Origin: Macrostomum lignano
Taxonomy: Eukaryota
DNA length: 64,000 nt
Assembly: GCA_002269645.1 (NCBI GenBank)
Contig: NIVC01000012.1
Coordinates: 930,001 to 994,000, forward strand
Reading direction: 5' to 3'
Part shown: piece by piece, positions 1-64,000 of the stretch
How the letters are laid out: the number at the start of each line of letters is the position of its first letter
Position numbering within the stretch: position 1 is the first letter of the stretch
Notes under the pieces: model-generated
Told to the model about the DNA's origin: nothing
Database searches by the model: none
Seen by the model: the letters and a program-made list of their open reading frames with translations, nothing else
Translations under genes and position numbers: made by a program

Positions 1-362
1 TTTCCTTTGATGCTATTACAAACAAACTATTTCTCTCTTTGAAGCTAGTTCGATAGAAGTCAGCAGAAAATGTTATCACTGGCTTTCTAACATCACCACT
101 ATATTCTTGGACACCAATCAAAAGAAAATCACGCAGTCGTAGATTCTAAAGTTAAGGCAGTAGCACTACTTGGACAAACTTTTTTTAACTCTATGAACTC
201 TGCATATTCCTGCGATCCAATATTTGGTTCATCTGTATTAAGCTCATTAATGACAATGGAGCACTCTTGAGCTAGGCAGTTATTAAAAAGTAATATGAGC
301 ATCATGCTATGCAGAACACTCAAACAATGAGTGCAAGACATGATCCTTTCTTTGTCTTTCAT
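1..362 (-). pseudogene. Secreted lamin-tail-domain (LTD)-like protein, frameshifted, runs off the window start
   Basis: Signal-peptide-like segment (LILLFNNCLAQ) followed by IVINELNTDEP..EYAEFIELK, resembling the VINE..EFIEL LTD motif. After a frameshift near 150 the reading continues open (NLRLRDFLLIGVQEYSGDVRKPVITFSADFY) to position 1. Confidence 0.5.
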
Positions 363-2801
363 TCAAAGACGAAATTTCTGGCTACAATGTAAGGAATTTT
401 TTTTGTTAGGGATAGCTGTGATCAAATAGTAATGATACAACTGGTATAAAATGAAAATAAACTCAATAACATATTTTTTGGTAACTTACCTTTGACTTGT
501 AATTACTAACTGAATATAATAGTAACACCAAGGATTCCACAAAGGTTACTGGATTGAAGTCAAGTTTAAAGGGCTAAAAGTCGAAGGTTAAATAAAATGA
601 GATATACCTGTAAAGCAAGAGAGAGATCTTCTTTTTATGGGCAAAGCAAAGTCAGCGCGGCAAAGGTAGCATGGGCAAAGGTAGAGTAAAGTAAAAGAAA
701 ATGCCAAAGAGCAAAATATGTACAAGAAAAGGTCAACCAACTGTGCTAGTTGGATTTTTATATGATAAGATTAAGAACAAAAAGAGCCTTGGAAATGGTA
801 AGGACAGCGGCTGCACATGTATGCTAATGGTAGCTGGTGCTTGGTAGCACAAGGAGTATGTTGACATTTGGAAATTTAGCACAGGGGAATGAAATATTCA
901 ACACTAGCACTATTGCACTTAGGATGGCTATGTTCAAGTTTAGTATATTTGGACTATACATTTTAGGATTTTATTTTTTCCGAAAGGGTAAGTTTGACAA
1001 GTGTACTGTTTGTATGTACTTTTATAAGTATATATTTCTTTCTCGTTGTCCTTTCAATAAGAGCCTATAGCTACTAAGCTACATGTATTACCACATTCAT
1101 TTTTCACTCATTTCTATAGCAAACTATTCACGCATACGAAAACTGTATATGTAGATTGTAGACATGGTTTGTTTATGGCCCATGCATCAATGCTGTGCAG
1201 CAATATAGCATTGTTGCACCGAAAAAAAGTTATACACTATTACTCTGAAATAATCTCTAAAATGATGTTAAATGTCCAGTTTCCTAAAAAATAGCAATAG
1301 AGGCCTGCATGAATGCACAGCAAGCTCGCCGGTGAGTAAAAACCTCCGTAACTCTGTTGGCCTTCTTTAAGTCCCATAAAAAAGGCGTAGCGCAAAGGGT
1401 AGTCGGGTGAAAATGAATTTAATGAAACAATATGAAACTTTAGTTCATACCATAGACATAAGTATATATATAATTATAGACACTCATATTATTAGCATTG
1501 CTATACTCCCAGCCATGCTTCAGTGCCTCATTAATGCATAGTTTAGCAGTACTGGTTATAATGGATGTATAAAAACAAACAAGTAAATTTTAGAAATTCA
1601 GTTTTTCAACATTCGTGATTCGTAATATCTTGTTTTGCAAAATGTTTTGTAATGTTTTATAATGTCTTGTTTTGTAATATTTCGTGAAAACATTGAAAAT
1701 TAACTTAAAGACAAGCTATATATTTTATAGAAAAAGCTTCTATTAACGAAAAAACTAAGTCGCAAAACTAAGTCGCATTTTTGGTCAAAACTAAGTCGCA
1801 CGGCCAGCGTAATTTCAGAGGTTGCGCATGTAAGCAGCCGGTCCTTCCTTTGCTACAGTTAAATCAGTTGGTTGGGATCTGCCAGCAGGGCCGGCCGGTC
1901 CTTCGGACTGAGGTTGGGGTTTAGAAGGGTCCCCGTCCCTAGAAAAAGCTTAGTTATCCATAAACGGCTCGAAGGCCATGATAAAAGGTTGGTGGGCCAC
2001 CCTCAAAGGGGCGCGGTGCCCACCCGGCCGCTCCACCTGACCGGGCAGTAGGCCAATAGAACCCTCAAGGCTGGCCCGACACCAGGAGGGGGACCGCTTG
2101 CGACCGGACTACTCCCCGGCCTTCCAGCCCATCGGCACGGTCAACACCTTAGGCATTAGAGAGTACGTTGAGCAGTACCACGGCCTGCAGGTTGGCGAGC
2201 CAGACCCGCATACCCAAATTCGGCCGAAGCCACTGGATAGGGTCGCCAGCGCCGGAGCCCAGTCTGTCCAGCAGCCCTAGGGTCTGCCTTGAACACACGC
2301 GGGGACGAGTACCCTGGGTCGACTTGCGAGACAGCGTGGGGGGGGGTGGGGTCTGCGGCTGCCAGAAGCAAATAGAGGGTGCAGACCTCCCACCAGCCTT
2401 GACCTGCCAAAGATAGGGGCAGGCGTGAAGCATCGCAGACCGTAGCCCATAGGCCTAGTCTGTCTCATACTTCACTGGCGTGCTGAATACACCTTCGCGT
2501 GCATAAGTACCGGTAGTGATAACAACAGTTTGGTTTACATTGTGCAAAAAGACGCAGCACATCGTTGGTTGATTAGCAACCAAAAACAATAGCAGATAAT
2601 GAACGTTTGAAAAAGTTTATTGTACACTTTCCGATCCTCAGGTTGTACAATGCCCGGGGTCTATGAAACGTTCTAGCGCGCGCCCAGTCCAAGTTCGGTA
2701 GGTGGTTCCACCTTGCGCAAAACACCCTGTTTACGCACACGACGTTCTGCAAGCGGGTTTTTCGGTTGCTTTTGTTTTCGCTCAGCTCCGCCCGCTCTGC
2801 G

Positions 2802-3522
2802 CTAGCTTCCTACCTTGATTTTTAATGGCAGTATCCAGTAGCAGCGGTCAAACGCCTGCTTGGGAGCTTCTATGAATTGCAATTGTTGAATTTTCAGCAC
2901 CGCGGTTAGAACCGAGTCGTGAATCATCGCCGTGTCTAGGGCGAACAGTACTCTATAGTAGCCCGTCTTGTTCTTGTAGTCGGTGCACAACTTGCCGTTC
3001 TTGTCGTACATTTTAAAGTCGTGAGCCAATCCGAATGCAGCGCTGTCACAGCCAAAAGTGGGGTTGTACCCCAATAGCGCCATTCCTTGGATAGAGAGCT
3101 GTGTCTAGGGCGAACAGTACTCTATAGTAGCCCGTCTTGTTCTTGTAGTCGGTGCACAACTTGCCGTTCTTGTCGTACATTTTAAAGTCGTGAGCCAATC
3201 CGAATGCAGCGCTGTCACAGCCAAAAGTGGGGTTGTACCCCAAATAGCGCCATTCCTTGGATAGAGAGCTGGTGACACACGGAATTGAACGCTTCTGGTA
3301 TGCAGCTCTCTAAGTGCTTTTGGGAAAGAATGATGAATTCGCGACCTTCATTGTCGGTTCTCACACCCTTGACAATCAGTACAGGCGTCGCATTGGCAAG
3401 ATAGAGAGGACCCGTTCGACGTACTCAATGTCGTAAATCTCGGTTCCGTTGTAGCTTGGACCTCTTGACTTGAGAGAGAATAGGTCGATCCTAACACTAT
3501 TGTAGTCTTGAACGGTATCCAT
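2802..3522 (-). pseudogene. Intronless virus-like gene, possibly an ssDNA-binding protein; frameshifted and disrupted by a tandem duplication
   Basis: ATG at 3522 (MDTVQDYNSVRIDLF) joins via frameshifts to GPLYLANATPVLIVKG..GYNPTFGCDSAAFGLAHDFKMYD..GYYRVLFALDTAMIHDSVLTAVLKIQQLQFIEAPKQAFDRC. TATATAAGG at 3569-3577 with upstream GC boxes; AATAAA at 2616-2621. The SSB function is a guess. Confidence 0.45.
2932..3270. repeat. Near-perfect tandem duplication, 169 bp + 170 bp
   Basis: gtgtctagggcgaacag...gatagagagct at 2932-3100 and 3101-3270; the second copy has one extra A. Confidence 0.97.
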
Positions 3523-3614
3523 GTTGCTGCTGCTGTTGCTGAGAGTGGGTCTCGCACCCTGAGCGCCTCCTTATATACCCTTGGGGCGGAGGGTGGGGTG
3601 GCTGGGCGTTTTTG

Positions 3615-4114
3615 TTATAGTCCTTCGTAAACGACATTTTCCGGTGTTGAAAATCCGGAAAAAATCAACCTTTTGTTTCGATCTTCTGGTCGTGGGGTTT
3701 TGGGTGTGTCGTGAATGCAGCTGCAGTGGGGGTTAATAGTCAGCTTCGCAAGCACCGGTCTACTATGTTTAGGTAGCCATATCCTTTGGTGTTCGGTCCA
3801 CGAGGGAGCAAGCGGCTGGTGATTCCGGTACCGTATTTTCTCACGATGATCTTCTTGAAATATTGGGGCAATTATCTGCTCCACTCTTTAAAGATGCATC
3901 TTATCTCTAAAGTAGTCAATTTGAGCATCTGTATATTCTTGAGTGCTGTAAGGCCCTTGCCCAATTTCGTCTACCTCGGCATTAAAGTGACTAATCGTTC
4001 GGGAATTGGTTTGCCGTGACAAATGCATAACCAGTCTGTGGACTTTTTCAGGGTCTCGTACTCTGCCCTTTCTTTGCTCGATAAAAGCGGGTAGTTTCGA
4101 GAAATCCAGCTCAT
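3615..4114 (-). pseudogene. Intronless hypothetical gene with stop/frameshift
   Basis: The ATG overlaps the stop of the upstream ORF (GAA-TGA/ATG-AGC). Open segments MSWISRNYPLL..WLCICHG and a long frame 3615-4190 with a single internal stop. No family recognised. Confidence 0.35.
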
Positions 4115-4464
4115 TCCTCTGATTCGTCAGATTCGTCGAGAAAGAAATAGTGGCAGAAATTGTCCACTCTATTCTTATCAACTGCCGCAAGTATTTTGTC
4201 TGACAGGTGAGATTCGCAGTCTCCTTTTACGTACAGGCGCTTCCCTTCGATAACTTTGATAGATGCGCAGCCTCCGAGATCGTAATCTGTGCAGCTAGTG
4301 CACAGAAATTTCATTCGATGCCATTGTGCTCGACTAAACACGGCTCCTGGGCAGCTACACTTTTGACAGTGGATGCGGAAACGCGGCTCGTTTGAGTCCC
4401 AATATCCCACTTCCAGCACTGCGTCGTCAACGTGGGCGTATACTATTTCCGATTGCCAGTACAT
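4111..4464 (-). CDS. Small hypothetical protein, possibly a diverged PC4-like fold
   Basis: Open ORF MYWQSEIV..EPRFRIHCQKCSCPGAVFSRAQWHRM..acidic tail. PGxxFSxxQW echoes the PC4 motif PGFNLNICQW seen at 16896. Confidence 0.45.
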   Translation of the reverse strand: MYWQSEIVYAHVDDAVLEVGYWDSNEPRFRIHCQKCSCPGAVFSRAQWHRMKFLCTSCTDYDLGGCASIKVIEGKRLYVKGDCESHLSDKILAAVDKNRVDNFCHYFFLDESDESEE

Positions 4465-4490
4465 TTTGATGTTGTTGAGAAATACCAAAT

Positions 4491-5240
4491 TTATTTATTT
4501 TCTAGGCTGCCGTCTGAACAGATTTTCAACCATTCCCTTCACTGTAGGACAGTTCTCTCAATTGATAAAAGTAAATACGCCGCTAGGAGCCCCCAGTTGC
4601 CGCTGCGCGCTTCGTAAAGACAGTTAAGATATGTGTCTCTATTAGCATACGCAAATTATACGGGTTCTGGCAGAATCCGCTTGAGCAACTTTGATAATAA
4701 CAGCCTAGTAGTTCTACCATTGCCGTCGCTAAAGGGGTGGGTGGTGAGAAACTTTTCTAGGAAATATGCTCCTGTCACTACTGCATCTTGCAGGAATTGT
4801 GGCTCGTTTATGTCTCTAGTTAATTTTACCAGCTGCCGTTCGATATTTTCTGGAGCGCTGTAATACATACTCGCACCTGCTGGCTTGGCGTGCTTAATTC
4901 TATACGATCCCGCATTTGAAAGCAGTCCTCCGCACACGCATGTGTGAACTTGTCTAACCAACTCTGTGTCAATTAACCCCCTCGTGTCATTGAGGTGTTT
5001 TGCCGCACTCCATAGATTGGCTGTGACCATACAGGACCCGGTTTTTATCGCTTCTTCTGCTTCCCCCCTCGTTAACGATGCTTCTCTCCTCAATGTTTAC
5101 TTCAGTTACGAATGCCAGCCGGGCCAGACTAGATGTGTGAATTCTAAGCGCTCCTTCGCGGTCAATCCCCCCATTCTTTTCCTAGTGTCTGATAACAATC
5201 TTTCAATGAGGGGTATTCTGTCGCGCACACTCGTTGCTGA
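4491..5240 (-). pseudogene. Fic/Fido-domain protein (AMPylase-type)
   Basis: Canonical motif HPFSDGNGRTTR. N-terminal FVTEVNIE..SLTRGEAEEAI resembles the SNxIEG..LT motif. Reading past the TAA at 4656 gives the typical C-terminal helix RDTYLNCLYEARSGNWGLLAAYL. Frameshifts near 5095-5130. Confidence 0.85.
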
Positions 5241-5619
5241 AATGTACGGCTCTCTCCGTGTGTGACTTACACACTCCCTCTCTGTCCCGCGCCTTCTGCT
5301 ACAGGGGCCGCTCTCTGTCTGCCACTCTTCGCGGGGTGTTACTCATACTACCTCTGTGTCCACGCCGAGTGCTGCGACATGCCAGGGCGGCTTCCTCTGT
5401 CGCAACACGTGCCTCCTCGCACTCTCTGTCCCAACGCACCCCTCACCCCTCCGACAGGGCTGCTCTCAGCCCTCCACATCCTGCTACAGGGGGCTGCTCT
5501 CTGTACAGGGCTGCGTCAGCATCGGGGGGGGGGGTTAAAAAACCCCTTCCTACACCCCCTACCGTATAGTGGCTAACCTTGGTGACATTGGTGGGAGGGG
5601 CGGGATTCCTCCTGCCGGA

Positions 5620-5800
5620 TGTACACTCGCCGGAGGCCCACCCCGTTGAAGGTACACTCGCTGGGGGCCCACCCTGCTGGAGGTACACTCGCTGGAGGCC
5701 CAGCCTGCTGGAGGTACATCCGCTGGAGGCCCACCCCGCTGGAGGTACACCCGCTGGAGGCCCACCCGCTGGAGGTACACCCCGGGGGAGGTGGTACACC
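5620..5800. repeat. GC-rich minisatellite, ~22-25 bp unit (gaggtacactcgctggaggcccacc)
   Basis: About 7 imperfect tandem copies visible. Confidence 0.85.
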
Positions 5801-7114
5801 CCGAAGGAGCACCTTGCCGCGGTGCTAGAGGCCGACATCAGCCCGACGGACCTTCGCGAAAACCCCAGATACGAAGTTGTATAGTCGTGATATCTGATGG
5901 AATGAGGTGACAGCTTTTTATGAATATGAGTTCTTGCAGTGAGTAGTATGTTTAGTTAATTAACTTATAAAGTCCTCAAATACTTGAAAGTCCTCAGATT
6001 CAGATTAGACATAAACCAACCAAACTGAGGCCGGTCGCTTTATGCACCCTGAAAAATAAAATGCATGTCTGAAACACCGGAAAATCCGTGGATTTGCCGC
6101 AGCTCTTTAATTGTACGCTCGTACGTTGTAAGCAGCTATTATCTGAGGCTATTTTTAGCCACCGCGTGTATGTACGTGCGAACTCAGCCATGAAGCCGTC
6201 TCCCCGGGGTTCTCTTAATTCTTCCCTCCCCAGATTTTAAACAAGAAAAATTCTCGAGTTACTACTGTTCAGGCTACCAGAGTAATAACCGAAGATTTAA
6301 ATTCACAAATGGAGATTCTATTCCTCATTAGCCGTTTGTATTTTTTTATTTCGTTATTAAATAATTTGCCACAGATTATATTTGAAAATATGGAAAGATT
6401 ATCGGTTATCGGCCTGCGCATTAAATTTTTAATGATAGACAGAAGCAGAGAAGCAAACAGTAGGGAGAAGCCTAAATTGCTGTCTTCTGATGCATGCAGT
6501 AACAGTCGCATGTCCTGAAACAACATTTGGAGCAACAGAAATTGATAAGAAGGCTGCCAATCAGTGAAGTAACTTGTGCTCGTTTTATAATTTTATCTGA
6601 GCTCAATCAAGGCTGATAACTGTAGCTCAATCTGTTGCAGTACCTGAGCTTTTCATGCTAATTAAGAGTTTCATGTGCATGTGATGTGTGCCAGTGTATC
6701 ACAGCTGTCCTGTAGCGGCTCATGTGTTAATCACATTTTTAAAAATCAATAAGTTGCTCTTTAAACTTTGTTTACCTGTGCCCAAGTAGATTAATTGATT
6801 CGATTCAGTTGAGCCCTGGGGTTTTCAGGCGATGGGAGTCGAGTTCACTGCTGCAGTATTATGGATTTTACTGCAACATCAACAGAATTAATAACTGAAT
6901 ATAATATGTATAACAAGTCAATATTTGAAGCAAATCACTGACATCTCATCTCATTTCATCTGTACAAATGTTTCAGTGTGAGTCACATTGATTTACACAC
7001 TGAGATGCAGCTGCCATCGCTCAGCCATCAGGTTGCGAAGGCGTCTCTGAAAAGCCGGAGAAAGAATTTCAGCATGCAGTCAGGGCTGTCAGGCCCCACT
7101 ACTAATGTTTAAGC

Positions 7115-8065
7115 ATCTTGAGTAAAGAAATCTTTAGCATAGCAAATATTCTTTGTCCTGTTTCTGTGAGTGACAGTTGCTAAAATCTATAGAAATAAAT
7201 CATTTGTTTGCTCTTCTTAAGCATCCGGAAATATATAATTAGGTAACTATTTTAATTTACTTGAATTTAACGGACTAAAATATAATACGCCAAAAGAAGT
7301 AATCAGTTTTCAATTCTCAGTCACTGATTGACAAACCGATCACATCCAGAAAAAAAGCCGGGTAATTTTAAGTGTTGCTATGTATTGTAAGTAGAGAAAA
7401 AAGCAGTCAGGCATCCTTAGTTAAATCACAATAGTCAACAGTAGTGAGTCTTCCCGACTCCTTCTCACGGAAGAGGAATCGGTACCAGCCAGCACCTAGG
7501 GCTTGTACAGCCAGGGCGTATTCGCTGTCGGAAGCTGTAACATTCTCGGGGTACATGTACCCTGGAGGTGGCCGCGCAAACACCCAGTTTTCGAACGCTG
7601 CAATGAGAGAAGACGCAGGCCATTACTACCCGATCAGCTTGTTAATAAACAAAAAGCGCAATATTTGCTTACCATCTCTCACGTAACGCATTTGTATGCA
7701 GCACAATAGTGTTGGAAGAAATTGTTTCTTGCCCATGGTTTTAGCAAACTTGTAATCCAACTCGACTTCCTGTCATCACAGATACTCCATCTGTTGCAAC
7801 GCCCCATAGTCATTGCTAAACAACTGTCGCAATACTATCTTGAGTAAATAAATCTTTTAGCGTAGCAAATATGCTTTGTCCTGTTTCTGTGACTGAAAGT
7901 TGCTTAAATCTATAGAAATAAATTATTGGTTTGCTCTTCTTAAACATCCGGAAATATATCATTAGGTAACTATTTGAAATTACTTAAAATTAACGGACTA
8001 AAATATAATACGCCAAAGGAAATAATCAGTTTTCAATTCTCAGTCACTGATTGACAAACCGATGA
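7115..8065. repeat. Diverged direct repeat of ~230 bp (about 7115-7345 and 7835-8065)
   Basis: Shared tcttgagtaaa..agcaaatat..tttgtcctgtttctgtga..catccggaaatatat..cagtcactgattgacaaaccgat in both copies. Confidence 0.9.
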
Positions 8066-8279
8066 CATTCGGAAAAAAAGAGGATCATGACATACCAGCC
8101 TCCGCCAGCGGCTACATCATCATCATCATAATAACGCTTAGCAACGTCAGGCGCCAAAGAAATACTGAAGCAAGTCCGAAACGATTGAAGAAGAAAAAGC
8201 GCACCCGAAAGGCAACTGGTGGAAATCGAAATAATAGGTCGAGCAATGCTGATCTGCTCAATTATTTTATTTTATTTGC

Positions 8280-9372
8280 TGCCGCCTTGTCAGACTGGAT
8301 GGGTGTTTGCTGAGGGAGGATGTTCGAGACGGAGATGGCATCATCACCGAGCGCAGAGACAGTGATGTGCACCCAGAAAGTTTTGTTCTGTCTACAGCCT
8401 TCTCAGATGTAATTGTGAGCATTAACCAGCGAGTGGTTTCTGGTGGAGACCAGCTATATCCCTACCATGCGTACTTCAAAGCACTAATGTGTTCATCTGA
8501 TGCCCAGCAGCTAAAACTTTACCCTGCTGGCTTTCTGGAGCTGGACTCTGCAGGGAATCCTGGTGGATGGAGTATGTGGGGCCACTCTTCAGCGATGTTT
8601 TCCAGTGTCCAGTGTTTCTGCTAAACAATCTGCACCTTCACATCAAACTGGTGCCCAGCAATGGGGCCTTTGCCATCAGAAGCCTGAATGCAAACAATGT
8701 GGCATATCAAATGGAAATCTCTCACTGCATTCTGCATCTTCGCCGATTCAAAGTGGTGCCCCACATCAGCCTGGCCCATGAGCAGGGATTGACAAACCAA
8801 AATGCACTTTGGAACTAAAATGCATTGAAATGCAGACCTTCGTCCTACCCCAGGGTATCCAGTCTAAAAACATTGAAGGATTCACCTAGGGAAAATTGTC
8901 GAAGTTGGCCTTCATGCTGGCCTTCGTGAGCCACCGAGCATTCAACGGCCATCATCATCATCATTATCGTCATCATCACGCGAGCCCGTTCCAGTTCCAG
9001 AGCTTCAAACTCAGCCGGTTGACTCTAAAGAAAGGTGGAGAAACCGTGTGCCACGGCGCCTTCACACCTGAAAACAATTCCTTCGTAAGAGAATACTTAC
9101 ACTACCTGAAAAACTGTCAATCTGCAAGCTCCACAAATTCGGTCCCGTGGATCCCCTACCAGCTCTTCTCCAACAACAACACGGTGTTTGCATTCGATCT
9201 CACACCCGACGGAGCGGCTCTGTGGTACGGACAGAAGGAGGGCAACCTGCGGCTGGAGATTCGCTTCCAACAGGCTCTGAATGAAGCGGTGTCTCTGATT
9301 GTTATGTGCCTGTATGACTCTCTGATTGAGGTCACCAAGCACCGGGAGCTTTTCCTGGACTATTCCTCTTAA
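8280..9372 (+). pseudogene. Polinton major capsid protein (double jelly-roll, PY), N-truncated and frameshifted
   Basis: STAFSDVIVSINQRVVS..LYPYHAYFKALM; GPLFSDVFQ..LLNNLHLHIKL..AHEQGL; TVFAFDLTPD..KEGNLRLEIRFQQAL..DSLIEVTKHRELFLDY. These match Maverick MCP motifs. Confidence 0.92.
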
Positions 9373-9377
9373 CTGGC

Positions 9378-9920
9378 ATGGACGCAATTCAACTATTTAA
9401 TCTCGCCAGAAAATTTTTGCCTAACCAAAATTTCTCATAGTTACTTTACATTTGTGCTATAAAAATTCTCTGCCCTTGAATGTAAAAAGAAAATTTCGAT
9501 CATCAATTTCCCTTGAAAACAAGTTTGTATTTGTCCTACGTCAGAACAATGGCTCATTTGGTCACTGGGTGGTATGCTATGTTGGGCAAGGAAATTCCAT
9601 TGAGTTGTTGAACTCCCTCGGCTGGGAACCTGAAATTTTATCTTTGGTTTATAATTTGCTTCGAGAGATTAAAACAAATTGCTTTTGGCTCCGAAGCAAT
9701 ATAAACAGAGTTCAATGTGCTAACTCTAATAAATGCGGAATGTTTTGCATCTATTTTGCTTACGAAAAGTTGCTGTTCAATCGTTCATTTGAGGGGATTT
9801 TGAAGAGTTTGCATGCTAATGAAAAAATCATTTAAATGATTGAATTTTACAGATGTTTGAAGCCAACTTCAGAAAAAGATGTCCGTGATTTTCTAGAACT
9901 ATATTTATGCATTAGACAGG
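9378..9920 (+). pseudogene. Adenain/Ulp1-type virion maturation cysteine protease
   Basis: GHWVVCY (His), IELLNSLG (D/NS-x-G), RVQCANSNKCGMFCIYF (Gln, Cys nucleophile); N-terminal part disrupted. Confidence 0.88.
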
Positions 9921-9929
9921 AAGAAAATC

Positions 9930-10563
9930 CAGTTTGCTACGATATCCGCCTCAGGCAGGGAAGCTGTGTGATTGTCTTTGGAGCCACCAATGCAGGGAAA
10001 ACAACCTTTGTCAAACACCTGATCCAGTACGGAGACGTCATGTTTGATGTGAAGCCTGGCAGAGTTCTGTGGTACTATGGGATCTCACGTACAGGCCATG
10101 CAGAGCTGAGCAGCCTATGTGTGCAGCTGCACCAGGGATTTCCCACCAACATCGAGACAGCCCTTAAGCCCAATGACCTGGTTGTTTTCCATGATATAAT
10201 AGAGGAAACTTAAATTCTGCTTCAATGCGATTTTTTTTCACAGGAATCGCACATCACTTGCCGTGCTTTTTGGTGATGCTGACTTAGAATATATTTTTCA
10301 AGGGAAAAGAGTCGCGAACAATGAGCTTGAATGTAATGTATTTAGCTATCTTGAAAAACCCCAGAGACCAACTGCAGATTGCAGCACTGGGCAGACAGTG
10401 CTTTACAGAGAAGCCCGGCTTTCTGCTGTCAGTGTTCAAGCACGTGACCGCGCAGAACAGGGGAGCCTACCTGTTCCTAGACTTTCACCCATCAACTCCC
10501 GATGAGCTGCGAGTGCGGGCCAGAATTCTGCCTAACCAGCGACCCCATCTTGTATTTGCTTAA
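9930..10563 (+). pseudogene. A32-like DNA packaging ATPase
   Basis: Walker A VFGATNAGKTTFV, Walker B-like LVVFHDI, then SLNVMYLAILKNPRDQLQI..AYLFLDFHPSTPDELRVRARILP. Stop and frameshifts at about 10210-10320. Confidence 0.92.
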
Positions 10564-10589
10564 GAAAGTGAAGCTTGTTTTTTATCAGC

Positions 10590-11155
10590 TATTCAATCAA
10601 TATTTGAAGTACAGGTTTGTTGGTCCAAAAGTCGAGAAGCAAAGTTCAGGGACGGAATGATAGCAATATAGTTAGAGAAGTATATAATGTACATCCAGTG
10701 CCCCCTCCCTCAGAACACACGGAGAACATGTCCCGCGCCACTGTGTTGGAGTTGAATGTTGAGGTTGGGGGAATGCGCTTTAATGTACAGCGCTTCAAGT
10801 ATCTGGAGTTTGGAGTCAAAAGAACCTTGTTAAATGACTTTAAAGCGCTCTTCGGATTTTGCAGTTAGAGCAACTATTACACTCTAAGAGATGGTTTTGG
10901 ATAGCCGACGGTTTCAGCCAGTGCTCCCTGATTCTACTATGCAGGTGCCTTTTTGTCTTCCCCACGTAGGAGACGCTCTGGTCATCAGAGCAGTTAAACT
11001 GATAAACGACACCAGCACGAAGAGCTATCAGCTATTTTTTTCATCGCTATGGAAGTGTTTGATTCACATACAAGTCTTTACGTCACCAATATACCGTGCG
11101 CTTCAAGCGGCTGTTGATAAAAAATTGTCCAAAAGAAGTGCGTTATTTTCTTTTT
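10590..11155 (-). mobile_element. Penelope-like retroelement 3' fragment (GIY-YIG endonuclease)
   Basis: Minus-strand GVVYQFNCSDDQSVSYVGKTKRHLHSRIREH..IQNHLLECNSC..LQILEALYIKAHSPNLNIQ; absent from the ORF track because of frameshifts. Confidence 0.88.
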
Positions 11156-11345
11156 GAGGCCTGTCATCATCTCTTACAAAACGATTGATCGTTTTCGCTC
11201 GATGAAAAAGCTGTTCTTGCAAAGTCAAAAGAGATAATTCGAAAAATTACTCAGCAGAGAAGAAAGATAGACTTGTTGAAGGCTGGCTGGCTTCATCAAA
11301 ATACTCCCGATTCTTTTTAAGCTGGTAAAGAAGAAGAGCAAGATG
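11153..11345 (+). pseudogene. Maverick PW-like small basic protein, C-terminal half
   Basis: FEACHHLLQND*SFSLDEKAVLAKSKEIIRKI..DLLK/AGFIKILPILFKL resembles the ExxxNLL..LxxxKxxIRxL..GGFLxxLLP pattern of the small Maverick core-like protein. Confidence 0.55.
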
Positions 11346-12034
11346 AATAAATTTTCAGAAATGGTTCTGATTCCTAAGGCAGAGTATGAGATGTTGATGC
11401 AGAATTTTAAGCCGAATGAGAATAGCACTGAAGCTGACTTGAAGCAGGCTCAGAAGAATGCGATGATATCTTGTATGCCGAGGACTGCCCAGAAGATGTG
11501 AAAACCTCCATATATCAAAGTGCAATGCAAAGTTTGCTGGCCAAGCGCAAGCACGCTGGAAAAGAAGGAGCACGCAATACTGAAGCCAAGTTGATGAAAA
11601 CAGAGACACCACAGATGAGCACATGGGAAGAGAAGATCAGCAAGTCGGTGCCACAGAATTTCAAAACCAGGACTCGTAGTCTATGGACGATCCTGTCCAC
11701 CAATCCAGAGCTGATTCGAGTTTGTGAAAACAGGGAGGTGGAAATCACAGGCACTTCAATCCCTTCCTCAAACATACTGGACTTGATTTAGCATGCAGTG
11801 AGGGATTCGCCATGTGAGCGTGAACCAGTTGGCTGGAACGACTTAATAGATTTGCTGCAGCAGAAAAAGCTTAATGTTCCGCTTTTAGCTGTTGGTAAAT
11901 CAGTTAAAAAGAAAATGGCAAACAACAGAGGGGGTAAACTGGAGAAAGAACAGGCGAGTCTAGTCAAGGGGTACGGGAGCAACACAGCCTGGCTGAAACT
12001 GCCTGGAAGAAAAGTATATAAGAAGGCGGACTGA
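11344..12034 (+). pseudogene. Conserved Maverick hypothetical protein
   Basis: MNKFSEMVLIPKAEY..KTSIYQSAMQ..SVPQNFKTRTRSLW..IPSSNILDLI*..EPVGWNDLIDLL..LNVP; a motif set typical of a conserved Polinton ORF. Stop at 11789. Confidence 0.65.
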
Positions 12035-12062
12035 CTCTGATATTTCGAGGGAAAGCTGCATC

Positions 12063-12790
12063 ATGAACTACATTGACTTCCAAGGATTCCCGTGCAACAG
12101 CACAAGTAAAAAATTTGTTCTGAAAGAGCTGGCAGTTGTTCAGGTCAGAGCAGGAAGCTACCGTATTGCTTACCATGTGTACGCACCTCCGTATCCATGG
12201 GAGAGAGTCTCTCCTGACATGCGAGTTTTCTACAGACAGCTATCAAAGAATCTTTGTATATATTGTAAGACCGTGGGTTGAATTGCAGTGAATAACAAAA
12301 CATGAGGAGACCTCACTGGCTCACGCCAAAATATTTAATGCCAAAGTTGAGGTGGGTGTAACCACCCTAAGCACGCACACGCTGCAGCGCTAAACCCCAA
12401 CCCCCAAACCAGCCAGACGTGCACAGACGTGCATGAGTAGCACAGACAAAAAGAGATCTAGCTAGACTGCGCGGACGTAAAGGCGCAAAGGACGCAAAGA
12501 ATCTGCACCAGTTTAAGTGGGATGATGGAACCCGTCCGTACATGGAACTGGCGGAAGACATTCTGAGCATTGCCAGTAGTCCGATATGGACAAATGGGGA
12601 AAGGAAGTCGATTTTCCTGACTGAGCTGCTTGGTAGAAAGGTTTATAACCTAGAAGATTTGGGAGCACCCTCGATTGAAGATTCAGATACTGGCTGTGCA
12701 GTGAGAAATTCATTGCTGCACTACAGTTGGCTTAAGCCAAAGTTCTGCATGAACTTAAGAAGCGAGCAGTGTCCGTGGCACAGGGGCAGT
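12063..12790 (+). pseudogene. DEDD/DnaQ-like exonuclease of the Polinton-associated type, split by an insertion
   Basis: YIDFQGF..FVLKELA..HVYAPPYPW. Removing the insert restores QLSKNLHQFKWDDGTRPY..IWTNGERKSIFLTELLGRKVYNLEDLGAP. Confidence 0.75.
12254..12494 (-). mobile_element. 241-bp retroposed insert (SINE or 5'-truncated LINE end) with 10-bp TSD CAAAGAATCT
   Basis: TSD at 12244-12253 and 12495-12504; A-rich 3' end (tacaatatatacaa) on the minus strand; excision restores the exonuclease frame. Confidence 0.85.
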
Positions 12791-12830
12791 GAATTTGGCA
12801 GAAGGTTTGGTGAAGAAGTCAAGGATCGAA

Positions 12831-13093
12831 ATGAGTCCACCTGCAGCTACAGCCCTAAGAGTGACCAATCTGGTTGGCGGAGTAGATCTGAGACTGTATG
12901 GTGGCAGGGGCGCCCTGCTGCCTCTACGGGAACTGGCTCTCAGCATGGCTCATGTGATCTACCGGCCCGTCTGGCCCCGGGTGCTCATCAAGCGGATGCG
13001 GAGTCCCAGAGTGACTCTGCTACTCTACCCTACTGGACAACTGAGCATCTGTGGCGCTAAGACCCACACACACGCCAAAAGGGCGCCAAAAGG
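12831..13093 (+). pseudogene. TATA-binding protein (TBP)-like, first repeat only, truncated by a LINE
   Basis: LRVTNLVGGVDL..LPLRELALSMAHVIYRPVWPRVLIKRMRSPRVTLLLYPTGQLSICGAKTHTHAKRA aligns by eye to TBP repeat 1 ([58 protein letters not shown]). Confidence 0.85.
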
Positions 13094-16000
13094 TGCACCG
13101 GTAACATCGCGGCCATTGCCAGCGCCAGCTGGACCACCCTTGGCGACATCGGCAGCGACCACCTTCCGATCCTGTTCAGCATTGACCGCCCGGGCCCCAG
13201 CGAGTGTCGACGAGGCGCCGCAAAGTGGAGCTACAAGAAGGCCGACTGGGCCCAGTTCCAAGAACACCTGACCGTGGCCGACAAGCGTCTCAAACTCAGC
13301 AACCGGTTTACCTGCGACGCCGACCACGACCGCCTCTGCAGGGCCATCCTGGAAGCCGCCTCGGCGAACATCCCCCGTGGCGCTCGGAACCGGCCTTGCA
13401 AGCCGTTCTGGACGGACGCCTGCCAACACGCCTGCGACGAACGCAACCGTGCGCGACGCAACGCTGAGCAGAGCAAATCCGAGCACGACATCAACGCCTT
13501 CCACCGCGCCCGCAAGACCGCGGCCGACACCATCAACTTCGCCAAACAACAGCACTGGCAACAAAAGATCGGCGAACTCAACCTCAACAGCGACCTCCTT
13601 GCCCTCGCCCGCTCGCTTCGAAGAGAGCCGCCGCCTCCCCCCGCCAACGCGGCCCTGAGCACCCCTGCCAAACCTGGATCCCGCCAGCGAACGGCTACCA
13701 CCCCGAGCGAAAAGGCCTATCTCTTCTGCAGCCTCTACGCCGAAGTTTCTCGCAATCACCGACGCAAGGAGGACCGCTCCATTGCCCGGCTCGCCCACAA
13801 GGCGATGAAACAGATCTGCTGCTCTGGCAATCAGAAATCCGGCCTTTGCAGCCCGTTCAGCGGCAGCGAACTGCAGAGTGCACTGCGCGCGCTCAAATCT
13901 GGGAAAAGCCCCGGCGCAGATGGTGTCAGCAACGAGATGCTGAAACACCTCCCGCCGTGCACTGAAAGCCGCCTCCTCGACCTCATCAACAAGTCGTGGC
14001 TCTCCGGTTGCTGCCCGCACCAGTGGAAACGGCCATAATCATCCCAATCCCCAAGCGCGGCAAACCGGCTTCTGACCCGAGCAGCTACAAGCTCATCGCT
14101 CTCACCAGCTGCATCGCCAAGGTCGCCGAAAGACTTGTCCAGAAGCGCCTCAGGCACCACCTTGAACAGCACGGCTGCCTCAGCAACGTCCAGGCCGGTT
14201 TCCGCAGCGGTCGGTCGTGTGAAGAACAGATTGCGCGCATCACGCAGGACATTTTCGACGGCCTTGAAGAGCTTCCACCCCAGCGCAGCGCCCTGGGGGT
14301 CTACGACATGTCCCGTGCCTATGACAAGGTCTGGAGGAAGGGTAACATCTACAAGCTCAGCCTGAAATGCATTACACCCTGCGCACTCCGCTGGACGAAC
14401 AGCTTCATCAGCGACCGCCGAGCCCGCGTCCGTGTCAACAACTGCCTATCTCGCGAGCGCATTTTCAAAGAGGGCTTGCCACAAGGCTCTGTCCTGGCTC
14501 CCCTCCTCTGGCTGGTCTACATTGACGACCTGGCAAGCGACATCCTCCAAGCCTCACCGCGAGCCAAAGTCAGCCTCTACGCCGACGACAGCGCCATCCT
14601 CCCCACGGCGCCCAGTCTGAAGGACTGCGAAGCCATCCTCCAGCCTGCGAACGAGGCTCTGGCCACCTGGTGCGAGAACTGGCACATGGAACTCAGTACC
14701 AGCAAATGCAGCTACACCACCTTCTCCCTGAGCCCAAACGAGACGCGAGGGAAGATTCCGCTCCAACTGACCCTAAAAGGCGAACCTCTGCAATTCGACC
14801 CTAACCCGACCTTCCTCGGCATCAAACTAGATGACCAGCTCACCTTCACCAAGCACGCAAAAGAAGTCTGTAGACGCATGGCGGCCCGCCGTCGCCCCCT
14901 CCAAGCGATCGCCCACCGGTTAAGTGGCGCCACGCAGGACATCCTCCGCACGGTGTACACCGCCACCATCCGCGCAATCGCCGACTATGGCAGCGGCATC
15001 TGGATGTGCGGATCAGCACCCAGCACCCGTCTAGCGGTTGGACGCCAACAAAATGCCTGCGCCCGCCTCATCACTGGATGTATCCGCCCCACCGATGCCA
15101 AGGAGCTGCTGTCTACCGCCGGACTCCCACCTATCAGCCACGTCGCTGTCGAACGCGCGTGTAATCTCCGAGAACGCCTCCTGCGCCTCCCGGAGGGCAC
15201 CCCGGCTCGCGAAACTGCCGAACGTGTCACCCGACCGCGCCTCAAGAACCGCAGTTACGAAGCCCTGCAGCGCCAAACCCGAAACAGCCCGGGCGCCACG
15301 CCCGCCGTCAACCAACCTGGCTGCCAGAAAGACGCCCTCCGCCCGCACCGTGGCTGCTGGCGCCGCGCCGCCCTCGAGCTTGAGTGCGCCGCCGCCCTGG
15401 ACCAGTTCCCACGCGCCCCGCCGCCTCTCGGCGCGAGCCCTGGAGAACCACCGGCGCCAGCGACATCATCTTCGACCTCCGAGCCAGCCTCCGGACCCAC
15501 CGCGACATGCCGCCAGACATCAGAGCCCACCACGCGACCGACATCATCGCGACTCTCTGCGAGTCCAACACGGTCTGGACCGACGGTTCCGTGACGGAAG
15601 GCTTCAAGAACGGTGGCGGGGCCGCCGTCATTGTGCGCGACGAGAACAACAACGTCGAACTTCGGGCCGCCGCAGGCGCCCTCTGCAGCAGTTACACCGC
15701 CGAACTCGTTGCCATCCAGGAGGCGCTCAAATACCTGCAAGCCGACCGCGCCGCCGAGCCCCACTGGATCGCCACCGACAGCCTCAGCGCCCTCACCGCC
15801 CTGCTCGCCGGTCCCATCGACCAGACCGATCCGACCGCAGCAGCGTGCTGGGACTCGATCATGAGCCTGAAAGCCGACGGTCGCCCCCCCCTCCTTTGCC
15901 TGGGTCCCCGCACATTGCGGAATCGCCGGCAACGAGGCGGCGGATCAGGCGGCTTCCCGAGCCGCCCAGCTAGAGCAACGTCACGTCGAGCTTCCACTCA

Positions 16001-16400
16001 GCGCCACCAAAGCCGCCGCCCGGCGCAGCCGCGGGTCCCTCGATCTTGCGGTCGTGTGCGCCTTCAAGCAGCCACCCGCCACCATGACCCGGCAGCGCCA
16101 AGTCCTCCTCAATCAGCTGCGAGCCGGAGCCAGCACCATCAACAACAGCTCGCTCCATCAGATGGGCCTCACCGAGACAGCCAACTGCCCTGACTGCGGC
16201 GAACTCGACACGGTCAGGCACATCCTGCTCGCCTGTCCTCGCGGTGACCGGTACCGCGCCCTGCACGGCATCCGCGCGGCCGAGGACTTGTTGGAGTCCC
16301 CGATCGCCCTTTTCGGCCTCCTGCGTAGCATGGGGCGCATGCCCCCGTCCATTTCGGCTAACCCCGACCCGGACGAGCCCTGAAGAAGAAGAAGAAGAAG
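13094..16400 (+). mobile_element. 5'-truncated I-group (Ingi/Nimb-like) LINE: APE end, RT, RNase H, Cys/His knuckle, (GAA)n tail
   Basis: GSDHLPILF and WSYKKADW (APE end); KSPGADG, QAGFR, LPQGSVLAP, YADD, FLGI (RT); WTDGS..AELVAI..TDS..WVPAHCGIAGNEAAD (RNase H); CPDCGELDTVRHILLAC; stop at 16383 then (GAA)6. Frameshifts near 14035, 15450 and 15905. Confidence 0.95.
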
Positions 16401-16896
16401 CATCTTCCAAGTCATCCGTCTTCACTACCGGCTTGGTCTCTTCCGCGTCTTCATTTTCGATGTTGTCGGAGGAAGATCCCGACTCCAGCTCGTATACATC
16501 AGACATCTCACGTGGAGCCGATAGCTGCTCATCGATCCAATCCGCGTACTGCCACAGCTTTAGCCACAGCGGCGGTGTCAGCGGCACGGTGTTCCGCTTA
16601 AGAAACTCGTCGCAGCAATCATCCGGCAGTCGCTTCAGCCAGATAATGCCGTTCTTCACCTCGATTAACTTATCGAAGCCGAGTTTGACAACCTTTGGCT
16701 GATTGTCCAAGGCCGCCTTGACAAGCGATCGCTTCAACTCCTTGGGTTTCTCCCACTGACAGATGTTCAAATTGAAGCCGGGGACTCTAGGTTTCAAACT
16801 CGCGGTGCTGCCATGTCGGTAAAATTTTCTGATAGCAATGAACTTAACTCCTTCATACTCCTGTATTTGGAGTTTATATCCTTCGCCGATGTCCAT
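16401..16896 (-). pseudogene. PC4/Sub1 (p15)-domain protein, probably two PC4-like units, C-terminus cut by the LINE tail
   Basis: MDIGEGYKLQIQEYEGVKFIAIRKFY..PRVPGFNLNICQWEK, then KLGFDKLIEV..VPLTPPLWLKL..IDEQL, then an acidic tail. The ORF-track extension into 15970-16400 is antisense LINE sequence. Confidence 0.85.
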
Positions 16897-16967
16897 GACT
16901 AACTTAAACAGAATGAACTATCTCGTTGAAAAAAATCGATTTTTCATGACTCAATAACATTTTTTGG

Positions 16968-16980
16968 CCCTTATATAGCC
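16968..16980 (-). promoter_or_regulatory. TATA box TATATAAGG upstream of the PC4-like gene
   Basis: ggcTATATAAGGgcc about 75 nt upstream of the ATG; the same 9-mer lies about 50 nt upstream of the ATG at 3522. Confidence 0.55.
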
Positions 16981-17144
16981 TTAACCATTGCAGCTAACAT
17001 ACAGCAATAGAAAAACATAGGCCTATGTACTCTCACTGGAGGTCTCACGGAATTTCCATGGCCTGCCTGCGGCAGAGTCGCTCAATGGATTTACATAGGC
17101 CCGTATGTTCACTGACTAGGATCCATGGCTTTTCCACGGAAATT

Positions 17145-17479
17145 AGTAGTAGGCAAAAGTACGCTTCTAGACCCAGAGCACCTATTAAACACAGCATTTG
17201 GGCGTCTAGAGGGGGCGGTCAAGTTAATAACACAAACACATTTTGATGATTTTGTGGATTGGGATGTTGGTGTTGTTGGGTGTTTTTTATACCTCCATTT
17301 CGCCGAAATTGAAAAAGGTGGGAGGGGTAAAATGGCCTATTTGAGTGGATATTGGGTGTGATAAGTGCTTTTAGTGCTTTTTGGTGTTTTTTTATTTTCC
17401 CCCGACCGCCCCCTCTAGACGCCTAAATGCTGTTTTTAATACGTGCTCTGGGTCTAGAAGCGTACTTTTGCCTACTACT
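17145..17479. mobile_element. 335-bp non-autonomous mini-Polinton (MITE-like) with 76-bp TIRs and 6-bp TSD
   Basis: Begins AGTAGTAGGCAAAAG and ends CTTTTGCCTACTACT; TIRs 17145-17220 and 17404-17479 with 3 mismatches; GAAATT at 17139-17144 and 17480-17485. Confidence 0.85.
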
Positions 17480-18179
17480 GAAATTCCTGCGGCAGAGTTC
17501 TGTTATCCCATACTACTAAAAGGATTGAAGTAAAGATTTGAGTAGAAACTACCATTGGCGATTCACTAAAATGAAATTAAAATCTAAGACAGGCACCAAA
17601 TTTCAATCACTGATGAAAAAACATTCCTTAAAGTGTCTTCAAGTATGTATGATTGTTTCTCTGGGCATTTTTAGTACAAAATCACTTCCCAGAAGCGCTA
17701 TGTAAATCGTAAAATCAATAGAAGGCAATAAGCTGTATAAAGCCTGAAAAATACAATCTTTAATTAATCTGAACCTATTAATGTTTATTAAGAAAGTTGG
17801 ATCACTCGGATGAAGGAACGAGGTCACTACCCAGTGTAAAAATCGGCATCGAACGGTAACCGATTTTTAGGTGCCCCTACGTACACCTTATGTCCGAGCC
17901 AAACTGTATCCGTTGGATGCCGATGTCGGACCCAAACGGACACGAATCGGAGGGTAAAAAGTGAGGAAAAATTATTTTAACACTACTATAAGTAGGCAAA
18001 TAAAAATATTAAAAAACTCCTTGCAAAGTCATGAAATGGAAAAACTTATTTTACGTATTTAAATTGCCACTTTTAATTTTTATTCAAAAATCATATAGAT
18101 GAAGTTCTACGTCTGATATGCATGCTGTTCTACAGTAGTTAAAAAGCAATAAAACACAAATACAAGTCAATTAGTCAAA

Positions 18180-20133
18180 TCTCCATGCAAATTTATAGCA
18201 GTGTGCTGAAGATACGAGCGTAAGGTTTCAATCGCTGTCGCTGTCGATAGTACGCTTCCGCGATCCCGCAGCAGCCGCAGATGCACTTGCAGAAACTGAA
18301 ACTGTGTGGCGTCGGCGCTGTTGAGCAGCCTCTCGGTCCGCCGCTCGTCGAAGAATCGACGCGACTTCTTTCTCAACAGCCTCGTCCTGAGGTTTCCCTC
18401 TGTCGCCTTCATACAGAAACGTGCAGGCCTCTGCATAAATTTTGAGACAGTGCATGAATAATTGATTTTGGCTTTAGATTTGTAACTTGGGTGTCACTTA
18501 ATGGTGTGGTGGCTGTAACCCTCAAAAGGGCCGTTTTGACGAGAATTACTTGTCACGCTAAGTCGTCGTAGTCCCAAATTAATTGTGAAGTCAAATTCTT
18601 GCGGAGCGGATTGTGTAGCGGAGCACTTGGCGTATAAAGGCAGAGGACTGCCGTAAGCTGGTTTATTGTCGTTATTAATATGGTTAATGTCAATACAAAG
18701 CTTATAGCGTTCTGGGGCACTGGCGGCTGCAACAACGGGTTGATGTAATTGAAATTATGAAGTCAAGTAGTTGACGAAGGATGCAGTGGCAACGCAACGT
18801 AGTAAGTGATGGTGGTGAGCACAGTGATGGCAGTGAGTAGCAAGTAGACAAGCAGACAAGTAGTGGCGGGATTGGGCGTTAGCCCATTGCAGTACAAGGT
18901 GGAGCAAGAATGTGTAAACAAGTCTGGCCCAGACAGGGTGGGGTCGTGGCGAGAAATAAGCAGAAACGAACGAAGGCACGAAGGAAAGAGAGCGGAGCGA
19001 GCGAGGGAAAGAGAGCGAGAGAAAGAGAGTGAAAACCCCCAGCCCGCCGCCAGGCGGGGTTAATAAAGGAGCGCAGGAAGGTTAGCATAATATATGCGGA
19101 GAGTTATCATTGGCTGGCGGGGAAAAAGCGAGAACTGAAATTATTGATCGCGCGAGACCCTACAGACGTACGCAAAGATTACAATGTACGCAATGATTAG
19201 CAATTGATACAGATTCGTTGGGCGCTACTACAAGTAAACGTGAGAATACACGATTGGAGAATATTAAATGATAAATTGCAGTGAAATTGTAGTCCAACAA
19301 TGGCACTTTTGCGGGACCACCTTGAACTGGCCTCGTCCTGAGGTTTCCTTCCGTCGCCTTCATACAGAAGCGTGCAGGCATCTGCATAAAATTTAAGACA
19401 GTGCATGAATAATTGATTTTGGCTTTAGATTTGTAACTTGGGATTTAATTATACGAGCTAATGATAATAAGCTAATTATGAATATTGTTAAAAACTTCAG
19501 CAAAATGTAATTGAGAATTCTATAAAAGCTTAGAAAGCGCCAAAACTGAGAAAAATATTTATTTATGCTTGCCATTGATATCCTGGAAGCTTGCTAACAA
19601 TCCAACTATACTAAAATAATACTTCTAAATATATCATAACGCCGCAAGGGATACTACTTTCTAAAAAGTAGGATATATAGTAATTTAGCAAAACTAGCAA
19701 GTCTAAATTTTTGATAGAAAAATTCGTACCTTACGAACTTCACATAAACTTACTGCAGGGAAGCGGTTCCGTATGCCCGCATTGACCTGAATTACGGACT
19801 TTAAAAGGCTTTGCAGACTGTTTTCTTCTCAGATAAAAAACTTCGCAGCTTTCGAACAGTTGGATCCGTGTCGCTCAACGGGTTTAGTACCACCTGTAGC
19901 ACCACGCAGTCGTGCCACTCTCCGTCATATTCTGCTCTTCCCTAGATCAGTGTAGCAAAATACTTGTCCTGCTCACTTATTTCCAACCAGTGTTCTTTTT
20001 TAAATTCTTGAAAGTCCTCTAATGTAATATTTTCGGGCAAAACTTCCAATATTTCTTGATCTTTAGAAAAAAGCACAATGAAGCGAACATTTGCTTCTTC
20101 GTCCATTTTCGATTCCTTTTGAAAATAGTACAC
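18180..20133 (-). pseudogene. Fragments of an EnSpm-associated accessory gene (DUF4806-like)
   Basis: N-terminal VRFIVLFSKDQEILEVLPEN..W at about 20100; C-terminal EAVEKEVASILRRAADREAAQQRRR at 18228-18455; partial duplicate of that exon at 19328-19450. Confidence 0.5.
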
Positions 20134-20327
20134 TCGTATGCTAACTGGCTAAGTTCAGACAGTCTGCTATATGACAATAGAGAACCCGTTTCCAGACGCT
20201 AAAATAATTTCTGAAATTAGCTAATACTCGTAGTTAAGATTTTAAAGCTGCCTATTTTATAATAATTGTTAATGCCAGATAATCTATTCAGTGATTTTAA
20301 TTAGCAGCTGTAGAAAACTTAGCAATT

Positions 20328-21650
20328 ATGCCGAAAAAAAGAAAACGAACCGCAGTCGATTCAAATTCTTCCCGCGAATCTCGAAACTGGCTTGCAGCAA
20401 GTTTACTTGACGCCCAGCTTGCTGGTGACGCCCTCGGCGCCGGCCAGCCTCACCAGCATCCGCCAACCGAATTCGAGAAAGATTCTTTAGAATCAAGCAA
20501 AAATGATCATTCCCCAGGAGACATATCCGTCGAGCAGCCTTCGTGCATCCGGCTGCAATTTAATTATTTCGGTGACGAATCCTATATACTAAAAATCTGC
20601 ATCTGAAAGTGAAGACGACTTTGACGTTGAAGACGAATCAGAATGTGACGCAAGTGAATGTGCTCCAGCAAAGCCTAGTATGAAATAATTAGATGAGGAA
20701 CTGCTGGTGCTGTTCTTAACTTACGGTATATCACATAGAGCCATGAAGTTTCTTCTCAATGCATTATCTAGTCGCGTATTACCGGTGGCAAAGTCGCCCT
20801 ATTTTCTGACGCACTCAACAAAATGCAAAAAGAAGGTTCAGAGTACGCCATGGGCACTGGTCACTTCGCCTACATTGGAATATCTTCAAACATTGCCTAT
20901 CTTATACAGAAAGGATTGCTAAATTTGGATTCTGCTAACAGGGTTCTACTTGCGGATGGTGGGCAAGGCTACAACTTAAATCTCAAAATTGGAATCGACG
21001 GCATGCCCATCTATAACTCGTCTAATTATTCAGCTTGGCCAATATTGGTTACTGTCTCAGGATTTTCGCGTCCACTTCTAGTCGCAGCTTATGCCGGGCT
21101 TGTATTAATCGCTTTGTAATCGAAGCTCACTCTTTGTATGGCGACTCAGTTAGGAGCCACAACACGCATGTCCTTTTGCATCTTCCTTCTTTCGTTCAGC
21201 TGTATGGCAATCTTTGCAATTTTTCCGCTTTTCCTTTCGAAAATTACCTGTCTCATCTGAAAAGGCGCCGGAAAGTGACACGTTTTGAATCATCGCATCT
21301 GCTGAATGAAATTTACAATCTACGCGATCTGCTAACTAAAAATCCCGTGTCGTGTCTTAGGTATAGCAGCAAACCGCCGGATAACTGTTGCATTGTTGAC
21401 GGAAAGGTACTGCGAATTACGAGAGTAGAAGGTTTCACTGTCACGGGTAATGTAATGTCCCTGCAAGACAATCTATATACATATCCGTATCCCTCATCCC
21501 TTCTTGGAATCGGTTTTTTTCGAAACGCGAAACTCAGTCAGCGGTTTACCAATGAAAAAATGTTTTCTACTGCCTCGGAAGTCTGCTAAATGTGGTCTTA
21601 TCATTCCTCTGACTGGCACAGACTCTTCTAAAAATTGATGATTTACGATG
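20328..21650 (+). mobile_element. EnSpm/CACTA-like transposase remnant with internal deletion
   Basis: ISHRAMKFLLNAL..HFAYIGI..LKIGIDGMPIYNSSNYSAWPIL..PLLVAAYAG joins directly to LYGDSVRSHNTHVLLHL..YGNLCNFSAFPFENYLSHLK; the catalytic middle region is missing at about 21100. Confidence 0.85.
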
Positions 21651-22512
21651 TGAATTTTTTCTTCCCTTTTCGCAGATCTATCGATAAACGTGGACGATTG
21701 CATGCGAACTCTTTTATTTTAGGTTGAAGTCAACTCTATTTACTTTTGGGATTTGGAATATTTAGGCCAGTTTTAATCACTTTTGAACTACACGAGCGTA
21801 TTGTACAAGCTATTACGCAAAAAAATCGTCTGAATCATTCTCTTTTTGGTCCCTGTAGATTTTTCGAGTTTATAACTTGCCTTTGCATGCTAGCGATTCA
21901 TTTTCTGTACATAATTATTGTAAACATAAGATTAAAAGCTGCTGAAAGAATTAATAAACCTGGCCCGCAGGATGCTTAAGAGTATAAAATGTCAGATTTT
22001 TTAGTGCATTAGGTAAAAAATACTTCGTTTTGCTTTAAAAAATTAAGGCAATCTGCAAATTTTTTTCAAATTCAGGTTTTTTTAATGTTCCCTCTGCCCC
22101 CACACCAATCGTTCGATAATTCATAACCCTTAGCAGCAAAAAATGAGTAGTAAAACTTCCTGGTCTTTGAAAGAGAACCAGCCCATATTTTATACATGGT
22201 CTGTAAACCCTGGCCTGGAAATGCCTGGATCAAACAAAGAGGCTCGAAATAAGCTATTTTTTATCGGGGGGGGGTATAACAAGACAGGAGGCAGCTGGTG
22301 CAATAAAAATGTCGGAAAGAGGCTCGAGAGGCCTTAAGTTTGCTTCTACACACGCTATATTCCTCGCAATTCAGTTAGAAATAAAATTGATACATACTTC
22401 CCTACCCCACCAACACACCACCCGCTTGTTTGCTATCCCTATCAAACAGGCACTTAAAATGCTTCCTTTTCTGTTCTAACTCAGTCTCCCTGAGTTAGAT
22501 TGCAGTTCAGTA

Positions 22513-22542
22513 CTAGCAATCTTCGTCCCCCCTTCGGGGCGC
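22513..22542 (-). mobile_element. Helitron-type 3' terminus (GC hairpin + CTAG|T)
   Basis: Minus strand gcgccccgaaggggggacgaagattgCTAG|T, with the same agattgCTAG ending as the termini at 23841, 28023 and 55286. Confidence 0.65.
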
Positions 22543-22583
22543 GCAAAAAGAAAAGAGCAAAAGTTATTCATGGAAACAATTAC

Positions 22584-22715
22584 AGTTGCTGGGCCATAGA
22601 CTCCCAGCTCCTCAGTTGCTGGGCCACAGACTCTCAGATTCTCAGTTGCTGGGTCACAGACTCCCAGATCCTCAGTTGCTGGGCCATCAGCTTGCCAGAT
22701 CCTCAGTTGCTGCCC
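22584..22715. repeat. 30-bp tandem repeat (cagttgctgggccacagactcccagatcct), ~4 copies
   Basis: Direct inspection. Confidence 0.9.
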
Positions 22716-22808
22716 ACTATCCTCCATGGATTTAAGCTACTAATGGAAGAGCTGCTGAGCTAAATGCAGCCAGGAAACTAAACTCCCTTCACCGCGCATC
22801 CCCGCAGA

Positions 22809-23067
22809 CTCAGCGGCGGCATCGGAGCCTTCAAGGACATCTCGCACCGTATGAGCAGCTAACTGGAGGAGCAGGCAGTGATACTGGACGAATTTGATGA
22901 GAACACCACCGAGAGACAGAGATGAACACCACCGAGAGCAAGCTGGACACCACAATGAAAAAGATGGCCAAAGTGTTGCACATGTCAATGACAGGCGGCA
23001 GTGGACTGTCATTGGCGTGTTGTTGCTAGTGCTCATAATTCTCATTGTGCTTTTGTTTGTACTGTGA
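22809..23067 (+). pseudogene. STX6: Syntaxin-6 C-terminal fragment (SNARE motif + transmembrane anchor)
   Basis: LSGGIGAFKDISHRMSS*LEEQAVILDEF../EMNTTESKLDTTMKKMAKVLHMS/NDRRQWTVIGVLLLVLIILIVLLFVL* matches the STX6/STX10 Qc-SNARE end; contains an in-frame stop, a small duplication and frameshifts. Confidence 0.85.
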
Positions 23068-24064
23068 ACAGTTAAGTATTAAATACGGCTGCAGTTATCT
23101 CATTTTGATTAAAGATTTCTTAGAAATGCATATCCTGTATGTCAAATACAGATATAGAATCTACAAGTCTTGATCCCAATTATCCCAGTCCTGATTCTTT
23201 TTATCACAATCCCGATCCCCTTAATCGTCAATCCTGATTCCGATTATCCCAATCCTGATCCCATTTATTCCAATTTTGCACTCCTGATCCCATTTAACCC
23301 AATCCTGGTTGCATTTATCGCCAATCCCTTCAAAATCAGTCTGTTTAGTTTGGATTTTTAGAAGTAGTCATTTGCTTTTGAGTTTTAATACTCAAATTAT
23401 GCGCAAGTCAACGGATTAATAAGCGTTTAGGTTTTATGTTATCCCTTCTTTGTCTTGGTCGCCTATTTTGAATGTTGCAACAAAACTTTTAATTTAGCGT
23501 GACCACTACTTGTCGATTTCGTTAACAGTAGTATCTGATGTACACGCTAAGACAGATTTATATTTAGTAAAAATCGACAGCGATAGTCTGTTTGTATGTA
23601 TTTGTAATTTGACGAATAATTTGAATATTTTGCAGCTGTGACGTTTCTCTCGTTGCTTGTTACCGCAAGGGTGGCTCCTGTACTGTTTTAATTATAAGAG
23701 TAATAATGATACTCTGGTTTCCTACAAGTGTGTACAATGTAGTAAACATAATACTGTACTCAAAGAAGCAAGGTATATAGATAATGTGTTCTGTGTTGTT
23801 GATTTCTTTGCATACAAATAATCGATTTATAGTACATTTACTAGCAATCTACGCCCCCCGTTGGGGAGCCAAAGAAATGCAATACACGTTTTTTTAATAA
23901 GCTACATGTATCCTTGAAATCCTAAAAAATCTTCTGTCAAACCTTGTAAGCCTTGACATGTCAGTTATCCCCCCCCCACAAGCTTTAACATATCAACTTC
24001 CCCCCTTGACATCTCAGCAATGCCCCCAATAAGCCTTGGAAATCTAAAAATATCTGTCAACCTT

Positions 24065-24120
24065 CTAACCCTAACCCTAGCCTAACCCTAACCCTAACCC
24101 TAACCCTAACCTAACCCTAA
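24065..24120. repeat. Interstitial telomere-like (CCCTAA)n tract, ~9 units
   Basis: ctaaccctaaccctagcctaaccctaaccctaaccctaaccctaacctaaccctaa; degenerate copy at about 24495-24540. Confidence 0.9.
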
Positions 24121-24983
24121 AGCATTGAAATTTCAGTAATTCTCTCTAAGAGTCATTATAGCACTACTACAGCATTATAGCGATTCCCTGCAAGCCTCAA
24201 CATCGTAGGGATTCCCAAATGAATCTCTTAACTTCGACATGAAGCTTATTTTATTTTTTACATTACGCTTTTTTATCAGCGATCCCTCCCCTGAGGAGGC
24301 ATCAAATAATGTAATAAAAAGTTTTCAATAAACTACATGTAGCTTCTGACTTTAGCCTTGAAATCTCATTTATACCCCCGTGAGCCTTGACATCTCAGCT
24401 ATTCCCCCGTAAGCCTTGACATGTCAGCAATGGCCCCCATAAACCTTGAAATCTAAAAAATCCCCTGTTAACCTTGAAACCCGATAAAATATAACCCTCA
24501 ACCCACACCTGACCTAAACCTAACTTTAACCCAACCTAAAGCCTTGAAATCTCAGCAATTCTTCTCCCCTAAGCCTTGACATTTTAGTGATTCCTTCTTT
24601 AAGAATAACAGCACTATAACGATTTCCACCAAGCTTTGACATCGTAGCAATTCCCAAATGAATCTTTCAACTTCGACATGACTTTTCTTTTATGTATACA
24701 TAGTGCTACTTTTATTTTTTACATGACTCTTCTTCTATCAGCGCCCCCCCCCCGTGACATGAACTTTGAAGTAGCTTCTGACTTTTGCTTTGACATCTCA
24801 GAAACCCCCCCCCCCCGTAATCTCAGTTATTCTCTGAGAGCCTTTACGTCTCAGTTTTTCTCCCCAGCACAGCATTATAATTGCATTTAATTTTTACATG
24901 AACCCTTCATGTCTGACATGACGTTTTTTTATTCTACCGTGACGCTTCTTAATTTTTTAAATGACACTTTCATTAGTTTTTAA

Positions 24984-27412
24984 ATGAGGCTTCTATGATT
25001 TTTTCTTGACGCTTCTATGATTTTTACATGACGCTTCTATGATTTTTATATGACGCTTCTATGATTGTTTACATGACGCTTCTATGATTGTTTACATGAC
25101 GCTTCTATGATTGTTTACATGACGCTTCTACGATTTTTTACATGACACTTCTATGATTGTTTACATGACGCTTCTATGATATTTTACATGGCGCTTCTAT
25201 GATTGTTTACATGACGCTTCTATGATTGTTTACATGACGCTTCTATGATTGTTTACATGACGCTTCTACGATTTTTATATGACGCTTCTATGATTTTTTA
25301 AATGGCGCTTCAATGATTTTTTAATGACGCTTCTATGATTTTTTACATGACGCTTCTATGATTTTTTACATGACGCTTCTATGATTGTTTACATGACGCT
25401 TCTATGATTGTTTACATGACGCTTCTATGATTGTTTACATGACGCTTCTATGATTGTTTACATGACGCTTCTATGATTGTTTACATGACGCTTCTATGAT
25501 TTTTTGAATGACGCTTCTATGATTTTTATATGACGCTTCTATGATTTTTTACATGACGCTTCTACGATTTTTATATGACGCTTCTATGATTTTTTAAATG
25601 ACGCTTTTATGATTTTTTAAATGACGCTTCTATTATTTTTTAATGACGCTTCTATGATTGTTTAAATGACGCTTCTATGATTTTTTACATGACTCTTCTA
25701 TGATTTTTTAAATGACGCTTCTATTATTTTTTAATGACGCTTCTATGATTGTTTAAATGACGCTTCTATGATTGTTTACATGACGCTTCTATGATTGTTT
25801 ACATGACGCTTTTATGATTGTTTACATGACGCTTCTATGATTGTTTACATGACGCTTCTATGATTGTTTACATGACGCTTCTAAGATTTTTTACATGACG
25901 CTTCTACGATTTTTTACATGACGCTTCTATGATTGTTTACATGACGCTTCTATGATTTTTTGAATGACGCTTCTATGATTTTTATATGACGCTTCTATGA
26001 TTTTTTACATGACGCTTCTATGATTGTTTACATGACGCTTCTATGATTGTTTACATGACGCTTCTATGATTTTTTGAATGACGCTTCTATGATTTTTATA
26101 TGACGCTTCTATGATTTTTTACATGACGCTTCTACGATTTTTATATGACGCTTCTATGATTTTTTAAATGACGCTTTTATGATTTTTTAAATGACGCTTC
26201 TATTATTTTTTAATGACGCTTCTATGATTGTTTAAATGACGCTTCTATGATTGTTTACATGACGCTTCTATGATTGTTTACATGACGCTTCTATGATTGT
26301 TTACATGACGCTTCTATGATTGTTTACATGACGCTTCTATGATTGTTTACATGACGCTTCTATGATTGTTTACATGACGCTTCTATGATTGTTTACATGA
26401 CGCTTCTATAATTGTTTACATGACGCTTCTATGATTGTTTACATGACGCTTCTATGATTTTTTACATGACGCTTCTATGATTTTTTACATGACACTTCTA
26501 TGATTGTTTACATGACGCTTCTATGATTTTTTACATGACTCTTCTATGATTTTTTAAATGACGCTTCTATTATTTTTTAATGACGCTTCTATGATTGTTT
26601 AAATGACGCTTCTATGATTGTTTACATGACGCTTCTATGATTGTTTACATGACGCTTTTATGATTGTTTACATGACGCTTCTATGATTGTTTACATGACG
26701 CTTCTATGATTGTTTACATGACGCTTCTAAGATTTTTTACATGACGCTTCTACGATTTTTTACATGACGCTTCTATGATTGTTTACATGACGCTTCTATG
26801 ATTTTTTGAATGACGCTTCTATGATTTTTATATGACGCTTCTATGATTTTTTACATGACGCTTCTATGATTGTTTACATGACGCTTCTATGATTGTTTAC
26901 ATGACGCTTCTATGATTTTTTGAATGACGCTTCTATGATTTTTATATGACGCTTCTATGATTTTTTACATGACGCTTCTACGATTTTTATATGACGCTTC
27001 TATGATTTTTTAAATGACGCTTTTATGATTTTTTAAATGACGCTTCTATTATTTTTTAATGACGCTTCTATGATTGTTTAAATGACGCTTCTATGATTGT
27101 TTACATGACGCTTCTATGATTTTTTACATGACGCTTCTATGATTGTTTGCATGACGCTTCTATGATTTTTTAAATGACGCTTCTATGATTTTTATATGAC
27201 GCTTCTATGATTTTTCACATGACGCTTCTATGATTGTTTACATGACGCTTCTACGATTTTTTAAATGACGCATCTATGATTTTTATATGACGCTTCTATG
27301 ATTTTTTAAATGACGCTTCTATGATTGTTTACATGACGCTTCTATGATTTTTTTACATGACGCTTCTATGATTTTGTAAATGACGCTTCTATGATTTTTA
27401 CATGACGCTTCT
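24984..27412. repeat. 20-21 bp minisatellite (acatgacgcttctatgattgttt), >100 copies, with higher-order blocks
   Basis: Direct inspection; a variant series containing ctctt/cttcta-ag recurs, for example near 25680-26200 and 26530-27050. Confidence 0.98.
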
Positions 27413-28159
27413 TTTTAAAAAGTCTTTTAGTTTTCCTGACGTTGAAAAGCTTTAATTAAAAAAATTATACTCTATGAAAATTCGAACCATCGTCGCTGCA
27501 TTTAGCAGTTCAGTCTGTTTACCTCTAGGCTAGCTCTCATCGTTTTGATAACATCAAAATTTGCACTTATATAATTCAACACTTGAAAATCCAAGCATAG
27601 AGTAAATCACACGAAGCAGTTATGACATAATCAGTTTCTCAGTCAGTCAGTATCAGTTAACAATATGGTTACGCAATTTAAATCAAGTCTGGTGCTACGC
27701 TTCCACACTGCATTTTCAATTCAAGTCGGAGTTACAATTCAGTTATGATGCAATCTATTTCAGAGTCAGAATTCAACCAGTCAGTTTTTTCTCTAGCATT
27801 CTTACAATGCATTTCAAGTCGAAAAGTTTGCTTGACCTTTGCAAAAAAGCATGTTTTTCGAATATTTAATGCCTTTAGCATCGAGCAATTTCTTAGCCAC
27901 GATGCATGTACAGTCACGGGAAAATTTCTGATCGAACAGTGCAAGTTCGAACAAAATCGGTCCAGCCATTTTTTCTCTAATCGATCACATAGACACAGAC
28001 AGACCATTTTTAGTATATAGGACTAGCAATCTTTGCCCCCCGATGGGGGCATCTGGATAGAATCCTTGTTTTTTACAAATAACAAATAGACAGCGAAATA
28101 AAGCCTTCAGAAAAAACAACAGACATTCCCTCTTAAAAACAAAACATCCCAAGACAGCA

Positions 28160-28830
28160 AGCATCCTCAGACAACATTCAAGCATTGATCCCCAAATAGC
28201 AAGCATCCCCCAGACTGCAAGCATCCCCCAGATAGCAAGCATCCCCAGATAGCAAGCATCCCCCAGACTGCAAGCATCCCCCCGATAGCAAGCATTCCCC
28301 CAGACCCCAGATAGCAAGCATCCCCCAGATAGCAAGCATCCCGCAGATAGCAAGCATCCCCCAGATAGCAAGCATTCCTCAGATAGCAAGCATCCCCCAG
28401 ATCGCAAGCATCCCCAGATAGCAAGCATTCCCCCAGACCCCAGATAGCAAGCGTCCCCCAGATGGCAAGCATCCCCAGATAGCAAGCATCCCCCAGACTG
28501 CAAGCATCCCCCGATAGCAAGCATTCCCCCAGACCCCAGATAGCAAGCATCCCCCAGATAGCAAGCATCCCGCAGATAGCAAGCATCCCCCAGATAGCAA
28601 GCATTCCTCAGATAGCAAGCATCCCCCAGATCGCAAGCATCCCCAGATAGCAAGCATTCCCCCAGACCCCAGATAGCAAGCGTCCCCCAGATAGCAAGCA
28701 TCCCGCAGATAGCAAGCATCCCCCAGATAGCAAGCATCCCGCAGATAGCAAGCATCCCCTAGATAGCAAGCATCCCCCCCCAGATAGCAAGCATCCCCCA
28801 GACAGCAAGCAACCCCTGATAGCAAGCATA
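28160..28830. repeat. 18-19 bp minisatellite (gatagcaagcatccccca)
   Basis: Direct inspection; reverse-complement copy at about 54700-55150. Confidence 0.97.
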
Positions 28831-29359
28831 ACCTGGATACAAAGAGACCTTATAGATATCTAGCAACCCCCTCTCAGATAGCAAGTACTCTCCACCCCCA
28901 AGAGCAAGCATCCCCCAGATAGCAAGTATCCATCCTTAAATAGCAAGCATCCACCAGAGAACAAGTAGCTAGTGCAACAATTTCCTTAGCTTTATAATGG
29001 TTTCATTTTGTTTGGCATGACACTTCTTTTATGTTTGAAATGGTGTCTCTTTTTTGTTTAAAAAAGTGGCTTTTTAATGTTTGACATGGTAGCTCTTTTG
29101 TGTTTGACATGATAGCTCTTTAATGTTGGACGTGGTGGCCCTTTTGTGTTTGACATGGTAGCTCTTTAATGTTTGACATGGTGGCTCTTCTATGTTTGCC
29201 ATGGCGGCCCTTTTACGTTTGAAATGGTGTCTCTGTTATGTTTGACATGGTGGCTTAGTTGTTTGACATGGTGGCTCTTCTATGTTTGACATGGTGGCTC
29301 TTCTATGTTTGACATGGCGGCCCTTTTACATTTGAAATTGTGTCTTTTTATATTGGGCA

Positions 29360-32209
29360 CAAGCTGTTGAAACCCGCGGATTTTGAACCCGGGGAATTTC
29401 AATCCCTGGAACTATTTTGCATGTACTCATATTCTAAAATCTGAGGTCAAACTCAAACAAAAACTCGTTAATAGTTAGGTAAGAATTAAACATAAAATAG
29501 AGTACATTCGTAAAAAATTAGGATTTGAGGCAAACATTTATATTGTTGGCTGGGGTGCTCCGAACAGGCAAACTCTGGCCTCTGCCTCTCCTTATGTCCC
29601 TTGGATCCTTAGAAACTTTGACCTTCTCTTCTGTTTCCTCTCCTCTCTCTCGTCTCTGTCTCTTCTCTCTCTCTCCTCTATCCCCTATTCTCTCGTCTAT
29701 TCTCTCTCCCTTCTATTCTTTTATCCCTCCTCTCTACTCTCTCCTCTCTCTCCTCTCATCTCTTCTCTTCTTTCCTCTCTCCTCTCTCCTCTCTTCTATC
29801 GTCTCTTCCCTCACCTCTCTTCTCTCTCGTCTTTGCTCTCTTATCTATCTCTTCTTTCTCTTCTTTTATCTTTTCTCTCTTCTCTTTTCTCATTCTTTCT
29901 GCATGTTCTCTCCTCTCTCTTTCCCTCTCTCTCTCCTCTCTCTCTCCTCTTATCTCTCTGCTCTCTCCTGTCCCATATCTCTTTCTCCTCTAATCTCTCC
30001 CCTGTTTCATCTCCTCTCTCGTCCTTTCTACTCTTTCCCCTGTCCTCTCGTTTCTCTCCCCTCCCCTCCTCTCTCCTCACTCACTTCTCTCTCCCTTTGT
30101 CTTACCTCTCATCTCTTATTTCTATCCTTTTTTCTCTCCACTCTCCCATCTCTCGTCTGTTCACTCTCGTCTCTGGTCTCTCATCTCCCCTCTCTCATCT
30201 GCCATCTTTACTCTCTTATACTCGTATGTTTTCTCACCTCTCTCATCTGTACTCTTCTTTTCCCCTCTTTTGACTCCTCTCTTTCCTTCTCCTTTTTCCC
30301 TTCTCTTCTCTTCCCTCTTCTATTCTCTCCCTCTCTTGTCTTCTCTCTTCTCTCTTCGCTCTCCTCTCTCCTCTCATATATCGCGTTCACTCTCATCTTT
30401 GCTCTCTACCCCCTCTCTCTTCTGTCATCTTTACTCTCCACTCTCCTGTGTACTCTTCTCTTTCCCCTCTACTGAATCCTCTCTTCTTACTCCTCTTCTC
30501 TTCCCTCTTCTATACTCTTCTCTTGTCTCTTTGCACTCTGCTCTCTCTTCCTTCATCTCTCATCTCTACTCTCTCGTCTCCACAATCTCATCTCTTTCCT
30601 CTCTCCTCTTCTTCCCTTTACTCTATCATCTCTCCTTTCTCCTCTCTTCTTTCTCAACTCTCTCTCTCTCTCATCTCTTATCTCCTCTCTTCTCACTCCT
30701 CTCTCCCTCTCTCTCCCTCCTATCTCCTCTCTGTTCTCTATTCTCTTCTCACTCTTCTCTACTCTCCTCTCTCATCGATCCTCTGTCTCATCTCTCCCCT
30801 CTTCTCTCTTCCTCTTCTCACCTCTACTCTTTCCTCTCCCTCCTGTCTCCCCTCCTCTCGCTTCCTCCTCCCATATTCTCTGCTCTCTCCTCGTCCTCAC
30901 CCCACTCGTCTTTCCTGTTATCTTATATCTTTTCTCTTACCCCCTCTCACCCTTCCTCTCTTTCTAATAGTCTATTCCTTTTCTTTTTTACTCTCATCTG
31001 GCCCGCAGCCATGAGCTGGATTCTTTATCTGGCCTTTGAGTTAAAAATCTACCGATCCCTGCTTTGAAAGCCAGTTTGTGGGACGTCGTACTATCATGGT
31101 TATCATTTCTTATGCTTTAAACACGTCACCTTTCTGGCCAATTAGCAGCCCTGAGAGGAATTTGTGTATCTCCAGCTCCACCACCACAGTCTGCACTCTG
31201 CAGCAGTCTAACAACCAAGGAAATGCGCATTTCTTAGGAGTCATTTAAATTTTAAAGTTACTCTATGCGAAAATTAATGTTAAAAGCTTCATGGTGTAAC
31301 TAATTTAGTAGGATTGCATTGTAATAAGTTATTCATTAATTTTTCGCTATTTTTATAAACCATCCCACATCGCCTTGATTTGCCATCCTTGTTTAACTGC
31401 TGCGACTTGTCTATACAGAGGACAGTAGTTTGAATCTCTCGCTAAACTTTCTCCTCTCCACGCCTCTCCACTCGCGGGGGTACAGAGACGGCTATTAAAA
31501 AGTTATTCCAAAACACTGTACATTTGCTATGTACATTCAGTCCTATCGCCTGACCCTTCGTCTGGCTCTGGGGGAATGAGTGAGTGAGTGGCACAAACAA
31601 CAGAAAAAGCAGACAAACTTCACATGCTTACAGTTTCTTTTTCGGTTGAGTTACAGAGTTGAAACTTTACATTTAGATAGAGAATGAGTCAATGAAGAAT
31701 TGTGTCAAGTTTGAAGTCAATCGCTTTACGTGGAGCAAACTTATGGCAGCTGAAAGTTAGTCAATTTTGAAACCCTTATACACATCTGGGCCCAGATCAG
31801 GATCGGGAAAGAGAGGCAGGCGGGCGGAGGTTGGGGTGGTTGCTACGCTGAAAAAAACAGCCTAACTTTAAAAGTGCACAGCACCGCTCAGGATTAACTT
31901 TGAGACTCGAAATTTTACACAATTGTGCCAAAATAGTTGAAAATTGCCTGTGTCAAATTTGAAGAGAATCGGTAGAAGTGGAACGGCGCTATGGAGGATT
32001 AAGTGAAAAAATCGCGCATTTTGAGCAGTTTTTTGTACTTTTAGGTAGGAAGACTCAAATTTAGGAAATTAAAAGGTAGCCTAAGACATTCTCCGTAGTA
32101 AGTTTAGGGTGGGTGTAAAGTTTGGTGTAATTTGGTTGAGCGGTTTGGGAGTCCATAGCGAAGTAATTTGTCCACAGACAGACAGAGTTTTGATTTTTAT
32201 AGGTAGAGA
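29360..32209 (-). mobile_element. Nested non-autonomous Helitron D (5' TC, 3' CTTG), inserted at A|T without TSD
   Basis: 5' A|TCTCTACCTATAAAAATCAAAACTCTGTCTGTCTG; 3' imperfect hairpin + cagCTTG|T. Flanks gagccatta and tgcccaata are contiguous at the paralogous empty site 54011/54012. Confidence 0.87.
29620..31000. repeat. CT-rich (polypyrimidine) low-complexity tract
   Basis: About 1.4 kb of degenerate (ctct)n; the ORFs over it are compositional artefacts. Confidence 0.95.
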
Positions 32210-32224
32210 TAATGGCTCAATAAT

Positions 32225-33670
32225 GTTTTGACATGGTAGCTCTTTTATGTTTGATATGGTGGCTCCCTTATGTGTGACATGGTGTCTTTTTTATTTTTAA
32301 TGTTTGACATGGAGTCATATATGTTTGACATGGAGTCATATATGTTTGACATGGAGTCATATATGTTTGACATGGTGGCTCTTTAATGTTTGACATGGAG
32401 TCACGTATATGTTTGACATGGTGGCTCTTTAATGTTTGACATTGAGTCACGTATATGTTTCACATGATGGCTCTTTTATGTTTGACATGATGGCTCTTTT
32501 ATGTTTGACATGGTAGCTCTTTTATATTTTACATGGTGGCTCTTTTATGTTCGACATGGCTGATCTTGAATGTTTGACATGGTGGCTCTTTAATGTTTGA
32601 CATGGTGGCTCTTTAATGTTTGACATGGTGGCTCGTTTATGTTTGACATGGTGGCTCCTTAATGTTGAACATGGTGGCTCTTTAATATTCGACATGGTGG
32701 CTCTTTTATGTTTGACATGATGGCTCTTTTATGTTTGACATGGTAGATCTTTTATGTTTGACATGGTGGCTCTTAAATGTTTGAAATGTTGTCTCTGTTA
32801 TGTTCGACATGGTGTCTCTTGAATGTTTGACATGGTGGCTCTTTAATGTTTGACATGGTGGCTCTTTTATGTTCGACATGGTGGCTCTTTTATGCTCGAC
32901 ATGGTGGCTCTTTAATGTTTGACATGGTGGCTCTTTAATGTTCAACATGGTGGCTATTTTATGCTCGACATGGTGGCTCTTTTATGTTTGACATGGTGGC
33001 TCTTAAATGTTTGAAATGTTGTCTCTGTTATGTTCGACATGGTTTCTCTTGAATGTTTGACATGGTGGCTCTTTAATGTTTGACATGGTGGCTCTTTTAT
33101 GTTTGACATGGTGGCTCTTTTATGCTCGACATGGTGGCTCTTTTATGTTTGACATGGTGGCTCTTAAATGTTTGAAATGTTGTCTCTGTTATGTTCGACA
33201 TGGTGGCTCTTTTATGTTTGACATGGTAGCTCTTTTATATTTTACTTGGTGGCTCTTTAATGTTTGACATGGTGGCTCTTCAATGTTCAACATGGTGGCT
33301 CTTTAATGTTCGACATGGTGGCTCTTTAATGTTTGACATGATGGCTCTTTTATGTTTGAAATGTTGTCTCTGTTATGTTTGACATAGTGGCTCTTTAATG
33401 TTCGACATGGTGGCTCTTTTATGTTTGACATGATGGCTCTTTTATGTTTGAAATGTTGTCTCTGTTATGTTCGACATGGTGGCTCTTTAATGTTTGACAT
33501 GGTGGCTCTTTAATGTTTGACATTGAGTCACGTATATGTTTCACATGGTGGCTCTTTTATGTTTGAAATGGTGGCTCTTTTATGTTTGACATGGTGTCTC
33601 TTCTGTGTTCTACATGGTGGCACTTTTTTTTGTTTGGCATGGTGGCTCTTTTATATTTGACATTGCGCTT
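32225..33670. repeat. 20-21 bp minisatellite (tttgacatggtggctcttttatg); continues at about 29080-29340
   Basis: Direct inspection; reverse-complement arrays at about 51500-52874 and 53898-54400. Confidence 0.97.
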
Positions 33671-33722
33671 CTTTTATGTTTAGCATTTTGTGTTTTAAAG
33701 TGTTTTAATAAAAAAATGTTTT

Positions 33723-33790
33723 TGCACTACTAAGATTCGAACCCAGGTCGCTACATTAGCAGTCCAGTCTGTTCCCATCTTGGCTATCTC
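33723..33790 (-). other. tRNA-Ser(GCT)-derived SINE-head-like segment inside the Helitron 5' module
   Basis: GAGATAGCCAAGATGG..TGGACTGCTAAT..GGTTCGAATC (A-box-like, Ser-GCT anticodon arm, B box). Copy at 51363-51430 (+) and degenerate copy at about 27481-27540. Not a complete cloverleaf. Confidence 0.6.
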
Positions 33791-34546
33791 TTTTCAATTG
33801 GAGAACATGTATTGTGGCCCTTATAATTCAATTCTTATAGCAAGTCAGTTAGAGTAAAAAGTTATGACATAATCAATTTCTCAGTCAGCCAGTATCAGTC
33901 TCAATTCAAGTTAGCAATATGGTTACGCAATTACAATCAAGTCTTGTGTGCATTTTTTCGACACTGTTTTCATCTTGTTGTGATGCAATCTTTATCACAA
34001 TTGAAATTCAGTCAGTCAGTTTTTTCTTTCGCATTTTTACAATTCATTTCAGGTCGAAAGAGCTGCTTGACCTTTGCAAAAAAGCATGTTTTTCGAATAT
34101 TTAATCCCTTTAAAATTGAGCAATTTCTTAGCCAAGATGCATGTACCGTCCCAGGAAAATTTCTGATCAAATGGTGCAAGTTTGAAGAAAATCGGTTGAG
34201 CCACTTTTTCTGAAATCTATCGCATAGCTAGATAGTTACAGACATTTCATTTTTAGTATATATGATGTACTTTGTGTCTAATCATAACATTGAATTTGCA
34301 TGGTGAATGACAGTAAGTTTTAAGTCAAACGAGTTCTAATAAAAAATATACCTTCCATGCGCATTAACTCCAGAAAATATTTATAAATTTCAGAAACTCA
34401 GACTCCTAAAATTCATAAACAGGCACAATGCCGATAGGATCTTTATTTGACAAATTATTGTACGCTTTTACAATTTTCACTTAACCAAATGTTAAACTAC
34501 TTAACAAGCAGTTCTTCTTCTTCTTCATCATTTCAACAATGCTTCT

Positions 34547-35136
34547 TCATTCTGCAATAATGCTTCGGCTGCGGCTGCGGCTGCCGCTGCGGCTGCGGCT
34601 GCGGCTGCGGCTGCGGCGGGGAAGGTCACGGCATTCAGCAGCTATATGCCCGCGGCGGAGACAGAATCGGCAGAGTCCGACTGTGAAAAGAAAGCGATTA
34701 GATTTGTCACATATTAGTTTTGTGACGTATATTCACTTCACACGAAATGAGTGGTTAAACGAAAACTGAATTAGTCAAAACTACCCCTCTAAACAAACTC
34801 GTAATACAATTAACTTACGGGCGCGCATTTCGTCTCGCACAAACCGCGTCCTCGCCGACCTTGAATATAGCTGCTGCTGTGGTTGTTGTCGCTGTTGTTG
34901 CTGCTGTTGCTGTTGCTGCTGTTGTTGCTGCTGTTGCTGTTGCTGATCGACCTCAGGGACAGGTTGCATCGGCCAGGGGGCCGGTGGAAGCGGTTGGTAA
35001 GTGGTCCTAGTAGATGGAGGGGGGGATAAAATACGGCAGGGGGAATTGGATAGGGATAGGGATAGGGATGCGGCGGATAGGGATTGGGATAGGGATTGGG
35101 ATAGGGATAGGGATAGGGATAGGAAAAGGGATTCAT
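34547..35136 (-). CDS. Two-exon Pro/Tyr-rich, polyQ, CCHC zinc-knuckle, RS-repeat protein (one homopolymer frameshift or alternative start at 34969)
   Basis: Splicing the GTAAGT..ttttcacAG intron (34818-34681) gives ..QQQ..RDEMRA|LGLCRFCLRRGHIAAECRDLPRRSRSRSRS..IIAE*. TATA at about 35232, CCAAT at about 35341, AATAAA at 34442-34447. Confidence 0.7.
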
Positions 35137-36037
35137 TTTTCTTACAGGCAGACTTTAACTTATTTTCTACAGGCAGACAGCTAGGAAGAGACTTCGTTCG
35201 GGCGTAGTGAAATTGTTAACAACGGAGTTCGTTATATAGACTATAGTGTACAGTGGCCACATAAAACCAGATAATGGCTGCCTGCTCCACCACCCCAAAT
35301 TTGCTGTTTTTACCCCCAAATCTCTTGTTATCTCTAGCGCTGATTGGCTCCCCCGGTCGGCTTTTGATTCCTGAGTTATTTCTAACCAACCAGCTACTCC
35401 CCAGCCCAGCCCAAAAAGCCTATATTTTGTTTTCAGTGGACAATGAGAGTGAGACATCGTACTTAATCACCTCATTATTGATTTTATCTGGTGTCTCTCT
35501 ACCTTCAGTAAAAAATTTGCCACAAAATGGCACTTTTAAGTCTACGCGTACATGTCAGTTTTGTTTCGTAGAAAGTAAAAGCGCTGTTAGTATTTGCTCT
35601 TATAGTCCAAAAAATCAATAACTTTCCGCGGCTGGCGTAAACAGTCCGAATAAAATAATAGCATGAAAAAAGTCTCAGCGATCCAGTGCCACCCAGCGGA
35701 GGGGTTGGCGCTGACTGCAGCCCCTAAATCGACCCCAGCCTAAACCAGCGCACCAATCAGAGGCCACTAAATTATAAGGGTTGTTAAAATTTACAAACAG
35801 GGGTGACTAAAAATAGAGTGGACGGTAAGAATAAGGCTAACAGAAAGTCGAGATGCTGACCAATCAGACGGCAGCGAGAAAATATTGAGAGTTGTTTTGG
35901 GACGAATGGGTGGCTGCAGGGCTGCAATATATAATCAAAACAAACTGTAAATGCAGTAAACTTTTCGCCTTAACTGTTTCAAGTCAAGCACAACTTTTAT
36001 CTACTTTTAACTTAGATTCTTTAAGTAACGAAGAGAA

Positions 36038-37397
36038 ATGGACTCAAACCCTACGCCAGTCCAGAAGGTCAAATACGGCATCTCTGCTCTTCTACCCGGC
36101 TTGATGGATTCACCGGTCACTGGTCTGATAACGAGACTGACAAAAATCCACGACTACGAGAACAACAAAGCTGGATCAGGCCAAGTGTTCTCCTTCACTT
36201 TGACTGACGACACTGCAGACATCAGAGTGAGCGTTTTTGGCAAGGACCTGAAGTCCTTGCTGGAAATGTGCCAAACGGTCGAGACAGTGCGCATTTCAGG
36301 AGGTTGGATCAAAAAGGCTGACCCAAGGTACAACACTACGGAAAACGAGTATGAGATGAGCGTCTCAGTTGACAGAAGCGGTACCATCATGACTTCAAAC
36401 GAGACGGTTAACAGGCGTCCCCGGCACTACAGGAGGATATCGGAAATTTCTGCATGCCAAATGAAAACGTAAATATCTTGCACTTTGTGCCTTTATTTTC
36501 TTTTATACATTTATCTTCTTTTATACATTTTCCTCGTGCTTTATTTGCCTTTTTGCATAAATAATTGGACTTCATTCAGCTAAATTTGCCCTACTCAAAA
36601 ACTTTCACTGTACAACAGGAAAGTTGACGTTCGTGGCATCATTTCTGCCGTTGAGAAGCCAAAGGAAGTAAAAACTGGTGCCGGAAAGCTCGTCGATTTA
36701 GCAAAAGTTACCATCGTTGATCAGTCCGGGTCGTCTGTGTCGTGCACTTTTTGGGCCAGTTCTGCGCAGGTGAATAATTGGTCTACCGGCGACATTCTCG
36801 CGATTCATGGCTCTCAAGTTCAAGAGTGCATCACTGGCCGGAAAATTCGCAAGAGTTCTCTGACCTAACCGAGTGGTACAACGGCGCCACAGCTAGCCAG
36901 CAGCATTTCGAGGCTGTGCGAGCGACACAGACTGCACCACCTGAGCAGCAAGCATCACACGATGAAGAAATGACGTTACACTACCCCGAACGAATGTTTC
37001 ACCAGTTTAACAACATGCGAAGAATAAGACTGCGTTTCGGAAGCAAAGAGGTTAGTTTATTTCGAAAATGTGTGTTCACTTTAGTTTAATCAAAGGCAGT
37101 TACTATTGTATACTTCTTATGCCTGTTCACTTCAGTTTAATCAAAGACGGTTATAATTATATACTTTGCAAACCGAATCCCACTTCACAGGTAACATTTT
37201 CACGAGATTCGAACAGCTGGACTCAGCAGGTACCCACAGGCTCTACACCTAGGCCTCTGTACACGAGTGACACGTCTCAGCAGAACAGCTGGACTCAGCA
37301 GCTACCCACAGGCTGTACACTTAGAACTCCGTACACTGGTGACTCGAGCACTCGAAATCAAGAATCTTTGACATCACCGGCAGAGGATGAAGACTAA
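36038..37397 (+). pseudogene. RPA70 (RPA1)-like ssDNA-binding protein, OB folds DBD-A and DBD-B
   Basis: VTGLITRLTKIHDYENNKAGSGQVFSFTLTDDTADIRVSVF..IKKADPRYNTTENEYEM; GT-AG intron 36469-36618; KVDVRGII..VTIVDQSGSSVSCTFWA..ILAIHG..PENSQEFSDLTEWY; frameshift near 36830. Confidence 0.82.
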
Positions 37398-37405
37398 TTT
37401 TTTCT

Positions 37406-37545
37406 TTTTGAATTTCTTCAAACTGAATTCGAACAGATATCAATCAGAACATTTTGAATTTCTTCAAACTGAATTCGAACAGATATGAATCAGAACATTT
37501 TGAATTTCTTCAAACTGAATTCAAACAGATATCAATCGGAACATT
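37406..37545. repeat. 46-bp tandem repeat x3 (ttttgaatttcttcaaactgaattcgaacagatatcaatcagaaca)
   Basis: Direct inspection. Confidence 0.9.
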
Positions 37546-37994
37546 TTTTCCTCAACCTCTATTTCTGTACTGTTGTCTTTTAACTTTCGCAAATTTATGC
37601 CTCAAACTGCAAGTAAAGATATATTTTTAAGATCTAAAAATCTATTTATAAATTTGTAACTGCAGAAGGGCTTGAATAATATCACTTTTTTTATTTATAG
37701 TAGTAATAAGTAATAATCACGCAAAATTCGCTAGCAGTTTGACAAGTTTGAATACTTTTTATTTGCATCAATTTGCGACGGAGCCTACGTCTTAAATTCG
37801 ATAAATAAAAATGATTTCCGGGAAAACTTTTACCCAAGGCGTAGGCTCTGAATATTTGTATTTGTCTTTATTTTTCAACTGTTGTTAAACAGTCTGACAA
37901 AGGTTTATGGTGGAACATAATTTTTAAGATATAAGCTTTAACAGTATAATACTCTTATTTAGATCATAAAAAATAATGGGGAATACTATAGGCA

Positions 37995-38735
37995 TAGTGT
38001 CTGCCTGCGACGCCTAAATGAGTGTCTGTGGTGCCAAAATGAGTGTCTGCGGTGCCAAAATGAGTGTCTGCCTGCGACGCCAAAATGAGTGTCTGCGGTG
38101 CCAGACTGAGTGTCTGCGGTGCCAAAATGAGTGTCTGCGGTGCCAGACTGAGTGTCTGCGGTGCCAAAATGCGTGCCTGCGGTGCCAGAATGAGTGTCTG
38201 CCGGTGCCAAAATGAGTGTCTGCGGTGCCAGAATGAGTGTCTGCGGTGCTAGAATGAGTGTCTGCGGTGCCAAAATGAGTGTCTGCGGTGCCAGACTGAG
38301 TGTCTGCGGTGCCAAAATGAGTGTCTGCGGTGCCAAAATGAGTGTCTGCGGTGCTAGAATGAGTGTCTGCGGTGCCAAAATGAGTGTCTGCGGTGCCAGA
38401 ATGAGTGTCTGCGGCGCTTTATAAAATGAGTGCCTGCGGCGCTAAAATGAGTGTCTGCGGTGCCAAAATGAGTGTCTGCGGTGCTAGAATGAGTGTCTGC
38501 GGTGCCAAAATGAGTGTCTGTGGTGCCAGAATGAGTGTCTGCGGTGCCAAAATGAGTGTCTGTGGTGCCAGAATGAGTGTCTGCGGTGCCAAAATGAGTG
38601 TCTGCGGTGCTAGAATGAGTGTCTGCGGTGCTAGAATGAGTGTCTGCGGTGCCAAAATGAGTGTCTGTGGTGCCAGAATGAGTGTCTGCCGGTGCCAAAA
38701 TGAGTGTCTGCGGTGCCAAAATGAGTGCCTGCTTA
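37995..38735. repeat. 21-bp minisatellite (aaaatgagtgtctgcggtgcc)
   Basis: Direct inspection; the overlapping ORFs are repeat translations. Confidence 0.97.
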
Positions 38736-40747
38736 CGCCAAAATAAGCGCTGAAAATACCGATTCTCAAAATAATGTAGGAATGCACATGTACGCTCGTA
38801 CAATTCTTTGCTTTGTTTCCCCCCACCATAAATTCCACGGCGACGCCCCTGATCCCTGAATGAATTGAATCCTTTGACCTTTCTGAAGTTTGCAATATTC
38901 ATTTTCTGCAATTTTGCATTAATCCTTGACTCAGCTTTTGCAGAAATATTTTCTCTGCTTTCTGAAATAATCCTAACTAACTCGAATTTAAGTTAGATCT
39001 CTCCATTTCGTTTATATTTTTGATGGTCTCTTTCCTTCGCGCTAAGATTTTCTGTTCGGCTCTATTTCCTTAGCCTTTTGCGCTTCGCCACAGTCTATTC
39101 ATATTTGTTTCGCCAAAGATCAAGAAATGAAGTAAGACAAAAAGCTTCATTCAGGGCCTTCGCCTTAGTTAAAATTGACATCTTATGAGTTTCGTATATT
39201 ATTCAACTTTCAATATATGGAAGACGAAGGCCCCGTCGCAAGTTGATGCAAATAGTTTTTTATGAACTTACAGTCCACAGTTATTACAGGTGACTTAAGA
39301 TATTTTGGATTTTTGAAAAAAGACTGCCACTCATAGTTTTTGTAAAAATTCACTGTAAACGTTAAGTTGTTGCAAACTTTGGAAAACTAAAAACAAAATT
39401 GTTTCGTCTTTTGCATAAATTTGCGATATAAAATACATAGCTAAAGTTTTTACGGGAACTATAATGAGATTTCAGGTGAAAAATAAGAAACAAATTCACT
39501 ACTCATCAAGACATAATTCATTCAAAGCAGTGCAAAAGATTGTTTCAGAAGTTAATTTCGACTAATACTGTATGAAAGTGCCTTACCAGTAAAACACAAA
39601 TTAACTGTAAAGTGCAAATTGTCTGTAAAAATTAATACAGAGTGAATAAAATAAGTCTAATTGAGCTTCAATATATAGTTCATCAGCCATTAGCTCGTAC
39701 TCACTGCCATGCAGTATCTACGCTTCTTTGGAAATTGTGCATTTAATTGACTATTGTGCAAAAGTAAGCGAAGAAACTAAAAGTGCAGCTCACCTCATTC
39801 CGAACCAGAATTTTTCCCCGCAAGGGAGTCGTTAGCTTCGTGCAATTTTTTACATCAAGAATTTTCATCTTCTATCGTTACTTAGTATGAGTAGAATTTT
39901 ATGCGATCAAAAGTATGTGAATTCTCGCAAGATGAAAAATGGTTGACGAGGCCATTGTTAAATACGCTTTCTTAAAATGCGATACTATTACTCTGCCTTT
40001 CAGGGTGTAGGTGCGTACACTCACCTGAACACATCACGCCATTTTACTACCCCTAATTCATCTCCGCGTACATTTTTATCACTCTCTCTCCAGTGCGTCA
40101 ACCCCAATTATCGATCTATTTGACAGCTACACAAGCCAACCATTATGAAATATCGGCATTGCTCATAGCTACCTGCCTTCTTGCTGCACTGCACATTCAT
40201 TCTGTACACTGCACAATGGTTAGAAAATTGCAGACGGAATGATTGAATGAGCCGGAGGTGGGTGTGAGAAGTCTATTTGATTGGCTGTAGGCTCACCCAA
40301 CCTATTGAATATGTACACATTGACCTGCACACAGACCCTTTTAATTAACTGAATGAAGGGGTATTGCTACAATCCGTTCTCTAGCTGATTTATTTAGAAT
40401 TCAGTGTACGCTTTCCATGTATCTTTTTTTCTATATTCTTATCTGGCTAACGCTGGTATATATCAAGCGAAAAATTAGTAAAATTTGCTCAACTTCGTTT
40501 TCAATTTGACTTTTCACTGCGTGACTGTTATTTGCAATCCGCAACCACCTCTTAGCTAAATTATTTATTTATTAAAGATACGTTACTCGTTAATTTAAAA
40601 AACTACAGTACCGTACTTTCCTATCAATCATACCATATCCTTTTCGTACTGTTCTGTAGATTGTAGGGGCGTAGTACTACGATTGTTTTTTATTCTAATT
40701 TCATTTGCTATATTGTACGTACTTTACTCCTTTCGAACGAAAAAATA

Positions 40748-43700
40748 ATGCCGAAACGTCGTGGTGCCAAAAGTGCTTTGCAAAAAAGCCGCGAGGCGAA
40801 GAAACGGCGACATCAGGAGTCGGCTGAAGCACGAGAGCAGCGACTGCTGGCACAACGAGAGAGTCAGCAAAGACAGCGGGCTGTCGTGTCTGCGGCTGAG
40901 TCGGCTGAAGCACGAGAGCAGCGACTGCTGGCACAACGAGAGAGTCAGCAAAGACAGCGGGCTGCCGTGTCTGCGGCTGAGTCGGCTGAAGCACGAGAGC
41001 AGCGACTGCTGGCACAACGAGAGAGTCAGCAAAGACAGCGGGGGGCCCAATCCGCAGCCCAGCGAGACGTCAGGCTCCAGGCTGAGAAGAAGCGCTCGGA
41101 GCAGCGGAGATCCGGAGAGTCTGCGGCTGAGCGAGCCGTCCGTCTGCAAGCTGCGAAGGAGTGTTGGAGCCGGCGAATGGCCCAGGAAAATGATTTGCAG
41201 CGAAATGAGCGACTGAGGTTGAATCGGTTGCGTTATGAAGCTTCTCAAGGGCCGGAACGACAGACCATCAGGTAAGATGCTTTTCCGTTTGAAATTTGGC
41301 TAACTATTTCTGTTGCAGTTTTATTAATTTATTAACTATCCAGTGAGGTTAATGTTTTCTGTTTTCTTACAAATTGGGAGGGCTTTAATTGGCAGCTAAG
41401 TGACGTATAATAGTATTTTCATTTTAAAGGGCAATAGTGGAACTGCATCAATGTATTTAATATTTTAAACATGACAACGGGTTCAACGTGCTTTTTAATA
41501 TTGAACGATTTATAGACAACAAGTTATAGACAATTAAACAAACAATTTTTGCTTAAACCCACAGCTGCAGCTTCACCACACCGCCCGATAGTGTTCCAAG
41601 GGGTACATTTCGAGTGTCTCGAATGCCTGGTGATGGGAACTGCTGGTTCCATGCTCTCGAGGATCAGCTGAGGGGCACACCAATTGCCATGGACCACAGG
41701 CAGCTGCGGCAAGTTATTGCTGATCGGGCAGGGCCTGTGCTCGAAGAGCAGTCCGTCTTGCTGGCAGCTAGCAACCTGACTGTGGATCAAGTGCTGCAAT
41801 ACACTCGGCGCGACAGTGTGTACGTCCACGAGTTCATTGTGCCGAAGCTGCATGAACTGCTGGATGTGGACTTTGCTGTCTACCAAGCTGATGAGCAGCG
41901 GGAAGGCCAGCTGCAGTTGATTTGTGCAGCTTCAGCTGTCATCAGGCCTGCAGTTGCTTCTGTCTGGATTTTGTACTATCGGCTAGGAGAACACTACGAT
42001 TCTCTGCACTTTGCAGCTTCTTCCAGGTAAATGCAACTGACAAAGCACGTAATTTTTGTTTAAAATGTAATGCGGCGTTCAGTACCTGCATAATCTTATC
42101 TCGTTGCCTCTCTTGCCTCGTTGAAAAAATAGTATGCAAGATTCGAGAAATTTGTCTTCGTCTGATGCAATGGGCAGTTCAGAGCTGACTGGTGCCAGTT
42201 TTGCCTCAGCGGCTCCTGACTATTCAGCTGAAGACACTGGGTGAGTTGTTGCTATTTTTCCTAACTATAAAAAATGTTGTGCATTGTTATGGGAATATTT
42301 CTTTTATAATTTTCTTGCCCTTGATTTTTAATTCCCGAAATTAGTTGCTTTGTATCTCACGGCTACATGACTGTAGCAAGGATTTTAATTTGGTGTCTCC
42401 GTTTGATAAGTTCTGAACGATTATGAACAACTCCTTACCGCAGCTTCGGCAGCTCGGACTACCAGGCAAACCAGGCACCGCCTGAATGGGACCTCGGTCA
42501 ACCTGGCGTCGGTGCGGCAGCTTATCAAAGAGAGTTCACCGATGAGGACGCCGAGTGAGTGACTCTAATTCTTAATGGATTTTGTTTTATTTCTAATTTC
42601 ATCACAAAACTAAAGCTCTTTGCTGTAAACAAATCTTCAACTTTAAGCAATTAAAACAGCATATATATTATTTCCACTTTGTGCGAAAGTGGTAGTAGAA
42701 AGTAGTTGATGTGTGGTGTACGGAACCTATTAGGAAAAATCGTAGTAATGAACTGAAGTAAAGAAATTTGAGCTATAACTTAAATTTGCACTGCTGAACA
42801 CAGGCCGGAGTTCGCAGCCATGCCTGCAGTACAGACGCATCAGTTGGGCCGCATGAGCAAGCCCTGTCAGCACTGTAGCGCAGTGCGTTGGGACCTTGAG
42901 CCGGTTGGGATCTGCTGTTCCAGCGGCCAGGTGCAACTGCCAACAAAGACTGTGCCGCCGGTTATGTAGGATTTGTACGTTGGACGCCATCCGCTGAGCC
43001 CTGCATTTCTGGCCAACATTCGCAACTACAATTCGGCACTCCATCTTACTACGCTGGCAGCGAACTTGCGGCCTATTCGGGGCTACTGTCCCAGCTTCAT
43101 CCTCAGTGGGGAGATCCACCACAACATCCCGACTTTGTATGCTGAGGAATCAGCTGCACCCCGCGGTTGGCAGGTATATTTCATGGACCGCGAACTGGAG
43201 AGCCGACTAAGCATTAGCCAGAATCTGCAGCCAGAACTACTGCAGCTACTGCAGAACCTGCTGCACAGCTGCAACGGCTATGTGCGGAGCCTGAAGACTG
43301 CAGCGGAGCACATCGCCAGGGAGCCGCAGCTTGGTGAGGCGCGAATTCTAATTCGCCCAGAACGACGCCCACAGGGAGAGCACACTGGGTGAGTCTGCTT
43401 ATTCATTAATTTAGTCATTTTTTTATTTCTGATTAAATTGATAAATTGTGTGACTAATTATTGCTCTGTGCTTTTGTTTACAAGTGTGTTTCTTAACCTG
43501 TTTCACTTGGTTATTTTAGTCAATTTCTTCAATACTTTCTTTCTCTCATACGCAAGAGAGAATTCAAGTGAAAACTGTGTGCTTTTAGTAAGAACAAATA
43601 ATTTTGTGCATAAATAATTTTACTAACCAAGTATGCGTTGCTTTCGAACAACTTTTCCCAGGCGTTACAACGTGCCCACTGCCAATGAAGTCGGAATCCT

Positions 43701-46700
43701 GGTGGTTGGCGCTGATGAACCTGCAAGCTCTCGGGACGTTGTGATTCGGCTTCGCGGGGACCTGAGCCAGATTCGCAGAGTTTCCGTTACTCATCGATCC
43801 TACGATGCACTGCAGTACGTGCTGCTGCTGCCTTTTGGTGAGGATGGCTGGGTCCCAGATCTGAAGAAAAAAAACGGCGACAAACTCTCGGTCCGGGCGT
43901 ATTACGCCAGCGAGATTATGGTGCGGCCTGGCCAGTTCAACGCGCTGCACCACAGCCGACGCCTGTTCCAGCAGTACCTGGTTGACCAGGCAGCGAAGAT
44001 CGAGTGTGAGCGGCTTAACTACCAGCGCCTGAATCAGAAGAAGCTTCGCAGCGAAACGTACAGCGGTCTGCGAGACGCTCTGTTTGCCGCGGACGGATTG
44101 GACAAAGGCACCGACCCCAATGATGTCGGCAAGCCGGTGATTTTGTCTTCAACTTTCACTGGCGGGCCTCGGTACATGATGGAGAGGCTGCAGGACGCCA
44201 TGACCTACGTCCACAAATTCGGCAAACCGAACCTCTTCGTAACTGCCACCTGTAACCCACAGTGGTCAGAAATAAGCGCGGAGTTGCAGCCTGGACAGAA
44301 GCCCGAAGACAGGCCGGACGTAGTCAGTCGTGTCTTTGAGTTGAAGAAGAAGGCCCTGCTTGCCCGGTTGAAGAAGTGCTTCGGACCTGTAGTTGCGCAT
44401 GTTTGCTCAATGGAGTACCAGAAGCGGGGTGAGTAGACAGCGATTTGATCTTAATTTCGCATTAAATTGTATTATTAATTTTCATTTTAACAATTCAAGC
44501 ATATAATAATAAATTTGTATTCTTGAACGTTTTCAGAACACAGTTTTTTAAATATGACGATTCAAGTTCAATTTTTTTCAGAGACCTTGCTTTTTGTCAT
44601 GTACAATTGGGGAATGCAGATTTTAAATGCTTAATTTTTGCTTTGATGATGATTCTGGCTATTTTCAAAGTTCGTCTACTGAATTCATTGTACGGATTTA
44701 AAATTAGTTGGGTAATAAAGTGAAAGCTTGATCCATCTAATAGATTGTATCGTTCGCAATCTAACTCAGGCCTTCCGCATGTCCACATTCTGCTGTGGAT
44801 GAAGAGTGGACATGGCGTTACTCCGGACCGCTATGACGAAATCGTGTGCGCGGAGATTCCCGATCCTCAAACCCAGCCGGTGCTGCACGAGCTGGTCAAG
44901 ACGCACATGATGCACGGCCCGTGTGGAAAGGACAATCCGAGATGTCCCTGCATGGAGAACGGACAGTGTACTAAGGGGTATCCCAAGGAGTTTGTGCCAG
45001 CCACCATGGTAAATGACTATGGGTACCCGTTCTACAGAAGGCGATCTCCAGAAATGGGCGGATTCGAGCTTTACAAGACTCTGAAAGGTCGCAGTATTCG
45101 CATGGACAACCGGTTTGTTATTTGTAATTGAATTGATGAATTAATATACATAGATATAGATCTATATTAATATATATAGATATAATAAATATATCTATAT
45201 ATAATAAATATATCTATATATAATAAATATATATATACAGATATTTTCAGTCTCTTGATTTCAGTGCACGCTTTCTTAAGTTCCATGCGATACATTTGAT
45301 CTTTGGAAATTGTTTTCCATCTTCCATTTCAGAGATAGAATGAATTCGTTCTTACTTTTTACCCATCCCAATTTCTGATTCTTCTCTCACTTGCTCCCTA
45401 ACCAGGTCTGTCGTACCTTACAATCCGAAGCTGATGCTGGAATTCGCCTGCCACATGAACGTGGAAGTGTGTGCTACAGTTAAGTGTCAAGTACATCATC
45501 AAGTATCTTCTGAAAGGCGGTGACATGGCGACCTTCACGGTGACCCAAGCTCAGGACGCTGCGCATTCGGGGCAGCAGTCTGCAAATCAAGAGCATGTCC
45601 AGGGTGCCGGATCTCCAAGAAGACGTGATGAGATCGCTGAGTACTTGACTGCCCGCTATATCGGCCCAATGGAGGCAGTGAAAACGATTTTGAGATTTGA
45701 AGTGAGTTTCGTGTTGAACATTTCTGTTGGGGAACACCATAAGCGGAATTCTTAAAGGATTCTCAAAATTATACTTAGATAGCCTACAGAGTTGAATATA
45801 CAAACCCTCAAAATCTGCCTTAAACGGTTCTTAAGATCATAGCCAGCCGCTGTAGTCAAATTTAGCAGCCGTTGGAATTTTAAGGTACTTTCAATGTTAA
45901 TGTACGTACATATTCTTAATGTTGGGGACTGCTTTGAATGAAAACTGAAGCTATATTTACTATGGATTTTTTCGCCATAATATTAATAGAGGTTTTTTAT
46001 CCCAAATTTAAATTTCTCAAACAGGTGCACCACAGATCACCCGCTGTCATTCGTCTCTGTGTGCATGACAGAGATATGCAGACAGTGTTCTTCAATGAGG
46101 CAACTGCGATGTCAAAGGCCAGTTCGCCCTGGGATTCGGTGCTGACCGCCTTTTTCAAGCTGTGCGCCAGCGACGCCTTTGCACGGACCCTGCTGTACAC
46201 CGAGGTGCCTTCGTACTTCACCTGGCACAGCGGCAAGGATGTCAGGGAATGGCGCCGAACTGAGCGAAGTAACGAAGTCCCAGGACACCCGGGCGTCAAG
46301 CGGAGCTCCAACATCTCGCGAATGTACACGGTCAGTCCACGTGCAGGAGATGTTTTCTACCTCCGTCTTCTGTTGCTCTATGTGAGGGGACCGACCAGCT
46401 ACAAGGCGCTGCGGACCGTCGATGGCGTGCCGTATCCGACTTACAAAGCTGCCTGCATGGCTCTCGGTCTGCTGCAGAGAGACGATCACTGGCACAGGTG
46501 CATGGCGGAGGCTGTGCAGTCCCGAATGCCCAGAGCGGTGAGGCACCTGCTGGCCGTCATCCTCATCTGGGGCGAGCCGGCCGATGGTGAGCAGCTGTGG
46601 AGTAACTTTGCTGTTGAAATGTGCGAGGACCTGCGCTTCCACCACCCAGACCTGAGCGACGAAGAGGTGACCGACATGGCGTTGCGGGAGCTGCAGAGCA

Positions 46701-48811
46701 TGCTTAGCTCAATGGGTGGCCGTAGCCTGCCGGAATACGGGCTGACTGCTGCAACCGCTGCACCTCGAGTTGGACCACTGCAGTTCGACACGGTGGAACA
46801 AGCGGAGATCACTGAGACGCGAGTGCCGCAGCTGACGGAGGAGCAACGAACGGTGTACGAAGCTGTCACTGCGGACCTGAACCGTGGCTCCGGCGGCCTG
46901 CACTTTGTCGATGCACCGGCGGGGACGGGAAAGACATTTTTGCTTGAAGTGCTCCTGGCTTTTGCCAGGAGCCACGGTGAAGTGGCTCTTGCTGTAGCGT
47001 CATCCGGCATTGCTGCCACTTTGCTTCCTGGCGGACAGACGGCGCACTCAACGTGAGTATTTTCGTATTAGGTCGTACAATATGTCAGTTTATGCTAGCA
47101 TTTTTTATAAATATTTCCATTGAAATTGTTTTTACAAAAAATCAAAACAGTTTGCTCTTTTCATCATGGTTAGTGTTGGACTGCAGCAGTGAGTTGGAGG
47201 CAGTGATATACGAATGCTTCACAAAATTGCTTTTATCAGATTCAAGATTCCAGTTCGGTTGGTCAGGCCTGAAAAAGATGTCTGCTCTGTCGGTGCTCAG
47301 TCGAGACAAGCTGCCGTCATCAGAAGTGCGACTCTCGTTGTCTGGGATGAAATCTCCATGACTAACCGGCAGGACTTGGAGTGCGTGGACCGGACTCTGC
47401 GGGATGTGCGGAAGCAGAATTCTGCATTCGGTGGCATTGTGTTGGTCTGCGCTGGCGACTTCAGACAGCTGCTTCCCGTGGTGAAGAACGGGACCCGGAC
47501 CAACAATGTCCAAGCCTGCGTCAGCAGGTCCGGCCTGTGGAATGCGTTCCGGCGGCACCGTTTGACACGGAATATCCGGCTACAGAGCGGTGATGATTCT
47601 GGGCTGAACCACCGGTATTCCCAGTTGCTGATGCAGGTGAGTCCTGGGCTTTAAAATACTACTGGTGTTGCATTTTTCTTTTTTTTGCAAGTTGAAAGCT
47701 GCAAATCTATTTCCCGAGCAATTTTGGGTTACTAATTGCCCTTGTGTTTTTAAGGAATTGAAATTTAAAGCGGAAATTTTTTACTATCGACCGTCATATA
47801 TTGTTTTTTTGCTGTTAATCTGTACCTACCTAATTTTCCACCGATTATGCTTAAGGCCCATTCACACCGCCATCAAACAAGCGATCACGTCATACGACTG
47901 ATGTAAAATGTGACGAGAAATTATGTATAAATCGTGTGATCACACGAAATTTGGCCCCACTTGATATCGGTGTGAATGGAACTTTAAGGTTATTGACTAT
48001 GCTTAAATTACTTTTTCTGACACTACAATCACCATCAATTGGGCAGATCGGTGGCGGCTCTATCGAAGAGGATGCAGACGGCTCCATTCCGCTGCCGGCA
48101 GAAATCCTGATGCCGGCGGACGCTTCGCTAAGGGACCTGATCAAGTTCGTCTACCCTTCGTTTGACGCGTCCGAGGAGAGAGACGGTTATTTTGCAAGTC
48201 GTGCGATCCTGGCCCCGCACAACGCGTCGGTCGATGTAATCAACCAGGAGTGCCTGGACATGTTCCCCGGTGCCATGCGCGAATTCCGGTCAATTGACAG
48301 TGTGGCTGACGAAGACTCCGCAACTCATTTCCCTTCGGAGCTACTTAATGGACTGGACGCTCCAAACCTGCCGAAGCACTTGCTTAGGTTGAAGGTCGGC
48401 ATGCCTCTTGTCTTGCTTAGAAACATTCGCCCTCCATTTCTCTGTAATGGCAGTCGGTTGATCGTCCTGGCGCTGGGAGACAATGTTCTGCGGTGCAAAG
48501 TGGCGGCTGGCCAATTTGCTCGGGAGGAGATTTTGCTGCCGAGAATCCCGCTGGAGCCTAGCAACGCCGACTTCCCAATCTGCTTCAAGCGGCTGCAATT
48601 CCCGGTCAAGGAGAGCTTCTCTTTGACGATCCACAAGGCACAGGGCCAGTCGCTGGAGACCGTAGGCATCGAACTGACTGACGGCTGCTTTGCACACGGT
48701 CAGCTATATACCGCGCTGTCTCGGGCCAAAAACGCAGCCAATATTCGTGTCCGGATTTCTGGCAAAAGAACGAGAAACATTGTGTACCCAGAGGTGCTGT
48801 CTAATGACTAG
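40748..48811 (+). pseudogene. Helitron 1 multi-exon Rep/Pif1 helicase with N-terminal coiled-coil repeats, OTU domain and Cys cluster
   Basis: OTU PGDGNCWFHAL..EHYDSL; CQHC..ICC; FTGGPRYM..KFGKPNLFVTATCNPQW; EYQKRG|LPHVHILLW (HUH); VKYIIKYLLKG; DAPAGTGKT, WDEISM, GDFRQLLPV, QFPV..TIHKAQGQS..GQLYTALSR. In-frame TAG at 42967 and frameshift near 45483. Confidence 0.95.
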
Positions 48812-50892
48812 CTGTTACCGGTTGTATGCTCCGAAAAAGGATAATACAGTTGTTAAACTGCATTTTAACAAGTATAGTGTAGCATTTCAAGGATCTCATG
48901 GCCACAAAATATAAGGCGGTAGTGAATCTGATTTTCTATAAAAATACTGCCTCCTTACCTCAATTGATATGCCAATAGAAGCATAGGTACAAGTATAATA
49001 ATATCTAAAATATGCAGTTTCACACTGTACATTTCCTCTAACATGCGCAACGTGGAATCGCCTCCAGCACCTGGCTGAGAGCGGCCATTCTTTAAGAATT
49101 CAGTGCGAAGTTTCGCTTCGTCTTTTATCTGCAATATAGTAGCTAAGTTAACATCATTCGGTTTCCGGGTTTGAAGGTTATTCTTAACTACAGTTTATCT
49201 CATTCTCTGTCTCCGTAAACAAAATTTTCACAAATCAAAATACGTATAGCAAATATATAAGCAGCTCCAGTTCCAGTGCGTTCCACTGTTCCAGTGTTCC
49301 AGTTCCCAATAAAATCCTTATTCAGTTCAGATTCGGGCTAGAGAACTTGAAAAGTGAGATTAGCTGCCTAACGACCCGCGGGCAAGTTTTCCAGACCTGT
49401 TGATTTATACTCGTAAGCGCGCTCCAGACCTGCTGAAAAGCAGCTTTCCGACATGCCTCCTTCAGCCCTTTTCTGATAAACTGCCTCCAGACCTTTTGAT
49501 AAGCCGCACGTGAAAGACTGCTAAGCAAAGTGCGATAAGCCGCTAAAATACTCGCTGATGAGCTGCTTCCAGCCCTTTATGATGAACTGCTTCTACAGTA
49601 GATTTTGTGACAAGCCGCGAATACTTATTTCTGATAAGACAGTCGAAACTTGATGAAAAGTCGCTGTTACACAATACATACCAATTGAGCCACCTCAATT
49701 CCCGTTGATAAGCCACTAAGAGACCTCAAATATACTGATAGATCTGCCGATAAGCCGCCTTTAGACCAGGTAATAGAATACTAGCCCTCTAATTGACTGA
49801 CCAGTTAATAAGCCTCTTTACGGACGGGGAAGTTAGTAAGTAAATGAGAAACCACTTGATGCGTTGCTTTGGAAGGCAGCCAATAAGCCGCCAGTGGACA
49901 AGTTGGTAGCCCGAAATCTTGACTGCATTTTTATGCGGCCGCGTCGCTTTGGAAACAGATTATGCATTATTCCTGAGAATTTCTGTAGTCAATCTGTTTT
50001 CGTTTTAATCAAAACTAACAATTTTTTTGCGTTTGCTACAGTTTTTTCTTTGCTCTTTGTGTTGAAGCGACAAGTTACTTACTATACATTTTACTTGTTT
50101 ATTGATCAAACAAAAGCATATATTTTTAGGTCTCCTAAAGTCGGTTCAGATATAGCATTTTATGTACAAACATTGGCCCAGTTATATTAACACGATTTTT
50201 AGTAGTGTTTTTCTTTATCGACTGCGCCATTTTATGGTATTCTATTTTCGTACGAGTATGTTGGTGACTGCCTTGATAACTAGGCAGCAAGCATTCTGTA
50301 TATTAAAAGTGCTTTTCCCTCGGACACTAAAAAATTCGATGTAAACTTTATGGCAGTGCATGTTAATATATCCAACAAGTAAGTAAAAAGTGTTAGTAAA
50401 AGTTTTAGATGCCTAAAATATTCTCGAGGTTGATTACGATTAAAAACTGGATCAAAATTATATCCTCCAATGGCGTGATTAAGATTGAACTGTGACAAAT
50501 TTAGAAATGCATGTACTGTACAAATGATAGATGAATGAATTGAATGTAATTAATAAGCGCTGTCATATTCAGCATAAAAGTTATAACATATAAGCGTACA
50601 GTTTTCGCGATAATATTCGCTTAATATATAATATTGCACTTTCGAATAATTGGATTGCTTGCTGCTGCACCAGGGAAGGGCCTCCCTCTCGGTTATCAAA
50701 AAACCCTGATGAACAGAAGTCAAGGCAAAAGGAAGCAGACAACTGGAATTTTCTGTTATGAGCGGCTAACCTGAAAATTTATCTCAAACAGTTCTAGCTA
50801 CTGCGACGCAAGAATAAACTGTATAAGCCATGCGATTGATTGTCTGCTTCTGGGTCATTTTTAAGGCCCCCCAGCGGGGGGCTTATGGCTAG
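40748..50892 (+). mobile_element. Autonomous-type Helitron 1 (5' end not located; may extend to include the RPA-like gene)
   Basis: RepHel gene plus 3' terminus hairpin gccccccagcggggggc (50866-50882) and CTAG (50889-50892)|T. Confidence 0.88.
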
Positions 50893-53800
50893 TCCAATAT
50901 ACTAAAAATGAAATGTCTGTAACTAGCTATGCGATAGATTTCAGAAAAAATGGCTCAACCGATTTTCTTCAAACTTGCACCATTCGATCAGAAATTTTCC
51001 TGGGACGGTACATGCATCCTGGCTAATAAATTTCTCAATGTTAAAGGGATTAAATATTTGAAAAACATGCTTTTTTGCAAAGGTCAAGCCAAATTTTTGA
51101 CTTGAAATGCATTTTAAGAATGATAGAGAAAAAACTGACTGGCTGAATTCCGATTGTGATAAAGATTGCATCACAAAAAGTTCAAAACAGTGCCGAAAAA
51201 TGCACACAAGACTTGATTGTAATTGCGTAACCATATTGCTAACTTAAATTGAGACTGATACTGGCTGACTAAGAAATTGATTATGTCATAACTTTTTACT
51301 CTAACTGACTTGCTATAAGAATTGAATTATAAGGGCCACAATTCATGTTCTCCAATTGAAAAGAGATAGCCAAGATGCGAACAGACTGGACTGCTAATGT
51401 CGCGACCTGGGTTCGAATCTTAGTAGTGCAAAATAATTTTTTTATTAAAACACTTTAAAACACAAAATGCTAAACATAAAAGAAGCGCAATGTCAAATAT
51501 AAAAGAGCCACCATGCCAAACATAAAAGTGCCACCATGTCGAACACAGAAGAGACACCATGTAAATCATAAAAGAGCCACCATGTCAATCATATAAGAGC
51601 CACCATGTCAAACATTAAAGAGCCACCAAGTCAAACATTAAAGAGCCACCATGTAAAACGTATACATGCTATCAAACATTAAAGAGCCACCATGTCAAAC
51701 ATATATATGACTTCATGTCGAACATTAAAGAGCCACCATGTCAAACATTAAAGAGCCACCATGTCAAACATTCAAGAGCCACCATGTCGAACATAACAGA
51801 GACAACATTTCAAACGTAAAAGAGCTATCATGTCAAACATAAAAGAGCCACCATGTCGAACATAAAACAGCCACCATGTGAAACATAAAAGAGCCACCAT
51901 GTCGAACATAAAATAGCCACCATGTCGAACATAGAAGAGCCACCATGCCAAATATAAAAGAGCCACCATTCCAAACATAAAAGAGCCACCATGTCAAACA
52001 TAAAAGAGCCATCATGTCAAAAATAAACGTGACTCGATGTCAAACATTAAAGAGCCACCATGTCAAACATAACAGAGACAACGTTTCAAACGTAAAAGGG
52101 CCGCCATGGCAAACATTAAAGAGCCACCATGTCAAACATAAAAGAGACACCAAATGTCGAACATTAAAGAGCCACCAAGTCAAACATTCAGGAGCCACCA
52201 TGTCGAACATAACAGAGACAACATTTCAAACATAAAAGAGCCAGCATGTTAAACATAAAAGAGCCACCATGTCGAACATTAAAGAGCCACCATGTTGAAC
52301 ATTAAAGAGCCACCATGTCAAACATTAAAGAGCCACCATGTCAAACATTAAAGAGCCACCAAGTAAAATATAAAAGATCTACCATGTCAAACATAAAAGA
52401 GCCATCATGTCAAACATAAAAGAGCCACCATGTCGAACATTAAAGAGCCACCATGTTGAACATTAAAGAGCCACCATGTCAAACATTAAAGAGCCACCAT
52501 GTCAAACATAAAAGAGCCACCAAGTAAAATATAAAAGATCTACCATGTCAAACATAAAAGAGCCATCATGTCGAACATAAAAGAGCCACCATGTCAAACA
52601 TTCAAGAGCCACCATGTCAAACATTCAAGAGCCACCTTGTCGAACATAAAAGAGCCACCATGTAAAATATAAAAGAGCTACCATGTCAAACATAAAAGAG
52701 CCATCATGTCAAACATAAAAGAGCCATCATGTGAAACATATACGTGACTCAATGTCAAACATAAAAGAGCCACCATGTCAAACATATACGTGACTCCATG
52801 TCAAACATTAAAGAGCCACCATGTCAAACATATATGACTCCATGTCAAACAAATATGACTCCATGTCAAACATATGTCACAGACGTGTTCGTTCCTTCTT
52901 CTAGATCCCACTAGATGTCACCAAGTTGTCGCAGACGTACTCGTTTCTAACTGCAATTTCACCTTAGAACCACTGAGCCTTTTACAGACTTTCTGGTTCT
53001 TATCACTAAGCTGTCTATTTCTAGTAATATTGGCTGCCCTAAACTATGACCTTTCTCTAATTTCACACGATTTCTTGAAAACCTTGTGATAGCGTGTAGT
53101 GCCCGAGCGGTAAGACACTGTCTAATTTCCTAGTTTTAGTCCGAAAGTCTAGCGTTTTCCGAGGATCAAGGGTGTCCAGCAGTAGCTAAACTATTCCTAA
53201 TGCCTAATCCTTAATGTCGATTATTAGCCCGCACGGCTTTCTTAGGATCTATACGATCTCGATCTCCCTACTCAGGTTTCTATTCTTGGTCTCCACGACC
53301 TCAAATTTCCCTATTCAGATCCCTAATTCTTGGTCTCCACGACCTCAAGTTTCCCTATTCAGATCCCTAATTCTTGGTCTCCACGACCTCAAGTTTCCCT
53401 ATTCAGATCCCTAATTCTTGGTCTCCACGACCTCAAGTTTCCCTATTCAGATCCCTAATTCTTGGTCTCCACGACCTCAAGTTTCCCTATTCAGATCCCT
53501 AATTCTTGGTCTCCACGACCTCAAGTTTCCCTATTCAATAAATAAAATAGCGAAAACAAGTCTTAGCGGAAGTTTAAGGTTGAACACTCCAATTACTAAG
53601 AGTTATTGAGCTTTTAGTTGAGAAACGAGGGTGAGCGCGAGTTGTATATTTGGCGGTCCAAGTTGTCTCTTTATATATTCGTTGACAAGGGAGGGGGGGT
53701 GAACATAAGACATTTAATAACAAAAATAACAAAATAACAAAATAACAAAAATAAAAAGGAATTTTTTAACAAAGTATCGTTTTAACAAACCTGTAATTTA

Positions 53801-55286
53801 AACAAAAAGGGGAAGAAATTTGCTGATTGGCCAGGATAAAAAGTCGCGATTAGCTACTGCTATAAGTAATATAGATGATTTATAACAATCTGTCTCACAT
53901 ATATGACTCCATGTCAAACATTAAACATAAAAAAGACACCATGTCACACATAAGGGAGCCACCATATCAAACATAAAAGAGCTACCATGTCAAAACATTA
54001 TTGAGCCATTATGCCCAATATAAAAAGACACAATTTCAAATGTAAAAGGGCCGCCATGTCAAACATAGAAGAGCCACCATGTCAAACAACTAAGCCACCA
54101 TGTCAAACATAACAGAGACACCATTTCAAACGTAAAAGGGCCGCCATGGCAAACATAGAAGAGCCACCATGTCAAACATTAAAGAGCTACCATGGCAAAC
54201 ATAGAAGAGCCACCATGTCAACATTAAAGAGCTACCATGCCAAACATAGAAGAGCCACAATGTTAAACATTAAAGAGCTATCATGTCAAACACAAAAGAG
54301 CCACCACGTCAAACATTAAAGAGCTACCATGTCAAACATAGAAGAGCTACCATGTCAAACATTAAAGAGCCACTTTTTTAAACAAAAAAGAGACACCATT
54401 TCAAGCATAAAAGAAGTGTCATGCCAAACAAAATAGAACCATTATAAAGCTTAGGAAATTGTTGCACTAGCTACTTGTTCTCTGGTGGATGCTTGCTATT
54501 TAAGGATGGATACTTGCTATCAGGGGGATGCTTGCTCTTGGGGGTGGAGAGTACTTGCTATCTGAGAGGGGGTTGCTAGATATCTATAAGGTCTCTTTGT
54601 ATCCAGGTTATGCTTGCTATCAGGGGGATGCTTGCTCTTGGGGGTGGAGAGTACTTGCTATCTGAGAGGGGGTTGCTAGATATCTATAAGGTCTCTTTGT
54701 ATCCAGGTTATGCTTGCTATCAGGGGTTGCTTGCTGTCTGGGGGATGCTTGCGATCTGGGGGATGCTTGCTATCTGGGGGGGGGGATTCTTGCTATCTGG
54801 GGGATGCTTGCTATCTGGGGGATGCTTGCTATCTGCGGGATGCTTGCTATCTGGGGGATGCTTGCTATCTGGGGTCTGGGGGAATGCTTGCTATCTGGGG
54901 ATGCTTGCGATCTGGGGGATGCTTGCTATCTGCGGGATGCTTGCTATCTGCGGGATGCTTGCTTTCTGCGGGATGCTTGCTATCTGGGGATGCTTGCTAT
55001 CTGGGGTCTGGGGGAATGCTTGCTATCTGGGGATGCATGCTATCTGGGGTTGCTTGCTATCGGGGGATGCTTGCTATCTGGGGGATGCTTGCAGTCTGGG
55101 GGATGCTTGCTATTTGGGGATCGATGCTTGAATGCCGTCTGAGGATGCTTGCTGCTTGGGATGTTTTGTTTTTAAGAGGGAATGTCTGTTGTTTTTTCTG
55201 AAGGCTTTATTTCGCTGCCTATTTGTTATTTGTAAAGAACAAGGATTCTATCCAGATGTCCCCCATCGGGGGGCAAAGATTGCTAG
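50893..55286 (+). mobile_element. Non-autonomous Helitron C (same family as A)
   Basis: 5' TCCAATATACTAAAAATGAAATGTCTG directly after the CTAG of Helitron 1; 3' ccccatcgggggg + agattgCTAG|T; same internal arrays as A. Confidence 0.87.
52875..53897. mobile_element. Solo LTR (TG..CA, 4-bp TSD CATA), 1023 bp
   Basis: TGTCACAGA..TCTGTCTCA; CATA at 52871-52874 and 53898-53901; internal 46-bp tandem repeat (about 53290-53535) and AATAAA; absent from paralog A. Confidence 0.8.
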
Positions 55287-55381
55287 TAAATATTCTATTT
55301 TTCCTTAAAAATAAATGAATATACTTTCTAGCCTTTGCATAAGGAAAATTATTGCTCACCTCATTTTTTACGATAACTAAA

Positions 55382-58300
55382 TTAGTCTTCAGTTAGAACT
55401 TCTGGAAGCAAAACGTTTCTGGTCCTTGTTCCTGGAATCCGGACGCGAACATTTGCCGCGTTCTTCGCTCGTGACAGCGCTGTGTACAGCTGGCCATGCG
55501 TGAAGCAACCGACTGACAGGTCAATTCCAACTGCGTCCAGAGATTGTCCCTGCGACTTGTGGATCGTCAGGCAGAAGCTCGGCTGCACAGGGAACTGCAG
55601 CCGCTTAAAACTGACTGGCAGGTCCGCATTGCTTGGAATCAGCGGGATTCGCGGCAGAAGAATCTCGTCTCCCGTGAACTGGCCGGCGGCAATCTTGCAT
55701 CGAAGCACGTTCTCGCCCATCGTGAGTATAATCAGCCGCGTACCATTGCACAATCGTGGCGGGTTGATGTTCCTGAGAAGAACTACCGGCATACCGACTT
55801 TCAGCCTCAGCAAGTGAATCGGAAAATTCGGGGCATCCAGCTGGTTCAGCAACTCAGGCGGGAAGTGCGTAGCGGCATCCTCATCGGCCACACTGTCTAT
55901 TGAGCGGTACTCTCGCAGGCTGCCGGGGAACATGCCCAGGCACGTCTCGTTGATGGCATTCACCGAGTCATTGTACGGCGCCAGGATCGCTCGGCTTGCA
56001 AAGTAGCCGTCCCTCTCCACTGGCTCCTCAAACGATGGGTACACAAAATTTATCAGATCATTGAGCGGCGCCTCCGCAGAAATGATGATCTCATCAGGAA
56101 GAGACACTTTCTCCTCTGCATCCTGCTCAATTGTTCCGGATCCGATCTGGGGGAGTTAAAAGTCAAATATTTAAAACACACTTTGAGCTAGGCATTCTTA
56201 AATAAGTGACAATTTATAAAATGGAGCTCTCAACACGAAAGAAACCGAATATCCTTTAGTTTTCCAATAAATAAACTGATGAAAAAACTTACCTGCTTGA
56301 GAAGCTCGGTGTATCTCAAATACGTTGCAGAATCGGAACTGCTCAGCAATCGGATGTTTCTTGTAAGGCGATGCCGCCGGAAAAATTTCCACAGTGGGGA
56401 TCTGCTAACACACGCCATGACGCTGTTGGCTCGAGTCCCGTGCACCACAACGGGGAGCAGCTGGCGAAAGTCACCAGCGCAAATGAAAACGACTCCGCCG
56501 AATGGCATGTCCTGCTTCCGCACGTCTCGCAAGCACCGGTCAACGGCCTCCAAATCCTTCCGGTTCGTCATAGAAATCTCGTCCCAGACAAATAGACGCA
56601 CTGTCCGAAATACAGCAGCCTGCTTGGACTGCGCTCCAACAGCGCACACGTCTTTGCTTGAGCGGATCGCCCGGATTGGTATCTTGAACCTGGCGTGGGC
56701 AAATAGTTTCAGCATTTCGAGCATTTTTACAGCACACGAAATATTTACTGCTGATTATTGAAATATTGAGAATAAATTACTCACGTAGAATGCGCAGTTT
56801 GTCCACCTGGCAACAGAGTCGCTGCGATTCCAGAAGCCGCAACGGCGAGGGCGACTTCACCCCGGCTGCGCACGAAGGCTAGCAGAACCTCCAGCAGGAA
56901 GGTTTTGCCAGTGCCAGCAGGTGCGTCCAGGAAGTGCAAGCCGCTGGTGCCGTCCACAAGATTCTGAGTCACGGCCTCGTACACCGCTTTCTGCTCGTCT
57001 GTCAGCATTGGTAAGCGCGCCTCAGTAATCTGCGCTTGCTCAACCGTATCAAACTGCATTGGTCCATTTGAGGTATCACCGAGGCCGCAGGCAGGCCGTA
57101 CTCTGGCAGGCTTCTCCCGCCCATGGAGGTCAGCATGCTCTGAAGCTCACGCAGCGCCAGGTCAGTAATCTCCTCGGTGCTCAAGTCTCGGTGGTGGAAC
57201 CGCAGGTCCTCGCTGAGATCCTCGGCAAATTTGCACCAGAGGTCGTTGCCATCCTCAGGGTCGCCCCATATGAGAATAACAGCCAGAAGGTGTCTCAGGG
57301 CTCTTGGCATTCTTGACTGAACGGCCTCAGCTAGACACCGCCGCCAGTGATCATCTCGCTGCAGCAGGCCAAGGGCCATGCAAGCAGCCTTGGCGCTCGG
57401 ATGCACAACGCCGTCCACGGTCTGCAGCGCCTCAAAGCTAGTCGGTCCTCTAACATTCAAAAGGAGCATTCGAACGTAAAATAAATCACCTGCTCTTGGA
57501 CTCACCGTGTACATGCGTGCAACGTTTGTGTTCCGCACTACACCCAGATGGCCATCGACTCGCGTACCCTGCTTGGCCCGCCGCCACTCTCTTTCACTGG
57601 AGTGCCACACGAAGTAGGACGGCACCTCCGTGTAGAGCAAGGACCTAGCAAACTCGTCAGTACGGCACAGCTTAAAAAATGCCGTCAACGTCGAATCCTT
57701 CGGCGTTCTCGCTTTTGCTCTTGCGGTCCCCTCGTTGAAATACACGAGCTGCTCTTCCGACTTGTGAACGCAGAGTCGGATGACCGCCGGAAATCTGTTG
57801 TGCACCTGATCAATAAGTGGAAGGAAAATATGCAGCCTTTAAGTTTCAATAGAAATTCAACTTATACTTTGACGAAGTGTTCACAGCTCTGGTTAAAATG
57901 AGACAATAATAATTATTATTATTATAATGCGAATTACTTCAAAGCCCAAGATGGTATTCACGGCTTCCATTGGGCCAATGTAGCGCGCGGACAGGTACTC
58001 CTTGATCTCATCACGCGGCTCATTTCCTGTCGTTTGCGGCGGCTGCTGGTCACCCACTGCCTGCTCTCTCGGTTCAGTAGAATTCCTATTGGCATCGACT
58101 TTGAACGTCGCCATGTCGCCACCCTTCAGCAGATACTTGATCACGTACTTGACCGACTTCACGGTGGCGCAAACTTCGACGTTCAAGTGGCACGCAAACT
58201 GGAGCAACAGGTCAGGGCTGTACGGGACGACCCACCTGTTTCAATGAAAAAATAATATCATTAACTTTCAGAAACAAAAGCAGCAATGCACAACTAAGCA

Positions 58301-61300
58301 ATATATTAGCGTTTGAACTCCCCTGTTGTCCATGCGAATGCTCCGGCCTTTGAACAGTTTGTCCACTGTAAATCCGCCCATCTCAGGCGACAGTCTGCGG
58401 TACAGTGGGTAGCCAGTATCGCTGGTCAGCGTCACCTGCTGAAACTCTTTCGGAAAGCCCTTGCTGCATTCGCCATTCTCCATGCAAGGACACGCCGGAT
58501 TGTCCTTGCCGCAGGGGCCATGAATCATGTGCGTCTTCACCAGCTCATACAGCACAGGCTGCTGCTCTGGGTCCGGAATCTCGGCAGACACGATGTCATC
58601 GTATCGGTCCGGAGTCACTCGCTGACCGCTCACGAGCCACAGCAAAAAGTGCACATGGGGGAGACCTGGAGCGTCAAAAAAGTATAAAAAAATATCACAA
58701 ATCTTTGTAAATTAAAATCTTAATAAATCTTAACAGTTTGATTCCTGCAAGTCAGAATTTATACTCACCACGCTTCTGGTACTCCAGTGAGCAAACGTGA
58801 GCGGCCTCTTTCCCATAGCGCTTCGTCAGCTGGGCCAACAGAGCTTTCTTCTTCATTTCAAAGACTCGGCTAACAATGTCCGGCCGGTCTTCTGCCCGCT
58901 GTCCAGGCAGCAGCTGAGCGCTGATCTCCGGCCATTTTGGATTGCACGTTGCCGTGACAAACAGGTCCGGCTTACCGAACTTGTGAACATAGGTCATAGC
59001 GTCCTGCAGCCTCTCCATCAGGTACCTTGGCCCGCCAACGAAGCTCGAAGACAGAAGCACATGCGCGGGCTTGCCTATGTCACTCGGATCTCTGTCGGTA
59101 GACCTGCCATCAGCTGCAAACAGAGCGTCCCGCAGACCGCTGTACGTCTCGCTGCGCAGGTCCTGCTGATGGGTCCGCAGATACAGCAGCCTCTCTGCCT
59201 CAATCTTGGCGCACATGTCCACCAAGTACTGCTGAAATAATCTTCGGCCATAGTGAAGCACACTGAACTGGCCCGCTCGCACCCTGATTTCGCTCGCATA
59301 GTACTTCATGGGCGTCAATTTCTTGCCATTACTCATCCGCAACTCCGGGTGCCAGCCATCTTCGCCATTCGGGAACAGCAGCACATACTCCAGCGGGTCA
59401 TATGAGCGGTGCGTCTCACTGATTCGCTGGGAACCGCCTCCACGCAGTTGAATCACCACGTCCCGACTGGCCGGTGTGTTCTCATTATCCTCAACGATCA
59501 GGATACCGACCTCGTTTGCCGTAGGCAAGTTGTAGCGCCTGATTTTGAACGGAGTTTGTGGGATACAAAGTCTGTACAAATTTGACAACTGGATAATTTA
59601 TTACGCAAAATATTTTATCAAATAAAATGTCTTGCAGACACACCGAATGTGTTCCCCAGATGGTCGACAGTCAGGGTGAATCACGATTCGCGCATCTCCC
59701 AGCTCCGGATCTGGCTGATTCGATGAGCGACTGCCCTCAGGCTGCGGACATAGCCGTTGCACTCGTGAAGCAGCGTCTGCAGCAGCTCCAGTAGCTCCGG
59801 CTTCACCTTCCGGCTAAGACTCTGGCGGCTTTCAAGTTCGCGATCGTTGAAATACACCTGCCAGCCATGGGGCTCAGCTGAATCCTCTGCAAACAGCGGC
59901 GCCGTGTTGTGATGCAACTGGCCGCTGATGATGAAGCTGGGACACCAGCCTGGCACCAACCGCCGTTTGGCTCCCAGCGATGTCAGGTGCAGCGCCGAGT
60001 TGTAACTCCTGATATTGGTCAGGAAATCCGCACTCATTCTGTGCCGCCCCATGTACAGATCCGCCAGCACTTGAGGCACGGTGCGGCTGGGCAGTTTCAC
60101 CTTGCCTTTGGCGCAGCAGAAATTCCTCGTCTCAGAGCGCCAAAGTAATGCACCACATTGGTCGCATGCTCTGTCCATTGGGCCACAGTTATGGGCTGGA
60201 GCTTCAGGCCTGATAATCCGTTCTGGCCTGTGATTAGAAGGATTATAGGATTAGGAAGGATTAGTAGCAAGCAGTTTTCCCAGTTGATATTTCAGATTAC
60301 ATACAATTTTATCAGCATAAAACAACTTGAGTTCGATGGCAAATAAACTATGATGACCAGTCACATTAATGACCTACCTATTTTGAGGCCGTCTTGCGCC
60401 ACAATGACCTGCACTCTGCCGAGTTACTCTTGGCTCCTCTGCATCTACAATGGGCTCAGAAACTGGAATCGGATTAGCAAATCGCAATGACTCATAATGC
60501 TCATGGCGCAAAAGAATTCGGACAATTGCAATCGGTGGCTGCACGGGGGACATAAAGTGCTGCAATACACTGCCATTTTCTTGATAAATCACCAGATCAA
60601 CATTAAAACAACGGCTTAAAAGCGGAACAACTTCATCAGGCACATATGTGCCTTCGGAAAAAGAGGAATCAACAATGAAATCAGCATTTTCTGGCAAAAC
60701 AAAGCCTTGTTCAATCAATTCTGGCATAATCTGCACTACACGGCACTACAAGCTCGTGTCTTAAAGATGCCGCATCGGTTTCAAGTGGAGTGCCCTGCAA
60801 CTGGTCACAGACTGCATGAAAAAAAAGTTCCCATCACCAGGAATTTGAATTATGCGCAACGCATCAAAAGGTACCACAGACAGTGTGGCCAACTCATTAC
60901 TGACAAACCTGAAATATGGGAAATATATTGTATACAACTTTTTGGCGGAATTATTAGTATAATGACGAATAATGTTTTATGCTATATTCTACTTTTTCAA
61001 ATCTAAAATGTAATCGAATTGTAAAAAATACTTAGAAAACGATTATCATACATAATTTTGTTAGATACCAATCTCATAAATGAAGATTGTTAGAAACCTG
61101 CATAAACCAATAACCCTAGAAGCCAATCGCATATCCCCATCCCCAATCCCCAAATATACTAAATATTTAACTTACTATTCTTAGAAACCGATCGCATAGG
61201 GTAATACTCTTAGAAACCTACCTACGTCTAATAAATGTACATTCCATCGAAAGTACTGATTTAATAAATAAAATTCCTGGACAGCAATCAACCTCAAAAT

Positions 61301-61886
61301 TATGAGGAAAAATTGCATGAAAACAATACTATAAAAATATTCTAGTTTTTCATTTTTTCATTTAACGATCAGATAAATATATAGCTCAAATTAAAATTTT
61401 ACCCTACCTGCCAGCCGACACTCCTCGACGGCGAATTTGCTCGGCTTCGACTCGACCTCTTCGCTGATCTTCGGTTTCCAAAGCGCGTCGCTTCTCCGCA
61501 CGAATTCTTTCTCCAGATCTACGCTCTTCTCGCTGAGCCTCAGTTTCAGTTGCCCTTCGCTCAGCATTCTCCTGCCGGAGTCTTGTCAAGCGCTCTTCTC
61601 GCTGAGCCTCAGTTTCAGTTGCCCTTCGCTCAGCATTCTCCTGCCGGAGTCTTGTCAAGCGCTCTTCTCGCTGAGCCTCAGTTTCAGTTGCCCTTCGCTC
61701 AGCATTCTCCTGCCGGAGTCTCGTCAAGCGCTCTTCTCGCTGAGCCTCAGTTTCAGTTGCCCTTCGCTCAGCCTCCTGCTGCCGGAGTCCAGTCAGCCGC
61801 TCTTCACGCTGAACGGCACTCTCTTGCTGACGCTTCTTCTTGGCATCTCTGCTCTTCTTCAAAGCACTGGTGCCACGTCGAGTCAT
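55382..61886 (-). pseudogene. Helitron 2 multi-exon Rep/Pif1 helicase with N-terminal repeats and OTU domain
   Basis: CDQC..CCAKG; FVGGPRYL..KFGKPDLFVTATCNPKW; EYQKRG|LPHVHFL; VKYVIKYLLKG; DAPAGTGKT; WDEISM; GDFRQLLPV; QFPVQ..TIHKSQGQS; OTU IPGDGN/HAV..EHYESL. Frameshifts near 60820, 59705 and 57060; one donor reads GG instead of GT near 58321. Confidence 0.95.
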
Positions 61887-62571
61887 TTTGTGATTTGAAT
61901 ATAAAAATAATAATTCGGAGTGATAATGAAAAGAAAAAAATATACAGGTGATTTGCAGGAGAAAAGAGAAAGATTGAAGACTGCATGCACTGACGAGCTT
62001 TTAAAACTCAGCGAACCACACCACCCCAAAAAGCTAGACACCCTTTATACGAGTGCACTGTTAAATGTGTACATTGTGTACACTAAGCCTAAATTCTCTC
62101 TCCAACAACCACTGTTAATTGGTCAAGACTTTTCTAGCCTAGTCAAATTTATAAATAATTTAAAAATCTGTCTCAGAAAAGGCTCAGTCAATTTGTGCAG
62201 CAATGTTGCATTCTGATTGGTCATATTTATATCAGGAGGTTTGCGGGTTTGTTAGCCTTTTATTATTATCAGTGTGCAGTGTACAGTGTCAGTGTATTTT
62301 ATCGATTGCCTTTGCTTAGAAGCGATTAAGCAAATTATATTTTTTCTAGCCAGGGTGAGAGAACTTATTGTGTGCATTTAGGGGGCACCATATGATGCAA
62401 TCATTATTCACTGTCACTCGGTTAGAGCAAAAGTCACACGAAGCAGTTCTAACACTATCAATTTCTCAGTCAGCCAGTATCAGTCTCTATTAATTTCTTT
62501 TTTCTTACATTCTTACAATTCTCTCTTTGGATTCATAAATTTCACGCTATGCTAAATGGAAGGGGTGCACG

Positions 62572-62885
62572 ACAATTGACTGCCACAATTTGACTGCGGT
62601 CAATTTGACTGCGGACAATTTGACTGCCGAGCAATTTGACTGCCGACAAAATGACTGCGAACAAAATGACTGCGGACAAAATGACTGCCGACAATTTGAC
62701 TGCCGACAAAATGACTGCCGACAATTTGACTGCCGACAAAATGACTGCCAACAAAATGACTGCCGACAAAATGACTGCGGAAATTTGACTGCCGACAATA
62801 TGACTGCGGCAATTTGACTGCCGACAAAATGACTGCGGCAATTTGACTGCCGAGCAATTTGACTGCCAGCTAAATGACTGCTGGC
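62572..62885. repeat. 15-bp minisatellite (aaatgactgccgaca / atttgactgccgaca), ~20 copies
   Basis: Direct inspection. Confidence 0.95.
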
Positions 62886-64000
62886 AGCTAAAAGAGTCTG
62901 GGACATCAAATCCCGTCGAGATCCATCAAGATGAAGGGGCATTCTGAAATCACTTTGCCACCTGGTGGGGGGTCTAATAGGGCATGTCTGTAGGTCATTT
63001 TTTAGCAACTTTGCCAGCGCACCATTTCGAAACGGCTTGGTCTGGAAATGAGAGACTTGCATCATCGCATAGGGCAACTATTGCCGCTTCAGATGCCGTT
63101 TGTCGCGTCGATAGATTTGCTACCATTCTGCCCTGGCGAGCATTGCCGTAAAGTGTAATAATCTCCTCAGCGGCTATCAGAGAGTGAGTACCCTTAAACT
63201 TTAGATGCACTTTGCCAGCCTTCTGGTGGGTATTTCTCGACGTTCTTGGTGCCGTTGGAAAGCTCTAGAGATGCTCTATCGATGTCATTTTGTCCGCAGT
63301 TGATACTACTTGTGATTAGACAGTTGTATCTTGCGGCGTGACTTCCTGAAAATGGCCAGCCAATTCCCTAGACCCCTGACTACAGACTTTGGCCAGAGGA
63401 CCTCAGAAAATTTCAAAGCCACCTAATCCGATGCCCATAGAGAAGTGCGTAGAAAATTACACTTTGGCTTTATGCCTGCCTTTCGACGAAAGAAAAAGGT
63501 AGTGAAGTTTAAGAGAAAGGGAAATCGATTTTTATTATTACAGAAAACCATAACCAAAACCAAAAATACAATGATATGAAAAATTTAAATGAAGCCTACT
63601 TCTGCGCGGATTGTTGAAATACGATTTGAAGCACAGGAAACACATGAAACACAAAGTATTAACAAAGTATTGAAATGTGTTAACAAAGCATTAAAAAGTG
63701 TTAACATAGCGTGAAGAAAGTATTCACAATTTCCCCAAATCCAAAAGACTCTCTTAAAGTCTTTAGGAGGGATACAGATGTTATAAAACTCTGAGTACCT
63801 GTAGTTGTACGGTTTTTGTGTAAACTGCGTCATTTACTAAAGCGACACAAACCTAATTCTTGGAGGTGAGGCACAGTGCCTACACTGCAACCTTTTCGGG
63901 CTGGGTGACTTCTGGGGGGGGTCCATTCACGTCCCAGGTTCACAACTTGCCCAAAATAGTGCACAATAATTAAATTTTCTTAGGCCTCCAATTGAAACTA

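Follow-up and report, generated by a model that had tools for sequence, protein, structure and literature searches.

A TBP-like gene with one remodelled repeat and a candidate promoter word in Maverick elements of the flatworm Macrostomum lignano

Introduction

Can a Maverick (Polinton) carry its own TATA-binding protein (TBP), and if so, which genes would it serve? How these elements switch on their capsid genes bears on whether they behave as viruses. The question is raised by a stretch of 64,000 nucleotides of the Macrostomum lignano genome (contig NIVC01000012.1, positions 930,001 to 994,000 of the forward strand), here referred to as the window and numbered from its first letter, in which a short open reading frame resembling TBP lies among Maverick remnants. 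A sequence-only reading of this stretch had proposed that the lineage carried its own TATA-binding factor to drive or redirect transcription.

Results and Discussion

The window copy is a broken first repeat in a dead element

The 87-codon stretch that begins at the ATG at 12831 (+ strand) matched the Pfam TBP profile (PF00352) with an E-value of 9.2e-10 and a score of 38.7 bits (cut-off 22.9); its residues 10-85 aligned to profile positions 3-74 of 85. The alignment to TBP repeat 1 seen in the sequence-only reading was thus borne out. The gene is reduced to this repeat (12831..13085), leaving 85 of about 193 codons, and what is left was 95% identical in amino acid sequence to residues 1-85 of the TBP of an intact element (C754, described below). 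The previously proposed start at 12831 stood, but the proposed end at 13093 did not, as similarity to intact element copies stops at 13084-13085; the reading frame itself continues to 13271, inside LINE DNA. This LINE (13085..16400, +) is 5'-truncated, encodes a reverse transcriptase and RNase H (RVT_1, E 1.1e-29; RNase_H, E 2.9e-5) and ends in (GAA)n. It interrupts the TBP gene, and no target-site duplication was seen at its junctions. The remainder of the TBP gene is absent beyond the LINE; an opposite-strand PC4-like gene (16429..16896, -) is found there instead, belonging to an oppositely oriented Maverick end and with its 3' end cut by the LINE. Its Pfam PC4 match (E 0.0028) was below cut-off, and it shared 63% amino acid identity with the PC4-like gene of C754. 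Upstream of this gene lies an inverted repeat of 84 nt (94%; 17138-17220 and 17404-17487), which is also present in another element, C219.

Ahead of the TBP gene, and in the same orientation, a series of damaged element genes was recovered. The left end of the element fragment contains part of a small basic gene and the presumed major capsid gene (8082..9372, +), with a deletion and frameshifts, followed by a broken adenain-type protease (9407..9835, +; Peptidase_C5, E 5.7e-5, above cut-off) and a frameshifted packaging ATPase with a Walker A motif and a weak FtsK match (9920..10563, +; E 0.004). Two small conserved element genes, whose counterparts elsewhere encode 112 aa and about 230 aa, are frameshifted here (11087..11791, +) and preceded by a 432-nt insertion (10594..11025) missing from the intact copies compared. 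A nuclease-like gene, for which a Maelstrom-like identity is a lead only, was traced by tblastn with the C754 protein to 12063..13060 (+); it is interrupted by a 242-nt insertion (12254-12495), and its frame overlaps TBP repeat 1. The TBP frame was correctly placed as co-oriented behind presumed capsid, protease, ATPase and nuclease-like remnants, but it overlaps the last of these and does not merely lie downstream of it. The names "MCP" and "exonuclease" given to two of these genes earlier gained no confirmation from any library or structure search. Three copies of a word discussed below as a candidate promoter occur in this run: TTAAGAA at the end of the ATPase gene (10560..10566, +), ATAAGAA before the nuclease-like gene (12018..12024, +, inside TATATAAGAA) and TTAAGAA within the nuclease-like gene, 69 nt before the TBP ATG (12755..12761, +). 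The element in the window is a dead 5-kb fragment with a deletion, two insertions and frameshifts, and its ends are absent.

Other features of the window include a Fic/DOC domain frame (4656-5096, -; Pfam E 2.4e-13), unmatched by the Maverick copies compared, tandem repeat arrays at 24890-27415, 27985-28859 and 37991-38844, and fragments at 20772-21589 (+) that resemble a DNA-transposon transposase by eye and gave no Pfam match.

Intact copies place the TBP gene in two Maverick families

A first search of the genome returned 152 matches and, with a family-2 query added, at least 167 distinct TBP places were found, family 1 accounting for 130 and family 2 for 37; these counts are a lower bound. 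A TBP match lay within 2 kb at 139 of the 141 places of the upstream nuclease-like gene, which identifies TBP as a fixed gene of the element and not a chance retrocopy. A search of the genome with PF00770 for Maverick families lacking TBP returned no match anywhere and is uninformative. Sixty-three loci were taken from the better matches; 61 were parsed and, after removal of five duplicates, 56 distinct places remained, 45 of which held a full-length open TBP gene (at least 185 aa). The collection of other genomic copies thus yielded the full two-repeat gene, whose intact product is 185-201 aa long. The TBP proteins of the two families occupy the same gene position and are only 35% identical to each other.

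Six long regions were inspected for element ends, which were clear in three; the terminal inverted repeats (TIRs) of C110 are more decayed and two regions ran into contig ends. The C754 element measures 16.5 kb with TIRs of 674 nt at 99.85% identity, C254 has TIRs of 1034 nt at 99.7%, and C986 is flanked on both sides by the 6-bp target duplication GTCTTG. C754 encodes an rve integrase (E 4.8e-14) with a chromodomain and a protein-primed DNA polymerase B (pPolB; DNA_pol_B_2, E 6.8e-20). In family 1 the genes are ordered PC4-like, integrase, presumed penton, basic, presumed capsid, protease, ATPase, two small genes, nuclease-like and TBP, with pPolB head-on after TBP (downstream in 22 of 27 of the 4-kb loci). 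In family 2, pPolB is at the left and the PC4-like gene lies head-on after TBP (11 of 11 of the 4-kb loci). Long TIRs, a 6-bp duplication, integrase, pPolB, protease and ATPase, the last known from its Walker A motif and a weak FtsK match only, are all Maverick traits. Genes of 427 aa and 272 aa occupy the places expected for the double jelly-roll major capsid and penton proteins; their 26 homologues include none named capsid, and neither gave a Pfam or PDB sequence match. The presumed major capsid is so called from its size, its position and a motif. No RNA polymerase gene was seen in the 16.5-kb element.

A PC4-like gene is found in both families (C754, C986, C136, C219, C110 and C254; Pfam E about 5e-5, just below cut-off), and its product could act as a coactivator or a single-stranded DNA-binding protein. 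The pPolB region of C754 (60105-62729) includes an endonuclease VII-like zinc domain (E 4e-7), and a 324-aa arm gene with cysteine pairs (56806-57780) has a weak FAM76 match. In C986 an LTR-retrotransposon-like gag/pol pair lies within the integrase gene (319550-325518). Contigs of four of 24 listed runs, from four studies, which we only guess to be RNA, covered TBP repeat 1 through the presumed penton in pieces of at most 3337 nt, with the integrase partly uncovered; these contigs carry no information on strand, level or ends, and we give them no weight as evidence of expression.

The protein is a TBP saddle with an altered DNA face

Intact copies of both families contain two Pfam TBP repeats (E 2.4e-25 and 5.6e-19; 88.6 and 68.2 bits, cut-off 22.9). 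The predicted model of the element TBP (pLDDT 87, pTM 0.76, the best of five, the other four having pLDDT 59-65) had PDB entry 1mp9 as its top match (E 4.6e-13, TM 0.78), and all PDB matches listed down to E 5e-9 were TBPs. As modelled, the element protein is a true but remodelled TBP saddle. In the comparison that follows, the yeast TBP numbering was mapped via the host TBP and was checked against the residue list of the table cited below only. All 45 full-length copies keep the equivalents of Asn69, Val71, Phe190 and Phe207 and the YEPE loop, the latter having served in the filter that chose these copies. All 45 also share the changes Phe99 to Pro, Phe116 to Tyr, Val122 to Ser, Thr124 to Cys and Asn159 to Thr, and the equivalents of Val161 and Val203 are Thr and Lys, with Pro191 also changed. 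Two of the four intercalating phenylalanines are retained, both in repeat 2, while those of repeat 1 are Pro and Tyr. In the window copy the first of these positions is likewise Pro. The aromatic residues earlier noticed near the intercalating positions were therefore located correctly in part: the Tyr falls exactly on the second phenylalanine of repeat 1, and the Trp one residue before the first.

Among the DNA-binding nulls of yeast TBP, Table 1 of PMC2265533 has the substitutions Phe116 to Tyr and Val203 to Lys, together with mutations of Phe99, Asn159, Val161 and Pro191. The coincidence of these residues with those of the element disfavours ordinary TATA binding, and the sequence suggests that the element protein may fail to bind DNA as TBP does. 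Among nine allele representatives (36 pairs), dN/dS was 0.04-0.27 for repeat 1 (36 of 36 pairs) and 0.07-0.28 for repeat 2, where it was estimable in 16 of the 36 pairs; both repeats are under purifying selection.

Ancestry and relatives

The host genome has separate TBP and TLF-like genes, in three places each, to which the element TBP is 27-28% and 24-25% identical, respectively. It is accordingly more diverged than a host TBP would be, as had been proposed. A profile search against 1.84 billion representatives returned eight proteins at E 1e-30 or better: one plant TBP, four gene models from these elements and the outside relatives P0002, P0009 and P0010. The last three share the signature of the element TBP. 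Among named proteins, the closest were from Macrostomum lignano. Among other database entries, the public models P0007, P0008 and P0011 splice Maverick TBP pieces onto host genes and are probably annotation errors, and P0052, P0058, P0074 and P0198-P0203 are short metagenomic TBPs (171-185 aa) with no N-terminal extension. The Phe-His of repeat 2 is common to the element proteins and the three short metagenomic TBPs examined. The viral_contigs search gave no confirmed locus for the element alignment or for P0052, P0058 and P0074, and one metagenome scan for relatives gave a single locus of 1.5 kb, in which 35 residues matched and no gene could be recognised. These searches placed none of P0002-4, P0009, P0010, P0052, P0058 and P0074 in a Maverick.

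In two quick trees, of 66 rows and of 30 rows (the second omitting 36 long-branch or redundant rows), the element proteins formed one clade (support 96 and 99). This clade adjoins the three short metagenomic TBPs (support 85 and 96), a placement that is unsure where long branches meet. Forcing the element proteins together with host TBP was 16.9 log units worse and was not rejected (AU p 0.062); grouping with the TLF pair was marginally rejected in the 30-row quick tree (AU p 0.038). The trees place the element proteins in a separate clade far from host TBP, and leave a remote host-type origin in play. None of the three outcomes that the sequence-only reading had named as refuting it (no TBP profile match, other copies without the gene, tight grouping with host TBP) was observed.

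These results bear on the alternative that the frame is host TBP brought in by chance, as a retrocopy or passenger that does nothing for the element. The frame is intronless, like the core of the host TBP gene, and the tree with host TBP survives at the AU value given above. Against this stand the low identity, the same position in two families so distant from each other, the purifying selection on both repeats, the occurrence of relatives at 51-70% identity in other data sets and a well-supported clade on a long branch. We consider a passenger so improbable that it hardly competes, and a recent retrocopy is refuted by the low identity, fixed position, selection and separate clade. An ancient capture from a eukaryotic host is possible and would be compatible with the explanation that we prefer below. 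The view that this lineage has its own TBP-fold gene is upheld by profile match, fold, fixed position, selection and distant clade together.

An overlapping gene and a probable crossover point between the repeats

The nuclease-like frame overlaps TBP repeat 1 by about 110 codons. In 44 of the 45 full-length copies it is open for at least 105 codons into TBP, and its phase does not differ between the families. With the TBP sequence and its codon usage taken into account, the chance of such an open frame is 0.006-0.029 for family 1 and close to 0.03 for family 2, and the controls (the other frame, and repeat 2) show the expected stops. Between subfamilies the synonymous difference was 0.30-0.44 in repeat 1 versus 0.55-0.60 in the core of the nuclease-like gene, whose tail in the overlap is of low complexity. 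The nuclease-like protein had no Pfam or PDB match and a predicted model of pLDDT 37; Atlas offered Maelstrom (PF13017) at 0.88, which is a lead only. Maps of adintoviruses in the supplement of PMC8502044 carry "MAEL" labels. Frames of 358-391 codons that fuse the nuclease-like gene to part of TBP were seen in C3017, C3389, C4807, C2930, C2941, C4402, C862, C5126, C2038 and C1330, as expected from single indels inside the overlap, and the database model P0006 is a fusion of the same kind.

Family-1 copies are 97-100% alike to about nucleotide 345 of the TBP gene and then only 43-87%. About nine repeat-2 allele classes, with saturated synonymous sites, are found on three repeat-1 classes, each repeat-2 class being accompanied by its own downstream pPolB arm. 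These sequences are most simply read as having crossed over repeatedly where the most conserved stretch ends; a crossover inside the TBP gene implies that all of these pPolB arms had a TBP gene.

A candidate promoter word precedes most central-module genes

In C754 the word WTAAGAA is found 31-141 nt ahead of the integrase, presumed penton, basic, presumed capsid, ATPase, 112-aa, nuclease-like and TBP genes; none was found before the protease or 230-aa gene. Within the central module, counts in sense and antisense were 10 and 0 in C754, 9 and 0 in C219, and 6 and 0 in C110 of family 2, compared with shuffle means of 1.41, 1.39 and 0.98, and none of 300 shuffles each reached the observed number. 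Eight of the 10 words in C754 and seven of the nine in C219 lie 20-150 nt before a start, where it should be kept in mind that both the word and this 20-150 nt window were picked after inspecting C754 and that C219 is its kin (about 75% identical). Words lying within the end of the preceding gene exceeded the expectation from protein and codon usage in C754 (5 versus 0.68, P 0.0007) and C219 (4 versus 0.55, P 0.0025), and weakly so in C110 (3 versus 0.96, P 0.07). Across the whole window the word showed no excess (31 versus 28).

At the TBP gene, WTAAGAA stands in the same place in 42 of 43 family-1 loci; plain TATAAAAG lies ahead of the family-2 TBP gene in 12 of 13 loci. The word is mostly CTTAAGAA in family 1 and reads TATAAGAA in family 2 and before the nuclease-like gene, and the integrase end in both families carries GACTTAAGAAA. 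Plain TATA boxes precede the PC4-like genes in four elements of family 1 and a single right-arm gene in C754, and in family 2 they stand before pPolB and the PC4-like gene; no clear TATA box was found at the other right-arm starts inspected in C754. In the family-2 elements C110 and C254 the same TATA-containing stretch is present in both TIRs, before pPolB and PC4-like, respectively.

Baculovirus late promoters contain TAAG, and WTAAGAA could by the same token be an initiator-type late element, read by a helper virus or another factor, with the TBP serving, say, early or host-gene control. The TAAG core is indeed the best preserved part (TAAGAA in 17 of 24 upstream windows), and one family-2 copy has the word just 4 nt before the ATG. 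That copy, however, has a second word 87 nt upstream, and for most words the distance to the ATG is 27-70 nt, enough to accommodate a TATA-type start. We know of no helper virus for this host, and regard an initiator as improbable.

Proposed role of the element TBP

The explanation that we hold to be probable, with modest confidence, is that the TBP of intact elements binds WTAAGAA and uses host TFIIB and RNA polymerase II (Pol II), with an early/late split like that of KSHV ORF24. WTAAGAA would act as a TATA-like promoter, some 30 nt ahead of the start site, and be read by the element TBP before the integrase, packaging and presumed capsid genes, to whose transcription host Pol II would be recruited. 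Repeat 2, with both phenylalanines and the YEPE loop, would still bend DNA and bind host TFIIB, and repeat 1, remodelled by its Phe to Pro, Phe to Tyr and Val to Ser changes, would read the AGAA half. Host TBP would fire the genes with TATA boxes first (PC4-like and arm genes), giving an early/late cascade as with the herpesvirus vTBP. That the TBP drives element transcription, proposed earlier, thus stays a deduction from sequence, for which a candidate promoter word is now available.

Several observations argue against this explanation. The family-1 TBP gene sits behind its own word, and a priming step would be needed; the family-2 gene lies behind a plain TATA-type sequence at nearly all loci; the protease and 230-aa genes of C754 are without the word; and very different repeat-2 alleles are tolerated on one repeat 1. 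The residue changes are also those listed as yeast DNA-binding nulls (PMC2265533, Table 1), and KSHV ORF24, according to PMC12529657, requires all four phenylalanines.

A rival reading is a decoy or cofactor like TRF2/TLF, which would bind TFIIB, TFIIA, NC2 or Mot1 and shift or dampen transcription, with WTAAGAA serving host TBP as a weak TATA box. Many DNA-face residues are altered at the yeast null positions while YEPE is kept, family 1 keeps the basic helix of repeat 1, and the form of the word in family 2 and before the nuclease-like gene is one base off a plain TATA box. The family-1 form, however, is not a TATA box. Across the two families the altered residues (Pro, Tyr-Pro, Ser-x-Cys-Gly) vary hardly or not at all, as would be expected of a new specificity more than of decay, and the tree with the host TLF pair was marginally rejected. 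A decoy is thus a serious but rather unlikely reading, and we continue with promoter recognition by the element TBP.

Taken together, and as a tentative picture that we hold to be possible and somewhat doubtful as a whole, a 16-kb Maverick may run its own early/late cascade on host Pol II. TATA boxes would serve the arm genes, and a half-remodelled TBP with a private WTAAGAA code would serve the integration and virion genes, including TBP itself. The TBP gene would be the crossover point, with repeat 1 riding with the virion module and many repeat-2 alleles accompanying different DNA polymerases; the TBP halves would amount to a natural library of altered DNA specificity. A candidate reader and a candidate 7-nt promoter make Maverick gene control testable in a laboratory flatworm, and such a TBP, remodelled by nature in one lobe, would reveal the extent to which TATA recognition can be re-tuned.

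Comparison with known systems

A viral-type TBP as such is of a known kind. New here is a TBP of animal Mavericks whose core is full-length and half-remodelled, together with a candidate promoter private to the elements, a gene that overlaps TBP and a probable point of crossover. The Mavericks/Polintons of Barreat and Katzourakis (2021; PMC8097293) resemble the elements described here in TIRs, integrase, pPolB, ATPase, protease and two-module layout, and differ in that TBP is outside their eight core genes. The words TBP and TATA were absent, by term search, from the texts of PMC8097293, PMC11161782 and PMC10748475. The novelty implied by the sequence-only reading has to be qualified, as the legend of Figure 5 in Starrett et al. 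(2021; PMC8502044) already gives "TBP" for a MELD virus or related element with adintovirus-like PolB. There it is a legend label only, and sections 3.2 and 3.4 of that paper contain no residue, promoter or selection analysis. Our search found no study of a Maverick/Polinton TBP or promoter, that legend being the only relevant item in a literature from which subscription papers mostly fell outside the scope.

Cellular and archaeal TBPs (1mp9, 1ytb, 1cdw) share with the element TBP the two-repeat saddle (TM 0.75-0.79), the Asn69 and Val71 equivalents, both repeat-2 phenylalanines and YEPE; the element protein differs in its 23-28% identity, the lack of an N-terminal extension and its residence on a mobile element. 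TBP and TFIIB are a textbook pair whose complex needs DNA, and by sequence the acidic TFIIB-binding loop of canonical TBP is present as YEPE. TRF2/TLF proteins are similar in having a TBP fold with lost intercalating phenylalanines, as seen in the host copy, but the host TLF-like protein has His at the first repeat-2 phenylalanine, where the element TBP keeps Phe. The TBPs of large DNA viruses (Heterosigma akashiwo virus, mimivirids, asfarvirus B263R) have the same fold (BFVD E down to 1e-10) at 8-19% identity. Large DNA viruses with TBP homologues mostly bring their own RNA polymerase, unlike the 16.5-kb element, in which no polymerase gene was seen.

The vTBPs of beta- and gammaherpesviruses offer a possible functional parallel. 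KSHV ORF24 reads TATTWAA with host Pol II (PMC12529657). According to the same source, it differs from the element TBP in having four phenylalanines, no acidic TFIIB residues, further domains that bind Pol II and, at the C-terminus, DNA, and five partners, whereas the element TBP is a bare core of 185-201 aa with YEPE. Common to both are the TBP fold, a more polar DNA face and, presumed for the element, a non-canonical AT-rich word marking late genes and the use of host Pol II.

Follow-up and report, generated by a model that had tools for sequence, protein, structure and literature searches.

The window that we analyzed is a 64,000-nucleotide stretch of Macrostomum lignano DNA (G000:C12:930001-994000). 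Positions 17145-17479 of the window hold a 335-bp unit that starts with AGTAGT and ends with ACTACT. It is flanked by a 6-bp target site duplication (TSD): GAAATT is present on the plus strand at 17139-17144 and is repeated exactly at 17480-17485 (the entire insert locus is G000:C12:947139-947485). A 6-bp match between the flanks is expected by chance with p of about 1/3800. The two arms of the unit are complementary over 76 bp apart from mismatches at positions 38, 46, and 56 (96% identity by blastn, E = 1e-30). When folded as DNA, the unit forms a 76-bp stem with a loop (z = -19), and none of 100 shuffled sequences equaled this. The first-pass annotation had described the 335-bp length, the 76-bp terminal inverted repeats (TIRs), the AGTAGT termini, and the exact GAAATT duplication, and we confirm all of these. 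No open reading frame (ORF) of at least 100 amino acids overlaps 17145-17479. The unit is a piece derived from a Polinton and is not itself a Polinton: it encodes neither the DNA polymerase (pPolB) nor the integrase.

The unit was correctly reported to lie in the terminal region of a larger Polinton; this host belongs to a different family (family B) with an unrelated TIR. The host's right end (16411-17517, plus strand) is 89% identical to young copies and has a TIR of about 135 bp with the tip ACTACT at 17512-17517. The unit interrupts this end 33-38 bp from the tip (17517). The interior of the host (8249-13057, plus strand) is decayed, with 68-78% identity to young copies in its genes; profile matches identify a protease (Peptidase_C5, 9425-9835) and, weakly, an ATPase (9836-10213). 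This block of genes is inverted relative to the right end, and the remnant of a non-LTR retrotransposon (reverse transcriptase and RNase H; 13061-16190, plus strand) lies within the host at the junction. We did not find the left end of the host in positions 1-17000 of the window or in the preceding 10 kb. Because the family B TIR and the unit have only the AGTAGT tip in common, the unit is not derived from its host.

To see what the site looks like without the unit, we compared it to paralogous host TIRs. In all 11 of these (the best non-self matches that were fetched), the site is empty: the hexamer is present once, as GAAATT in 10 cases and as GATATT in 1, and the sequence after it continues directly to the host tip. 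Thus, the duplication is real. In public sequencing runs, the joint of the empty site reaches a depth of 119-461, which reflects the host paralogues. Positions 17152-17472 are found unchanged, as a 321-bp contig, in runs X1, X7, and X8, which are from three studies (the assembly may have been built from one of them), so the unit is not an invention of the assembly. The contig depths of the unit and of its unique right flank were 31.5 and 42.2 in X1, 51.4 and 41.1 in X7, and 8.6 and 10.9 in X8. These ratios of 0.75-1.25 indicate a single copy in each of the three studies. Among the contigs listed, none spans a junction of the unit by our 31-letter rule; the best one has 37 plus 30 letters across the right junction. 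Coverage over the unit is absent in another run, X3, which is too shallow to be read as an empty allele.

The arms of the unit match the ends of a family of 15- to 25-kb Polintons in the same genome (family A). A pattern for the outer end of family A matches at 171 places (control, 0). The elements have (AGT)2//(ACT)2 termini and long TIRs: the TIR pairs are 281-374 bp (about 280-375 bp) in 6 of 7 cases, the exception being C1500, with arms of 7.4 kb. The TSD is 6 bp in 19 of the 22 end pairs examined (the misses are C632, C2221, and C904; the count leaves out the rearranged C87 cluster as a probable allele of C2121). PolB motifs and an rve integrase are found in both the 17.5-kb C441 and the 17.8-kb C1429, with the integrases just under the Pfam cut-off (E = 4e-7 and 2e-7); the C441 integrase also has an IS481-type DDE match (E = 4e-12). 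In C441, the polymerase ORF, which carries PolB motifs, is 1324 amino acids long. This ORF has an Atlas score of 0.98 to clusters with DNA_pol_B_2 (27% of members) and Endonuclease_7 (25%); searched directly, it matches only Endonuclease_7 in Pfam and has no match in PDB. C441 also has matches to an A32-type ATPase (Pox_A32, E = 1e-6) and a protein X domain (E = 1e-4). The candidate capsid and protease ORFs of family A had no profile match. Given the protein-primed PolB (pPolB) and the rve integrase, along with the end motif and 6-bp TSD known from Polintons (excerpts of PMC8097293), family A is a Polinton family.

A few family A loci have unusual structures. At G000:C1064:81618, a family A end lies directly within the polymerase gene of another family A copy, which is a nested Polinton insertion. 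G000:C87:100793-155730 and C2121:130681-139635 appear to be one locus, with flanks that are reverse complements; the former is a rearranged version of 55 kb in which four ends are present and the latter a version of 8.9 kb, due either to an allelic difference or to an assembly problem. G000:C1500:203854-219354 is a single-copy palindrome of 15.5 kb that spans the whole element, with 7.4-kb arms around a spacer of about 0.8 kb. Its tips are those of a family A Polinton (125 bp, about 89% identity), its TSD is TAAGTA (6 bp), and it lacks the inner arm described below. We found no integrase or polymerase in C1500. It contains two copies each of a 227-amino-acid ORF, with a weak Pfam match only, and of an ORF of roughly 1000 amino acids, which had no match in Pfam, NCBIfam, PHROG, or Atlas. 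C1500 is possibly a Polinton satellite.

Every family A end that we examined carries an inverted copy of its own tip 254-314 bp inward. The end is a hairpin unit of 254-314 bp that lies within the TIR and consists of an outer arm, an A/C-rich loop, and an inner, inverted arm. A pattern that includes both arms matches 168 units in the genome (control, 0), and 177 inner arms are tied to a GC-rich motif of the interior. All 33 of the other distinct units that we extracted continue into the Polinton interior, and the loop is A/C-rich over its whole length, on the strand that starts at the outer arm, in 33 of 33 units (A+C of 0.72-0.92). A typical family A TIR folds to the same long stem as the 335-bp unit (z = -14). 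In all subfamilies, the outer arms read TCTAGACCCAGAG and the inner arms read TCTAGATCAG (or ATCCG), a fixed ATC-for-CCC difference just after TCTAGA. The tips, and the other positions of the arms, co-vary between the two arms of one element. Inward of the inner arm there is a small GC-rich hairpin and then a third, degenerate tip-like stretch.

The outer and inner arms of family A evidently exchange sequence. At G000:C1307:52497-52765 and C3750:62471-62739, the inner arm is of the outer type over 54-55 bp and is still joined to the interior (C904 is the same locus as C1307, with 99.75% identity in the flank). Among 30 unconverted units that we extracted, 11 have arms that are identical over the first 27 bp. 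We also considered whether the loop might invert, as in the flip-flop of parvovirus or poxvirus hairpins: none of the 100 units listed, out of 168, has an inverted loop, which gives no hint of hairpin-primed flip-flop replication. The layout of an element can be written as A-x-a' ... a-x'-A'. Since the tip recurs in inverted form inside each TIR, the outer arm of either end and the inner arm of the opposite end are direct repeats of each other.

The inside of the 335-bp unit is collinear with just one such TIR. On the minus strand, it contains an outer arm, an outer-side stretch, a loop, an inner-side stretch, and a second arm. The right arm (17404-17479, 76 bp, minus strand) is the true outer end of a family A TIR and is followed inward by the outer-side stretch, GGGGGAAAAT-A-run. 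The closest relatives of the unit are C1113 and C859. In their TIRs, the outer side aligns with the stretch next to the right arm, and the inner side aligns, in the same orientation, with the stretch bordering the left arm (none of 300 shuffles reached the score in either comparison); the reverse orientation of the unit had no match to these two TIRs. The loop (17221-17403, 183 bp, minus strand) is collinear with the loop of a single family A TIR and is A/C-rich on the minus strand in both halves (A+C of 0.73 and 0.65). Its middle matches C1500: a motif with a small palindrome (17297-17318, minus strand) has just 3 matches in the genome (control, 0), namely this one and one at each end of C1500. 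In the alignment, the left arm (17145-17220, 76 bp, plus strand) has the outer-type tip TCTAGACCCAGAG and then sequence that in relatives adjoins the inner arm, and we read it as a hybrid of an outer and an inner arm. The 335-bp unit differs from a normal TIR unit in one respect only: the tip of the second arm is of the outer type, and beyond this arm comes the TSD instead of the interior. A MITE formed by internal deletion would have the outer-side stretch twice; since the unit has it at one arm only, it is not a left end joined to a right end. As these alignments show, the unit corresponds to one family A TIR hairpin unit with outer-type tips on both arms. A target preference for family B TIRs was considered and rejected, as neither C859 nor C1113 is flanked by sequence matching that TIR.

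The unit seems to be the only one of its kind. The next best full-length match has 68% identity (among the 40 of 200 candidates that were scored). Two outer-type arms 170-320 bases apart occur at three loci (the window, C1307, and C3750), and only the unit in the window is free: C1307 and C3750 are not further solo units, as they lack a TSD and are joined to the interior. A relaxed pattern matched 53 loci; the 50 of them that were listed comprise the window, C1307, and 48 matches to satellites or by chance. There were no free 269-bp copies of the two converted TIRs, including among these 50 of 53 loci. Nor did we find a free unit with an inner-type arm, using a pattern that misses mutated copies and TSDs starting with A; its 1 match is a mutated normal TIR. 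Other look-alikes were discarded: C1113, C859, C249, and C1157 are ends of longer elements, with inner arms that continue into the Polinton interior, and C349, C832, C1319, and C1530, whose units are not among the inner-arm matches listed, are attached ends. Derivatives beyond the 330-base gap of the pattern were checked among 100 of the 171 outer ends. No non-autonomous derivative at multiple loci emerged: C87 and C2121 share their flanks and are thus one rearranged locus, and C349, C1157, and C1500 were each seen once. The arm type of the unit, GGGGGCGGTC, is present at just 3 loci. Its two relatives have decayed, and the assembly thus retains no exact parent or helper. The end pattern had no match in viral_contigs. 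Overall, the unit is single-copy in the assembly (by the 40 of 200 candidates scored and by the pattern searches) as well as by depth.

How did the unit arise? The evidence points to a collapse between the direct-repeat arms, inside or outside the chromosome, and we consider this probable. On balance, we lean towards a solo TIR of a family A Polinton that collapsed after it had integrated, with no need for trans-mobilization. A full-length family A copy would have integrated into the TIR of the older family B Polinton, making the GAAATT duplication. The outer arm of its left end (A) and the inner arm of its right end (a) would be direct repeats of about 76-85 bp, and these would then have recombined inward of position 28, by crossover, single-strand annealing, or replication slippage. 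The whole interior would be lost, and a hybrid A/a arm, x', and A' would be left with the TSD intact; because A and a are direct repeats, such a collapse leaves exactly one hairpin unit. The 335-bp unit would then be a dead relic, corresponding in Polintons to the solo LTRs of retroviruses. This origin is consistent with the absence of amplification and with our finding no free copies of the two converted young TIRs. All three differences between the arms lie inward of position 37, as predicted for a hybrid, but this has a 13% probability by chance, and the one at position 38 seems to be a change private to the outer arm. Since the assembly lacks the exact parent subfamily, and the closest TIR has 68% identity (among the 40 of 200 candidates scored), the crossover cannot be mapped. 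Several points count against a solo TIR. The arms are short and imperfect, which makes them a poor recombination substrate over about 17 kb; there is only one case; and the short contigs of four runs showed no full-length parental allele at the insert site.

These results bear on the rest of the first-pass annotation. Its proposal of a Polinton origin is supported, since the arms are the tips of a full-length family with 6-bp TSDs, pPolB, and rve. It had counted against this proposal a unit that was single-copy and had no autonomous Polinton with the same TIR: the unit is single-copy, but autonomous partners nevertheless exist. Its further argument, that a non-coding unit that still integrated implies MITE-like trans-mobilization, does not follow, as the unit is single-copy and consists of one TIR hairpin unit and a collapse of an integrated full-length element would keep the TSD.

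Alternatively, the collapse might have occurred outside the chromosome, with a helper integrase then inserting the resulting 335-bp linear DNA, which would have had two working ends, in trans as a one-off event and creating the TSD. The source could be a template jump by the polymerase between the outer and inner arms or the excision of one converted TIR hairpin. We view this origin as possible but rather unlikely. It would yield the same final structure as a collapse after integration, and converted inner arms do exist. The 76-bp stem and loop of the unit resemble the panhandle in a model of Polinton excision and replication that has been restated for casposons (excerpts of PMC4046053), and the AGTAGT motif, which has been tied to protein priming (excerpts of PMC8097293), is kept in the inner arm. 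C1500 keeps this explanation alive because it has family A tips and a 6-bp TSD, with no integrase or polymerase found; DNA with such ends may have been integrated in trans. However, C1500 is itself single-copy and could have rearranged after integration. Also, a 335-mer that was competent for both replication and integration should amplify, yet the unit is single-copy, and the two converted young TIRs gave no free copies. We are similarly doubtful of the specific idea that the nested hairpin is a functional second end, so that conversion to the outer type would allow the panhandle to be copied and inserted in trans by the polymerase and integrase of family A.

It is improbable that the unit belongs to a true MITE-like family of Polintons whose other copies were lost, diverged, or are missing from the assembly. 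Like a MITE, it is short and non-coding and has TIRs, a TSD, and autonomous partners, and copies might escape genome searches that score part of the candidates (40 of 200) or patterns that need exact matches. But the contig depth is single-copy in three studies, the strict and relaxed patterns give no second free unit (with 50 of 53 relaxed loci listed), and the unit consists internally of a single TIR rather than two ends. Being single-copy in the assembly and by depth, the unit gives no support for a MITE family.

Many family A copies are located at contig breaks, which raises the issue of whether the assembly collapsed a full-length copy between its two arms. This is very improbable: the same 321-bp contig, with outer-type arms on both sides, was recovered from three runs of three studies at single-copy depth, and the join of the outer tip to the inner flank falls inside that contig. 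We give almost no weight to a non-autonomous cut-and-paste DDE element (Ginger, hAT, or Mutator) that merely resembles Polinton ends, for although the size and the long TIRs suit a MITE, the arms match the ends of 15- to 25-kb elements, of which those read in detail (C441 and C1429) encode pPolB and rve, and the 6-bp TSDs contradict it. The TSDs of hAT elements are 8 bp, and those of Mutator elements are 9-11 bp. Ginger elements have TGTNR termini and 4-bp TSDs (excerpts of PMC2836005), in contrast to the AGTAGT termini and 6-bp TSD of the unit. We looked for a link to these three groups and found none, and the partner TSDs are 6 bp.

TIRs and a perfect TSD on a tiny unit are not proof of trans-mobilization. 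Retroviruses and LTR retrotransposons leave solo LTRs, in which recombination between direct repeats leaves one terminal repeat within an intact TSD. The 335-bp unit is similar in that it has one terminal unit, no interior, and both halves of the TSD, and in that the ends of its parent contain direct repeats. In family A, unlike in LTR elements, direct repeats arise only because each inverted terminal repeat contains an inverted copy of the tip. These repeats are short and imperfect, and free units are rare (1, versus 171 outer ends). With such a copy nested inside its TIR, a TIR element could leave a scar like a solo LTR.

According to excerpts of the sources, Polintons/Mavericks (polintoviruses) have (AGT)2//(ACT)2 ends, 6-bp TSDs, and TIRs of 46-1447 bp (PMC8097293; 10.1101/2023.08.22.554363). 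Family A shares the end motif, the 6-bp TSD, pPolB, rve, a predicted A32-type ATPase, a size of about 17.5 kb, and the TIR range. It differs in that the tip is repeated, inverted, within the TIR, and the 335-bp unit differs in that it codes for nothing and is one TIR. Excerpts of other sources describe solo TIRs in casposons (PMC4779613) and Galileo (PMC3573991), pieces of Polintons in Caenorhabditis elegans that contain only the TIR (10.1101/2024.01.15.575659), and internal palindromes in some casposon TIRs (PMC4046053). These are similar to the unit in that a lone TIR is left from a TIR element. In the accessible parts of these sources, they are ascribed to degradation or are defined by a missing partner, and they are not described with two complete tips and both halves of the TSD (the supplements may show otherwise). 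Because it has these features, the 335-bp unit mimics an intact mini-element.

Kilobase-sized non-autonomous Polintons are reportedly listed in Repbase and by Kapitonov and Jurka in 2006. Non-autonomous Polintons are apparently absent in the anole (excerpts of PMC3014272), and Tlr1 elements have been viewed as non-autonomous Polintons (excerpts of PMC5499653). In the full texts that are searchable, a set that leaves out most subscription papers, Repbase, and supplements, we found no description of a Polinton MITE, of a nested inverted tip in Polinton TIRs, or of a TSD-flanked solo Polinton TIR. The accessible parts of PMC11296320, 10.1101/2025.02.07.637071, PMC6431247, 10.1101/2023.08.22.554363, and PMC8502044 contain nothing on these points.

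The mechanism of Polinton replication and integration is so far known mainly from models. A hairpin TIR at about 168 ends, with arms that co-vary and a fixed signature in the inner arm, points to unstudied cis-elements in these processes. If the unit is a solo TIR, then collapse would be a way for hosts to delete large proviral elements, with direct evidence at one locus. If it instead was inserted in trans, then it would be a natural minimal Polinton that sets the lower size limit of the cis-element needed to replicate and integrate. The ATCAG-for-CCCAG change conserved in the inner arm would in that case be a switch that normally prevents defective minigenomes.

The window also contains other features. 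Upstream of the genes of the host Polinton, an ORF with a Fic/DOC domain lies at 4659-5096 on the minus strand (E = 2e-13). There are two Helitron remnants in opposite orientations (40667-48811, plus strand, and 55382-60250, minus strand), with matches to Helitron_like_N and PIF1; an OTU domain adjoins the first of them. These remnants lie in inverted tandem arrays of 23-bp and 18-bp repeats (about 28000-33700 and 51400-55100). Finally, a short interstitial run of CTAACC, which is telomere-like, is present at 24065-24120, beside a 108-copy array of a 23-bp repeat (24940-27412).
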